64,000 nt of DNA from assembly GCA_965655095.1 (NCBI GenBank), contig OZ296658.1, positions 31,496,001 to 31,560,000 of the forward strand, given 5' to 3'. Below are positions 1 to 64,000 of this stretch, piece by piece. This DNA comes from Haplodiscus bocki (taxonomy: Eukaryota). How positions within the stretch are numbered: the stretch's first letter is position 1; each line of letters starts with the position of its first letter. The notes beneath the pieces are model-generated. The model did not search any database. It saw only the letters and a program-made list of their open reading frames with translations, and was not told the origin of the DNA. The position numbers and the translations under genes were made by a program.

Positions 1-729
1 CCTAAGAAAAGCAATATTGTTATAACTTAAATTAAAAAAAATAAATAAAAAATTATATAGATAAAAAAATAGAAATATAAATACAAAAACGAAAAAATAT
101 AAAATTTTAAATAAATAAATAATTATAAAAAAAACATATTATATAAATAAATTATATATTATAAATAAATTTTATGACTTTCAAGTACAAATTTTTCAGA
201 AGCTCTAAAGTTTCATCATGTGCAGGACGCACTATTTTTATTGGTGCTGTTCCTTCATCCTTAATCATTTATCTCAAAAGGTTTATTCTTAATTGTGAAT
301 CAAATGCTCTAGTATTAAAAGAAATGTCTAATTGAAACTGACCTCCTGTATACAAGTAAGATAGGGCTTTCAGATAATAGATATCCCCTGACGTGTTTTA
401 TCCCTTCACAATGACAAACTTTGCCACAGTAGCCAAGATCGTAAAATAACGGTTTTTCTACATAAATTTAAGCATTTATAAATTCTTTCTAATTGTTTAT
501 TCAAAATTTTTCAGAGTTAATCTTAATCACTCTGTAATGATCCGAATTGTAATTTTTTTGTTTTAATTTTGCGTTTTATACCTCGTCGGGTGTTCAATTC
601 TTTGGGATTTAATAAAGTTTTTGGCATTGAAAGATCATTTTTCTTTAAGGAACACAGTTTTTATGTTAGATTTTAAACCTTGCACCAAGCTTCTCCAAAA
701 TTAATTCAGCTCCTCAATCAATTTACATG

Positions 730-929
730 NNNNNNNNNNNNNNNNNNNNNNNNNNNNNNNNNNNNNNNNNNNNNNNNNNNNNNNNNNNNNNNNNNNNNNN
801 NNNNNNNNNNNNNNNNNNNNNNNNNNNNNNNNNNNNNNNNNNNNNNNNNNNNNNNNNNNNNNNNNNNNNNNNNNNNNNNNNNNNNNNNNNNNNNNNNNNN
901 NNNNNNNNNNNNNNNNNNNNNNNNNNNNN
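730..929. other. Assembly gap (200 N)
   Basis: Run of n from 730 to 929. Confidence 0.99.
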
Positions 930-1299
930 CGAATGTCTTTTTGTCATATTTTTATGAACGCAAAAGTATCGTCTGGAATGTGGTTTCACAGTTATTCGAT
1001 CAAGTATGGCTAAACATCTTAGGTCGGCTGCGCGTCTCATAAAAACAGGGCTTTCTTCGAGGGGTGAAACTTGAGAAACAATTGTTAACACAAGTGAAAA
1101 AGAAATATATTTGCTTAGTCAAAACTTTTTGCGAAATTGATCAAATTAAGAAAAAGACGGTTCGAAATTTACGAAAATGATGCTAAAGTTAACCAAATTG
1201 ATTAGCGTCTTCGAACCCAATGTCAATTTCTTGAAAAATTTTGGCGGAATTGTGAAAAAATGCAATCGAGAGATTAAGAGTTTTCCATGATAAAGTTAC

Positions 1300-4200
1300 T
1301 TGAAGACGAAGAAGCATCCTAGGCTGGTTGGAAAATCTAATAACGATTCATAAGGTTTACCAAACAAAATACCCTCTACCAAATAAGCCCAGTCCTTCAA
1401 ATTTAAAGGAAAACTCTTATCGATTCAGTGGTAAAAACCTTTTCAAGGTTGGTTAGAAAATTGTAACAGATCAGCATGATAGGAGCCATATTAATTCACA
1501 AGTGAACGTTTTCCCAATTCTACAGTATTATGATTGACACCCAGCGCAAAAGTCAAACAACTTTGAGAACTATCCCGATTATACTCGAATCTAATCGGAC
1601 AATTAAAATTTAAACTCCAACAGAGTTGTGTGTGTTTTTTAGAGAAAGTTAACGAAAACACAATAATTAGGGAAAAACTATTTATTATTTTGAAGATGAT
1701 TCAGATGTTAACAAAAATAAAACTGGAATCGGGGAAAGAGTCAATGGGAAGCTTGCATCGAAAACAATCAACTTAAAGTGGGACTTTATCAAGATTACCT
1801 GTTTGTGTGAAAAATTTCATTAACCAGTTTAAATTACTCAAATTGGAGGGAGTTATGTGAAGTTGCCAATCAAAAACAAACTGTCTTAAACAACAAAAAT
1901 TATGATAAAAACTGTGCAGTGTGGTCGTTATTAGCTCATCTTCACCCTTTAGTTGGTATCGTTTGTGGTACTTCTAGATAAAAACCTCATTTCAATGAAA
2001 TAATGAAAGATGGTATAAAGTTTTCAGACGGTTTGAAAAATGAAGAGATTCCTACACTTGAATCGAGGAATGGGTTAAAAATTAATGTTTATAAGTTGCA
2101 ACACAAAGATAGAACATCGACAATGTTGCCAAAATATATACACAATGAAGATTTTTTTACTTTGAACGTTGCCCCTGAATCTATTGATTTTTCGTGGTAT
2201 TAAAATCTTTATTGTTAGAGTGAAAACCTACATGGGCTTCTATGAAATCCTCAGCAGACTTCTGGATGTCAAATTTGTTTAGGTTCATATCACAAAGAAA
2301 AAAATTGAAAAAACGCCTTTTTATCGGTCCTCAAAGTGATCCTTACATAATGAAGTTCTCTAAAAATGAATTTTTTTCTTGGAGCTCAAAAATCTATAAA
2401 AAAACCAATAAATTATAGAAGTTTTGCAACTTTTGTTAGTTACAATTTACCTCAACTGGAGTTTTTTAAGAATGCAGATGATTTCCCCAAAAAACTGAGA
2501 ATGTTGATCATCAAAAGGCTAAAGCAGATGAATACAACATCAAATCTGAATTACCTAGGTTGCAAGCAGGACGTTTAGAGTCTGACTATGATCATAATTT
2601 GGATCCTAAGAGTCTTGAAGTTTTCATAAATGCTATGGTTGACCAAGAAACAAAAAAGAATAAGTACTTTACATATCTTGCAAAAACTGAATTGACAATG
2701 GAAAAAAAAGGATGGAACTAGTTCCATTGGAAGTGAGAATTGATTTTCCTGCAATCAGTTTCTGGTTGAGATAATGTAAAAAAAGTGAGAGATCCTTGTC
2801 TTTTAAGAGAAAGGTATAGAGTTGCCACGCATAGTTCATATTACATAAACGCTCAACAAGCTAGACTTGTTCCAGTAATTAGACATAAGCTTAGCAATTA
2901 CTAATCACCCTTGTTTTTTAAAAAGCTAGATAGACTGAAAAACGGATAACGTCAAATTTGATGCTCTCCCCAAATTTTTCTAAACTTGAATCAATCAATA
3001 ATATGGATGTCCCCACTTCATTGATTACTTTAGGTTTTTACAATCTAGTTTCAGTCCAATAGGAAAAAGAGTTACCGAAGAAGATTTGGAACCGACGCTG
3101 GAAGTACTGGTTTCTCTAGAGATTTTCTGAGAAAAAACAATAGCTTTTGCTTGTGAATATTCTAATTCCTCACAAGATTACGACAAACCTTCAGGTCAAC
3201 TTAGGAAAGACGTCTTGAAGACTTTTCTAAATGATGGTCCTCCAAACGATGAAACAACCGAACCTTTCAAATAGTGAAGGCAGTTAGATTACGCTCTGGT
3301 AAAGATACAACGTTTTTTTGTCTAAAATGAGATCTTTGTGTTTTGATAGATGTCTTTGAAAAACTCATTAGACTTGCCTTTAAGGAACACAAAATCAATC
3401 TTTGGTATTGTGTTAGTCTCCCGGAATCACTTGGCAATGTGGTGTAATCTATTCTGGTATTAAAATACAAAAGTATTCAATACAAAGAATTTTTCCGAAC
3501 AATACAGAACAATATTAGAGCTGGTATTTCGAGTTTATTAGGTGATAGATTTGTTGAAAGCACTGAAAACACAAAAAATTTAAAAGTTGATGCCAACACT
3601 TTTAATTGATGGGCTTTAAGCCAACCTTTACCATATCAGGACTTTATTTTTAACATTAGTGTACCTCTAGAGACTGTCGTGGAAAGTGATGATCATGCTG
3701 AAACTGGATGTTTCCGTGGATTTGTTTTGCCTTAACCCAGATACATGAGAAAAAAACAAAGATCTTCTCAATTTTCCCAGGAAAAAAGGGGCTATTATTG
3801 ATATTTTCTCTGACCATATGCCTCACATAAAACCAAAAAACTATAAACCATATACTAGATTACCAGTTTATTAGAGCAGCACTTTCAGATATGGTATCCT
3901 TTATCGATATCGGAACTCTTTGGTAGGACGGGGAATGTTCATCACTAAGGTTCTTAGAGTCGTATCTTTTAAAAACAAAGCTTGGTTAGAACCCTATACT
4001 GCGGTAAATACCACAAAGAGAGGCTGCTACCGACGATAAATCTGAGAAAGAACATTTAAAATTTCTAGATAGAGCATATTATGGTAAAACAATGAAAAAT
4101 GTTGAAAATCGGTTGAAAATAAGGTTTATATTTTAAATTGATGAAACAAAAGTAAAATGACAAAATGAAATTGATTTCGATGGAGTGAAGTTTTTTGACG

Positions 4201-4860
4201 ATTCAGATTTTAGTTTTGATGTTAGTTCGTTTAAACCACTGGAAGTTTCACTCGAAAGACCAATCAACCTAAGTTTTACCGTTCTGGAGTTGTCTAAGGC
4301 ATTTATGTATGAAACTTACTTACTTTGATAAATTACAACCAATCATTGATTAAAATCACGAAGGTAATCCAAAACATGATTATTTGAATTCGAGACGTTT
4401 GTGTTATTTTTGAAGCCTATGGATATTATTAATGATTTAGAAAAGCTACAAGTTAAAAAAGATTTTTGATTTTAGCAATCTAACAAACTACCCCAAACTA
4501 TTTTCTACTGAAGACAAAAGAGGTTTTGGTAATTTCAAAATCAAAACACCTGCCTCCCTAACGATGGATAAAGTCTTGGCTTTAACATCAACGGTATATG
4601 CCCTTAACTGCAACAACACAGAGGTGCAATGGACCAAAAAATAAAAGGTAAAATTAAAAAAAACAATGAAGTCTATCAACTTTAGTGAATATTAGAATTG
4701 CCTATCTTTAGAATTTAAACCCAAGAAAGTTGGTTACGTTAACTGAAACAAAATTTATGAAATGTATTTACAAAAGGTAAATGAACTCGCTCTGCATGCA
4801 TTTGATGATAAACGAATGCAGTTGAACAACATTGGAAGCGAACAAAGAGGTACGTAGTAA
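1300..4860 (+). pseudogene. Degenerate Maverick/Polinton-like protein-primed family-B DNA polymerase relic
   Basis: Collinear decayed motifs across frames: GGSYVKLP / NCAVWSLLAHLHP (~1845-1950), VRDPCLL..YRVATH (~2785, cf. VRDHCHLTG.YRG.AH), FIDYFRFL (~3017), DLCVLIDVFE (~3330), NIRAGIS..DANT..WALSQPLP (~3510-3635, cf. DANNLYGWAM), YYGKTMKNV (~4077, cf. N..FGKTMENV), LELSKAFMYE (~4285), AFDDKR (~4800). Many stops and frameshifts; start boundary approximate. Confidence 0.75.
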
Positions 4861-6420
4861 GTGATACCCCGAGCACCTTCAATATTTAACACTGATAATA
4901 CAAATTCTCTAATACCAATAAAATTTCTCAATGATTCTAATGCTTCTTTAAAACTTAACATTCACGTTTTCTGGTATTAGGTCTCCAACCCTAACAATTG
5001 GAATCCATATATTAGTTCTAGTTTCGAGATTATCCAGCTTGGGAAATTCATCATTAGTAATACAGAAAGACTTGCTATATAAATCTTGTTCAAAATGTCC
5101 ATTCATTATAGCTCCAAAGTCTTTTCAAAATTCATCTTCTATGTTTTAAAGTCTTTCGATTCTGTAATCATCAAATATGTGCACCGAAATTCGTCTAATT
5201 CTTTCACATTTGTTGTTGTGAAAAACGTTTTCCAGAAATCATTTTCAAAATTAGCATTTTCGTCACCAGTTAATTTTCTGGTTGGGTTATAAAGTTTTTA
5301 ATAACAGTAAGCTCTTTTATGTAAATGTCTTCCAAAAAAAGTGAGTTTATCCGTTCTTCAAACATGTGAACCTCTCACGAAGTTGACAATAATTATCTTC
5401 TAAGGTTGACATTTAAATTGAGATTTAAAATGATCAATTGTCTAAGACAATTTTTGTCATAAACATATACTACAATAAAAAATGCTATGAATTACAACAA
5501 TTCTCTATATATTTCATTGTTTTACAACCTGAAAGTCAGATTAATTTTGATTCGAATGTAGACAAAAATTATTTGGTGAGCGTCCACGTCCGAAACCAAA
5601 TGTTAAGAAATTATCTAGAATTGACTTTTATACCCCACCGAAGAGTGATGGTGAAACTGTAAAGGCCATGACACAACAAGCCCTCGGGTGGCCACCAGAA
5701 TGAAACGACGGACCGAGGAGTGAAATCCCAAAAAGAGAAATTCCAAATCCCACGAAGATCAGAGAAAAAAATTACATCTTATTCCTTCCATTTTAAGGGC
5801 TTAATTAAAGGAGTTTCTGTTGGTGTTTTTGTTTAGGCTACTGAGGAGAAAATACCCAACCATCAGGATCAAGCATCCCCAAGTTTTACAGGACAATTTT
5901 ACATTCAAGTTCTGCGTAAAAGTTTTGGCATGTCAAAAATTCACAAATTGAACTCCCAGTAATTCCAGAGCCCAAAACGTAATTTGAAGCATTATAATTG
6001 CAGGAATCGGAGGTGCGAAGGATTTTCCGTGGTCTCGAACTTGGTAACGGTTGACCTGCACTATGCAGCTAGAGCCTGTTGAAGGTTTCTACTTCACTTG
6101 AATACCAGGAGTAGCCAATGTTTATATCAAGCATTAGCTTGCGAAATTAATCATTATTTTTTTGAAAAACCTAAAGATCCATTGCTTGTGATTATTGGGC
6201 TAACGAATAATAGAATCAAGGGAGAAAACATGAAAATTCTGCCAAACCAGAGCCAAAAAGAGTTAAGTTTAGAGTGGTTCATTTTCCAGAAGTGTCTCAT
6301 AGACTTTTGCGCAAACAGTAGTTCTAAAAATACATTTTTTTAAAACTCAGCTAGAAAAGCAAATCAAGTGCTTCCCTGCTAAATTGAACAATTGAATCCT
6401 ATGAACTGAACTAACATAAG

Positions 6421-7805
6421 TGTCGTGTTCTACATACAGCAGAAAGAAAAAGAAAAAGAAAAGCTGTGAAAAACTAGAATTAAAACTGTATTATTTTAAA
6501 TCCGCCATTTTGACTGCCGTTGCGCAAGTTCGAACATGACCCGAATTTGTTTACAAACAAGAACTAACACCGCCATGACACCTACCTTATATGGACATCG
6601 GCGTCACTCAACTGCACAATAGACTTAATTCCCGAGATAATAACGTCATCTGACGTCATCTGACGTCATGTGTGTATTAATATTATGAATACTGACGACT
6701 CCCAAGTCACGTGACTAGGTCACGTGACTGACGTCAATCTCGGAGCCACTCCTGTGCTATCTTCATTCTGATTCGCTCCCGAGAGCACAAAATTTAGTAA
6801 AAATTGCGGCCGAAATTTGCACCTTCAGAGAGGCGCCTTTCCAGCTCAGATCAGATGTCCAACGATCCGTGAAGTCACTCCACCCATTTTCCAACAACAG
6901 CAGTTCGAGCCCAGTGCAGTATTCTTTGAGCGGTTATGTTTTCACTTTTGTTTTTATTTCTAACCTTTTCTTTGGATGATATTTTCTCTATAATCTAACT
7001 TTAACTCTCTTTTGATGTAAACTAAATAACCAAGTAGCCAAGCTTAACTCCTAACTAATAAAAACAGTAAAATAACTAAGTTTAACTTTAACTTTAAAAC
7101 TTAAACTTTACTTTAACTTTATTTAACTTTAACTTTAAACTAAGATATAAAATTGTGTATCTGTTCAAATCCTCTGTGAGGTGGTCTCGTCAAGTACGGA
7201 CTTAACAGCCTTGGTCACGTACCGGCTTGATATTTGGAAAATACTCAAGTCCTCTTTGAGGTAGTTTCGCAAGTCAGACTTATTCAACCTTGGTCACGCA
7301 CCGGTTGCTAAAATACTTAAATATCACTAGACCTAATAAGTTTTCTTGTTTTAACAATCTCTTAAGGTTGACTGATGATTCTTTTAGACGTCCTTGTTTT
7401 CATAATATTTATAATACTTTTCCGCCTTTATATCTTACCTTTACGATTTGTATCTTGCTTTATTCTGTTTGCCTTGATATTTTAATACTGTTAACTTTTC
7501 TGATATTTTGTTTTTCTGAAGTTGTTGATAATTGTAAGTCACCAGTTGATACTACGTCTGAAACTAATTCATCTGTTTATAATAACAAGGTTTCTTCACA
7601 ATATTCACCAGATAGAAAAAGTCCTTCCTTTCGAACTCACGCCTGAGACGACCTTTGTTGAAGTGCAGGAAGGCAACGGTCGCAAAATTGAATTAGGAGA
7701 CTTGTCCTGAGTTTCGGGATAGTTTCTGACTTGGAATAGAGTGGCTTTTGAGACTTTCCACTGCTATTTCATCAACCCAAAACCACACCATTTACGCACT
7801 TGACA
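6421..7805 (+). repeat. 5' LTR of element A
   Basis: Begins TGTC, ends GACA (inverted termini); aligns along its whole length with 17242-18619, with scattered substitutions and small indels. Confidence 0.95.
6502..6736 (+). promoter_or_regulatory. U3 enhancer-like motif cluster in LTR A (YY1, CRE, E-box)
   Basis: CCGCCATTTT (6502-6511); TGACGTCA at 6651, 6661 and 6729; GTCACGTGAC palindromes at 6706 and 6719. Mostly retained in the 3' LTR. Function inferred from consensus match only. Confidence 0.6.
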
Positions 7806-8110
7806 AACTGGTGCGACCAGTGAGGCAGATCAAACTAACAATCCACAAACTGGTGAAAGAACAGTGAGGCTGATCAACCTAACATTCCACAAACTGGTGA
7901 AAAAACAGTGAGGCAGATCAACCTACACAAACTGGTGAGTGAGGCCCTATCGCAAAACACAACACACTGGTGAGACCGATCATAACAAACCAGTGAGACT
8001 ACCACACAAACTGGTGTGACCAAAAAGACAGTGAGGCAGACACACGAACTGCTGAGACTATCTAACTAGTGTGATACCCGATCATACTCCATAAACTGCT
8101 GAGACTTGAA
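7803..8110 (+). repeat. PBS and array of PBS-like repeats (ACAAACTGGTG...CAGTGAGGCAGATCA)
   Basis: TGGTGCGACC 3 nt after the LTR end, then about 6-8 degenerate copies of acaaactggtg at ~35-50 nt spacing. Confidence 0.75.
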
Positions 8111-8228
8111 CATTTGCAGTAAGATAAACCTCAATTGGTGCATGAAAATTTTAATGTCTTACTTTACTTTAAACTGATAAAATAATCCGTCGAGAGACAG
8201 ACACCCACGAAATCAGACACCACTGACG

Positions 8229-10892
8229 ATGGCAGAGAACACAGTATCATTCCCCGACTTGGCTTTAGACAAATTCTCAGGTAACGACCCTCATCAAGAT
8301 GCAAAATCATTTCTTCTCACAGTTGAAAACAAAATCAATTTCTCGCTTGGATCAAGACCAACTGACATTGCCGGAAGAGCACGATATCTGTTCAAAAAGA
8401 AAGCACTATTTTCTTCACTTCTTCGAGGACCAGAAACAGAATGGCATGCAGACTCAATAAACGATGCAGCAACTTGGGACCAGATCAGAACCGCTTTCAT
8501 CGATTGATTTTCAGATGACCGAGACAAATACAGACACAGAATCGCAGCAGAGAATTGTGTACGAGGCAACGAAGAACTAATCAAAAACTTTTATGACAGA
8601 GTCAAAAGTGCAGTTGACAAAGGATGAACACTAGACCCAAATGGAACCAATGCCGAAAGAGACAACCAACAGAATCAAAGAAATTCCTAATACATCGAAT
8701 TCACAGTTAGAGGACTCAGACCAAATGGATTAAACAGAAAAGCCCATGAATACCTGATCGAACACCCGAATGCAACTTGGGATGCCTTCCAAACGCATAT
8801 CACGTCCAAAGACGTCATCTAAACAATCAGCTCAGAGCTAGTGCCTAACGCCACCTCTGATCAGATCACAAAACTCCACTCCATAGAGCAACTGATCAAA
8901 GAACTCAATGCGTTATTCAAAGAGCAACAAGTGAACCAAGTCACTCAGCCTAATCCCCGACCTGCGAACGTTGATAACAAGTCGAGACAGAATATGACTA
9001 GATTCCGTTCATATTGCCGAAGAAATGGACACACTCTCATGTACTGCAGAACTAAAGCCTACGCTGATGAGAAAAGACAACAGACACGGAACAACCAAGA
9101 GCGCCGAACAGTCTTCACCCATGATTACAATAAACGAAAAGCACCGAAATTTGGGTCTCAGAATAATCAAAATTTCAGTCAGCAACCCAGATAGGGAAAC
9201 CAAAATAACCAGACACCCTACCGACAGACTGGCTTCAACCCAGATAGGAACAGAAACCCAAACTCAGATAGACAGTACCAGCAAACCAGATCAAGTAACT
9301 CCTGGAACAACGGACCAGATCACCGTCAGCAGACTCAGTATAACTTCAATGCTAGACCAGAGAAATCTGATACTCAGTACAACAGGAACTTTCCACAGAG
9401 CAACAATCTGCCTACACCCAACTCAGTCCAATTCATCGATGACTACGATACAAACATGATAAGTGATCTTTCCTTTTGCAATCAAGTTAGACAGCAAGCG
9501 TCCCATTCATTCCGATTTGCAGACAGTTATGATTCTCTTTGCTACAAAATCTATATACAAGACATTGAAGAACAAAACCTTAGACTCAAAACTGAACGAA
9601 TTGAACCTCATGCTGAAACCTATACTGAGGTTATCAAACCCCTGATAGAAACACGATGCCGAATCAACTATCCCGAATATGAATCTACTCCTATTCTGAG
9701 CACACCTACCTTGAACATAGAAAGCCAGATCGAAACCGAAAAATCACTCGAAGATTCCTTTGATAAAGAAGAAAGAACTGATAAAAATCAAACTGCAGAA
9801 AAAGACTCTTCTGACTCCTGTTCACACGTATCTATCATCTTCACTACATCTCATACTGAAATAATGAGCAAACCCTTCGAAGAGGAACCGATAGATAAAA
9901 ACCTACACTTTCATTTTGAGCTAATCACAGAACCAAGTGACCCCACTGAAGAAACTAAATCTAACGGAGACACTATTGCCGAAGAACACTTTAACAACAC
10001 AGAGATAAAGAATGCTGATCAATATCGACAATCAAACCTACAGAAAAATTCCCTGCTTGACAAAAAGAAACCGACGCTAAACTTTGCCGTTGATGAACTA
10101 AAACGAGAAACTGAATTCAAACGAATTCACTCGTCAACCTATCAGAGATGTCGCTAAATTACGTCAAAAGCACACGAGCACCGAAACCGATTTAAACTCG
10201 GACGACCTATCAGCATCGGACAAAAAGTCTTTTTAGAAAACCATGCGCAAGACCTCACGAGGTCTCAGAAACTGAAGCAACTACGAGTCAGACCGTTTAC
10301 AGTAACAAAACAAATCACGAATACGACGTACGAAATACGAGAAGATGCAAATACCGATAACGTCAAAATTACGCACAGAAATCACCTCATCGAAAACTTC
10401 CCGAAAGAAGAACGACTCCCTCCGCTTATTACTAACTACGTTGTCATATCCAGAGACTCCGATTTCTATAAGCATTTGATCAATTCGCAAATTGAACAAT
10501 AAAACTCTGGTGAAGAAAAGCACTCCCTTGACGTAATGCCCTTTGTTATAACGCCTATTAAACACAATTTAGATTGTCAACAAAAAGATAATATTGAATC
10601 TTTGCCTAGAGCAGACTCTGGAATAAATTCACCTGCTAGTTCGACGCAATTTTCTCCTGAGAGCCAAAAATCTAGCCCTTATGAAAATAGAGCATTGTTT
10701 CCCCTACCTGAATTTCAATCACAAAATCTACCCTTGACTCCTATGCTTAGACAACCGCACGATCTAACAAATTCGATACGCGATTCCCAACCTTCGAATT
10801 CAAATACCCCACCAAATTTGACTAGTGCTACCGATAAAGGCGAAATAGCCTATTTCGCGACAAAAGTAAAAAAAAAAGTACAAAAGAAGTGA
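8229..10892 (+). pseudogene. gag: gag (capsid-like region + degenerate CCHC knuckle) - acidic linker - integrase C-terminal remnant, all in one frame with nonsense stops
   Basis: ORF pieces starting at 8229, 8841, 9456 and 10536 share one frame. LDKFSG..D and LRGP..EW...TWDQIRTAF are gag-like; (R/C)SYCRRNGHTLMYC is the knuckle; 10158-10500 reads GQKVFLENH..SQKLKQLRVRPFTVTKQITNTTYEI..THRNHL (GPY/F-type integrase tail). No PR/RT/RNase H/DDE motifs. Confidence 0.8.
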
Positions 10893-11829
10893 TCCTAACA
10901 GCTCACTCAGAAAACTAGAGAGAAAAAGATACAAAGACTGAAACAATTTATCAACTATTTACAATATACACAAATTTATTCACCGTCTTTTTCAATATGG
11001 CCCCCTAGCTCAGCCAAATAGCTTGCAATCTCCCGGTATTCAGAGGCTTCCTCCCACCTTTGAATAACCTGCCTCTTCCCAATGTATCCCAAGGACTCAT
11101 ATCCCAACTGGACGGCTTCCAGCTTGTGCCAAAGCATATCTCCGTATGGAGCAACCAGATTAGCCAACCACTGGAACAAAACCACATCATTACTGCAAAT
11201 CAAGAAACATGAACTACTAAAATAACCAGAACATTAATATTACAACTCAAAGAACATCAACTAAAAGAAACTTGAAGAAACTAAAAAGATCACTAATACT
11301 TACATCATCTCCAGCCACAACTTCCAAGACGGTCACGAACGACTGGGAGAAAGACATCTGAATATAGTCGTCTCCTGCGAAAAGTGGCATTCGGAGCTCC
11401 CTCACTAGCCCATGAAGTTTGGCCATCTCTCTGGCGCACAAAAAGTAATTCCATACAGCACCGTATTCAGCCATCTCACAAGAAGAATAAAAATCGAAGA
11501 TTAGAAGAAAGAGCTTAAACACAAAAAAACTTGAAATTTCACTTTCAGGCACCCCCCATGCTAGCTCAAAAAATTCCCAGACAACTTTCTACCCTTTCTG
11601 CAATCCAATTGTTTCCCGAACCCAAAATTTGCTTTTCCAAAAATTTTGTTCAACGGCGCTGGGTCTACTCAGTAGTAGAAACAACTTCGTATGTAAAGAT
11701 AAAGAAATCAGAAACTTACCGTAAAGAAATTCGAAGTCAGACTGACGAGCTCAAAAGAAGAAACACCTTGAAGAAGGAACACCATCTGTTACACAAAACA
11801 AAAACTGACGACAAAAACAAGAAGCCTTT

Positions 11830-12180
11830 GTCTTATACACCCTTTGCTCAACTAGTCTTTTGTTCCACAAAACCTTCTTTCTACCCCCTGCTAGTAAACA
11901 AACCTTCTGGCTTAGTCTTCTATTGTTCTAACCCTCTTTTGTTCTTTTCCTCTATTGTTCAATGCTCCCCTATTGTTCTACACTCCTATTGTTCAACCTT
12001 TCAGTTGTTCTAAGCTCCTTTTGTTTTAAACTTCCATTGTTCTAACTTTCTACTGTTTCACCTTCCTATTGTCTAACTCATCTATTGTTATATTTACCCA
12101 TTGTTCCGCTTGCCTATTGTCAAATCCCTCAACCATGCTACTGCTTTTGATAAACAATCTTTTGTCTATTGTTCTAACAC
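11830..12180 (+). repeat. Pyrimidine-rich degenerate tandem repeat (CTATTGTTC core)
   Basis: About 10 copies of ctattgtt(c) at ~18-20 nt spacing inside element A. Confidence 0.75.
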
Positions 12181-12691
12181 CTCCTGATCCAGTGCCAACC
12201 CACATTCCAGAATTCAAGTTAACAAAGAATTGATGATCATGCTCAATCATGTCCTTCCCCAAAAGAATATCAGGGAGCTCAGAACCGAATTTTGAAAATC
12301 ATGCATTTCACCCTTAAGAACGATTTTCAGTTGCATGCCTAATATTGAAGAAAATTCAAGAAACCTCATCAACTGGTATATCCATCTGATAGAACCGCAA
12401 AACTACCTTCATTGAAGACAAAACTTCACCAGAAGCCAAATAAAGTTGCAGAGACAACTATCCTGATGTATTTTAAAATCAAAAACACCATTGTCGAGAT
12501 ATTCCAATTTGAAAAGAAAAAACCCCATTGCATTCTCCTACACACACGAAACCCTCAGACTAAAGAAAAGAAATTATTTGCCGTCAAAGAAGGAACTCTA
12601 TACTAGCCATTTTTCGAAACAGTCTTCAAGCTTCCACATGCCATTCCGTCCAATCTACACCTAGCCGAACTAACAGCCATAACTGACTACA

Positions 12692-13093
12692 ATGATGTTT
12701 GATCTTGACGAAGATATATACGACGAAAATAAAATTGAAGAAATTGAACTCACCTGCCCATGGACTATAACCTTACCCTCAGGAGCAAGTCATGACTTTA
12801 TGATAACAAAACTCAGATGGTCATTTCAATACCCATCTTGGCTAACAGCTAGTATTTACCCTATTGAAAACCCCTCTAAACCGATCATCCTCTATTTTAA
12901 AAGAGAAACTGTTGCCTTTGCAAAACTTTTCTTCACTCTGACTCTCTACAAGCGATATCCTGAACAGCATCTCACTCAACATGATATTCATACTCTACGA
13001 GAACTAATGGACACTGCAGAATTTCACATGGGAACCTACACAAGCTACTACATAGAAGAATTGAAGAAGATAATACAAAACCAATCCAACTGA
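12692..13093 (+). CDS. Unknown 133-aa accessory ORF of element A
   Basis: ATG-initiated, uninterrupted, globular-like composition, same strand as the element; no recognisable motif. Confidence 0.4.
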   Translation: MMFDLDEDIYDENKIEEIELTCPWTITLPSGASHDFMITKLRWSFQYPSWLTASIYPIENPSKPIILYFKRETVAFAKLFFTLTLYKRYPEQHLTQHDIHTLRELMDTAEFHMGTYTSYYIEELKKIIQNQSN

Positions 13094-13104
13094 AAGTCGT
13101 CATT

Positions 13105-13535
13105 GCTGGTGGTGCCAGCTTTTTGTTCCTTATAGCTAGTGGTGCTAGCTCATTATCATTTACACTGGTGGTGCCAGTCATACTCATTAATGTTTTCTTT
13201 TCAGGTGCATTTAATTTTCTTAGCTAGTGGTGCTAGCTCAGTTCCTTCATACCACTGGTGGTGCCAGTGATGTTTGTTAACGATTTCTTTTCAGATACAA
13301 AATAAAATTCTCTTTCAGACGTCTTACTAATACCTTCCTTTTCAGCATTAACCAATTTTCTTTTCAGCGATTTGTTCCGGCTTAAACGTGCCGAAGAGTG
13401 TCTTTCCGGTTTAAAAGTACCGATTTGTCCCGGCTTAAAAGTGCCGAAGAGTGTCTTCCCGGTTTAAAAGTACCGATGTGTGGCGAGTTCCGGCTTAAAC
13501 GTTCCGAAGGGTGTCTTCCCGGCTTAAAAGCGCCG
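13105..13535 (+). promoter_or_regulatory. Arrays of covarying RNA hairpins and tandem splice-acceptor-like sites upstream of env
   Basis: Five hairpins with a TGGTG loop (13105-13269); five (Y)nCAG sites (AG ending at 13204, 13294, 13318, 13345, 13367); six CGGY-TTAAAMGY-RCCG hairpins (13378-13535). Confidence 0.6.
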
Positions 13536-13772
13536 ACGTGTTCTTCATTTTTTTGGCTACAGTTATCTCCCTGTCCAATACTTTCGACTTCAATTCATTT
13601 TAGCACCTTGACCAATCATTGTCATAATCTTTGAGTTTCTATGCACCAAATTTCTACATTGCCAAAGAGCCTCAGTACAAACCTTCTTCATCCTTCGGTT
13701 AGCGAATTGCTACTTTTATCTATGTAATAACATTTCTGTATATCAGCTAAAATCGGAGTAGCGTTTTCAATT

Positions 13773-15962
13773 GTGATAATGAATAGTGAAAACATGGCTA
13801 TCATAGTATGTGTTATATTTCTCTTGATACTAAATATGTCTATATGTGACAAATACGAACCCAAACGTGACGACATTGCACCTTCTGTACAAGTATCCCA
13901 CTATGACTGCAGCGAGATGACGGAAAACAACCTTTATTCACTGAACCAAGTCAAACTTTGTAATATGGCACCTCAGAATAATCAGATGAATGACGTAAAA
14001 CTGACTATGTACACCAAACACTTCCGAACTGAGATTAATGCTACAATTTGCCGAATCAAACACCAAGGAAACAAATTTCACTGCAGGATGCGTGATCATA
14101 CTAGTATGGATACTGAACAACCTCAGATAACAATTGACATAGACCTGACTCCTGAACAATGCAAACAAGCCTCCGAGGGAAGATCACTTACTCTATTTGA
14201 CCACAAACTGACTTTTGAAAAGGGCAAGAAAGAAATTCATCATAAATGGACAGGAGATAAAAGTGAAGATTACCGCAATGAATGTGATGGTAAAGGATGG
14301 ATAACCAAAGACACTTTCGAAAGTCATATACAAGATATCACTCTGAAAGTGAGAATTAAAGATGGCAAGATATTCAACCGAAATGATCAACTACTACCTT
14401 GTGACTTGGACGAACTTGGATGCGAAAGCACATCATTGGACCCAAATGCTTATACGTGGAAAGCCCCCGGAAATTGTATCTTATCAGTGCTAAAAGAACA
14501 CTATGCACACATGCTGAAGAATGATAACCTTTACTACATAGTTAGTCAGAACACTTCAGAAAACAAATACCTCTTCGAAGTAAAGAATCACCCTCAGCAT
14601 CTTTGTAATAAACCAACTGAAGTTTACCCAACTACGTACGATTCAATGTACGTTGCAATCCACTATGGAGACTTTGATATGAAAACAGGAGGAAAACTCA
14701 ACGAACTGGGACCTCATCTTCTACAGTATCAGAATAACGCCTTCCTCTCAAAACCTGGAAACCTCTACGTCTATAGTCCTCAACCCAAGCCAGCAGATCC
14801 ATAAATCAATACATGGTTAAAAATGGACTACGAACTACAACAAGGGACAAAACTTGACTACCTTTTCTTTGAGAGTTCCAGAGCATTACAGGCATCAGAA
14901 CTAAATCTATTGGAGAACCAATGCGAACAAGAAAGAATCCAAATTTTCACTATCTTGATGCTATCTCTTGAAAACCCCAGACTCGCTTGATACATGCTCA
15001 CTGGAAACAGATCAATGTTTCTCGAAACAGACGGAAGCCTAGCTTGGCTCTACTCCTGCCCACAAGTACGATCACCCTTATATATACTTAACCAATGCTA
15101 TGACAAGATACCCATCCTCTACAAAGGACAAATACAGTTTGTAGACCCCATTACCAGACAAACCTTGCCCGATGCTTTGCCACAGTTACAAAGGACAAAT
15201 ACAGTTTGTAGACCCCATTACCAGACAAACCTTACCCGTTGCTTTGCCACAAAATTGCTCAGACCCGATCAAGAACTTATTCCAAATGGATATGGACCAA
15301 AAAACTCATGGTACTCCCTGACACCTGAAATCACCCATAGAGACAGACCTGCAGTATTCGCCCCCAAACACATATCTCCCTTCACTACGCAAAGGTTCCC
15401 TGAATCAGCTAAAGCAGGAATGTATACAAAAGGACAACTTAGTGAAATTTGGGATGCCATCCTAATGAGTTCAGCATCAAAGAATGCCTTACAGAAATTT
15501 ACACGAAACTTGATAGTCCCCTCAAACGCAAAGAAAGGCCCCGACGGATATACCTACTATGTACATCGAACCGACTTCTTTGTAGATAACATGATATCTT
15601 CGAGTTATTTTGAGAACAAATTTGTCCAGACCTTTGGGACCGTTGGCTATTGGCTCGAGAAATGTGGAATCTGGTTCGCCATATTCGTCTTCGTAAAATT
15701 GATTATTGACATTGTTGTCACTGTAATGAGAACCTTAGAAATACATCGGATAACTGGAAGACCAGTCAGTTTTGGAAAAGTCCTTCTATCAGCCACTTAC
15801 AACTTGTTTATGGTTTCAATATTGAACTCAATCTATTCACCAGCCAAACCCATTGAGTCTTCAACACCTATAGTTGTAGAAATGCAAGAATCGACTGAAC
15901 ATACCTATCCCTCTATTCAAACACAACCCAATAATGTCCCTAACACCGTTTCACCCGTTTAA
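13773..15962 (+). pseudogene. env: Envelope glycoprotein, chuvirus-G-like (class III fusion protein-like), interrupted
   Basis: Signal peptide (MAIIVCVIFLLILNMSIC); HYDC..LYSLNQVKLC..CRIKHQ..FHC(R)MRDHTS Cys pattern recalling the chuviral G N-terminus; C-terminal TM (GIWFAIFVFVKLIIDIVVTV). In-frame stops at 14802 and 14988; 67-bp internal duplication at 15120-15251. Confidence 0.75.
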
Positions 15963-15992
15963 AGTATTTACTATGTTTTCAATTTTAGCATT

Positions 15993-16451
15993 ATGAACCA
16001 AGAAGACTATTCCTTCTCCGATTTAGATTCTCCCCTGTCTGAAGACAATTTCACAGAAGATGATCTTCTTCAACTTCCTGAATTATTTCCTGAAGAGCCA
16101 AATACCCCTTCTAATCAGATCTCTATCACGCACGAGCTGGAGAACCTCTCCCTCACACCAACTGACAAACCTACCAGTGCCTTAAACATTAGACCCAGAA
16201 AACGAAAATCAACTACCCCCTCACGACAACTGTTTCGTAAACAGAAGAAAAGCGAAGAAGCCACGTCCAAATATACTGCTACCCAAAACCCTCAGTTCCA
16301 ATTTAATCTAACCTACAAATTTAAGGAAAGTATAAATCAGTGGAGAATAGTATTTTGGGACCCCAAACGACAAGAATTCACCCTAGAAAACCCATCACTC
16401 AACTACCCACGATTATCTGTACCCCTTAGGTCAATTTCAGCTTTCTGCTAA
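15993..16451 (+). CDS. Unknown 152-aa ORF (acidic N-terminus, RPRKRK NLS-like motif)
   Basis: ATG follows an acceptor-like ttttcaattttag; ends 2 nt before the TRAF-like ORF, so it may be its frameshifted N-terminus. Confidence 0.5.
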   Translation: MNQEDYSFSDLDSPLSEDNFTEDDLLQLPELFPEEPNTPSNQISITHELENLSLTPTDKPTSALNIRPRKRKSTTPSRQLFRKQKKSEEATSKYTATQNPQFQFNLTYKFKESINQWRIVFWDPKRQEFTLENPSLNYPRLSVPLRSISAFC

Positions 16452-16453
16452 AC

Positions 16454-17200
16454 ATGTCCCAACCTTCGCTAAAAGAGAAATTCGAAGACGAACAACTTCT
16501 TAGTACCGCCCTTGCTATTGAACTAGAAGACGTTAAGAATACCTTAGCCCAACTGAAACTAGACCAATCCAAACCCTTACACAAAGGACCCTTCAGCCTG
16601 AATATAGATTACTATATGAAGAAAATTTTCAAAGAAAAGGACGATTTTGAATCTCGATTATAGAAACTAGAATCGGGAGAACAACCCCGTGATTGGAATC
16701 TGTATAAAATTATCTGGAAATTAGAGGACTTTTTAGTCGGATTCAACAACGCCAAACAATTCGAAGAGATAAAGAACAAAAATTTTGCTGATCCAAACCT
16801 AGCACGCGATTTCTACAGCACAGCTTTTCTCAGCAAACCTTATGGCTACAGTTTCTTTATCCGCGCCTTCCCTTATGGATGTGGCCCAGCACTTAGCAAA
16901 TCAATGTCTGTCACTATATCTCCGATAGCCGGGCCCTTCGATGATATTCTCACTTGGCCCTTCAGAGGAACAATCCAAATCAGTGTTTTCAGACAAGACA
17001 ATTCTGGTTTAATCTGGACTAACCTTCTAAAAACCAATGATAAAACGACACCCTGTTTCTCACGACCATCACCCCTACAACGAAACCCGAGTTGTGGTAC
17101 CTTCTTCTACCTTCCCCATGAAGAGATATTCAAGACACAGAAGAATCTAATAAAGAACGACAATGTCAATATCCAAATAAAGATCCTTGACTTCCCTTGA
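16454..17200 (+). pseudogene. Coiled-coil + TRAF-type MATH (TRAF-C) domain ORF with one premature TAG
   Basis: 16454-16663 and 16904-17200 are in one frame. Reading through TAG 16661-16663 gives ..IIWKLEDF..DFYSTAFLSKPYGYSFFIRAFPYGCGPALSKSMSVTISPIAGPFDDILTWPFRGTIQISVFRQ..CFSRP..NPSCGTFFYLPHEEI..LIKNDNVNIQIKI, collinear with the TRAF-C consensus (IWKI, YSPPFYT..YGYK, G.G.G..LS, GEYDALL.WPF, SF.RP, YVKDD.IFIK). Confidence 0.85.
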
Positions 17201-17241
17201 ACCCCGGTTTCAATTTCAACAATCGTGAATCCAGGGTGAGA

Positions 17242-18619
17242 TGTCGTATTCGACATACAGCAGAAAGAAAAAGAAAAAGAAAAGCTGCGAAAAACTAGAC
17301 TTAAAAATGTAATTTTTTAAATCCGCCATTTTGAATGCCGTTGCGCAAGTTCGAACATGTCCCAAATTCGTTTACAAGCCAGAACTAACGCCGCCATGAC
17401 ACCTACCTTATATGGACATCGGCGTCACTCAACTGAACAATAGACTCAATTCCCGAGATAATAACGTCATCTGACGTCATCTGACTTAATGTGTGTATTA
17501 ATGTTATGAATACTGACGACTCCCAAGTCACGTGACTAGGTCACGTGGCTGACGTCATTCTCGGAGCCAATCCTGTGCTATCTTCATTCTGATTCGCTCC
17601 CGAGAGCACAAAATTTAGTAAAGATAGCGGCCGAAATTTGCACCTTCAGAGAGGCGCCTTTCCAGCTCAGATCAGATGTCCAACGATCCGTGAAGTCACT
17701 CCACCCATTTTCCAACAACAGCAGTTCGAGCCCAGTGCAGTATTCTTTGAGCGGTTATGTTTTCACTTTTGTTTTTATTTCTAACCTTTTCTTTGGGTGA
17801 TATTTTCTCTATAATCTAACTTTAACTCTCTTTTGATGTAAACTAAATAACCAAGTAACCAAGCTTAACTCCTAACTAATAAAAACAGTAAAATAACTAA
17901 GTTTAACTTTAACTTTAAAACTTAAACTTTACTTTAACTTTATTTAACTTTAACTTTAAACTAAGATATAAAATTGTGTATGTGTTCAAATCCTCTGTGA
18001 GGTGGTCTCGTCAAGTACGGACTTAACAGCCTTGGTCACGTACCGGCTTGATATTTGGAAAATACTCAAGTCCTCCTTGAGGTAGTCTCGCAAGTCGGAC
18101 TTATTCAACCTTGGTCACGCACCGGTTGCTAAAATACTTAAATATCACTAGACCTAATAATTTTTCTTATTTCAACATTCTCTTAAGGTTGACTGATGAT
18201 TCTTTTAGACGTCCTTGTTTTCATAATATTGATAATACTTTTCCGCCTTTATATCATACCTTTGTATCTTGATTTATTCTGTTTGCCTTGATATTTTAAT
18301 ACCGTTAACTTTTCTGATATTTTGTCTTTCTGAAGTTGTTGAAAATTGTAAGTCACCAGTTGATACTACTTCTGAAACTAATTCATCTGTTTATAATAAC
18401 AAGGTTTCTTCACAATATTCACCAGATAGAAAAAGTCCTTCCTTTCGAACTCACGCCTGAGACGACCTTTGTTGAAGTGCAGGAAGGCAACGGTCGCAAA
18501 ATTGAATTAGGAGACTTGTCCTGAGTTTCGGGATAGTTTCTGACTGGGAATAGAGTGGCTTTTGAGACTTTCCACTGCTATTTCATCAACCCAAAACCAC
18601 ACCATTTACGCACTTCACT
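17242..18619 (+). repeat. 3' LTR of element A
   Basis: Copy of 6421-7805; terminal TGACA altered to TCACT; followed by TSD TAAG; preceded by a weak purine tract agggtgaga. Confidence 0.95.
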
Positions 18620-20037
18620 TAAGTGATCCCGATAATCCACTCAGTCTTCTTCGTTCCCTAAAACGGAAAAACGTCGAAAACATGTAAAGCCAAGGCTGCC
18701 TGTAGAGCTCAAATTTTGAGTGAGGGTATCACAAAAAAGTTAGTATTCCTCTTTCAACAATGGGTAGATAGAACACAATTTGTAAGGATAAGTTTTTGGC
18801 ACCAAAGGGTTTGAATTTTTGGTAAAAGTAGTGGCAGTATCGCAAAACTTTTCGGCGTTTGTGTTTTCTTTGATGTTGGAAAGGATACAAAAAAAAACAA
18901 ATTGACGGACAGGTCCAAAGTTTTTCTCCATGAAAAAAACCGCTAAGGGTTTTTATTTTTGCGTGGTAATCAAAAAATTCCTCAAAATGGTTTACCCTTT
19001 CAATTCAAAGCCTCTTTGTCCTACTCACTCAGCTGGGGCAACGATTTGCTAAATTTTGAGGAAAAATTTATACCCAAAGCGCAGAAGTATGAAAGTTTTG
19101 CTCATTTTTTTGTCCTAGGGCCAAAAAGTTTCGTAGAGTGACTCTTCGGTGCGCTTTATACTTCCTTGAAAATTCACTAAATCAAGAAAGTCGATGGAAA
19201 ATATCACAGTGCTGCTGCACCTCTTGTTAAATACTCGCCTTGAACGGGGTTCTGCGTTTGAAAACTGTAAATGCACTGCAAAAAAATTTTGGATTCGGGA
19301 GACATTTTAAAAAAACATGCAATTATCTTTTTTGCAAAGTTAGTAAAGTTTATCAGCTGTTTTTAGCTAACTCAACCTACAATTCATAAGTCTGGTTATA
19401 ATTGAATTCTCCTGGGGAATAGATGAATTGGAATAGCTTGAAAAACAAATTGAGATATTTTTGAACAGTTATTCAATCCAGCGCTGATGAGCTCATTGGC
19501 GCGACTGTTCAACGTTCTGTTTTAGTTTTCAGGATCCTGTTGCGTTTCCGACGATCGAGGGTTTTGGTTTTCCAAAAATCTGCTGAGCAGGTTTTTTGGG
19601 ACAGACCAGTAAAAGTCTCTTTGACCTTATAGAATTTGTATTCGACATTTTGGACCATATAAAGAGCAACCTCCGTTTTCTCGTGAGCGAACATTTATGA
19701 ATGTTTATTTAATTAGATATGTTTTAAGCAAAATGGTTCTTGATATATAACAATTGCATCGGAGGTAACAAAATACAACTTGGACAAAGAATGAGCATAT
19801 GCAGCTCTTCAAGTCTTCTTCGCTTAGTAAATCAATTGAAATTGAGTGCTAAATTTTAATTTCATCAGGTTGAACGATTATTGGATAACATAAGGAAGTG
19901 TAACTATACTGACTAGTAAAAGAGAAGTGTAAGAACACTGAGCAATGTACAGTTGACCAATATTTTCGATAAGTTTTCTCACTTGGGAATTATTCATTCT
20001 CTTAAATTTGCAGGGTATCAAATTCAAACCTTGCAAC

Positions 20038-20809
20038 TATAACGGTCGCTAATTTAATCTGCCTTTTGGCTAAATTCAAGCGTCTCTCGCATGATCTATA
20101 AACAAAGAACTCAAGTCTTAACAAGTGAGTCAAGTACCCTCGATAGTACTTGTTAAATACTTGACAAAACTTGGACAAAACTCTAACAAAACTCCATAGC
20201 TACCTTATCAGAAACAATGTATACTCATAATATTCAAAACATATTCTATTAACGTTATACAGTATACACTCACATTATTAAACACAATACTTTCACATAT
20301 TGAATTTTCGTTGCAGTTATAAAATATACAATGTTCTTCTAATCTTTAAACATAGAACATTTCATACCAACCTTGCAATAATACTTTTATTTAAATATTA
20401 CATTGAGACCCTTGATTTGTGTGCTTGATCTTGAGACCTTTCGCCCCGATGATTCACAAGTTCTAAACTAATTATAACGAGAAGAAAACGCAAAAATTGA
20501 CAAAAGACACAACACCTCGAACCGTCTTTGGAACAACATTTCAACAGAAAGCGCAGAAAATCGCAACCTTCATAAAACCGACCCTCAACTCTTCACTCTC
20601 TTGAAAATGTAAGATTTATTCTTTTTCTGTATTATTACTTTTTAAATAAAACTATTTAAACTCAAACGATTTCTCAACTAGAGCAATTCTAAGAAAAAAA
20701 AAGCACAATCAGAAAGAAACCTAATAAAACAACCGTCCGCGCATCCGAGAAGGAAAAATAGAAAAGAACTCTTGTCATGGATTTAACAATAAAAATCACG
20801 GTTGTTAAA
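20038..20809 (+). repeat. 5' LTR of element B
   Basis: Matches 33591-34361 except for about two substitutions and one A-run length seen by eye; ends are TATAAC...GTTAAA. Confidence 0.95.
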
Positions 20810-20810
20810 T

Positions 20811-20828
20811 TGGTGACAGGAGTGGGAT
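20811..20828 (+). promoter_or_regulatory. Primer-binding site, tRNA-Leu type
   Basis: TGGTGACAGGAGTGGGAT, 1 nt after the LTR; one mismatch from the complement of a typical tRNA-Leu(CAG) 3' end (TGGTGTCAGGAGTGGGAT). Confidence 0.85.
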
Positions 20829-21225
20829 TGCTCTAGTTCTTAGGAGTAAAATCATTAGTTTAGCGTGATTTAGATTCAGAGTTTTTTTCAAACTGCCTTA
20901 AGACCTTCTTCCCGGGACTTGTCCCGCGCTAACGCTAGTTGTGCTCCCTAGCGAAAAACAACCGTAGACGGCAGATAGTGCCCATAGGCTAAGCAAATTC
21001 ACAGAGCACGGCCAAATAGGCAACTTCTTGAAATTTTTCTTAGACCTTCAACTCAAAACGGTTAGTCTGGTTCTCTGAAAACCAAATGTAGACCTGTAAA
21101 ACGTTATTTCGTAACATAACCACTAACATTTCGCCACTTTTGAAATCTCCCCAGTCCATCAGCGGACTTTTAGACCACCTGAAAATTTGCTTTCTCTGCA
21201 TCTAGCTTTCCCCTAATCTTGCCCC

Positions 21226-21477
21226 ATGTTCCATAACCACACTAATCAACTACCCCTTTACATTTTGAACCGTACCCCACCAAGCGATCCGCCTCCTCGG
21301 TACTCGCAAACTGAACAGTCCACGCCACGTTTGGACTCAAGTTTCGTATGTTTAACGTTGATTTTTGCGCTCTGTTTACTTGCATTGATTTTCTTGCTTG
21401 TTTTGGGCCAGGTTTTCATATTGACACATCTCGAAAACATTTCCGAGAGTTGTTCCACAACCAACCTTGACAACTGA
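21226..21477 (+). CDS. Small leader ORF: PPxY motif + single transmembrane helix
   Basis: 83 aa, ATG start, PPPRY followed by hydrophobic FVCLTLIFALCLLALIFLLVLGQVFIL. Confidence 0.45.
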   Translation: MFHNHTNQLPLYILNRTPPSDPPPRYSQTEQSTPRLDSSFVCLTLIFALCLLALIFLLVLGQVFILTHLENISESCSTTNLDN

Positions 21478-22127
21478 GAAGTGCGTACCAAAAAAAAAAT
21501 TTTTTTCGGAAAATTGGTCGAAGTAGCATTTCATTTCCATTTTTTTGGGCAAACCACTATATGATGACCTCCCGGCAACCTCAAAAAAACCTCGTTTTCT
21601 GACAAATTGAAAGTTTTAAGTTAACCCAGTACTTCGAAAACGCCGAAACCTGTTCGTAGCTTCATGTCTACCTAGTCATTCAGTTGATGGGAACATTCAC
21701 TCTCGTTGTGTCAGCAGTACCGAACGCGCCAAAAAGGCCATTGATTATCCCCTGTTATCACTGTCAAATAGCTCAATTTCGTATTCCTGTAAAACATCAA
21801 GTTCAAAACACCCCATTGCTTAGCCCACATAACTCAAAACTTTTGTTGCACCAAAAACTTGAGGACTTTCACTACCATTATCATTCAAGTGAGATAGAAA
21901 CTTTCCCCAATTACACTCCTTCAGCTCCAAGTAGTACCTCTACCGCCGTACTTTCAACCACGTTTTTCACCAGATTGGGTGACATTTGGTTAGCAAACCT
22001 CGAAATACTTGGAATTTTTCTCGTCGCCTTCGGTACCTCAGACGTTTCAGTAAGCGCTCGTTTTAACCTCTTGTCGGAGCATCTCAAACTGCATCAGACC
22101 CTTTGAGTAGAGGTCGCAGAAAACTTG

Positions 22128-22430
22128 ATGCCACGTTATCAAGAGGACGACCGTCATTACGTCAATTTTCTTTGGAACTCGCCAGGTAACGGTATTCTAT
22201 ATATTAACAAAATTGTTTGGAACGGGTACGGGGACCCTATTAAACTTTTTGGGTACAATTTTCAAAACGTTCCGCCAAGTGACATTTGCGTTGAAGTTTA
22301 TCCCCACACGCCGAATTGGACCAGTCTCTACTGGCGTCTTAGTGAGTACCAGCATTTATATATCGATAACCCCGTCAACGAGCACGTTTTTGGAGAATTG
22401 GTTGACTACCTTGCCATAAACATCGAATAA
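22128..22430 (+). CDS. Unknown ~100-aa leader ORF upstream of gag
   Basis: ATG at 22128, aromatic-rich globular-like sequence, no recognisable motif. Confidence 0.4.
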   Translation: MPRYQEDDRHYVNFLWNSPGNGILYINKIVWNGYGDPIKLFGYNFQNVPPSDICVEVYPHTPNWTSLYWRLSEYQHLYIDNPVNEHVFGELVDYLAINIE

Positions 22431-22482
22431 AAATTTTGTAAATCCCAGTTTTGTAATTCAATTAGTGTAAAAGTTTTGAAAA

Positions 22483-23862
22483 ATGACTGAAGCCGAATCC
22501 GAAGTGGAACTAGGCGCAGCTGAGGAAAAGAGCACCACAGAGGCAGCCCCCCAGGGACCTGGAATTGCCACTAAGTCCACATCAACACCCGGAGCGGCCC
22601 CCTCGGCGCCAGCAGTTCTGCTGGAGGTGCACCTGGATTTTAAACTATCTACCCGACAGCAACTGCATTTCCTCCGTTGTCCGGAATGCATGGAGGACCT
22701 CCCAGCACAGCAGTTAACCTACCGTCATGCCTTATGCCCGAATCGTTCAACGGTTCTGGCGACTTCGAAGATTACATCCAACAATTCAATACAGCAGCCA
22801 TGCTGGCTGGCTGGCTTTCACCGAGACACGATCATCGGCCACAATACTTCGCACTTCGGTTGAGAGATAATGCGTTGCATTTCTACACCACTTTGTCTCC
22901 GGAGCAACAAGACGACTATGACTTACTCGTGGACGCATTTCGACAGAATTACACTACAAATGTCGATATTTTGAAAGCGCGCCTGAAAGCTGCCAAGCAG
23001 CAACCCGAACAAGAAATTGCCAACTTTCTTTGCGATTTACGAACTTTAGCACGACGCGCTTATCGCGCGAGCCCACACTTGATTGACCAGATTGTCCTGA
23101 CGAGTTTCGTAGAAGGATTAAAGAGTCCGACTCTTCGCTGGGAATTGAGGAAACCAAAACCCAGAACTGTGGAGGAAGCATTAACATTAGCAATAGAACT
23201 AGATTCGTTCATTGCACTGGAGAGGACAAACTATCCCGGATCCACCAGCCAAGGAAACTTCAGTGTCAACCAAATTGGCAGTGCAATCCCCCAGCCCGAC
23301 ACAATCGACGAACTCGTACGATCCTTAAGGAACGAGGTGGATAACATAAAGCGTTCCACACACCACAGAAACGATTCCTGTGACAAACACAGAAACCGAA
23401 CAGATTCACTGGATAAAAACCGAGAACGTAGTAATTCAAGGGACCATCAGCCAAATTATTTCGCCTCAACAGACCGCAATCAGCAGAACTCCAACTATTC
23501 AGGCGAAAAGCGAAACAATTCGCATGACAGGAATTCTCGATCTGTTCGTTTCGAGCTTCATAGCCGAAATGAAAGCGGTGGGCGGAAAAAATTACTCACG
23601 TTATGGATCCAGAGATCAGATACCGGAAAATCAGAGACAAAGCCCTTCTCACACGAAGACGCGAAACCAGCCAACCAATAGTCGTAGAAACGATAATTTT
23701 CAAAACACGCAGCGTAACTGCTCCAATAGCCACAGTCAACCCTGTCGTCATTGTGGACGATCAAATCATTTTTCAAACGAATGCAAAGCATGCTTCAATT
23801 GCAAACGCATCGGACATTTCCGCCGTGATTGCAAGGCTCCCAGAGCCAATTCGTTAAACTGA
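22483..23862 (+). pseudogene. gag: gag (capsid + two CCHC zinc knuckles) with frameshifts
   Basis: PESFNGSGDFEDYIQQF..LRLRDNALHFY capsid-like region (22677-23585). Removing one A from the A6 run at 23586-23591 joins it to CRHCGRSNHFSNEC and CFNCKRIGHFRRDC, ending at TGA 23862. Likely start ATG 22483 is separated from the rest by a frameshift (~22600) and TAA 22641. Confidence 0.88.
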
Positions 23863-26800
23863 AACAGTCTACGCCAGCGGGTCTTAGCGCAGACATGAAT
23901 ACAGACAATGGCCCACAACAAACTATTATTTTAAATTCGGTGGTCGACCCTCGTAGTGTTTTTGTTGCTATTCAGGTGTGTGATAAATTATTCGAAGCAG
24001 TCTGTGACTGCGGGGCAAGTGTTTTTTGTTTAAGCCCAGCCATTTTCGAAGATTTGCGGAAGACAAATGGGATTCAATTGAACAAGTGCAACAAGCACCT
24101 CAAGGCTGCTAATGGTCTACCTATCGGCGTTAAAGGGATTATCAGAGTCCCCCTTACGTTTGGAAACAAACATTACGAACATGAATTTCATGTGTTAGAG
24201 AACACTGAGACCGACTGCTTATTGGGACTAGATTTCCTGGAAAGTAATCAATGTGATCCTCTGTTTTCTCGGATGGAATTGAGACTCGATCCAAGCCATT
24301 CCGTTCGGATGTATCACAAAACTTTTGACTATCACACCAATACGGTCTTTCGAGTCGTAGCGACCGAAACTACCCTGGTACCAACAGGCCACACCAAAAT
24401 CCTTCCAGCACACATCCCAAATTGGAAGCGACCACCCGTCACCCTCAATGCTGTCTTCGAGCCCCAAAGCAAATTTTCAACTGAAAACGTATTTTCTGTT
24501 CCCAATATTTTGTTCAACTACTCCGAGGAAGTTATTCCAATTGCTTTAGAAAATAAAGCAGATACAGACGTGACTATTTACAAAAATACAACGCTTGGAT
24601 TCTCTGAAGTTATTCCGGATGGATGGTTGAATGGTATCAGCCCCATGCCGAAACCCCTTCCCGTCACTCAACTCAGCAAGTACGACCTGCGCCACGTTAC
24701 CCAGGCAATTGATTCCAGCGTCCCACCGGACTGCCAAAACAAGTTCCAAGATCTTGTTCATGAATATAAAAATGTTTTCTCAAAAAGTGAATGGGACCTT
24801 GGCAAGTGCGATGCAATAACACATAAAATTGAAGTTTAACCCGGTGCCAAACCAGTGAAGCTCCCGAACCGACGAATGCCCTTGCACTACAAGCAGGACT
24901 TGCAGGATAAGCTGGACGTTTTCTTAGAAAAAGACTTGATAGCCCCTTGTCACAGCACGTATAGCGCCCCCGCCATGTTGCTGCCCAAGAAAAACGGAAA
25001 ACTACGCCTCGTCATAGATTACCGCCAGCTTAACAAACAAACAATCAAGTCTAGCTGGCCGATTCCATCAATAGAAGAAATTTTCGACACGTTAGAAGGA
25101 AGCTCCTTCTTTTCTACAATCGACATGTCTGCAGGTTTTTATCAAGTCCCAATGGACACAACCAGTCAGAACTTCACCGCTTTCAGTACTCCTTTCGGTT
25201 CCTTTAAATGGCTTCGAATGCCAATGGGTCTCACGGGAAGCCCAAATACTTTCCAGAATCTGATTGAAAACATTTTGCTCGGCCTCACGTGGAAGTCATG
25301 TGTACCATACTTAGACGATTGCATCATCTTTTCGAGGACCCCAGAGGAACACGTTTCACGACTCCGTGAAGTTCTTCAACGCTTTCACAATGCTAATCTG
25401 GAAATTAATCCTGCAAAATGTTCCTTTTTTCAAACAAAAGTGCAGTTTCTGGGTCACATTGTCAGTAAAGACGGCCTCCAAGTTGACCCCGAAAAAGTTG
25501 ATGTCGTAAAAAAGTTCCCCATTCCGAAAAATCAAACTGAAGTCAAATCATTCCTGGGACTGGCATCCTATTATAGGCGCTATGTCTCTAATTTCGCCGC
25601 CATCGCCCGCCCTCTCCACAAGGCGAGTGAAACTTCCTCCGTGTTCTCTTGGACTGAAGAAGCCCAGGACGCTTTCGAAACCCTGAAAACCCGTTTAACA
25701 TCCACCCCCATTTTGGCCCTTCCGTGTCTCCAACAGCCTTTTATTTTGTACACAGATGCAAGTCAGTTTGCAATGGGAGCTGTCCTCGCTCAAGTACAAG
25801 ATGGTATGGAAAAAGCCATCTGTTACGCTTCCAAAGCACTTTCGAAGTCGCAGACAAAATATTCAGCAACTCGTCGCGAACTCCTTGCCATCGTAACTTT
25901 TACCAGACATTTCCGTCACTACCTGTTGGGACGGAAGTTTACGATCGTAACTGACCATAGGGCACTCCAATGGCTTCACACTTTCAAAGACCCGGACGGG
26001 ATGACCGCCCGTTGGTTGGAAAAATTAGCGTCGTTCGATTACACGGTTCGCCATAGGCCAGGGACGTCAATTGGTCATGCCGATGGCCTCTCAAGAGTCC
26101 CTTCTCATGAAGTAAATGTTGTTGCACAAAATAGCAGCGGAATTGAGCACCGAAACCAAGATGAAAGCAACCAGTGGGAACATTCCACTATGACACAAAA
26201 GAATGGTGACGACCATGCATCCACCAGTTCCGAGGAATGGCCTAACCGAGAAAACCCGCGAAATTCCCAATTTTCGCCAGACATTCTGAGTGCGCCACTT
26301 CGTTACCAAGAGATCATTGGCGACTTGTTCCATTCCACTGACTCCCTCGCCCATTGCGTCTCTGCCGACTTCAAAATGTCAGCCGGCATAGCGCGCAAAA
26401 TCCGGAGAAATTTTTCGACGAGCTATCCCATCAATTTGGATCATAGATTGAATCCACTGTGGCCGCAATGGATACCCAGCCAGAAAAGATACATTTACCA
26501 TTTGATTACCAAACAAAAGTTCCATAACAAGCCAACTTTTGGAACCTTGCGCGCCTCCCTCGAACGTATGCGGACGCATGCGGAGGAGAATGGAGTTCGT
26601 CAAATCAGCATGCCCTGCATTGGTTCCGGTCTCGACAAACTCGAATGGAACGTGGTTCGACAACTTATTCAAGACACATTCAGGACATCACCGGTTGCCA
26701 TCATTGTATACCTTAAAGAGGAACTGGGGTCAGCGCCATCACCGCAAGCAACCGCAGCCGCTAATCCGTTAGTCCGAGCGCAGCAAACTGACGAAAGCTT

Positions 26801-28511
26801 GAGACATGTCCGAGAATGGATTCGAAAAGGATATACACCCCGACACAATGACTTACAAGGCCTGCCTCGTCTAGGATGGCAAATGTATAACCAATTGGCA
26901 AGCCTTTACCTCCATGAAGATGTGCTTTGCCGAAAATTTGAACCCCTCGACGGCAGTGAGCCTTACCTCCAACAAATTATCCCTTCCGCCTTAGTCCCCG
27001 AAATTATTACATCACTCCATGACTCAGCTACAGCAGGATATTTGGGTACCTACAAGACGATAGAGAAAATACGACAACGATATTACTGGCCAGGATTTAA
27101 GGAGGACGTCAAAAAACATATTCGCTGTTGCGATCGCTGCCAAAAGCGAGCAGGACCTCCAAAGACACACCGGCATTCTCTCACCGACTGGCCGGTTAGT
27201 TACCCGTTCCACCACATTGGGTTGGACTTTCTTGGACCCCTTCCGATATCCAATAACTGTCAATATGTTTTGTTAATTGGTGATCACTTCACCAAGTGGT
27301 ACGAAGCTATTCCACTGCCCGATCAACGAGCTGAAACCACAGCCGACGCTTTACTAAACCACTGGATTTGTCGCTTCGGCTGCCCTCATAGCATACATAC
27401 CGACCAAGGTCGCAACTTCGAATCCGATCTTTTCCAGCAATTAATGCGACGATTAGAGATCAACAAAACTCGGACTACGTCCTTCCATCCTCAGTCCAAC
27501 GCTGTTATTGAACGAATGAACCGAACATTGTTGAATATGCTGTCGAAGTGTATAGATCAGAACCAGTCGGATTGGTCCACATTGCTACCGTTTGTTTTAA
27601 TGGCTTACCGATCATCGGTTCATGAATCCACAGGATTCACCCCATACTTTCTTGTGTTTGGACATGAAATGTCATTGCCACTCGACTTAATGTACACACC
27701 TCCTGAACACAGTGAGCCATCGTCTCTGAAAAAGCAGGTGTTAGAGCGACAAGAGGCCATTCGCAAAGCGTTTGAGCTAGTCCGCCGAAACACTACTGCT
27801 CAACAGCTCCGACGAAGTGCCTTGTATAATCGTAAAGTGCACGGACCAGTGTACAAAGAAGGTGACTGCGTTCTCCTTCATTACCCCGTCACCCCACCGG
27901 GTTGTAGCCCCAAGTTATCTAGCCATTGGCGCGGTCCTTACCGCATCATTAAATGCCTCAATGATGTAAACTACAAAATCGAAGAAATAGGCATTGGAAA
28001 GCAACTCATTGTCCATTATGATCGACTCAAACGGTACCATGGTGTCGTAGCTCCTACATCAATAATTCCCGAGCGTAACCCGATTTCCAAAAATGTTCCA
28101 ACCAGTACACAATCTACACGGTTTGACCACTCTGAATGTGAGTATATGACCTTTCCAACAACTTCATCTCTACCTTCTGCCCCTTCCAAGTCTTTTTACC
28201 GTCCACAGCCCATCGCCACGCCCATACCCGCTTCCCCTCGGCGCCCCTTGCCGCAGGAGTTCCCACCAACACCCTCGGCACCTCTGTCCTCTCACGATTC
28301 TTTCAACGCATCCACCCTTCCAGCCTGTTCCCCGTCCGCTAGTGGCAAAACGCCGCTCTCTGGAGTTACTCCAAAGGAGAGCTCCATTCCGACATCTGGC
28401 CGTCGAAGTATACAATCTGGCGAGCTACCGCCGTCAACACCTCCTGGTCCGTCCGGAAACGAAGCATCTTACTTCCACTCCACTTCCCCTTCTCCCCAAA
28501 CTCCACTCTAG
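23829..28511 (+). CDS. pol: pol polyprotein: aspartic protease, RT, RNase H, TARG1-like macrodomain, integrase; one in-frame TAA at 24837-24839
   Basis: PR: AVCDCGAS..LLGLDFL. RT: LRLVIDYRQLN, MPMGL, YLDD (25308-25319). RNase H: LYTDAS, RELLAIV, TDHRAL. IN: H..(Y)..CDRC, GLDFLGP, TDQGRNFES, NAVIERMNRTL, GPY. ORFs 23829 and 24855 are in the same frame. Confidence 0.95.
23853..23914 (+). promoter_or_regulatory. Candidate -1 ribosomal frameshift signal (G TTA AAC + stem-loop/pseudoknot)
   Basis: Heptamer 23853-23859 directly before the gag stop; pro-pol is in the -1 frame; stem 23867-23874/23887-23894 after a 7-nt spacer; loop GGGTC can pair with GGCCC 23910-23914. Confidence 0.7.
26298..26714 (+). 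other. TARG1/OARD1 (C6orf130)-class macrodomain inserted in frame between RNase H and integrase
   Basis: GDLF..TDSLAHCVSADFKMSAGIA..RYIYHLITK..KPTF..LRASLERMRTH..NGVRQISMPCIGSGLDKLEW..IIVY follows human OARD1 motif by motif (GDLF..DSLAHCISED.RMGAGIA, YIYYLITK, MPRIGCGLDRLQW). Confidence 0.92.
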
Positions 28512-28819
28512 ACTCTGTTATTGCAAGAGCCTCGAGGCACCTGAACGACCGTTTTCTTCGGGAACCTCCCCCACCATCCACAAGAGAATTGCGCGCTACT
28601 ACCGTGGCACAGCGCAAAGCGGAGCCACTCTGCAAGGCCCGCCTGCCCCCAAACGTTAACGCATTTTTCTCCCCTCGAAAGTCCAAATACCGCAATCGAA
28701 CCAAGCACCTCTAACCCACACTAACATCTAAACAGCCAATGCCATCGCCAAGTGATCTTTGAGTTTTGTGTTTCTTCAGGACACGCAACACACCAAAGAC
28801 GTCGACGAACATATTAGCG

Positions 28820-31162
28820 ATGGTCCTACTATTCGCTCTTACTGATATTGTTTTCACGGACGTTCAATTCACTACCCATTTAAGCGATGCATTGGACAAG
28901 CCAGTCTTCAAAAAAGGTGCAGCGTTTGTTTTCAAATACCAAGCTGTGACGCCCGAAAGTGAGAGTAAGGTTCGTGTGTTTTCACCGTTCCCCAAGATTC
29001 CGGATATCAATTTAACCGATGCCTATACAATTCTTCAAACACGAGGCCACACCGATTCGATGAATGGCATGGATACAGTCAAACTCTGTCGAACAGAGCG
29101 CATGGGTACCCTTTACGACCAACTATTCGACCAGCTGGAGGAGAAACTTTCCTTGATACAAAGAAAAATCGATGCTGCACACACAGATCAGAATCAACTA
29201 GTAGAGGTGGCCTCGTCCTTCTTGCCACCATCTATTAAGCCGGACCATGGAACAGCCCGTAGTAAACGCGCTGTGGGCATAATCGCAGCGGCCGCTGGTG
29301 CCGCCGGACTGGTTCTTGGAAGTCCAGTCAAAGACGCTGCATGTTCAGCGCTCTCCATCTTTAATCTATGCACAGACAACAAGGACCTAGAAGAAAATGT
29401 TGACCACGTCATGGCGACTCAGAAACAATTTCAAGCTGTGTTGGAAAGAGTACAGACAAAAAACGATGAGAATTTTTTTATTCTGGGGAATGAAATTAAA
29501 GACACACAGGAAAGTGTACAGAAAATAACGGAAATAGTTGGTGGCCAATTAAAACTCCTGCAAACGGAGTTGCTTCACATCAAAGGCGTAATTGCTTCAA
29601 TATCAGTATGTAACGTACACTTCACACAGAACATGATTTTCATGCAACAGATCCGCGACTACGTGGATCACTTGGGAACTCTGTACACACACATAAAATC
29701 CTACCGAGCCGCTTTTTACGCTTACAAAATTGCGCTCTTCTCCACAATCTCGTCACTTGCAGCTGGCTACGTCACCCCACAATTTCTACTTCCTTCCCAA
29801 TTGGCCACAATAGTAAGTGAGCTCGCCAGCGACGAGATCTTCAGAGGGACCAAACTCTCCCCAGCGATTCGCGCAGGACAAGAAGCCATTTACTACGAGA
29901 TCCAAATGGTTTTGGAAGTCTCCCTCCTTTCCCGAGGCATCTCGGTAGTCCTTGGAATTCCCATGAACTCAAAAAAACCTTTCAACGTTTTCCAGGCTAC
30001 CCCCCTTTATCAGCCCAACGATGACGGTGACACTGCTTCTATATATCACTTCTCCAACTCACTTCTCGCAGTCTCCACTGACAATAAACGTTTCGCCGAA
30101 CTTGACGCCTCAAGCCTTCAACAATGTTCGGGTAATAACCGTATCCAAATTTGCAGGCAGGGATTTTCTACCACTACTGACGAAACACTTCTTTGCTTAC
30201 CTTCATTGTTTTACAATTACGATATTCCATCCCTGAGAAATTGTAAAGTGGAATCTGTTCTTCTGCCCGATGCACCACAAGCATTTTATTTAGCAGACGG
30301 CATGTATCATATTATCTCACGAGATCCCAACATCCAGATGAAAAACGATAGTGGTGCCGCAGGTTTCTCCATTTCATCATTATCATGTCAAGCGTGCCTT
30401 GTTCGCCCAAGTTGTAGCAGCAAACTTTCTTTCAATCAAGGGGACCTAGAATTGGTTCCTGACATGGATTTTTGTAAAAACAATCCAGAGCCATTGCTGG
30501 CTACGATCGAACTTACCCCCTCCCTTGATCAAATTTTCAAGCAAGTACCGAACGCAACTCACAAGTTTCACACCTATTCTATTGCTGAAGCACGGCAGTC
30601 CGTTTTGAGCACCGTCCGTCTTGAATTAGCAGAAATTCCGAATGTCAAACGCATGTCTCCGGAAACTCTTGCAGATCTAACTCGCCCCATTGCTAAGTAT
30701 TACTCGTCCATCTCACCGGCCACATCAGCAGCTCTTTCCTCATATCTCCCCACTCGAACGGCTGTCCTTTTTTCTCTGATTTCTGTCACGTTGTCTCTAC
30801 TCACTTTCTGTATTAGCTTCACCCTCTTTCGTCGACAATGGACACGTCTGTTTGCTCATCCACAGCGCTTCTTCCGTGGAACATCTGGTCGTTCTCTCCA
30901 CATTGTGGAAGACTCTCAGCCCACTGCTTCTGATACCTCCTTTCTGTACTTGTCAGTAACCGAGTTCAAGGCTCTACAGGCTCTTGCCAGAGAAGCTCTT
31001 CACCGTACTAGTCTAAACGTTCCACTCACTCCTCCTGAAACTATTAACATTACTAACAACCCTACTAATAACACCCCGATCGTTTCAGCCCCTGTTACTA
31101 ACGTTCCACAACGTGCATACCCCTTAATTAGCGCCCCTATTTACAGTGCCCCATCCAACTAA
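28820..31162 (+). CDS. env: Envelope glycoprotein, class I F-type fusion protein (intact)
   Basis: Signal-like MVLLFALTDIVFT; furin site RSKR (29258-29269) followed by fusion peptide AVGIIAAAAGAAGLVLG; heptad-repeat helix; Cys-rich region; TM AVLFSLISVTLSLLTFCISFTLF; cytoplasmic tail. Acceptor-like gtttcttcag ends at 28779. Confidence 0.88.
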   Translation: MVLLFALTDIVFTDVQFTTHLSDALDKPVFKKGAAFVFKYQAVTPESESKVRVFSPFPKIPDINLTDAYTILQTRGHTDSMNGMDTVKLCRTERMGTLYDQLFDQLEEKLSLIQRKIDAAHTDQNQLVEVASSFLPPSIKPDHGTARSKRAVGIIAAAAGAAGLVLGSPVKDAACSALSIFNLCTDNKDLEENVDHVMATQKQFQAVLERVQTKNDENFFILGNEIKDTQESVQKITEIVGGQLKLLQTELLHIKGVIASISVCNVHFTQNMIFMQQIRDYVDHLGTLYTHIKSYRAAFYAYKIALFSTISSLAAGYVTPQFLLPSQLATIVSELASDEIFRGTKLSPAIRAGQEAIYYEIQMVLEVSLLSRGISVVLGIPMNSKKPFNVFQATPLYQPNDDGDTASIYHFSNSLLAVSTDNKRFAELDASSLQQCSGNNRIQICRQGFSTTTDETLLCLPSLFYNYDIPSLRNCKVESVLLPDAPQAFYLADGMYHIISRDPNIQMKNDSGAAGFSISSLSCQACLVRPSCSSKLSFNQGDLELVPDMDFCKNNPEPLLATIELTPSLDQIFKQVPNATHKFHTYSIAEARQSVLSTVRLELAEIPNVKRMSPETLADLTRPIAKYYSSISPATSAALSSYLPTRTAVLFSLISVTLSLLTFCISFTLFRRQWTRLFAHPQRFFRGTSGRSLHIVEDSQPTASDTSFLYLSVTEFKALQALAREALHRTSLNVPLTPPETINITNNPTNNTPIVSAPVTNVPQRAYPLISAPIYSAPSN

Positions 31163-31446
31163 CTCTTCTCAAACATGTGTGACTTCCTTTTATCTATCAC
31201 CTCTTCACTGAGCATCTTCACCTGAATTTATGTAGAACTGAGATGGCGTTTCCGCGTCTCTAGTGAGCAGATCTCCTCTGTTTCTGCACATGGCATGTTT
31301 CCGTGCCTTCTTTTCCGTTGCTCAGTTTTGCGAACACGTTTCCGTGTTTTCAATAAATATCATATGTTTCCGTATGTCTCTCCTTCTGAAGCCCCCCTTT
31401 TTTTTCAATCCATGTGATCGAACGGTAATGTTTTGTTTTTTTTAGG

Positions 31447-32526
31447 TCTTATTTCAACTTCTTCGAACGACCCCAACAATCGTTGCCTGTACTGACTAGC
31501 TCGGGACGATTCCACTCTGTTGCAGTCAATGACCATGTCTTCTTGGTTGAAGATTTACAATATCGGGTGACAAAGATCTTTCCCGTGGAAGGTAGCGTTC
31601 GGCTCCAAAAGATCAATTGTCGTGATTGCCCCTTCAAGCGCTCCTTGAAGCAAATCTGGTTGCCACCCCCTGTCACTTGTGAGGTCTCAGTAACGGCCGA
31701 TTTGCCTACGGCCAACTGCTTCTGCCCCGAGCCCATGCCTCCTCAAATTCTACCTGACAATTCTGATTCCGCTGTGCAAGTGGATTTGCCTCAACGTGAT
31801 GCGATGGATGAGTGGGTTTCCTTGATGACGGACTACTCCTCCGTCGACAATCTCGAACAGGCTGTTTCCGAGGCTCGCAAACAGCTCGAACAGTCGCAGC
31901 AGCAACTTCGATCCACTCAGCAAGCAGAAGCCGCTTTGCACTCTCAAGTTGCGTCTTTGACTACGGAAGTAGAGCATCTTAGGTCCCGTCTTCAGGATCT
32001 TACTGCCACCCACAATGATCTGATGAACCACTCTATGGCACAACTTGAAACAATCGGTTCACTGCGCAGCCAGCTCACGAACAAATCGTCGAATGTTGAA
32101 CCCATATTACGCCTCTTACGACAGTTACTCCTAACCCTACCCACCGACTTCGACGATGACCTGACACCGGATGACACGTTGTATCACTTCCTTTGCTGTG
32201 CGCCTGATGCCGACACCGCCACACTTTCCGGGAATGCTAACTTGTTGTTGAAATGCTTACACCCGGACAAATCCCCAACACCTGAAGACCCTCTGGTACA
32301 AGCAGCCGGCCGCCTGGTGACTTTAATCACCCTGATAAAGCGGACACTCACCACTCCAGCCCTCCGTCAGGTCTACAATCATTGTGGACTGGAGGGGCTG
32401 CGCCGTCTTCTGAAAGGCACTCTACGATGCCCGCGATGTACCCCGAGCGCACCCAATGGGTTTCCCGCGCCCCAAGGACGTCTCGAATATCCTCAATTGG
32501 AACTGCTACTCAATTACGGCACATAG
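31447..32526 (+). CDS. Accessory ORF: Cys-rich N-terminus, coiled coil, C-terminal DnaJ-like J-domain (HPDK)
   Basis: Frame is open from the acceptor-like ttttgttttttttag (AG 31444-31445). 32179-32400 reads LYHFLCCAPDADTATLSGNANLLLKCLHPDKSP..LTTPALRQVYNHCGLEGL, versus J consensus YY.ILGV...A....IKKAYRKLA..YHPDKNP..LSDP.KR..YD..G.EGL. Confidence 0.8.
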   Translation, partial: SYFNFFERPQQSLPVLTSSGRFHSVAVNDHVFLVEDLQYRVTKIFPVEGSVRLQKINCRDCPFKRSLKQIWLPPPVTCEVSVTADLPTANCFCPEPMPPQILPDNSDSAVQVDLPQRDAMDEWVSLMTDYSSVDNLEQAVSEARKQLEQSQQQLRSTQQAEAALHSQVASLTTEVEHLRSRLQDLTATHNDLMNHSMAQLETIGSLRSQLTNKSSNVEPILRLLRQLLLTLPTDFDDDLTPDDTLYHFLCCAPDADTATLSGNANLLLKCLHPDKSPTPEDPLVQAAGRLVTLITLIKRTLTTPALRQVYNHCGLEGLRRLLKGTLRCPRCTPSAPNGFPAPQGRLEYPQLELLLNYGT

Positions 32527-32698
32527 GCTCATGCAGTCGTACAGCCGGCTTCGTTTGGTGGGATCGGTTGTCCTCATGCCCCAACCCCTTTTTTCTTGTT
32601 CAGTCTTGTGTGCTTTTGTCTGGGCTTGTAATGTGAGATGTCTTCCTTTCTTAGACAGCGTTTTGTTTTCAGCTTCTCGCGTGGACCAGTCCTGGACA

Positions 32699-33307
32699 AT
32701 GCACATCTTTGGTGCTAGTTCTCTAGCTGCCGCTGTGAACACTCTTAATGGTGGTGTCTTCAAACGGAGACGTTCTCTCACAGCTATTCCTGGACTTCAC
32801 CTAGTACAACGCTCTGCCCGTTTCCCCTGCAAAACAGTCCAGTACCAGCTCCGTAAACAACGCCGTCTACACAAACATACTTTAAATTTCCAAATCGTCC
32901 TCTGGCATGACACAATTAATAATTCAATTACACCGCACTCCTCTAACTTCTACAACCCATTAAGTCCCCAAGAACTTGTTAAAGCACTCCGCGCTCTTCC
33001 TTGTCCCGTCTCCGCCATAGTCTACTGTCACCGGACTAACTCTCCTCCAATTTTTGATCTACTCAGACAAAACTTCTTGACCGTTCATGCCGCCAAACAC
33101 CTTTTATCACACCGCAAACTGAAGAACAATGCCTTACTTTGCAAATACAGTGAACTCCATTTGGACATCTCGTTGGAAATCAGGATGTTCTTCTTAATAT
33201 CTAAACACATCAGTGACCTTCGTCAACTCACTAAGAAAAAATCGCGACTCAACAACAAGCGACGACGCTCACGTTTCCGCAAACAACAAGTCCAACAGCC
33301 AACGTAA
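32699..33307 (+). CDS. Accessory ORF: SGNH/GDSL-hydrolase-like fold with basic C-terminal tail
   Basis: ATG 32699 after an acceptor-like site (AG 32671-32672); HIFGASS, AIPGL, VLWHDTINN and ELHL occur in the order of SGNH blocks I, II, III and V; tail KKKSRLNNKRRRSRFRK. Confidence 0.55.
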   Translation: MHIFGASSLAAAVNTLNGGVFKRRRSLTAIPGLHLVQRSARFPCKTVQYQLRKQRRLHKHTLNFQIVLWHDTINNSITPHSSNFYNPLSPQELVKALRALPCPVSAIVYCHRTNSPPIFDLLRQNFLTVHAAKHLLSHRKLKNNALLCKYSELHLDISLEIRMFFLISKHISDLRQLTKKKSRLNNKRRRSRFRKQQVQQPT

Positions 33308-33590
33308 CCTCCACAGATTCAACTTCACAATCGCCACAAGGATCTACATACCGGTTCACCCCACAAGACGCTTCTCTGCTGCAGTCACCGCCATACTTAA
33401 CCTCCCGCTCCTAACAGTACACCATCTTCTTCCACTTTACCAAACCCCTTTCTTCTTCTTGTCGGCTCTGTTGCCTTCTGGTTGCTCCTCTTTAGACTCC
33501 TTCAGTGGTGGTCTTCGAGGGGTCACTGGCTGGACAACAGTCCCGGCTTTCTTCCATTGCGAGGACGCAATCTAACAGCAGAGGGACTGT

Positions 33591-34361
33591 TATAACGGTC
33601 GCTAATTTAATCTGCCTTTTGGCTAAATTCAAGCGTCTCTCGCATGATCTATAAACAAAGAACTCAAGTCTTAACAAGTGAGTCAAGTACCCTCGATAGT
33701 ACTTGTTAAATACTTGACAAAACTTGGACAAAACTCTAACAAAACTCCATAGCTACCTTATCAGAAACAATGTATACTCATAATATTCAAAACATATTCT
33801 ATTAACGTTATACAGTATACACTCACATTATTAAACACAATACTTTCACATATTGAATTTTCGTTGCAGTTATAAAATATACAATGTTCTTCTAATCTTT
33901 AAACATAGAACATTTCATACCAACCTTGCAATAATACTTTTATTTAAATATTACATTGAGACCCTTAATTTGTGTGCTTGATCTTGAGACCTTTTGCCCC
34001 GATGATTCACAAGTTCTAAACTAATTATAACGAGAAGAAAACGCAAAAATTGACAAAAGACACAACACCTCGAACCGTCTTTGGAACAACATTTCAACAG
34101 AAAGCGCAGAAAATCGCAACCTTCATAAAACCGACCCTCAACTCTTCACTCTCTTGAAAATGTAAGATTTATTCTTTTTCTGTATTATTACTTTTTAAAT
34201 AAAACTATTTAAACTCAAACGATTTCTCAACTAGAGCAATTCTAAGAAAAAAAAGCACAATCAGAAAGAAACCTAATAAAACAACCGTCCGCGCATCCGA
34301 GAAGGAAAAATAGAAAAGAACTCTTGTCATGGATTTAACAATAAAAATCACGGTTGTTAAA
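33591..34361 (+). repeat. 3' LTR of element B
   Basis: Copy of 20038-20809, preceded by purine-rich agcagaggga (PPT-like) and followed by TSD CAAC. Confidence 0.95.
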
Positions 34362-34365
34362 CAAC

Positions 34366-36800
34366 CAATTACAACCCGTATTATATATTTTCTTCATTCG
34401 ATTCCCATTTGATAACACCTCGGCATGAGGATAAAGAACGAAGCCTTTTGTCTGTTCTTCGTGATCGGTAATTACCGCGAAAAAGTTGAGTCACTTCTCA
34501 GTTGTTGAAAACTTCACGGATGAATTATAGGGAAAGTAAACCAGAAATAGTGATTATTGCTTTTCTTGAAAAGACTTTCTCAAATGTCGTTCCTTCCTTT
34601 TTCAGGAAAAAGGCGCGCAGAAAACCTCATCGAGCAAAGCCCACTTTCTGCAAGAGAAATTTCGCTACGCGGCCAAAAAAGGCAATAAGCTATGTTGGAT
34701 TGGACAAAGAAAATAAAAACCACATTGGAAATTTGATTGAAAAAAATCTCTAACTCTGTAAATTAGGTCAAAAAACAATTGAATATTTTGATGACGTATT
34801 TTAGATGTTCGCCTAAGGTACGATTGATGTCTATGCAAACTCCAAGAAAAATAAAAAATATACTATTTGACAATTTCCTGTTCATGAATTTCAAGTCTCG
34901 ATGTTTCTCAATGCCAAAATTCATTACTTCACATTTTGAAGCGTTGACAGATAGCTCGTTGTGTGCGAACAGTTTGTCCAAAATACCTACTTCGCTCCAC
35001 GCCTATCAGCTTTAAAAAATAATGGGTCATCTGTAAAGGTGAAAAATCCACATTCTTTTCCAGCACAGCTTGGCAAATCATTTATATTCTTCAAGAACAA
35101 TAAAGGGCTTAAAAGGGATCCTTGTGGGGTTCCTCAACAATTTAGTTGACTCATTTGAGTTGGAGACGTGCTCCCATCTTTTTAGAAGTGGTCTTGTAAG
35201 AGTTCCAATACCGATCCTCTGCTGATCTTCTGAAGCCATTGCAAATAACTTGCGAAGAAGAATTGCATGGGTCGAACGTTTTTTATGTCTATCAAACAAG
35301 ACTGTTCGTCACATTTTTTGTCAGTTTCTTGTCTGTTAAATTATTTTCTCAGAGATTTTATCGAGAAAAATAGGTAATTTGATCAGTCGATCTTTCTGCA
35401 AACAACGTTTGAATATTTTTCTGAGAATTGGCACAACCGTTGCCATATTCAAAGTTCGAGGAATTGTTCGGGTCTCAAAGCTTTTTTTGAAAGTTTGCAC
35501 TAAAGGATTTTTAATGACCGATGAAAGACTGTTCAATAATTATTCAACATGACCTGTATTCTTCCTATTTTTCATGTCCTGCACAATTTACCAACTTCTT
35601 GTTTGTCTGTATAGGACAATACCGTCGTTTTCTAAAAGTGAGATACAACGACGGCCTCAAAGTTTCGAGCAATTGTCGCTGCAAGTTTCCAAACAAACGA
35701 TAAAAATATTTCATTCAGTTCATCGACGTCCGCCGTCTTTAGTGTACGTTCAATTTTGATCACAAAATTTTTTAATGCTCGGTCGGTAGTTATGCTTGTT
35801 GGATTTAGGTCATTGTTTTCATATTTATATTTTTGCTTTTTGCATACTTTATTATCGCTGTGATGAAGTTTCTTTGTCTTTTGTAACTGATTTTATATTT
35901 TTGAGATCTTCCTCAGTCCGTTTTCTGTACAAAAATCATTTCTTTGGTTAATTGCGTTTCAATTTTTGTTTATTTTTGATCTGGACAACTTCTTCAGGGT
36001 GCCAAATTTTCGATTCAAGATAGTTTTGTAAAGAAACCCTCCACTCTACTACCAACGTCGGGGAAATTTCCCAACTTTAGTTCTAAGTGGATCAAAAATT
36101 TGAGCGCATTATCCTCTTTGACATTTCCCAAATTTAAAATTATCCTACTGCGAATGGATAGTCGGATTGTTCTCAAACGCTAAGGTATATATATCACCAA
36201 TCAAGGTGTGGTGGTTGCTATTCGTTTTTTCAAAGGTTTCATTTAGTATGAGTACACTGGTGATCAGATGATCGTTACATGTCGATCAAGTTGTCCTTAC
36301 ACTTGTGAGCTGTGTAATTTTATTTCAAAATGATAGGCCGAGAGATGTTCTCAATGATTGTTATTTGCATCGTGGATTTCATTAGTAACATCAAAATAAA
36401 AATCACTGAAACTCTTCGCTTCTCGCTTTTTAGGAGGAAAATTTGTAGTATTTGCTCTATATCATATAAGACTGAACCCCTTCAGAAAGATGAGGGTCTA
36501 ATTGCAACCCAAAAATTACTGATCTTTTGGTATGTAAAATTGACTTTTATAAAAGAGTTTTCGAAATTATTTCATACTTGACTGATTGCAACTTTCCATC
36601 TTGACGTACGTAATAGGCAACACATCCAACTTTTTTGTTACCTACTCTCGGAGTTGAGTGAGTAGGAGGTACAGTTGAGTTTGGCGGTCTATTATTGTAT
36701 GATAGGAGTTGGCGTCTAAATCGGTTGTCAATAGTCACGTTTCTGTTGGAGCTAATAATTTTCAATTCTCAAAAAAGTTATTATTTTCCGTCGAAAAAAC
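34366..36800 (-). mobile_element. Decayed non-LTR retrotransposon (CR1/L2-like LINE ORF2: APE + RT)
   Basis: Minus-strand fragments: KKVGCVAYYVR (APE GGGVA.YV); TIPRTLNMATVVPILRK..LDKISEKII (RT N-terminus); NELSVNASKCEVM..FLGVCID..EHLKYV (RT thumb). Boundaries approximate. Confidence 0.75.
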
Positions 36801-37386
36801 TTTTCGAGAGAAAAATATTAAGAAAATATTCAATTGAGTACTCGGAGTTTTTGCTGGAGTTTGCCTTTGACATGGAGACTTCGTGTTCCTGAGCAGAATC
36901 GTTGGCAACTTGCATAATAAACATCTGTCGTGGCAAAGCTATTAAGTTGAGCCCCAAAAGGGGCTGAGTTGAGCCCCAAAACCCGCCTTCTTTTTATCGA
37001 ATTTCAGATACCGGTTTACATATTCGTTTATTATAATAATAGAAGAAAGCAAGGTTTTCTCGAAAAAATTTGGTGTTTATTGATAGGTGGGCTGTTTTGT
37101 TCTCAAAAATTATCCGATTTGCGACGTAACTGAAACAAACGGTTTCTCCCCAACAAAAATAAAAAATTTAAAGACTTTTTCTTGATTTTAACAGCTGAAA
37201 GGAGGTCCACAAATCTTTCAATAGGTTTATCTATGAATGTAAAGAAGTAAAATGCTCTGTGAGCTTTTTGGTAGCTGTTTTCCCCGCCTTCTTGTCTGTT
37301 TCAGCCTCAAAAAATAACAAGTCTGATTTTATGAAGTTTTGCAAGTTTTTGAATGCGGCCTGAATAAATTTATAAGTGACAAACAA

Positions 37387-38328
37387 CCCGGGTTGAAGTC
37401 CCAGAGATAATCAGCGCTGAACAGCGCTGTTTCATAAATTTGGCGTTTTTCCGCACTGATTCAGAGAACATGAAAAACATCAGCCCTGATCAGCTCTATT
37501 TCAGAGCTGATCAGCTCTGATTTTCTCTGAATCAGCGCTGTTCAGAACTGAAAAATTCAGCGCTGTTTCAGAACTGAACAGCGCTGTTTCAGAGAGAAAC
37601 AGCACTGATTCAGCGCTGATTTACTCTGAATTAGCTCTGACATTAACTTATGTAGATAGGAATATCAAATTGTGATAACGTAGTCAGAAGTGATGAAAAT
37701 GCTCGAAGAGAGCCATTAAAATGACATTCCTCGTATTCAAAAAAGTGTAAATTACCCCAAATATTCTGCAAAATGCCATCATAAACTCAATTTTTTGAAA
37801 TAATCTTGGAAGTTTATCCGAATAAACGGAAAGATGCTTTCGAAAAATTGAACCATATCAGTTTTGTTACTTGAGCAGTAACAAAAAATCCGAACTTTCG
37901 AGTTTTTGTTATATCTTTGGCCCGTAAGAAGATTGAATACCTAAATTTTGGTTGCTAAGGTCTTTTCGCACATTGGGCTGAAAATTTGAATGATGTGCCT
38001 CAAAACTGAGGTACTTCCAATAATTTCGCAAAAAAAAATGAAAAATGAAACAAAATTTGTCATTCTCAATCCGTCAAAAATCAGAGCTGTTCATCGCTGT
38101 TGCAGAGGAAATCAGCGCTGTTCAGCCCTGGATCAGCGCTGTCTCAGAGAAAATCAGCGCTGTTTCAGCGCTGATTCTTAGCTCTGACATTTTTTCTTTT
38201 CAGCGCTGTTCAGAGCTGAATCAGCGGTGTTCAGGGATTTTCAGGTAATGAACAGCGCTGAAACAGACCCGAAATTATTCTGAATCAGAGCTGATCAGCG
38301 CTGAATGTCTCTGAGACGTCAACCCGGG
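37387..38328. mobile_element. MITE/foldback-like non-autonomous DNA element
   Basis: Imperfect ~50-bp terminal inverted repeats beginning CCCGGGTTGA; both arms carry many CAGCGCTG palindromic subrepeats; AT-rich non-coding core; no clear TSD. Confidence 0.75.
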
Positions 38329-41300
38329 ATAGCTTACAATTTTGGCCGCGCATTACAACTGAAATAACGCAGATTAAGTTTATATCTACCCACGCCAAGT
38401 AATTTCTTAGCAAATAATAGCTTAGCAGTCAGAGAGTCCAGAAAATAACATATGAGCACTTCTGAAGTAGTAGTGATTGAGTCAATAGAGGTGGGAGAAC
38501 TTTTACGTTTTCTATGTTACCTTGATATATTAAACAAACTTTTGCTGCTGCAGCGAAAACATTCAAAATACATGTATGCTAAATGTCTGAATTTTCCATG
38601 TATTATAAAAAATTTGGCTGTATGCATGCATGCATTTGCATGCTGTATCTGCAAGTCTTACTAAGGATGTATTTCTGCTCATCTGGGGTAGGTAATTGCC
38701 AGTGTACAATTATCACTTAACTTGGAACTTAAGCCTTTTTTTCCTTCCGGAGATTCGTGGATACATCATTTGTTGATCAAAGCGAACTGGATATCCTCCT
38801 TTCGAATAACTGTCTCCCAACAGGTATTTGAAGTTCTGAAAATCTATTTAGCTTCATCTTGATGGTTACCTTTTTCCAGAGGATCAATAAAAAAGAGAAT
38901 TTAAATCTAGAAAAAATCTGAGATGCAATCTTTTGTCAATAACTTTCTGTTCAGTGTACAAAATGATGTCATATATACAACGTAAACATCACAATTTTCG
39001 CAAAAAAAGATCAACGAAAAATTGCATTTTGCTTATTTCGAGATAACAAGTTAAACCACAAAGTTAGGTTTTCAGATTTTTGAAAGTACATCAAGTCATG
39101 TGATGTTTCATATCAGAAACTCGGGGAAATCTATTGGAATCCTCTGAAAGAATATCTTCAAAAATGACATTATAATTTAGCGGCGTTCTTTTTCTAAGAT
39201 ATAGGCGACATTACCGGCGCTTCTTGACAAAAAACCACCGATCTTCAATTTCCTCCAAAAATTTTCTACGATAAGGGTGCATCGGCGAATCTTAGAAACA
39301 TAGCAGCGGTATCGGCAGAAAAATGGACGATCTGGGCAAAAACACCGGCGCTTCACGGAAAAAGTTCAACCAGAATGTGCTTAAAACTACAGAAAAATGG
39401 ATAAACTAGTAGAATGCGGTGATATTTTGAACTCTAGTGTTTTACTGGCGAAAGTTATTGACTAATTAGTCTTTAATCAACAAAAACCTTGATATTTTAG
39501 ACTTTAATGACACACTGGATGTCAGGGTGATATACGGCTGTACCAGAAATGGTACTGTTATCAATCCTGAGGTAAAGGTTCGGATGTGGTACTGCCACCA
39601 TCCCCTGAAGCAGTTGAGTCAATTCCTTTAGCTGACGTGTTTGTGGGGCCCTGAACCCTTTTATTTGTTCGTCCACCGCTTCTTAGGTCAGAGTACGAAT
39701 TTCAGGAACTTCTTCCTCGGTATTTTGTGACGAATTACCGGTTCTGTTATCTTCGATACTACCATTTTCACTCATTGTAGGGCTTGAGTTTGTTTTATAC
39801 CTTTTGTCGCTTCTTAGTTCTCGGTAAGAGTCAGAATCAAGCATTCAATTTTCAAGAAATGCTTTTAACAATGAATTTTGATGTGTTTTGAAATTAACTA
39901 CCAGTCAAAGTCTAAACGCAGGCGGGTTTACAGAATGCAGATGGAAAAAGATGAAAAATTCAGTTGATGGTCAGTGCGAGCACATCGACTAAGAACAAAT
40001 TATTCAGCATTGTGATGGCAACACGTGTAAGTTCTTCCACTGGTGAAGGCTGGCTTGCGCACTGACGGCGCCAAAACTGCGGTGCTGCTTGGTAGATTTT
40101 CTCGGTGTCGTGACCGATGGTAAGACGTAATTCTAACCATCGGTGATTTCTCATTGGCTCGTTAGTCATAATACTAATTAACGAAAAAAGATGTGAACAC
40201 AAATCCACCGCAACCGTGGGGGCTCCATTCGTACAACATGCTAAATATGTAAAATTGGTGCAACATGTTTGCATGAATTCAAGATGGTGGATTATGTCTG
40301 AATACATAAAAAAATCATAGTTTAATTGCACGAGTTGAAATTTAGAGAACTGATACATTTACTACAGCATTCTAGATGTTCTTATCATTGTCCTGGATAA
40401 ATCTCAGTCTAGTTTGGTTTTCATCGAAATTCATCATTTCGTCCTTTTTTAATTTTGCTATTCATTGTCTAGTAGCTGTTAATCCCTAAGTTGGATGAAT
40501 TCCGATGCATTTTACTGAAAACAGATCTCATTGTTGCACTGCAGTACATGAATGGGACGGTTAAATCAATATATCATTGAGTATATGAGTAATGATGCAT
40601 AATAAGTTATCAAGAAAACAATGAATTTTGAAAGTATCTTTTGTGTTTGATGCAGTTTTCATCTTACCGATGAAAAGTGATGCGTTTCAAATAGTCCAGT
40701 AATTTTTCAGGAAGTTTTCATCCTTTGGATGAAAACTGATGGAAAAGTAAAATACTGATTGAAGCAAAATCGGAGGTTTACAAAAGTTCGATGTAAACAG
40801 ATGAAATTTGTTTTGGTCCTTAATCCACTCCTTTGTTACCTATAAAATTATAACTGTCTGTACATTTTTTCTGTTTGACTATAATCTTCTGTTGTCTGTT
40901 CGGAATGAATTAATATAGTGGGAAACATCAAATTGATGTTTTCCGTTGAAAATGTATTTCAGCTCAATTGTTCTCTTATTTGTCTGGCAGCTACAGAAAG
41001 CACTTGTAACGGCTTATGGTGTTCCAGTGGGAGCATTTCGGGGTCGTTTGAGCCAGTTATAGTTACTTTGAGCCTTCTTGGAATCTGCCATTTTCATGGA
41101 ATTGATCCAGCACATTGGTTTTAGAGGGATAAGGATGCTTTCATCTGCTCAGCAATACTTTCTACATAGTACAAACTGTTGTTTACATAATCTATAAATC
41201 TCGGTCAAACCACGGTGAAGGAAATTAATAGAACATAACTGCATTTATACTTCTATGCAATTTTGGCTACAGATATTGCATTAAGATCTTAATAATGCTA

Positions 41301-42846
41301 ATGGCTTCATACATATTTGACATACCGTAAGTTCAGGGATATTAGATATCTCATACTTCCCTCATGCGGGCATGGCAGTGGACTTCATTGTAAGTCTTTG
41401 TAAAAGACTCACGCATGAACTAATGGGTTCAACATTTGACGTAGGTTCCGTAACAAAGGTGAATTACGAATTGGCGTTTAAAACTTGTTTGAGAAATGTT
41501 GCCGTACGAACACTTAAAAGAACCAATAATCCAGAATTATTATGAGAAGAAATTGAATTTGTTACACACAAAACTTGAAATTGTCATTAAGTGGGGCGAG
41601 ATGATACGTAAGTACAAATAAAGTGCTGCAGGAGAAAAGAGATATTTAATGAGGAGTTCTTTCAAATTCAGCATTTGAGCTGTTACTCATATTGGCATTT
41701 AACAAACTCTACCAGGCTACTGGATTGTCATTTTCCTTGAAAAATAACAGTGATTCCAGTGAGGGCTCAACCATGAACGCTATTATTGCCATCTGCCAAT
41801 AAAATGAGGTCACATTGTTTCAATATAGTTTTATCATGTGTCGATTTTTTTCTAACTTGGGAAGAGGATATGTAAAGGCGATGTCAGTCTTACTTACCAA
41901 AACTGATTCTGTGTTGCCTGCATTTGTTGGAAAACCTTGAGATAACCTAAACATTTTCTTCAAGTTTGATTACAAACGAGGTATCAAATTGATGGGTGAC
42001 CGCTCAAAGAAAAGCCTTGATGAAAAATCGCTAAATTCTTTAGCATTTGATAATGCAGTTAGCTGTCTTCAATTGAGTATTCATTCAATTCAATTTGAAA
42101 GAATATAACCTTGTGAAATCTTCGGTCAACAAAATGTGTTTCTTCATGATCTTGCTCAAAAATTGTTTCATTGAATAGATTGATGTTTCCCATAAATTGG
42201 TACCGTAATAAAGTAGAGGATTATTGACTTTTAAAATTTTTTCACTAATTAGTCTTCAATGAAAAAACAGTGATATTTTGGATTTTTTCCACAAAGTAGT
42301 AGTCGTTGAAAATATTACTACAGGTACAAAAATGGAACACCACATCCATCTAAATCAACCAAAAAAGCAATAATGAAAAAAGTTGTCTGAATCTCTCCAA
42401 ACAGTGCATTTAGCTATTTAACGGAAAGATTGCAACTCATGTATTAGACTTGCAACAGTGTAAGAAAACAAAAGTCTGCGATGTAATGGAAACTTCTACG
42501 CTGAGCCTTTGAAACACGAATTCCGAAAGTCACTACTTTTACTCTGGTGAAAAATTCGAAGCCGCGTGCTTTGAACATTTGCAACATGTTCGACAGTCAA
42601 ATAAGCAGTGTGAAACTATAAACGCGGGAAAGTTATTATCCATGCTCTTTTTTTTCTCGACACTGAGGACTACAAAAAGCACTAAAAGATCAATTAAAAA
42701 TCAAACTAAACCCATATAGATTATCCATTTAGGGAAAAAATATCATCAACTGACTTTCGATGGGAAAATAGGTTTCCTAACTGTGAAATACGTTCCATTC
42801 ACCGAAGTACAATACCTAACTCAATTTTACATGAAGGCTTTAAATT

Positions 42847-45800
42847 TTTAGGGGTTGAAGGACGAGCCTAAAAGTAATGTCGAGTCATTAGTCCACGTGA
42901 TCGATTCCCCTCCTCTTTGGGAGCCCAACACAGTTAGTCGGACCTCACAGATGCATATGGTCCGGGCAACTCAGTGTTGTCCGTAGTCCGGATTTGGATC
43001 GTTTGTTGTCAGCAGTTTTGTTAACAGAGGTGCTAGTTTGTTTTTGTAACGTAATAATTTTGAATGGCGACCAGAGGAATGACAGAGGATCTGTGACCTG
43101 AGAATCGCAATAAAGAAGATCGCGAATTGCACTTCAAGATGGTTACTACCCAGGCACTGGAGAGAGTGTTTTACAGATTTTTTTCGACTCTGAGGGCATG
43201 AAAATGACCTTGATTGTACTGAGGCATAATTTTTGGTAGTTGAAGAAGAAATTACTTCTACTTTTGAGAAAAATTGTGAAAATTTCCGCTGTTTTTGATA
43301 CTTTCAGGGTAACCTTTAATTAGCTTCTTCTATCATTTTTCACTCTCGGCTTTTCGGATGGTTGTTTGCTTCAATTTCACGTCATGTTGTAACATTTCAA
43401 CGGAACCAGTCAAAAACCAACCCAAAGAAACTTTCAAATGAGTAAGTTCTCTTTCAAATTAGTCTACGTGTTCGACCTCGAGCGAACTCTCACCAAGATT
43501 CACAGTCCCAATGCCGGTTAATTCATCGCGAGTGTTTCTGAAAAGGGAAAGGAAACCCCAGGCGACCGATCAGGAAGCACTCAATTGAGTTCCCATTTTT
43601 CTGCCAAGTTCTCGTATGAATCCTCAAGAGGACTATCTGAATTTTTAGGTTTCATATACGTTTCTGTTCAGATGCAGGCCTAGCACCCTAAGTTGGATCT
43701 CTAAGCGTCAAGGCGTCAAAACAGCTTGATTGTCCTTCCAAACAGTGCAAATACAATTAGTGAACTTGCTGCCAGCACCAATGAGCAAGAATGACGCCAA
43801 GCAGTTGAAGGGTGAAGAGAAAAAGGAACTGAAGAAACCTTCAAAAGAATCACCAAACAGTCTCGTACAACCGCGAGAAACGTCCAATTCTTCTCTTGGA
43901 ACCGGTCTCTTTGACAAAGCAACGAAAAAAAAAGTCACTGCAAAAGTTATTTCAAGAGTGACTTTTCAGCTGGAAACTTAATTTATGCAGTTCTTGCCGA
44001 CTTTGTATTCCCTTTTTGCGTTTCGGTTGAGAATCGAGATGTCCAGCCAACAGATTCCGCTAATTTTTTCGTCATTTTCACGCCTAAAGTGAATTGTTGA
44101 CTACGCAGGGCCCAACCAAAGCCTCTCGTAAGTCTTCAAGACTCAAGAAAGTTCAACGTTAGCCTGCGGTGACGAGTTTTCTGGAAATACTATAAGCACA
44201 GAACTTGACATAGTAGAAGTTACAATGGGATTCATCTGAGTGTTTACGTGACTTGAAACAATTGACAGGCATTTTTTATGGGAACTTCATCAAAATCCGG
44301 CCTTTCCATGAAAAACTTCAAGCAAAATTGGTGAAAAACAGCCTCGTTTGAGGGTCAATTCAGCTAAATCAATACTTCTGGCCAAAGTTTTATTATTAGG
44401 CCAACTCAACTAATATTTTAGGTCGAAAGTTATTATTGTTTTCACACAAGATATTTTACAAAAAAATTGCAAACAATCGCGTTGATATGGCAATCCTTTC
44501 CATCCTGTCAAGGTCAAGACCAACCCAAAAACGAAATTAAACCCCCACAGTGTAATTGGAATTGCCTTCGATACTTCGCTTCTTTTGCACTGGAGGAGGA
44601 AAAGTTAGTTGTTTTCTTTCGACTTGCGGTGATAATCCTAAGTGACACCAGCATGAGCATCAACCGGACCAAATCAGCCGAGTGCCCTGGAAGGAATCAC
44701 AGCAACGGCATCAATCAATATTTGTAATTGATCATGAGATACCAATTCATAGTTGGTCATTCCGTGTTGTAGATAGTAATTCATCTTCAAGTTTTGATTT
44801 TCTTGGATGTGTAATTGTTGCCGGAATGTCAATTGGAATATGCAGTTACATGCCTGGAGATGGGACAAAAATTCAAATTTCATCCTCGGCAAATCACAAA
44901 CAAGCTTGGGAGACAAGCAACACCACCGTTGAAAGAGTCAGGGTCAGTACGAATCCTGCTGGTCTTTGTTGGATTAGAGCTGAACACGGAAGCCATGGTA
45001 GTCAAACAAGGCTACTTAACCCAAAAACTCTTCTTTGGGAAGGAACAGGTATGTTGTTGGACCCCTTGGAGTGGATTATTGTAGTCAGGCTCAAAATGAT
45101 CAAGAAGTGTTTGTAGTGTCTTCAACCAGCATAGTTTTATCGGCACTGGAGCAAGGCAATCAGTGATGACAAATTTGTTTTCCGCTCAAACTAGCCTGAG
45201 TTGCCCCTTACAGTATGCCAGTAGCACTAGATTGCTGTCACAATTGCAATTTTGGACTGGCAGACTGCCATTGCTTTGTTATAGTAGGATTCATACTGCG
45301 AGCCAAGTTTATTCTGTTCAGCGGCTGTCCTTTCAATGACGTCGTTTTTGAAAAGATCATCCCTGAGACAAAATGATGTGTTGGTGGAATTGGAAAAAAA
45401 ACTAGTCATTACGGATACACACCAGGACAGCTGCTTTTCATGATGAACCTACAGGAGAACCAAACTTTTCGGTTTCTGTTTTAAGAAAAAGTGCATCGGA
45501 GCCTTGGGAAACCAGAGCCATGAAATCAAGTGGGAAAACTCATCCAGAAAAGTTACTTGTGCTTGAAACAATTCCAGTCACCGGGGTGAACGCAATGGCC
45601 AACCATCTTTCGCTCTGGTTGACACTGTGAGCGTTTTGAGATCCGACCAGATAATTTTATGTAACTTTATGTCGGATGAGGAATTTCACCGATGAAACAA
45701 AAATTTTAAATCTTGTTGTCAACATAGGAGAAGATGAGTTCTTAAAGTTACGTAAAAAAACTCAGAATCAAAATACATATAACGATGTGAATATCAGTGA

Positions 45801-48800
45801 TTGCATGCGGCATGTTAATGGAATTGTCCCTTCTTCAATTATTTCAACAGGGGAAACAAGTGTTTTTGTCAAGATCTCTGGTGCCACTCATTTCTTTACT
45901 CCGAATTAGTGAGCGAGAAAATTTTGCATCCAGCTTTACTGAAGGCCATCGCGGGACCGGATTTTATACCAGTAGCATATGAGTGTGATTGGAAGACAAA
46001 GAAAGGCTTGACCAGCTACTGAAGGAGTATTCAGACTTGTTCATGAAATGTGAAGCAGATATAGGTAGAAGTATTTTTTTGAAGTAGGGAATGGGGTCAA
46101 AACCGAAGGTCAATCCCCATTGCAAAAGGACAAGGAGAAGGAAAAGTGTTAATGCGGAGAAATCTAGGCAAAATTTGCATCATCTGTTAGCCTTATTCAT
46201 AGCAGTATCATCGTATATGTCTCAGCCAGGCGGTATATTTACGATTAGAAAACAGGAAAAAAAGCTCCTTTGATGTAATTTTAGGTCATTAACTGGCATA
46301 ATTGTCAAAAACGCGTAAAACCTGCCTATGGTTGACAACATTTTATCAAGATTATGCACAGTAAAATTTTTCATCAGCCTTAAGAAGGAGCACGTAATCT
46401 GCAAATTTCGTTAAGGAAAACAAAATGAACCTTAAGGTGCTCCTGCGTGCGAGGTTTCTGCAACTCCAGCGTCACCTTTCAGGAAGCGATGAAAAAACTT
46501 CAGCTTTAATATAACTTCGTATAAGTAGTTTGATCAAGCGCTTTATAGACGAGGTCATCATTGCAACTGAAACCGTCAAATATTGTTCGATTCGTTCATG
46601 AACATTTCTCGATTCTGTGAGAACAAGGTTCAAATGGAACTTCATGCTTCACGCAAACAAAATTGAAGTATCTACGGACAATTACCAACGCAGGAGACAT
46701 GATGCCTGACAACAACAAACTTAGGAAACTTCCGGAGTGGGTTGTTTCATGAAATGGATACCAGCTGTCCAGTGTCTTCAGCTGTTCCAGTTACTGCCAA
46801 AAATTCACCCTGGATTTTTCAGCCAAAGTACACCCCATGATAGTTTTGATGAGAACAAATATTTTTCCCCAGAAGTGTATGGGCATTGCAACACATCAGA
46901 GAAGACTTATCTAACGCTTTACTTTAACACTGCGTACCGATGAGGGATGTTCTGTTCTGTGCACGGAGGCTACCAATGTTGGGTTTTCTCGAGTTCTGCA
47001 TCAGGAACAAAAATTGAGCGGTAGAACAGTGCTGCGCCCTGTGTCCTCCGTCCACAAAACATCCTTGAATCCAACTCCCATGAAAAAAGTTGACTCAAAT
47101 TTAGCGATGTTTGCAGCGGACACGTTCATCAAAAGGTTCATGCCGTTCTTAGACGGGCGGTAAAACACAAGAGACGACAAACTACGTTGGCATGGCTCCA
47201 ACCGTACTTCTTTTGATGAAGAAATTATACCATCAGAAGACGGATCATGGCCCTAGACCAGTTCCACATGGACATTGAACACCGACCACACACTAGGCAT
47301 CGAATTGTTGAAATCCTTGGCAAAAGAAAAAACGCTTCAATAAGTGAGACACAGAATCGACATATTGGTAACAGAAAAATTTGATTTAAGATCTTGTTTT
47401 GACAACATTTTAACGCGTTACCTCTGTGTCCTCAGATTAACTAAGAAGGTGAAAATAATGTCACTCCACGAACTTCCAATCAGAGGCTGTTCGTTTTGCA
47501 ATCAGCATCTTCAGGTTCTGCAAAAAAATTTGGGATGAAAAGGCAAAAGTCCACAGAGCCTCGTCGCAAAACCATTGAAACCGTTTTTCCAGAGTTCATC
47601 TAGAAACAAAAATTCCATGAAGAGCCTCAAAGAAATCAAATGTACGCAGCAATAAAAGTGTCTTCCTTACAGTAAGGAATCCAAAGAGGAGACGTTGTAA
47701 TCGCTCATAGGGACAACTACTTTGACCAAACGCAAGCCCTTGTCGTTCAAATCATCTTGAAAGAATACTCCAGCAGTGTCTATTTCATGAGAGACCCCTT
47801 CATAACACTACCAGTTGACGCCCTGATCCAGGCAACAGGCAAACTGAATGACAAATGTGTCGTTTCAGGAACCAATTTTAAATTTAGAGTTACAATTACT
47901 AGCGAAAAAATACTTAGATAGAAAGAAACAGTATCTCTTCAAGATTGAACAAGACATCGTCCTAGCAGGAAGACCTCTCTAACAGTCAGCTTGTTCACGT
48001 TTCTAACACCTATTTGTGATGTTTCGTTTGTTTCATTCTTGTAAATTTTACGAAAAAAATTACCACTAAACCAGTCATGATGCAACAAAAAAAACTGTGA
48101 TGTAAATTCTGCAATGAGATGAAAGGCCAAGCCTAGGGAAGTAACTTTATCGCAGTAGAGCCCCAACTGTGCCTGACGGGGAAAGGGACACCACAGTGGA
48201 GCAATTTTTTTGTTTTAAAAAAATTTTGTCACTAGAATGTTCAATATTCTACTACAGATCGTTCATTTAGCAGACTTTGCAAGACCAAGGCCGGACATAC
48301 GAAGCTTTTTTTAACCATTGACTACTTCATTAAGTATTCAAAAGCAGTGGCCTGCCAATCCGATGCGTACATTGCTCAGGCCACCGAACGATAACTTTGA
48401 TTCGTTGGTTTTCCAGACTTGATCCTCTATCGACATTACAATATGACAAAGAATCCAAATTGCTACGGACTAGACGCAAATAATCATCCAATTATTGCCA
48501 GCACATCAAATGAACCCAAGGTGTATTGCAACGCCGAAGGAGAAGAACACGTTTCGATTCACTTTCCGTCAACTGCTGTAGGAGAATGACTGAATGGGAC
48601 TTCTATCTGCAAGTATTATTTGGAGCCTATATTAGCTGTTGACAAAATCCAAAACGATTATCGCCGAAAAAGATCATGGTAAGATAACAAATATCAGTTT
48701 CACTTGCAATTCCACTGTTTTACTCCAAATTAACAGCAAAATAAATTGATTCTTAACGGGAAGATGTTGCTGAACTTCCTCAGGAAAAGAAAAACTTTTT

Positions 48801-51800
48801 TGAGGTAGCGCGCCGTAACTTTCACCCAGCGCAACAACTTCAAAAAAACATCAAATCAACAACCGCCTGAGAGGGGGAAGCATCCGCTCCAGGCGAAATG
48901 TTCATGGTCTTTTCATTGTACTTCGTTATTTCATTCCGCAGGGAGGAACTGGAAAGCTGTTCCACCCATGGGTGAGACCTTTTGTAGTAAACCATGTAAC
49001 TCAAGAATGTCGGTGGTACATCTTCTACAAGTGATTCAAGGGTCACTTTGAAGGCCTCAAACCTTTAAAAAATAGCCCTGCGGACTAAAAAAGAGATCAA
49101 GAGCCACCTGCTGGAAAAATCATCTTCGATCCAACTGCCGATGGATGAACCTGTTTAGGTGACCTTGTCAGAAGCGTCGGCCATTGGAGCAGCATAGCCA
49201 CAATTCTTGTAAATAAATCCCACGTTCTAAAGTGGCAATACTGAAAGAAGAGAATCTCTTCGACGTTACATGGACTTTCATTACTTTTTCAGTACACAAA
49301 CGATCATTTCAAGGACGATAAATTTTGCCTTCATACCTGTTGAAACTGATGAACAACTTGATGAAAGACAACCCACTTAAGCATCTTGCCCGAACGTTTT
49401 CACAACCAATAAGAGTCGAATTTACGCGAGGAATTTACTCTACTCTCTAATGTACAATTTTAGCGAAACCGTATGATGTTTTACTCCACTGCACACACTG
49501 TACTTTGCCTCTATCTCAGCCATAACCTTGAATTTGAGCCATCAATGTTGCTGCACCAAGTTCGATACTTTCACCGAACACTATTCACACCATTTTCGGA
49601 ACCAATCTCCAAAGAACCCTTTCCGGGAGGCAGCAAGAAACACTGCATCTCCCAGCCTCAGGACCTCGAGGCAATGCATTCACCTGTTTCTGGATTTGAA
49701 GGTTAACTGGTTTATACCAACAATTCCATTGCGTCTCTGAATTTTCTGCATGAGGACTCCGCTACAATTATTTGCAGAGGATTCCAGAATTGTTTGCCCT
49801 GAAAATTACCACCTGAACCGAAACAGTTGAAGCAGGAGCCGCCGCGCTAAGGAGAGCGACCGTGAGCCGGCAAGAGGCAAAGGAAGATCTGGTTCTTTCA
49901 TCAACTGGATTCAAGGCTCAGCTCTTTTACCAAAGTGTGAACCAACACAAAATATTTTTAATTGGAAAACAGTTACACACCATGCGAGGTACTAAAGCCC
50001 AAGTTTGAAACTTATTGAATGACGCCATAACGGCATTGGTTTGGATTGCGTCTTGGAAACTGTAGTTCGTTCGAAATATCAAATTGAATGTTCCAAATCA
50101 AAGCTCATACAGAGGAGAATGTAGCCTTTGTAGTGGCCAGCTGAGAATAAATGTTAAACACGTCTGAAATGCCAGGAACAATATGAAAGGAAATAAACGA
50201 TGCAATCCTCAGTCATTTGCTACGAAATCCAACACACCGGAAATGGAAGGCACCCAGGAGCTGTACATCACCGATTCATATGTCACAACGCCCTACGATT
50301 AACGTTTGGAAATGGTGAGAAAAGGTAACGCTAAAAGTACTACGTTTTTTTCTTCCGGGGTTTGCACATTGGCTACCTAGTTTCGAAAAAATATTCAAAA
50401 CCACTTTGGTAAAAGTAAATCTCGCACAAGCATGGGACCAGAAAAAAACAGCAGCACCCAATTTTTCCGGCAACCGAAAGACATTGCATCTTCACGACTT
50501 GGCTCATCCCTCTTTCTTCGTTGAGTACTAAAATCTCAAAGTCAGTTTACTCCAATTAGTAACGTTAAAATCACTACTTGTCATAAACTTATATTAATCA
50601 GGGCATTGAAGTGGCCATCGAATGCAGAAAACAACGATTGGGCACTTTCTCAGAGGAACAATGCTCCGCACTCAGATAATGTTTTGCATTCGAGAGGCAG
50701 GTGGACCCTCTCAAGGAACAAGAGCTGTAGCAAAAACTGCTACCGGAGTTGCTAGCCGTAGGCTTCTGCGTGTCCGGGTAGAGACACAGGCAAGACTTGA
50801 CTCTCGAGAAGCTAACCAACAAAAGATGAGTGGACAAAGCAGAAATTTTTACGCTGTTGGGGTGGACACTGGCATCCACATTCATGAAAACAGCCATCCG
50901 GATGACCGACGGTGAGGTTGTCAAGTCCAAAAAATCTGTGGTCCAATCCCCCTCAGCTGAACTACAGGCACTTTCTTCAGCATGAAACGAAGTTTCATAG
51001 TAGGATAGAACTTTGGCTATGCCGGACCAGTTGGCGAATTTTGGAATGACCGGCTGTGTACTTTTGTTTCTGTTGTATTCGTGAATAAATCACCCTAGCG
51101 ACGAAACGGACTTATTTGAAAAAAAAAAAGAACCAGTTGATTAGAATCACGAAAACGATCACGCGGAGCAAAGCATTCACGTGTCACTGGGTGTCATCCA
51201 ACCAGGATTCTTGGACACTGGCAGAACAGCAAACCATGATGACGTCATATTTTGATTTATGACGCCTTCTCAGACAGCGGAAGCCAGCCCGTGGATGGGG
51301 AAGACTTCTTGTTAGTCATGCTTCTGCAATTTTCAAAATTTTTGGTGCCGTAGCATCCCACGACGCGACCACGCCTAGTCGTCCGACAAGACAAAATTAA
51401 TCTTCTGTTCTTCTTTCATAATCGCATGATGTCCAGTTGGGACAATCGGTGAGTGACGTTCAAACCATTGGCAGTCTTTGTAGTATGGTTGCAAATCACG
51501 AAGATGATGACTATCCGCTTAAAAGGTACTCGGAAACTTGCCTAACTATGCCATTGCGGAATGGGCACGTGAACCCTTATAGAACGATGGAAGAGTGTAA
51601 AAATCTGTCAGATAGACCAAACACGAAATCAAAGCTTTTCTGGTCAAACTCCAGAGCTTCTGGGGCATTATCGGGCGGACAATTTCCTCGGAAAGACTTG
51701 CTTACCACAAAGCCACTTTAAGATTCATTTAAAAAATGGTAGCACATAATGTAGCTTGATGATACAAAGTTGAACCATGACGGAGAAGAGAGCATCCGAG

Positions 51801-53758
51801 GGCAAATAGAGCGTGAACTGGTCACCTGTTTCTGCAATAGAACTCCAACTAAAATGCTAACCCGAGCTGAAAGTCCTGGTCTCAATCATTCTGGTTCAGT
51901 AGACCCAGTCACTGGTAAAGGCAATTTTGTTGGAACCATTCTGATGGCTAATTTACTCCCACAGATGGTAGCCAACCTGAGAGATGACGTGTTGAAAGAA
52001 GAATAGCTTTTGTGGAGCGGGCAACAAAGATAACTCGTCCATGATAGGCTTCCAGAAGATGAGTGAACAAAGGAACTCACTGAAAGAAAATAGAATTATA
52101 AATTTTAATCACTTGGACTTTCAGTCACTTCAGGTGTTAAACATTTCAATAAACTGAAGGTGCTACCAAACAACTAACACAAACGTGTCTGATTGCTTCA
52201 ATAATCGACTTTGGGAACGATTCTGCTTTAGTACTGCTTTAGTTCAGCTAGTTTTAGGAATTTATTTCTTGTTCAGCTTTGACACAGTCTTTATTTCGTT
52301 TTGATACAAAGATGTTACTGGTTACAGTTTAATTTGATGTAAACCAAGGCAGTTGAACATATTGACAGACAAATTTTATGGCTCGGCCAGGAAACACTAC
52401 TTAGCACAAACACAAGTTGTGAAAATTAAATTGTAAAAGTATCCAGATCACAGAAGAACTTCTAACACATCCTTGTATTGAACCGATCAGAAAAAATTCT
52501 CACCTCAAAAGTAACCTTGTTTCGTATTGGGTTTCATCTCATGTAACAGTCGCAAAAGGACAAAAAGGAAACAGAAATCTCTCTAGCAGGAAGAAAAAAA
52601 TATAAACTGAGAAGAAAAAGAAGAAACAATAAAAACAAAGTGAATAAGACAAGACAGAAAGATAGAAAGAGAGAAAGAGAGAGAAAGAGAGAGAAAGAGA
52701 GAAGGAGGTAGAGACAGCGATACAGAAGGAGAAAGAAAGATAGAACGAGAGCCACAGTTTGTATTTTGGTTTTGTAAAGATAATTAAAGAATGAAATTAC
52801 ATTATTTGCAGTGAAGTTGATATGACACAAGAAATTGAATAAAATTTCTGGTTATCTTGTCACAAAGTTCCCAGAGAAAGATAATGTGATTGCCCACCCT
52901 GTCCCAACGCCACTGCTCCGAGAATCTACACAATCCTTAGAATGTTTTGCTGCCAAGATTCGACTCATCTCCTAACCCTCTAAGTAATTGTTAAATGCCA
53001 CACCACGCTTCCTTTGTTTACGGAGATGACAATATCAAATCTGATTGAGCTTTTTACGAAACAACGTAGCAGCAATATCGCAAAAGCTGACGAGCAAAGT
53101 CAATGATCCTCCAAATGGAGGTGGAAATCCACAGGTAGCCCGGGGACTGTTGTAATGGAAACCCTTGGGCTAAGCCTTGGCCAAACGACTTCCAAAATTT
53201 GACGATTTTCACTTCTCTGAAAAATTCGAAGTTGCTTTTCCCTGACTTTTACGAGACGCTGGACAGACAAATGAGCAATCTAAAATTAAAAAGACGCGAA
53301 AGTCATTAGCCGCGCACCCTGTCTTCAACCAAACCCATTGACAAGAAAGGGCATAAAAACAGGGTGAATTACCAGAAAAGATCAGTAAAAACTTAAACTT
53401 TACCCAGACAATTTTTGTATTTATGTATTTAATATCATCAATTGACTTTCCTGGGGAAAAACATTTTTCATCTGCTGGTGAGTTTCCAGTTAACACCAAG
53501 ATAATGCTGAATTAGGTTTCACGTGGTGACCTCAGGTCTTTAGGGGTTATAGGAGGAGCCTAAATGTCATATCATGTCATGTCATGTCATTAATCCACGT
53601 GATCGATTCCCCCTCCTCTCTGGAACCCGACAGGGATAGTCGGACCTCAAAATTGCGTGGTCCCGGTAACTAAGCGTTGTGAGTGCTCTGGAACTGGATC
53701 GTTTGTTGTCTGCAGTATTGCTAACAGAGCTTTGTTAGCCGGTTTCTGTTTCATGACA
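42847..53758 (+). mobile_element. Old, heavily decayed Gypsy-like LTR retrotransposon (element C)
   Basis: Diverged direct repeats at ~42847-43056 and ~53539-53758 (shared taggggtt..gagcctaaa, tccacgtgatcgattcccctcctct, agtcggacctca, tggatcgtttgttgtc); TGGCGACC PBS-like site at 43065; right repeat ends TGACA; faint integrase-like DYFIKYSKAV near 48320. No long ORFs. Confidence 0.6.
52590..52750 (+). repeat. Purine-rich (GA/GAAA) low-complexity tract
   Basis: agaaagagagaaagagagagaaagagagagaaagagagaagg etc. Confidence 0.85.
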
Positions 53759-55041
53759 GAGTTGCACACTTCATTGGCACATTTTGAATTCAGAAAAGTC
53801 TCTCTCACAAATTGTTCACTGTTGTGTCTATTTCAATCCTTAATTTTTCCCGCTTGCTTCCATTTTGCTTTGCAGCTGTGCTGTGCACACTTACTTTCGA
53901 TGGTCGAAAAGAGAGCCACAAAACAAATTAGTTAGAAGGAGAATTAATTTAAAAATTAGCGACGAGTTTGAAAAATACGAAGTCGCGACTATATACCATC
54001 AACACATCTCCCGCATACTTTGGACATCGAAAACTTTTCACGGAATAGCTCGTCACTCGAGTTCCACCGGTCATTTTACGGGGATCACAAACAAATAGGA
54101 GCAGCTGGTTGAGAAATTTTCACAGAGAAAGTTTTGAACAAAGTGGTAAACAAAACTGCCAAACACTGCGATTTACCTGCTATTTGGGCTAAAAACACGT
54201 CTTTATGGACAATTTTATGTGCCATGTTTTGCCCAGATAGGGTGACTTCAATCTATTTTTCTGGGAAAAGATGGCAATGACCTCGCTCTAATAATTTTTT
54301 CATCTTCAGCTCTTGTATTTAAAAAGTATATCTAATTTTTTTTTGGAATTTTCGAAGTTTGAAAATATAACAGAGGGGCTCTTCGGTACGACGTATACTG
54401 TCTGGTTAAACCCTTAAATCAAACAAGCTAGGTAAATGACCTTGCAGAACTTTTTGGTATATGTAAAGCAGTATGGCGAAATTTTTTTCGTAGCATGTAA
54501 ACGTTTTTTTCACGTTCCTGTTCTGTAATCTTGCAATCTTGGTGGTGAAATGAATTCGGTACACCAAAAATGTGAAAGTTTATACATCGACAAAAAAGTG
54601 TATATTATTCTGGATAAAAGAGAAGTTCGTAGAGTTCGTAACGTTGCATACCTTGCTCTTGGGAGTTTTCTTGACACGAACAGAGTTTTGTTGAAATCTG
54701 AACTGAATTTCTATTTAACAAATGTCAATAAAATGACTGCATTTTTCATTTGCTGAACAGTTTCAGCCCACACCACAAAAATATCCAGGGTCTGTCATTT
54801 TAAATTGAGTAATTCATGATTGATATTTCCAGCATTTTTTCTGGGTCCTATGGTGATGATAAACTTTAGTGGGTGAAATTTGGTGGAAATAGGTGATGCA
54901 TGATAACGTACGGAAACGTTTGATAATTTTTTAAAGTGAAATTCTCCGGATATTTGAATCATAAATTTATTCAATGGGATGACAAGACTCTGTTTATCTT
55001 GTTGAATCATGAAAAAAAGACACCCTCCAATGCTAGTTTGG

Positions 55042-55983
55042 TTATATTTTCATATCACAAACAGATGCTTGAAGATGCGATGCTTTATAATCGTTCAAGC
55101 CCTTGTAGGTAATCCCATGCCATTTTATTTGAGTGTTTGCAACGAAGTAATCGTTTCCGTAGTTGGGTCGCTGAGAAGAACGCCAGTTCAATAAACTCCC
55201 GTCAACTGTACCCCCATCAACAGTTTTCCAGACATGATCTCTTTTTGGACCTTCTCTGTAAATCCCAAGCCAGTGATCTGTCTGGGACATTTTGTCCAAA
55301 AACCATTCAAGTTGACTTTTTGACCCGTTAACATTGTGAAACAGTTGACCGCCAAGTTGAAGACAATTTGTTTTCGCTTTACTCCAAGTTAGTTGATCGT
55401 GAACAAATCTGTACCATGCCTTCACTCTCTCCGAGTCATCATCGCCTGACAGCCCCCCGTGGGCTGCATCTACGACCATCATTCTCCGTTCAAGTACCTT
55501 CCATTCTGTCACGGAATTGATCTCAGTGATTTCTTTCCAAGAACCCCATTCCCTATCAACTCGCTTCATATTGCAACTTCCGGAGTTTGAGTCATCTTGT
55601 ATATCGTCATATTGTCCGTTGGTTGCACATTTTGGAGATGCAAGTTTTGACATCCCAAAGTATTTACAGTTATTGTCATTTTGTAGAGAATTCTCAGCTC
55701 CTTGAAAAGAATAAATGTCCTGGCTTTTCAATTCACAAGTACCATCGTGGCAGAAATTGAAAGATATGCACTCATTGTGTTTGTTGCAAGCAATTCCACA
55801 CTTAGTACGCGATGGAAGAACTGAACTTGTTAGTGTAGTCCCTGTGAACCTTTTGGCTTCTCTGTACTCATCAAAAACTGTAGATCTGAACGTTTTTGGG
55901 ATTACGGCTTCGGCTTTTGAGAAAACCGCAATATACAAAATAAAAAATTCCATATTTAGCAGCCAAGACATAAATCTCGTCAT
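55042..55983 (-). CDS. Secreted PAN/apple-like + C-type lectin domain protein (313 aa, apparently single exon)
   Basis: Signal peptide (FFILYIAVFSKAEA); CGIACNKHNECISFNFCHDGTCEL PAN/apple-like Cys pattern; CTLD motifs TWSKAKTNCLQLGGQL, HWLGIY, W..VDG, W...RPN, LND, VC; uninterrupted ORF. Confidence 0.85.
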   Translation of the reverse strand: MTRFMSWLLNMEFFILYIAVFSKAEAVIPKTFRSTVFDEYREAKRFTGTTLTSSVLPSRTKCGIACNKHNECISFNFCHDGTCELKSQDIYSFQGAENSLQNDNNCKYFGMSKLASPKCATNGQYDDIQDDSNSGSCNMKRVDREWGSWKEITEINSVTEWKVLERRMMVVDAAHGGLSGDDDSERVKAWYRFVHDQLTWSKAKTNCLQLGGQLFHNVNGSKSQLEWFLDKMSQTDHWLGIYREGPKRDHVWKTVDGGTVDGSLLNWRSSQRPNYGNDYFVANTQIKWHGITYKGLNDYKASHLQASVCDMKI

Positions 55984-57499
55984 TCTGACTGTTGCCTCTG
56001 TGATTTTGCTGGAACGAACGGAAATAATTTATTCGAGCAAACTAACCCACCTTACTCTTAACCAACAGTTGAAAGAACACTCCCACAAACATTTGAACAA
56101 TCAGATTGGAGCGCTTTTTGTCAGAGTGGTTTGAGGAATAGAGAACTATTCATATTGTTTTGTACTGATATTGATTCCGAAGGCAATTCATCCAATACTT
56201 TTTTTAAATTACCGAAGTAATTTTTGTTTTTCTTTCTTTTAATCAATCACAATCAATAATGTCAACAAACGATATGTTTTCAATTTGTTTTCATTGATTG
56301 TTTTTTATCTAAGTTGCTTTTGCTTCGACAAAAGACGACTATTGCAATGCATTGGAGGTTTAGACCACAGGGTTGTGAATATTTAATTTTTGCGTTGCCA
56401 ACAGACTGCGCCGATTTGGGAAATCTTGAAGCACTTTCGAGAGAAAATCGATCTTAGTCTACAAATTATCCATACGACAGCTGACCAAAAAGATTCCAGG
56501 CGGTTCTACCATCACAAACATTCCCTGATCAATCTAATATCATGCTATTTCCCATACAAGACATTCATAGGGCCATGTTTTTGAGGCTTTGAGCTCAAAC
56601 GGAACGGGAAGATGGTAGCGATGAAATCGCTTATTGTCCCAGTATGGATGGTTTGACGTTTTTTCGAAGCTTTGAGAAAAAGAGAGAAAAATTCATATTA
56701 CTCCAGTTTAGCCACAGTGTGTTTTGTTTAGGCGAGTGAACCGTCAACGAAGCGAAGCTTTTTGATGAGACGACTCATGAGAAAATGGAAATAGCAAGGC
56801 GTTTTCAGAGCTCCGAGTGACAGCGAGAATGCCCCATTGTCGGCCGCTTAGCTTGGAAAATTTCTCGTTTGAACTTTGTGTGACATTTTTCTACTTCACC
56901 AATTTCGAACAGCGATAAGTTTTTGTTAAAACATAGGAAAAACTTGGTTTCTGGTTTCTGGTTTTTATTCAAAAGGTTGAAAAGGCTTTTCGGATGGTGC
57001 AAAAAAATTTCTGTTTTTTTCGCGCAGCAGTTATTAGCCCAAACAAAAAAATTCAGCAAACTTCAACCAAGAGAAGTGGGTTTTAAGGTTACATTTATGT
57101 CTTACGCGCAGTTTCAGTTTCACTGACACCTACTTACTTCTTCGTCAATCGAAACTCTACTTGATAACCATATTCTGAATTTTTTCTTTTAGTTTCTGAT
57201 AATCATAATTTCATCCGAATCTTTTGGTTCCCTTTCCATCGTTAACTGGACTTCACTTCGTAAACCTGTGAAAACTGGCCATTTTTACCCCGTCAACTGG
57301 CAAAAGACAAAGAGAGTTCCATAGCGTTGTTATATTGATGGCCTTCGTTAATACTGACTTGGGGGGGGGCATCACAAAAAATTTCCGAAACATTCAATTT
57401 CAGGATTTTTTGCTTAATTTGCCATAGGTGATTGACTCTCTTGACCTTTTGTTTTTAGTATAGCCAAAAGTAAGATAGTTTAGATCCTATCCGCTGACC

Positions 57500-60400
57500 C
57501 TTCTGTCATATCTTTTATTGTATAATTGTGGAATTATTCAGGAACGAGTTTTCGGTAGAACCTTTTCGCTCTGGAATTATTGGCCCAAAAAATAATATTC
57601 ACATTTCTCCTACCAATTTAACTCGAGTTAAAAGTTACACAATTCTAATCAAGGACATGTAGTGGCTAACTTTTACATCTGAAAACGAAAAAAAAACGAA
57701 TAGAAGTTTTGAAATGTCAATTTCACTTAGCTTTTATCAAAGTTTTCCGGGAATTCAAAATTAGTTGTAAACGTGTGGACAATGCCTGTTTATGGCAGGT
57801 TAGCTGTAATGCAACAGTCATACACCATCAACTGACCACCAAGGTGATCTAAAATTTCGAAGAAATCAGAGATTCTCGGGTTAGTCTCAATTTTCTAGAC
57901 GTCTTGCATACTTTTCGCCAGGCCATTGAATTTTTTGAGAAAAGTACACAATTTACCAAAACTACAAATAACTAAGTCAGTTTGTATTCTTCAGCCGCAT
58001 CGTCGAGTGTGTTGTTGTGGAGACATCTGAAAAAGTGTCCGAAAATTGATTTTTCCTCACTTAGCGTTTTGGACTTTACTTCACAAGGGGCGATTCAAAA
58101 ACAGTTTCAATCAAGAAAAAGCTTTTTTAGACCGGCTCGAGAAATAAAATGTCATTCAAGATTTTTCCAATTAATTGCGGCATTAGGTTTCATGATTTTT
58201 TTACTCCAGAAGCGTTGGTCCAAACTCAAACTTCCACTGATGACTATGAATGTATACACAGAATCAGTATATTTTTTCAGCTTTTCCCCCGTCTAAAATC
58301 AGTATACTTTGAGAACGGTTATCAAATTCGAGCGAAAATGAAAGGCGTTCATATGAGAAGCTCAATGTAAAGCAAAACAGCAATACATAAAGTTTCTGAA
58401 AATTATCAAAAATGACTGTTCTTGAAAAAATTCCAACATTTTTTTCCTGCAAAAAGCACGTCAAGACCCTTGTTTGCCGTTAGCCCTGCGTGAGCATTGA
58501 TGCTGGAAGCCGGTTTGCTAAGATCCGAGGCTTTTTTTCTTTTAATCTCCGGTTGTAAGCCTAAACTTCTGACGTTCCTCTGTGTTACTCATTTTTAGCC
58601 GTTTCATCTAAAACCGTATTAATCGGATCAACGTACTTCTTTCAAAACCTGTACTACATGAGTGTAATTGATCATGTAATAATTTTTCGACGTCCGAAAA
58701 TTGTTTGTTCAGAAATTTTTACGCAAACAAGCTGAAAATGCCGATACTTTTTTTTATTAACGTCCTTGGCATATAGATACAGTTGCGGGGTATATTGGTC
58801 TATTGTTTTCAAAACCATGATGTCTTTAGAAAATTTCAAAACATTCATGCTTTTTAAAAATTCATCCTCTTTTGAACCTACAAAAAAATTAGTTGTTTGC
58901 AAATGCTGTTACACTGAATCTCTCAAGATATTCAGACAACGTGGTGATTCAGGAAAGACTTTAATGCCTTTTTGGCAGATTTTTGGCTAAAAATCTGCAA
59001 AAAATTCAGAACCAAAAAATCTTTTTTTCAAGCTTTTCTTCGGACCCAAAGTGCAAAAGATTCTTTTCGCATGACTTTGTTAACAACTGAGCTACCAGTA
59101 CACTCAGAATGCAGTACAAAAAATAGGGGTTGGGAGGTTTTTGTCAGACTTAACATTAAAATTTTGGAAGACGGTTTTCTGAAGCTCGATTGACTGCGCG
59201 AGTTTGTTACTTCCTCTTAAAAAATCAGAAGAGTTTTCCTGTACTGAAAAAAGTCATAGGTGCATTTTCTCTACGTTTTTTCTTCAAGAAGATTCTTCGA
59301 GTTTTCCTCTGTATTAGGGGATACAAAGTACCCCTTGGTTTATTTCATTGTTTTATATTTTCAGGCAAGTGTGTTTGTAAACGTACGGTAATTACTCCTA
59401 AAGTGATGTACGGGATCGGCATGGTGGCTAAAATTCAACATATAAGCTTTCTAAGGCAATTTTTTTAAGCAGGGTGAAGTTTAGAACCTTGGTGATGAAA
59501 GTTGAAATATCCAAATTTTGTTGACTTCATTTTACTTATTAGACGCGCTTTTTGTAGTATAGCATAGATAAAACATGTTCACTGTTGGCCACGGCTAAAA
59601 CTGTCGCTCAGCTATCAATTTTGCATGTTTCGGGGAATCTCAAGTTCATCAATTGGTGATTTTACTACAGTAGGAGCCAAGAAGGTGGAAGTTTTTGCGA
59701 AAAAAAAATAGTTTGATTGCTCCGTCAGATTTAAGCCTGAAAACAATAGAGACTCCCACGACGTCTCTGGCAGTTCCAACTCTTGTCTGTGGCATGTTTT
59801 TTGCTCTTTGCAGGCTTGTGCGAAACACTTTGTAATTAGGTTTTCACTTCTTTTTTTTTGGTTTCGCAGTTTTCGTGACGTTTGCCGTAATCTTTTTCTG
59901 TTCACTTTTATTTCAAAGCCTATTTCCCTTATGAATACACTTTTATCACTAGTGTAACTGCAAGCCTCGGAAGAATTTGGCGACTCAAGAACATAATATC
60001 TAAAAGTTGCCACCAATTAAGTTTTTTTTCGATGGACAAAGTATACTTTCTACCTATGTGACTTGGTAATAAAGTACTTTCAAGCTCTTTAACTATTTTT
60101 TGTACTTCTTTATGCAAAATTTTGCCGTGCAATATTGTGATTTTGTCTTGGTTGTACTGCATGGGTATTTTATGTTTCACATTAGTGGTCGGATAAATTG
60201 AAGAAAAAGATTTTCAAGGGCGGAAAACTGATCTGTCGGTATTCAACTTTCAATTTCAACAATCGATACATGAAGCCCCGCAACAATTATACTCTCCAAA
60301 CTTGCAACATCTTTTGCCGTAGTTGTTTTACATCCACAGATTGTAACTCAGCATGGTAGTCCTGCACGAATGGTGTTTTTCCTCCAACATGGATGCGTCG

Positions 60401-62500
60401 GCTTAAAAATTTTCATTTTTCGGTTTTTCGCATTCAAATATGACAACCTAAATCTTCAAATGCATTTTGAAACCCTCCCATTTAGCCCGAAATTTTAACA
60501 GTAGTTTGCAAATGATAGTTGGGATGAAATGATGATGGTTTCCGAGTTTCTACCCAGGCGAAAAATTTCCGCCCGCTCGTTTTCTTTGCAAAAAGTAAAG
60601 TGTTCGAACGTAGCTTGTCATATCTTGAAGGTTTCGACTAACATCAGTGCCTGTCTCTTACGGGCCATAGTCACAGATTTTGTGCGTTTCGAAACACTTT
60701 CACAGTTTTTACGTAGAGAACAAACTTCCATTCCGTGGTGTTTTCCTAATCAGAATGTTTTCAAACGAGGAGGCTTTCAGTAACTTACTGCTAACTTTTA
60801 CAGTCTTCTTTCCTTTTTATCCTTTTCCAAAAAGAAGTTTCGCAACTGATAAAGAACTATTCTGTGGTTGGAAATCGTGAACTAAGTCTCTGAGCACCTG
60901 TTTTAATTTTCCCCGCTAAAATTGAGGAAAATTCAGAAATACTGTTTTCTGCAAACACTCATATTATTGGGTCTAAGGAGAATTCCGGTACAAAATTTAT
61001 AAAACTGTACGTTCAGGTCGCATAAAAAACTTTGCAGCACAAACTTTTCAAAACATGGATTTTTTGGTAAAACATTCGGAAAAGGTGTGTTTTTACGAGT
61101 ACATTTGATATTCCTGGACTAAAAACCATTTTCCTGAGATTGTGTAGCCCCTCATGTATCAAAAAACTGTTGTTTGTATTCTGCAAATGTACTTTTTAGT
61201 TTTTAGTGTAATGTTTATGTCAACGTTATGGGAAAAGTCTGGAAAAACAAGTTTCTAGTGCTCTTTCTCAGCAGAATTCGTAAAATCTCCAGAAAAATTC
61301 CATTGAACGCCCTCATTTGAGAGACCTTTTAGGCACCGGTAGTATTATTCTTAAAAGCATCCTGGCAAGACTCAGAAGTACATTCTAGCAAAAAACTTTA
61401 CCGCAAACATAGTCTTTTTTGAAGGAAGAAGTCTGATTTTTGTTATTGTGAGATAGCAAAACAGTGCTTTCAAGCTCAGAAATCACATCCTGTACTTTCA
61501 TAAATACACACAATGATACCAAAAAGGTTGATGTATTCTTCTTATCTTTTCCAAAAGTCTTTACTGCAGTAATTTCATAGTAAGAAACTCCAAAAAAGTC
61601 GGCCGAAAATCTCTGACTTTATTGTATGTCACTTTCGAAAATAGGATGTTAAGGCTTCATGAAAGAACATTTTTGCAACAAATCTACCACTTGTGTTTCA
61701 CTTTTGTTTCCGCAGGCAGCGTGGTCGAAGTTTGGGTTTTTTTTGCTGGGAGAGAGTTCAGAATTTCACCTCTTACATGGTTTGCTCCATCGGGAACCTT
61801 TTTTCTGTATTTGACATTCAATAATGCTATTTCGAAGCCCTGAATGTGCCATGGAAACATGATACTTTGCCTAGGTTTAGCTCTGTCCTCAGCCATTTTT
61901 CGATAAAAAAAATAAAAAGAACATTTTTCGAAAAAACGGCAAAACGTCTGCATTGGCAAGAAAGTTGCGCTGCCTTGTTTTAATGACGACTAATCAAGTT
62001 TCAGGAAAGTGCATGACCAATCTTGTTTGTTTTACCAAAAAAAAGTTGTCGATGGCTTTGTCTAAGCACCAAAAGTTCAATGGTTTTTGATTTTTTTGTA
62101 GATTATTTCCAAAAGTGACAAACTGCAGCTAATTCGGGTTTTTTCAACAAAAAAACTTTTGAGAGAAAAAGTTTCAAAAACTAAATGATACGTCTTCTAC
62201 TTCAGTTTACTTTCAATCCATGTCCTTCGCTAGATTATCAACTGCAGTAAAAGCAGCAGAAACTGAAGAACTAAGCTAAAGGAACAACAAATGACTATAA
62301 GTAGTGCTCGAACCCCTGCGCTGTTTCTTTGCTATTTTGTTTTCTTTATTTCCTTCAAGTACGTTACCCATTTTCGTTGTTTTTCTAACGTCTCCTACAT
62401 ATTCTGTAATGTAGTCACTAACCTTGAGGATCATTTTAAACTCTAGCACATTATGTTGGTTATTCAATTTCCTATGTCAATGTTGAAACGTTGTCACGAT
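57500..62500 (-). pseudogene. Possible second, very decayed Maverick/Polinton-like relic (PolB followed by packaging ATPase)
   Basis: Weak minus-strand motif echoes only: TLDDAAEE (Walker B-like, ~57990-58010), GP..SGVK-like stretch (~58200-58225), GIFSRTVI..KLY and YERLSFSLEFDNR (PolB C-terminus-like, 58264-58464). Boundaries uncertain. Confidence 0.35.
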
Positions 62501-64000
62501 TTTTCAATTTACTCCAGAGTTGGGTTCCGATGTTAGATCCGAAGTTAGTTTTATTAGGCGGCGTTTTGACTTAAATGAAAATGCCTGTTTTGGCAGTTGC
62601 TTTTCCAATACAATAAAATTTGCTTTGACTCGCTACGTTTTTCAAAGAAATGCTCAAAGCTGGCCTTTTAAGGCTGCCAATTGGCCATATACTAAAATAC
62701 ATCTGACGCTGAAAAAAGTGCGTCGTTACCTTCCTTACCAAACAGCTGAAATTCTTTGAAAATACAAACACCAGAAAAAAATTTGAACTAATTACTTGAC
62801 TTGCCCAGTGAAAAACGGACCGAGGAAAACCCTTTCAATTTGTTTCAGTCATTAGAAAGCAGCAAGTCAAATATCAAAACCATTCGTAAATCAAACTTGT
62901 CGGAAAAACCAACAGATTTGAAAGCACCAAAGGGTTATCACGAAAGTTTTCAGCCTTACATTGAACCGATTGTGGTGCACTGACTCTGAACGTCTCAGCT
63001 GGTTTCTGATAAATTTGTGTATTCGTAATGAGTGCGTCTTTGCATGTCAAACTCACTTTCTTTGAATAGAAAACCATTTGCCTCAGCGATAAAACTACCA
63101 AGACTCTCATTACTCCTATTAGGATCCATATTCTGTTTCTAACTGGTTCAAGTGGTCTTGCTTGAATTTATCTTGGTTTTTCTTCAAGATTATCTTTGCT
63201 CCTGGGCGTGAACTACATTTCTAGGCTTTAGTCCCGGGCATGAATTGGTTGACGTGGAAGCCATTTCAACTGCAAGAACTATTAGGTTCTCATTAGCGGC
63301 AACACTGACATCATGGGCACTGCTTTTACGTGTGGAAACTACCTTACCTTATCCACTTCACTAGGCTCTTTCTCGACGATAAATTTCCAGCGTTTGCACC
63401 ATTACTTGAGTGTCGTCGACAAACAACAATCTAATTGCACCACCGAGAGTGATATTTTGGATCGTTACTCCTAGCCAACGTTCACTTTCAGTTTAATGCT
63501 CGCCATTTCCTATAAATTGTTCGTTTGCTGCTTCATCTAATTGGCTGAGAAGTCTATTGTTCTCTTGACATTTTTACGAGTGGAAGCTGTGTCCGTTTAA
63601 ACAAACAAATTGAAGTGAAGATCAAAACAATTTCATCAACATTCTGAACAATTAGCGGTGTTTGAACAAAGATTATATAGCGAAGTGTAGAGCGTAGTAT
63701 TTATCTGATCAACTTAAGGTCGTAACGTGACCTTCGAGTTTTTTATAAATGTATGTCTGGGTCTTTTCATGCTGACATCTCCTTTAGTTGACATTCTTTC
63801 CACTTTTCAAGCAGATAGATTGTTTCATGAGGTCACAACTGGAACTGTGACTGTAGCAATGACTAAGGCTATAAATGTCACTAAGATTAAAGAAATTACT
63901 GCGATGTGCATATCGTCTACCAGCTTTGATGTACGAGGACACAAGCATCAAAATAAACAAGAAATGGGGTGGTATTCAACAGTGAACTGGTAGATCTCAA

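Follow-up and report, generated by a model that had tools for sequence, protein, structure and literature searches.

The window, by which we mean the whole 64,000-nucleotide stretch of Haplodiscus bocki DNA analysed here, contains a 14.3-kb Ty3/gypsy LTR element, present as a copy that, although recent, is interrupted in gag and again between the protease and the reverse transcriptase (RT). LTRs, a primer-binding site (PBS), gag, and a pol in the order protease, RT, RNase H and integrase were all present, and two further genes, the J ORF and ORF5, are located between env and the 3' LTR (Table 1). The pol of the window copy has a stop between its protease part and its RT part, while the related elements L051 and L053 have continuous pol frames of 1598 and 1646 codons, respectively. 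A Macro domain (PF01661, 22.4 bits against a cut-off of 22) lies between RNase H and integrase at positions 26484-26666 (residues 549-609 of the frame at 24840), and similar sequence is present in related elements. The env ORF carries an RSKR site and, after it, a hydrophobic peptide rich in Ala and Gly, both recognised as sequence motifs; a Pfam search of env returned no match, and from these features we take it to be presumably of the F type. ORF5, which has a basic C-terminal tail, was kept at 57-59% in two other sub-lineages, while in L062 and L034 it does not follow the J gene. Searches of Pfam, PDB and the Atlas with ORF5 gave no match, and its invariant FGASS, PG and WHD.I.NS motifs may, by eye, resemble the G-x-S block I and the later G, N and H blocks of SGNH/GDSL hydrolases. 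The long 5' UTR contains two small ORFs (21687-22106 and 22128-22430) with weak matches (E ~5e-4) in other lineages.

Table 1. Features of the Ty3/gypsy element and of its J-domain accessory gene (positions in the window)
Feature	Position	Strand	Evidence or remark
5' LTR, Ty3/gypsy element	20038..20809	+	99.6% identity to 3' LTR over 772 nt; 2 mismatches, 1 gap
Predicted leader splice donor in LTR	20607..20614	+	exon ends AT at 20608, intron starts GTAAG at 20609
Primer-binding site	20811..20828	+	TGG start, adjoins LTR; 9-nt start common to 8 elements
gag, capsid and CCHC knuckles	22483..23862	+	Retrotrans_gag 3e-8, zf-CCHC 4e-8; overlapping broken frames here
pol: protease, RT, RNase H, Macro domain, integrase	23829..28511	+	Pfam matches, ORFs
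env exon, presumably F-type	28780..31162	+	phase-2 splice acceptor with AG up to 28779 and G as next base; hydrophobic leader
J-gene polypyrimidine tract and acceptor	31428..31446	+	AG up to 31445; next base, G (31446), is predicted third base of AUG
J-domain accessory gene	31447..32526	+	359 codons after split start codon; 3' of env
N-terminal KOW/Tudor-like beta-barrel, residues 10-75	31474..31671	+	six predicted strands, pLDDT 73-89
Long helical/coiled-coil segment, residues 116-229	31792..32133	+	heptads, model
J-domain, residues 240-314	32164..32388	+	HPD at 32260-32268; profile and fold
Probable zinc site, (C/H)C-G-x12-14-CxxC	32380..32439	+	Cys/His conservation
ORF5, second accessory gene, 202 aa	32699..33307	+	present in only some lineages
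3' LTR	33588..34361	+	purine-rich tract just before LTR

The J frame had been described in the original prediction as an intact ORF, and it is indeed open for 359 codons, but it has no methionine before residue 97 and is not self-starting. Comparison of 14 chosen lineage representatives showed that the acceptor in front of the J gene is in the same phase (phase 2) in all 14 and that the first exon base is a guanine in 13 of them; the one lineage with an adenine at this position has its own ATG at codon 1. The acceptor was found at 18 of 20 further loci and was absent from one; the last is broken upstream. On the donor side, a single GT[AGT]AG occurs within the 400 nt ahead of the PBS, and it was preceded by AT in 8 of 8 5' LTRs, L057 being excluded from this count because no PBS was found in it. 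The probability of this donor pattern arising by chance is 0.03-0.07 per LTR, and the product of these values overstates significance because the pattern was widened from GT[AG]AG (present in 4 of 8 LTRs) after looking and because L043 and L045 are one lineage. A phase-2 AG/G acceptor followed by a hydrophobic leader was observed for env in three of eight elements. The candidate donors in the 5' UTR and in the 100-aa ORF at 22128 were rejected, those with an upstream ATG being in the wrong phase. The AUG of the J gene thus appears, as read from the DNA, to be made only when the AT of the LTR is spliced to the G of the acceptor, as for env. Formation of the env AUG by splicing of an AU dinucleotide from a leader is described, in the available text, for the springer subclade of Drosophila (10.1101/2023.08.03.551782). 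Genes of the J type would be missed by annotation because their AUG does not exist in the DNA. When the genome was searched for processed copies, the best 40 of 106 candidates all spanned the acceptor, in a search that does not favour partial matches. In four runs of contigs, which extend into the flanking DNA as well, none of 15 joints out of 67 fell on a predicted splice site, an outcome that carries no weight either way. A further AT/GTGAG site is present at 32630, between the stop of the J gene and an acceptor-like tract before ORF5.

The structure model of the J-gene product was made from a 31-row alignment (mean pLDDT 79.9, pTM 0.42) and consists, in order, of a small beta-barrel, a low-confidence Pro/Cys linker, a long helix, the J-domain and a C-terminal subdomain. 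The architecture expected beforehand, a coiled coil followed by a J-domain, was recovered in both of its parts, but the N-terminal barrel and the C-terminal Cys/His motif had been overlooked. The long coiled coil is located at residues 132-215, with 71% hydrophobic residues at positions a and d in the best of seven registers and a pLDDT above 90. The barrel resembled DSIF KOWx-KOW4 in VIA (Z 7.2, rmsd 2.3, 60 residues aligned; KOW domains at Z 6.9-7.2) and NusG-CTD, Spt5 and the SMN Tudor domain in Foldseek with middling scores (E 0.06-0.2), while Pfam had no match for it and the Atlas had no usable match for residues 1-115. The Cys/His motif that follows the J-domain is strongly kept among the 31 rows (C or H at 312 in 31, C313 in 30, C328 in 31 and C331 in 28) and is a probable zinc site, metal binding being suggested by this conservation. 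Neither a signal peptide nor a membrane segment was evident in the sequence or in the model, and the product is therefore expected to be cytosolic or nuclear.

Homologue profiles and the predicted fold agree that the J-domain-like segment of ORF 31447-32526 is a true J-domain homologue. The HPDK tetrapeptide occupies residues 272-275 (nt 32260-32271), and residues 301-318 form the L..P..R..Y...G.EGL end, both as first noticed. The comparison with Pfam DnaJ (PF00226) was divided, the window domain falling under the cut-off and its homologues in sister lineages above it. The isolated window segment matched the family at E=0.007 and 16.9 bits (cut-off 27.8) over model positions 2-63 of 63, and DnaJ was absent from the best 25 Pfam families when the whole window protein was used. 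The sister-lineage homologues, which can be aligned over the whole length of the window protein, scored 35-58 bits, and PF00226 was matched at E<=0.01 by six of eight lineage representatives (best 3e-14). The family profile, which includes the window protein, matched solved J-domains, DNAJC5 being the best (6e-14). Since the homologues align end to end with the window protein and match PF00226 and solved J-domains, we consider the window domain to be a diverged member of the J-domain family.

In the AF2 model, the J-domain has a pLDDT of 85-95 and the four-helix J fold, with H272-P-D placed between predicted helices 257-271 and 282-302. The top row of Foldseek was the human J-domain 2ej7 (E 0.023, TM 0.66 by target, rmsd 1.9), and the best rows of VIA other than coiled coils were J-domains, including that of Ydj1 (Z 7.4, rmsd 2.3, 73 residues aligned), a Z of about 7 being in the range that this tool calls common. 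The DnaJ proteins of Hokovirus and Yasminevirus were matched in BFVD (E 0.011-0.03). These whole-protein searches with Foldseek, VIA and BFVD gave no fold match at E<=0.001 or Z>=8, and a single-sequence PDB search with the window protein gave coiled coils only. A first fold made from eight close sequences was poor (pLDDT 61), and its best Foldseek row was a J-domain at E=1.1. A word-based homologue search with residues 225-359 returned 67 proteins, nearly all at least 60% identical and none of them named. Class A and class B DnaJ proteins have an N-terminal J-domain followed by a G/F-rich region and substrate-binding domains. The J-domain of the window protein occupies residues 240-314 of 359, and neither a G/F region nor a DnaJ_C match was found in this protein.

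We then compared the residues that would face Hsp70. Helix II of the window domain has a single K/R in the 17 residues before HPD and a net charge of 0, in agreement with the earlier remark that the usual basic residues are lacking there, while at least four K/R precede HPD in 19 of 20 host J-domains. Three or four K/R are present in helix II of lineages L046, L048 and L054 and of P0163, a protein from the profile search described below. The net charge of this helix is 0 to -1 in the window lineage and several sister lineages and +2 to +4 in others. Helix III of the window domain has a net charge of +3, and 22 of 31 rows have a K/R at position 298. The charges of the two helices were anti-correlated (rho -0.59, on rows that are not independent). 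We propose from these charges that the basic patch has shifted from helix II towards helix III in the window lineage. Basic residues of helix II are key for Hsp70 binding, helix III is used by auxilin and by the polyomavirus T antigen, and J/Hsp70 interfaces vary widely, according to the text available for 10.1101/2020.01.13.901538.

When residues 232-359 were modelled together with ATP and L090, a cytosolic Hsc70 of the host whose gene is intronless, the predicted complex scored 0.57, the best of three controls scoring 0.00, which supports the pairing weakly. The contacts agreed at 89% or more between runs, and the partner pLDDT was at least 70. Of 78 solved pairs, 51 attained the mark for a complex, as did 2 of 108 mismatched pairs; the passing scores of 0.60 or lower include only five solved pairs and all four passing mismatches. 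As J-Hsp70 complexes are already solved, the score of 0.57 may reflect likeness to them only.

A scan of the 1.5-Gb assembly showed that the window protein belongs to a large family, with at least 113 matching places in its own genome (the best 113 of 1826 candidates) and many copies of the J gene with open frames. When the genome was scanned with PF00226 (best 150 of 666 candidates), sets of matches with identical scores were found at many places below the host genes. Nine high-scoring multi-copy J sites were examined with about 17 kb of context, and in seven of them the J ORF comes immediately after gag, pol and env genes that are homologues of those in the window; the other two are a truncated remnant and a tandem array of 5'-truncated J ORFs. 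This array (L055 and L056, G000:C10:69.55-69.59 Mb) has a period of about 2.7 kb and mostly open frames of 267 codons, and amplification or domestication is possible. The J proteins of these lineages are 21-59% identical to that of the window from end to end, and H, P, D, CG and CxxC are invariant in eight rows. HPD was conserved in 29 of the 30 closest copies and in 28 of 31 family rows. That the element itself encodes a J-domain protein, as the original prediction had it, and conserves it is borne out by the position of the gene behind env across lineages and by the retention of HPD. Neither of the two outcomes named beforehand as speaking against the prediction, the absence of a J fold or profile match and the loss of HPD in related copies, was observed.

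Of 13 pairs, the five that are unsaturated gave a dN/dS of 0.10-0.18 for the whole J ORF, which indicates purifying selection; the remaining eight pairs were saturated (pS>0.75 with pN 0.23-0.35). Values of 0.04-0.16 were obtained for the J region (0.04-0.09 for pairs of the window lineage) and of 0.04-0.18 for the barrel, all computable values being well below 1. The RT and J-ORF trees of seven lineages had all three supported splits in common, the rate of change being much higher in the J ORF than in RT. Comparison of L045/L046 with L047/L048 showed near-identical RT and identical env (568/568), while the J ORFs were only 57% alike (183/323) and the interiors of the LTRs differed. We attribute this to an exchange of the 3' cassette between lineages, because env is identical and the J ORFs are only 57% alike.

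A branch with a support of 99/94, on 77 columns only, separates the 31 J-domains of elements from 16 host J-domains, and this arrangement is consistent with a single capture of a host J-domain. The best-scoring host J-domain, that of L100 (51.8 bits, the next being at 40.2), shares an eight-residue helix II stretch with lineage L046, and the 77-column tree does not resolve the host donor. A profile search of 1.84 billion representatives gave, among the 150 matches listed, mostly family members and ordinary J-proteins. One of them, P0163, has the layout of the family but a best identity of only 26-29% in the genome studied here, and for these reasons it is probable that the family exists in one or more further organisms; a word search and the viral contigs gave no relatives of P0163. 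Another, P0211 (Macrostomum lignano by source), was rejected as a second case because its J-domain groups with host domains and not with the element clade. It has two copies of the J-domain around pieces of a gypsy integrase and may be a gene-model chimera or an independent capture.

The window protein has the four-helix J fold and the HPD of the class C J-domain proteins DNAJC5, DNAJB8 and Ydj1, but it differs from them in being encoded by a mobile element, in having its J-domain near the C-terminus, after a barrel and a coiled coil and before a Cys/His motif, and in its uncharged helix II. Like the polyomavirus T antigen, with whose J-domain the virus recruits Hsp70 of the host (PMC7356129, in the text available), it is a J-domain protein encoded by a genome of the viral type; no sequence link between the two was found, and the comparison does not go beyond the shared fold. 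A DnaJ gene is also described, in the accessible text of PMC7016691, as g118 of the endogenous nimavirus Nimav-1_LVa. The viral DnaJ genes known from giant viruses, phages and polyomaviruses belong to DNA viruses, whereas the gene described here belongs to a reverse-transcribing element, stands alone, is predicted to be spliced and has an unrelated architecture. The element shares with errantiviruses, in the broad sense of PMC13524379, the LTR-gag-pol-env organisation, the integrase after RNase H and an env that is presumably F-like, but has genes 3' of env, one apparent leader for env and the J gene, a donor located in the LTR before the PBS and a Macro domain in pol. The main text of that survey contains no mention of DnaJ, J-domain or accessory, and its supplementary tables could list related elements. 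Host-derived genes have likewise been added to other LTR elements, such as the GDSL/DEDDy ORF3s of bdelloids, the MATH/BCL2 genes of planarian Burro and those of foamy-like fish ERVs, and the available text of the two papers (PMC5408684, PMC6431247) has no occurrence of DnaJ or chaperone. Full-text searches of a literature collection that covers few subscription journals or repeat databases gave no case of an LTR element or ERV with a J-domain gene. Viral J-domains and accessory ORFs of LTR elements were thus known; what appears to be new, on the sequence evidence, is that a retrovirus-like element has, as an accessory gene under selection and predicted to be spliced, one for a J-protein whose architecture is novel.

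The J protein is most likely an Hsp70-recruiting accessory protein, and that it actively recruits Hsp70, whatever the client, we hold to be probable. An ancestor of this complex retrovirus-like Ty3/gypsy element would have captured a host J-domain once, and an accessory protein would have been formed around it. The 5' LTR would contain a short leader exon that ends in AU and is spliced to acceptors starting with G to form the AUG of env and of the J gene, and the spliced RNAs of both would lose the PBS. The product would then act in the cytosol or nucleus as a client-targeted class C J-protein, in which the KOW/Tudor-like barrel would select the client, the coiled coil would oligomerise or space the ends of the protein, and the zinc-braced J-domain would recruit host cytosolic Hsc70 and trigger its ATPase through HPD, as in the established J-protein mechanism. 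The likeliest client would be the Gag ribonucleoprotein or particle of the element itself, whose assembly, trafficking or uncoating would be assisted during the env-expressing phase. What points to this client is the position of the gene and the shared leader, and we put it forward tentatively, as a plausible reading that falls somewhat short of probable.

The same recruiter could be aimed at the host instead, the barrel docking on a transcription, RNA-silencing or chromatin complex that Hsc70 would dismantle so that silencing is relieved. This is possible but rather unlikely in our judgement. The barrel resembles the Spt5/NusG KOW and SMN/SPF30 Tudor folds, although small SH3-like barrels are common and the Z is only about 7. 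The J ORF outpaces RT by far in its evolution and has changed hands between lineages that have the same env, as expected of a gene in conflict with the host, and since it was swapped under near-identical core genes, a host client fits at least as well as a tightly co-adapted client of the element; all computable dN/dS values, including those of the barrel, are nevertheless well below 1. The T antigen acts on Rb-E2F through its J-domain (PMC7356129, as far as its available text goes), silencing of transposable elements by the host can itself use a J-protein with Hsp70, as reported for SILENZIO in the accessible text of PMC8616336, and the elements of this genome carry other host-like genes, a TRAF-type MATH ORF and the Macro domain. 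A wider version of this reading, in which throughout the clade a split-AUG leader switches on env together with an Hsp70-hijacking protein directed against the silencing or transcription machinery of the host, with an interface rewired from helix II to helix III and convergent with the T antigen, seems unlikely to us.

It is quite unlikely that in the window lineage the domain is a decoy or acts independently of Hsp70. With its J fold and HPD retained but helix II neutralised, it would in that case bind Hsp70 yet fail to stimulate it, compete with the J-proteins of the host, or act as an interaction domain that zinc stabilises. We kept this explanation for the window lineage because helix II is uncharged here and basic in sister lineages, and the longer helix III, the lower Pfam score and the weak complex score agree with it. 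However, HPD is strongly constrained in these very lineages (J-region dN/dS as low as 0.04-0.09), which is the expected mark of catalysis, and basic residues were gained in helix III, J/Hsp70 interfaces being reported to vary widely (10.1101/2020.01.13.901538, in the text available). That the ORF is only a passenger, either a captured host fragment or a chance frame that is unexpressed, would fit the lack of an ATG before residue 97, but the conserved donor and acceptor supply the missing AUG, many copies have open frames, and the ORF is under purifying selection and was kept across lineages that are 21-59% identical, so that we regard this explanation as very improbable.

The general view has been that retroelements and retroviruses borrow host chaperones and do not encode them. 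A selected J-domain gene across a broad and recently active LTR clade would mean that a retroelement is able to carry an Hsp70 adaptor of its own. Recruitment of Hsp70 by the J protein would extend to a retroelement a strategy known from DNA viruses, suggests that elements can steer the chaperones of the host, and would give a direct handle on the action of Hsp70 in the retroelement cycle. The family also offers a natural series of J-domains, from canonical ones to those with a neutral helix II and an intact HPD, that would be useful for working out the rules of J/Hsp70 recognition. If host silencing were the target, this would be the first chaperone-based counter-defence in a retroelement.

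Other features were observed elsewhere in the window. A second, decayed LTR element at about 6421-18560 contains a fusion glycoprotein of the Monjiviricetes type (13731-15962) and a TRAF-type MATH-domain ORF (16664-17200, E 5e-17), which is another host-like gene 3' of env. Diverged direct repeats at 42874-43029 and 53576-53729, 10.7 kb apart, are probably the LTRs of a third, older element. An intronless gene on the minus strand (55042-56028) encodes a secreted-type protein with PAN and C-type lectin domains.
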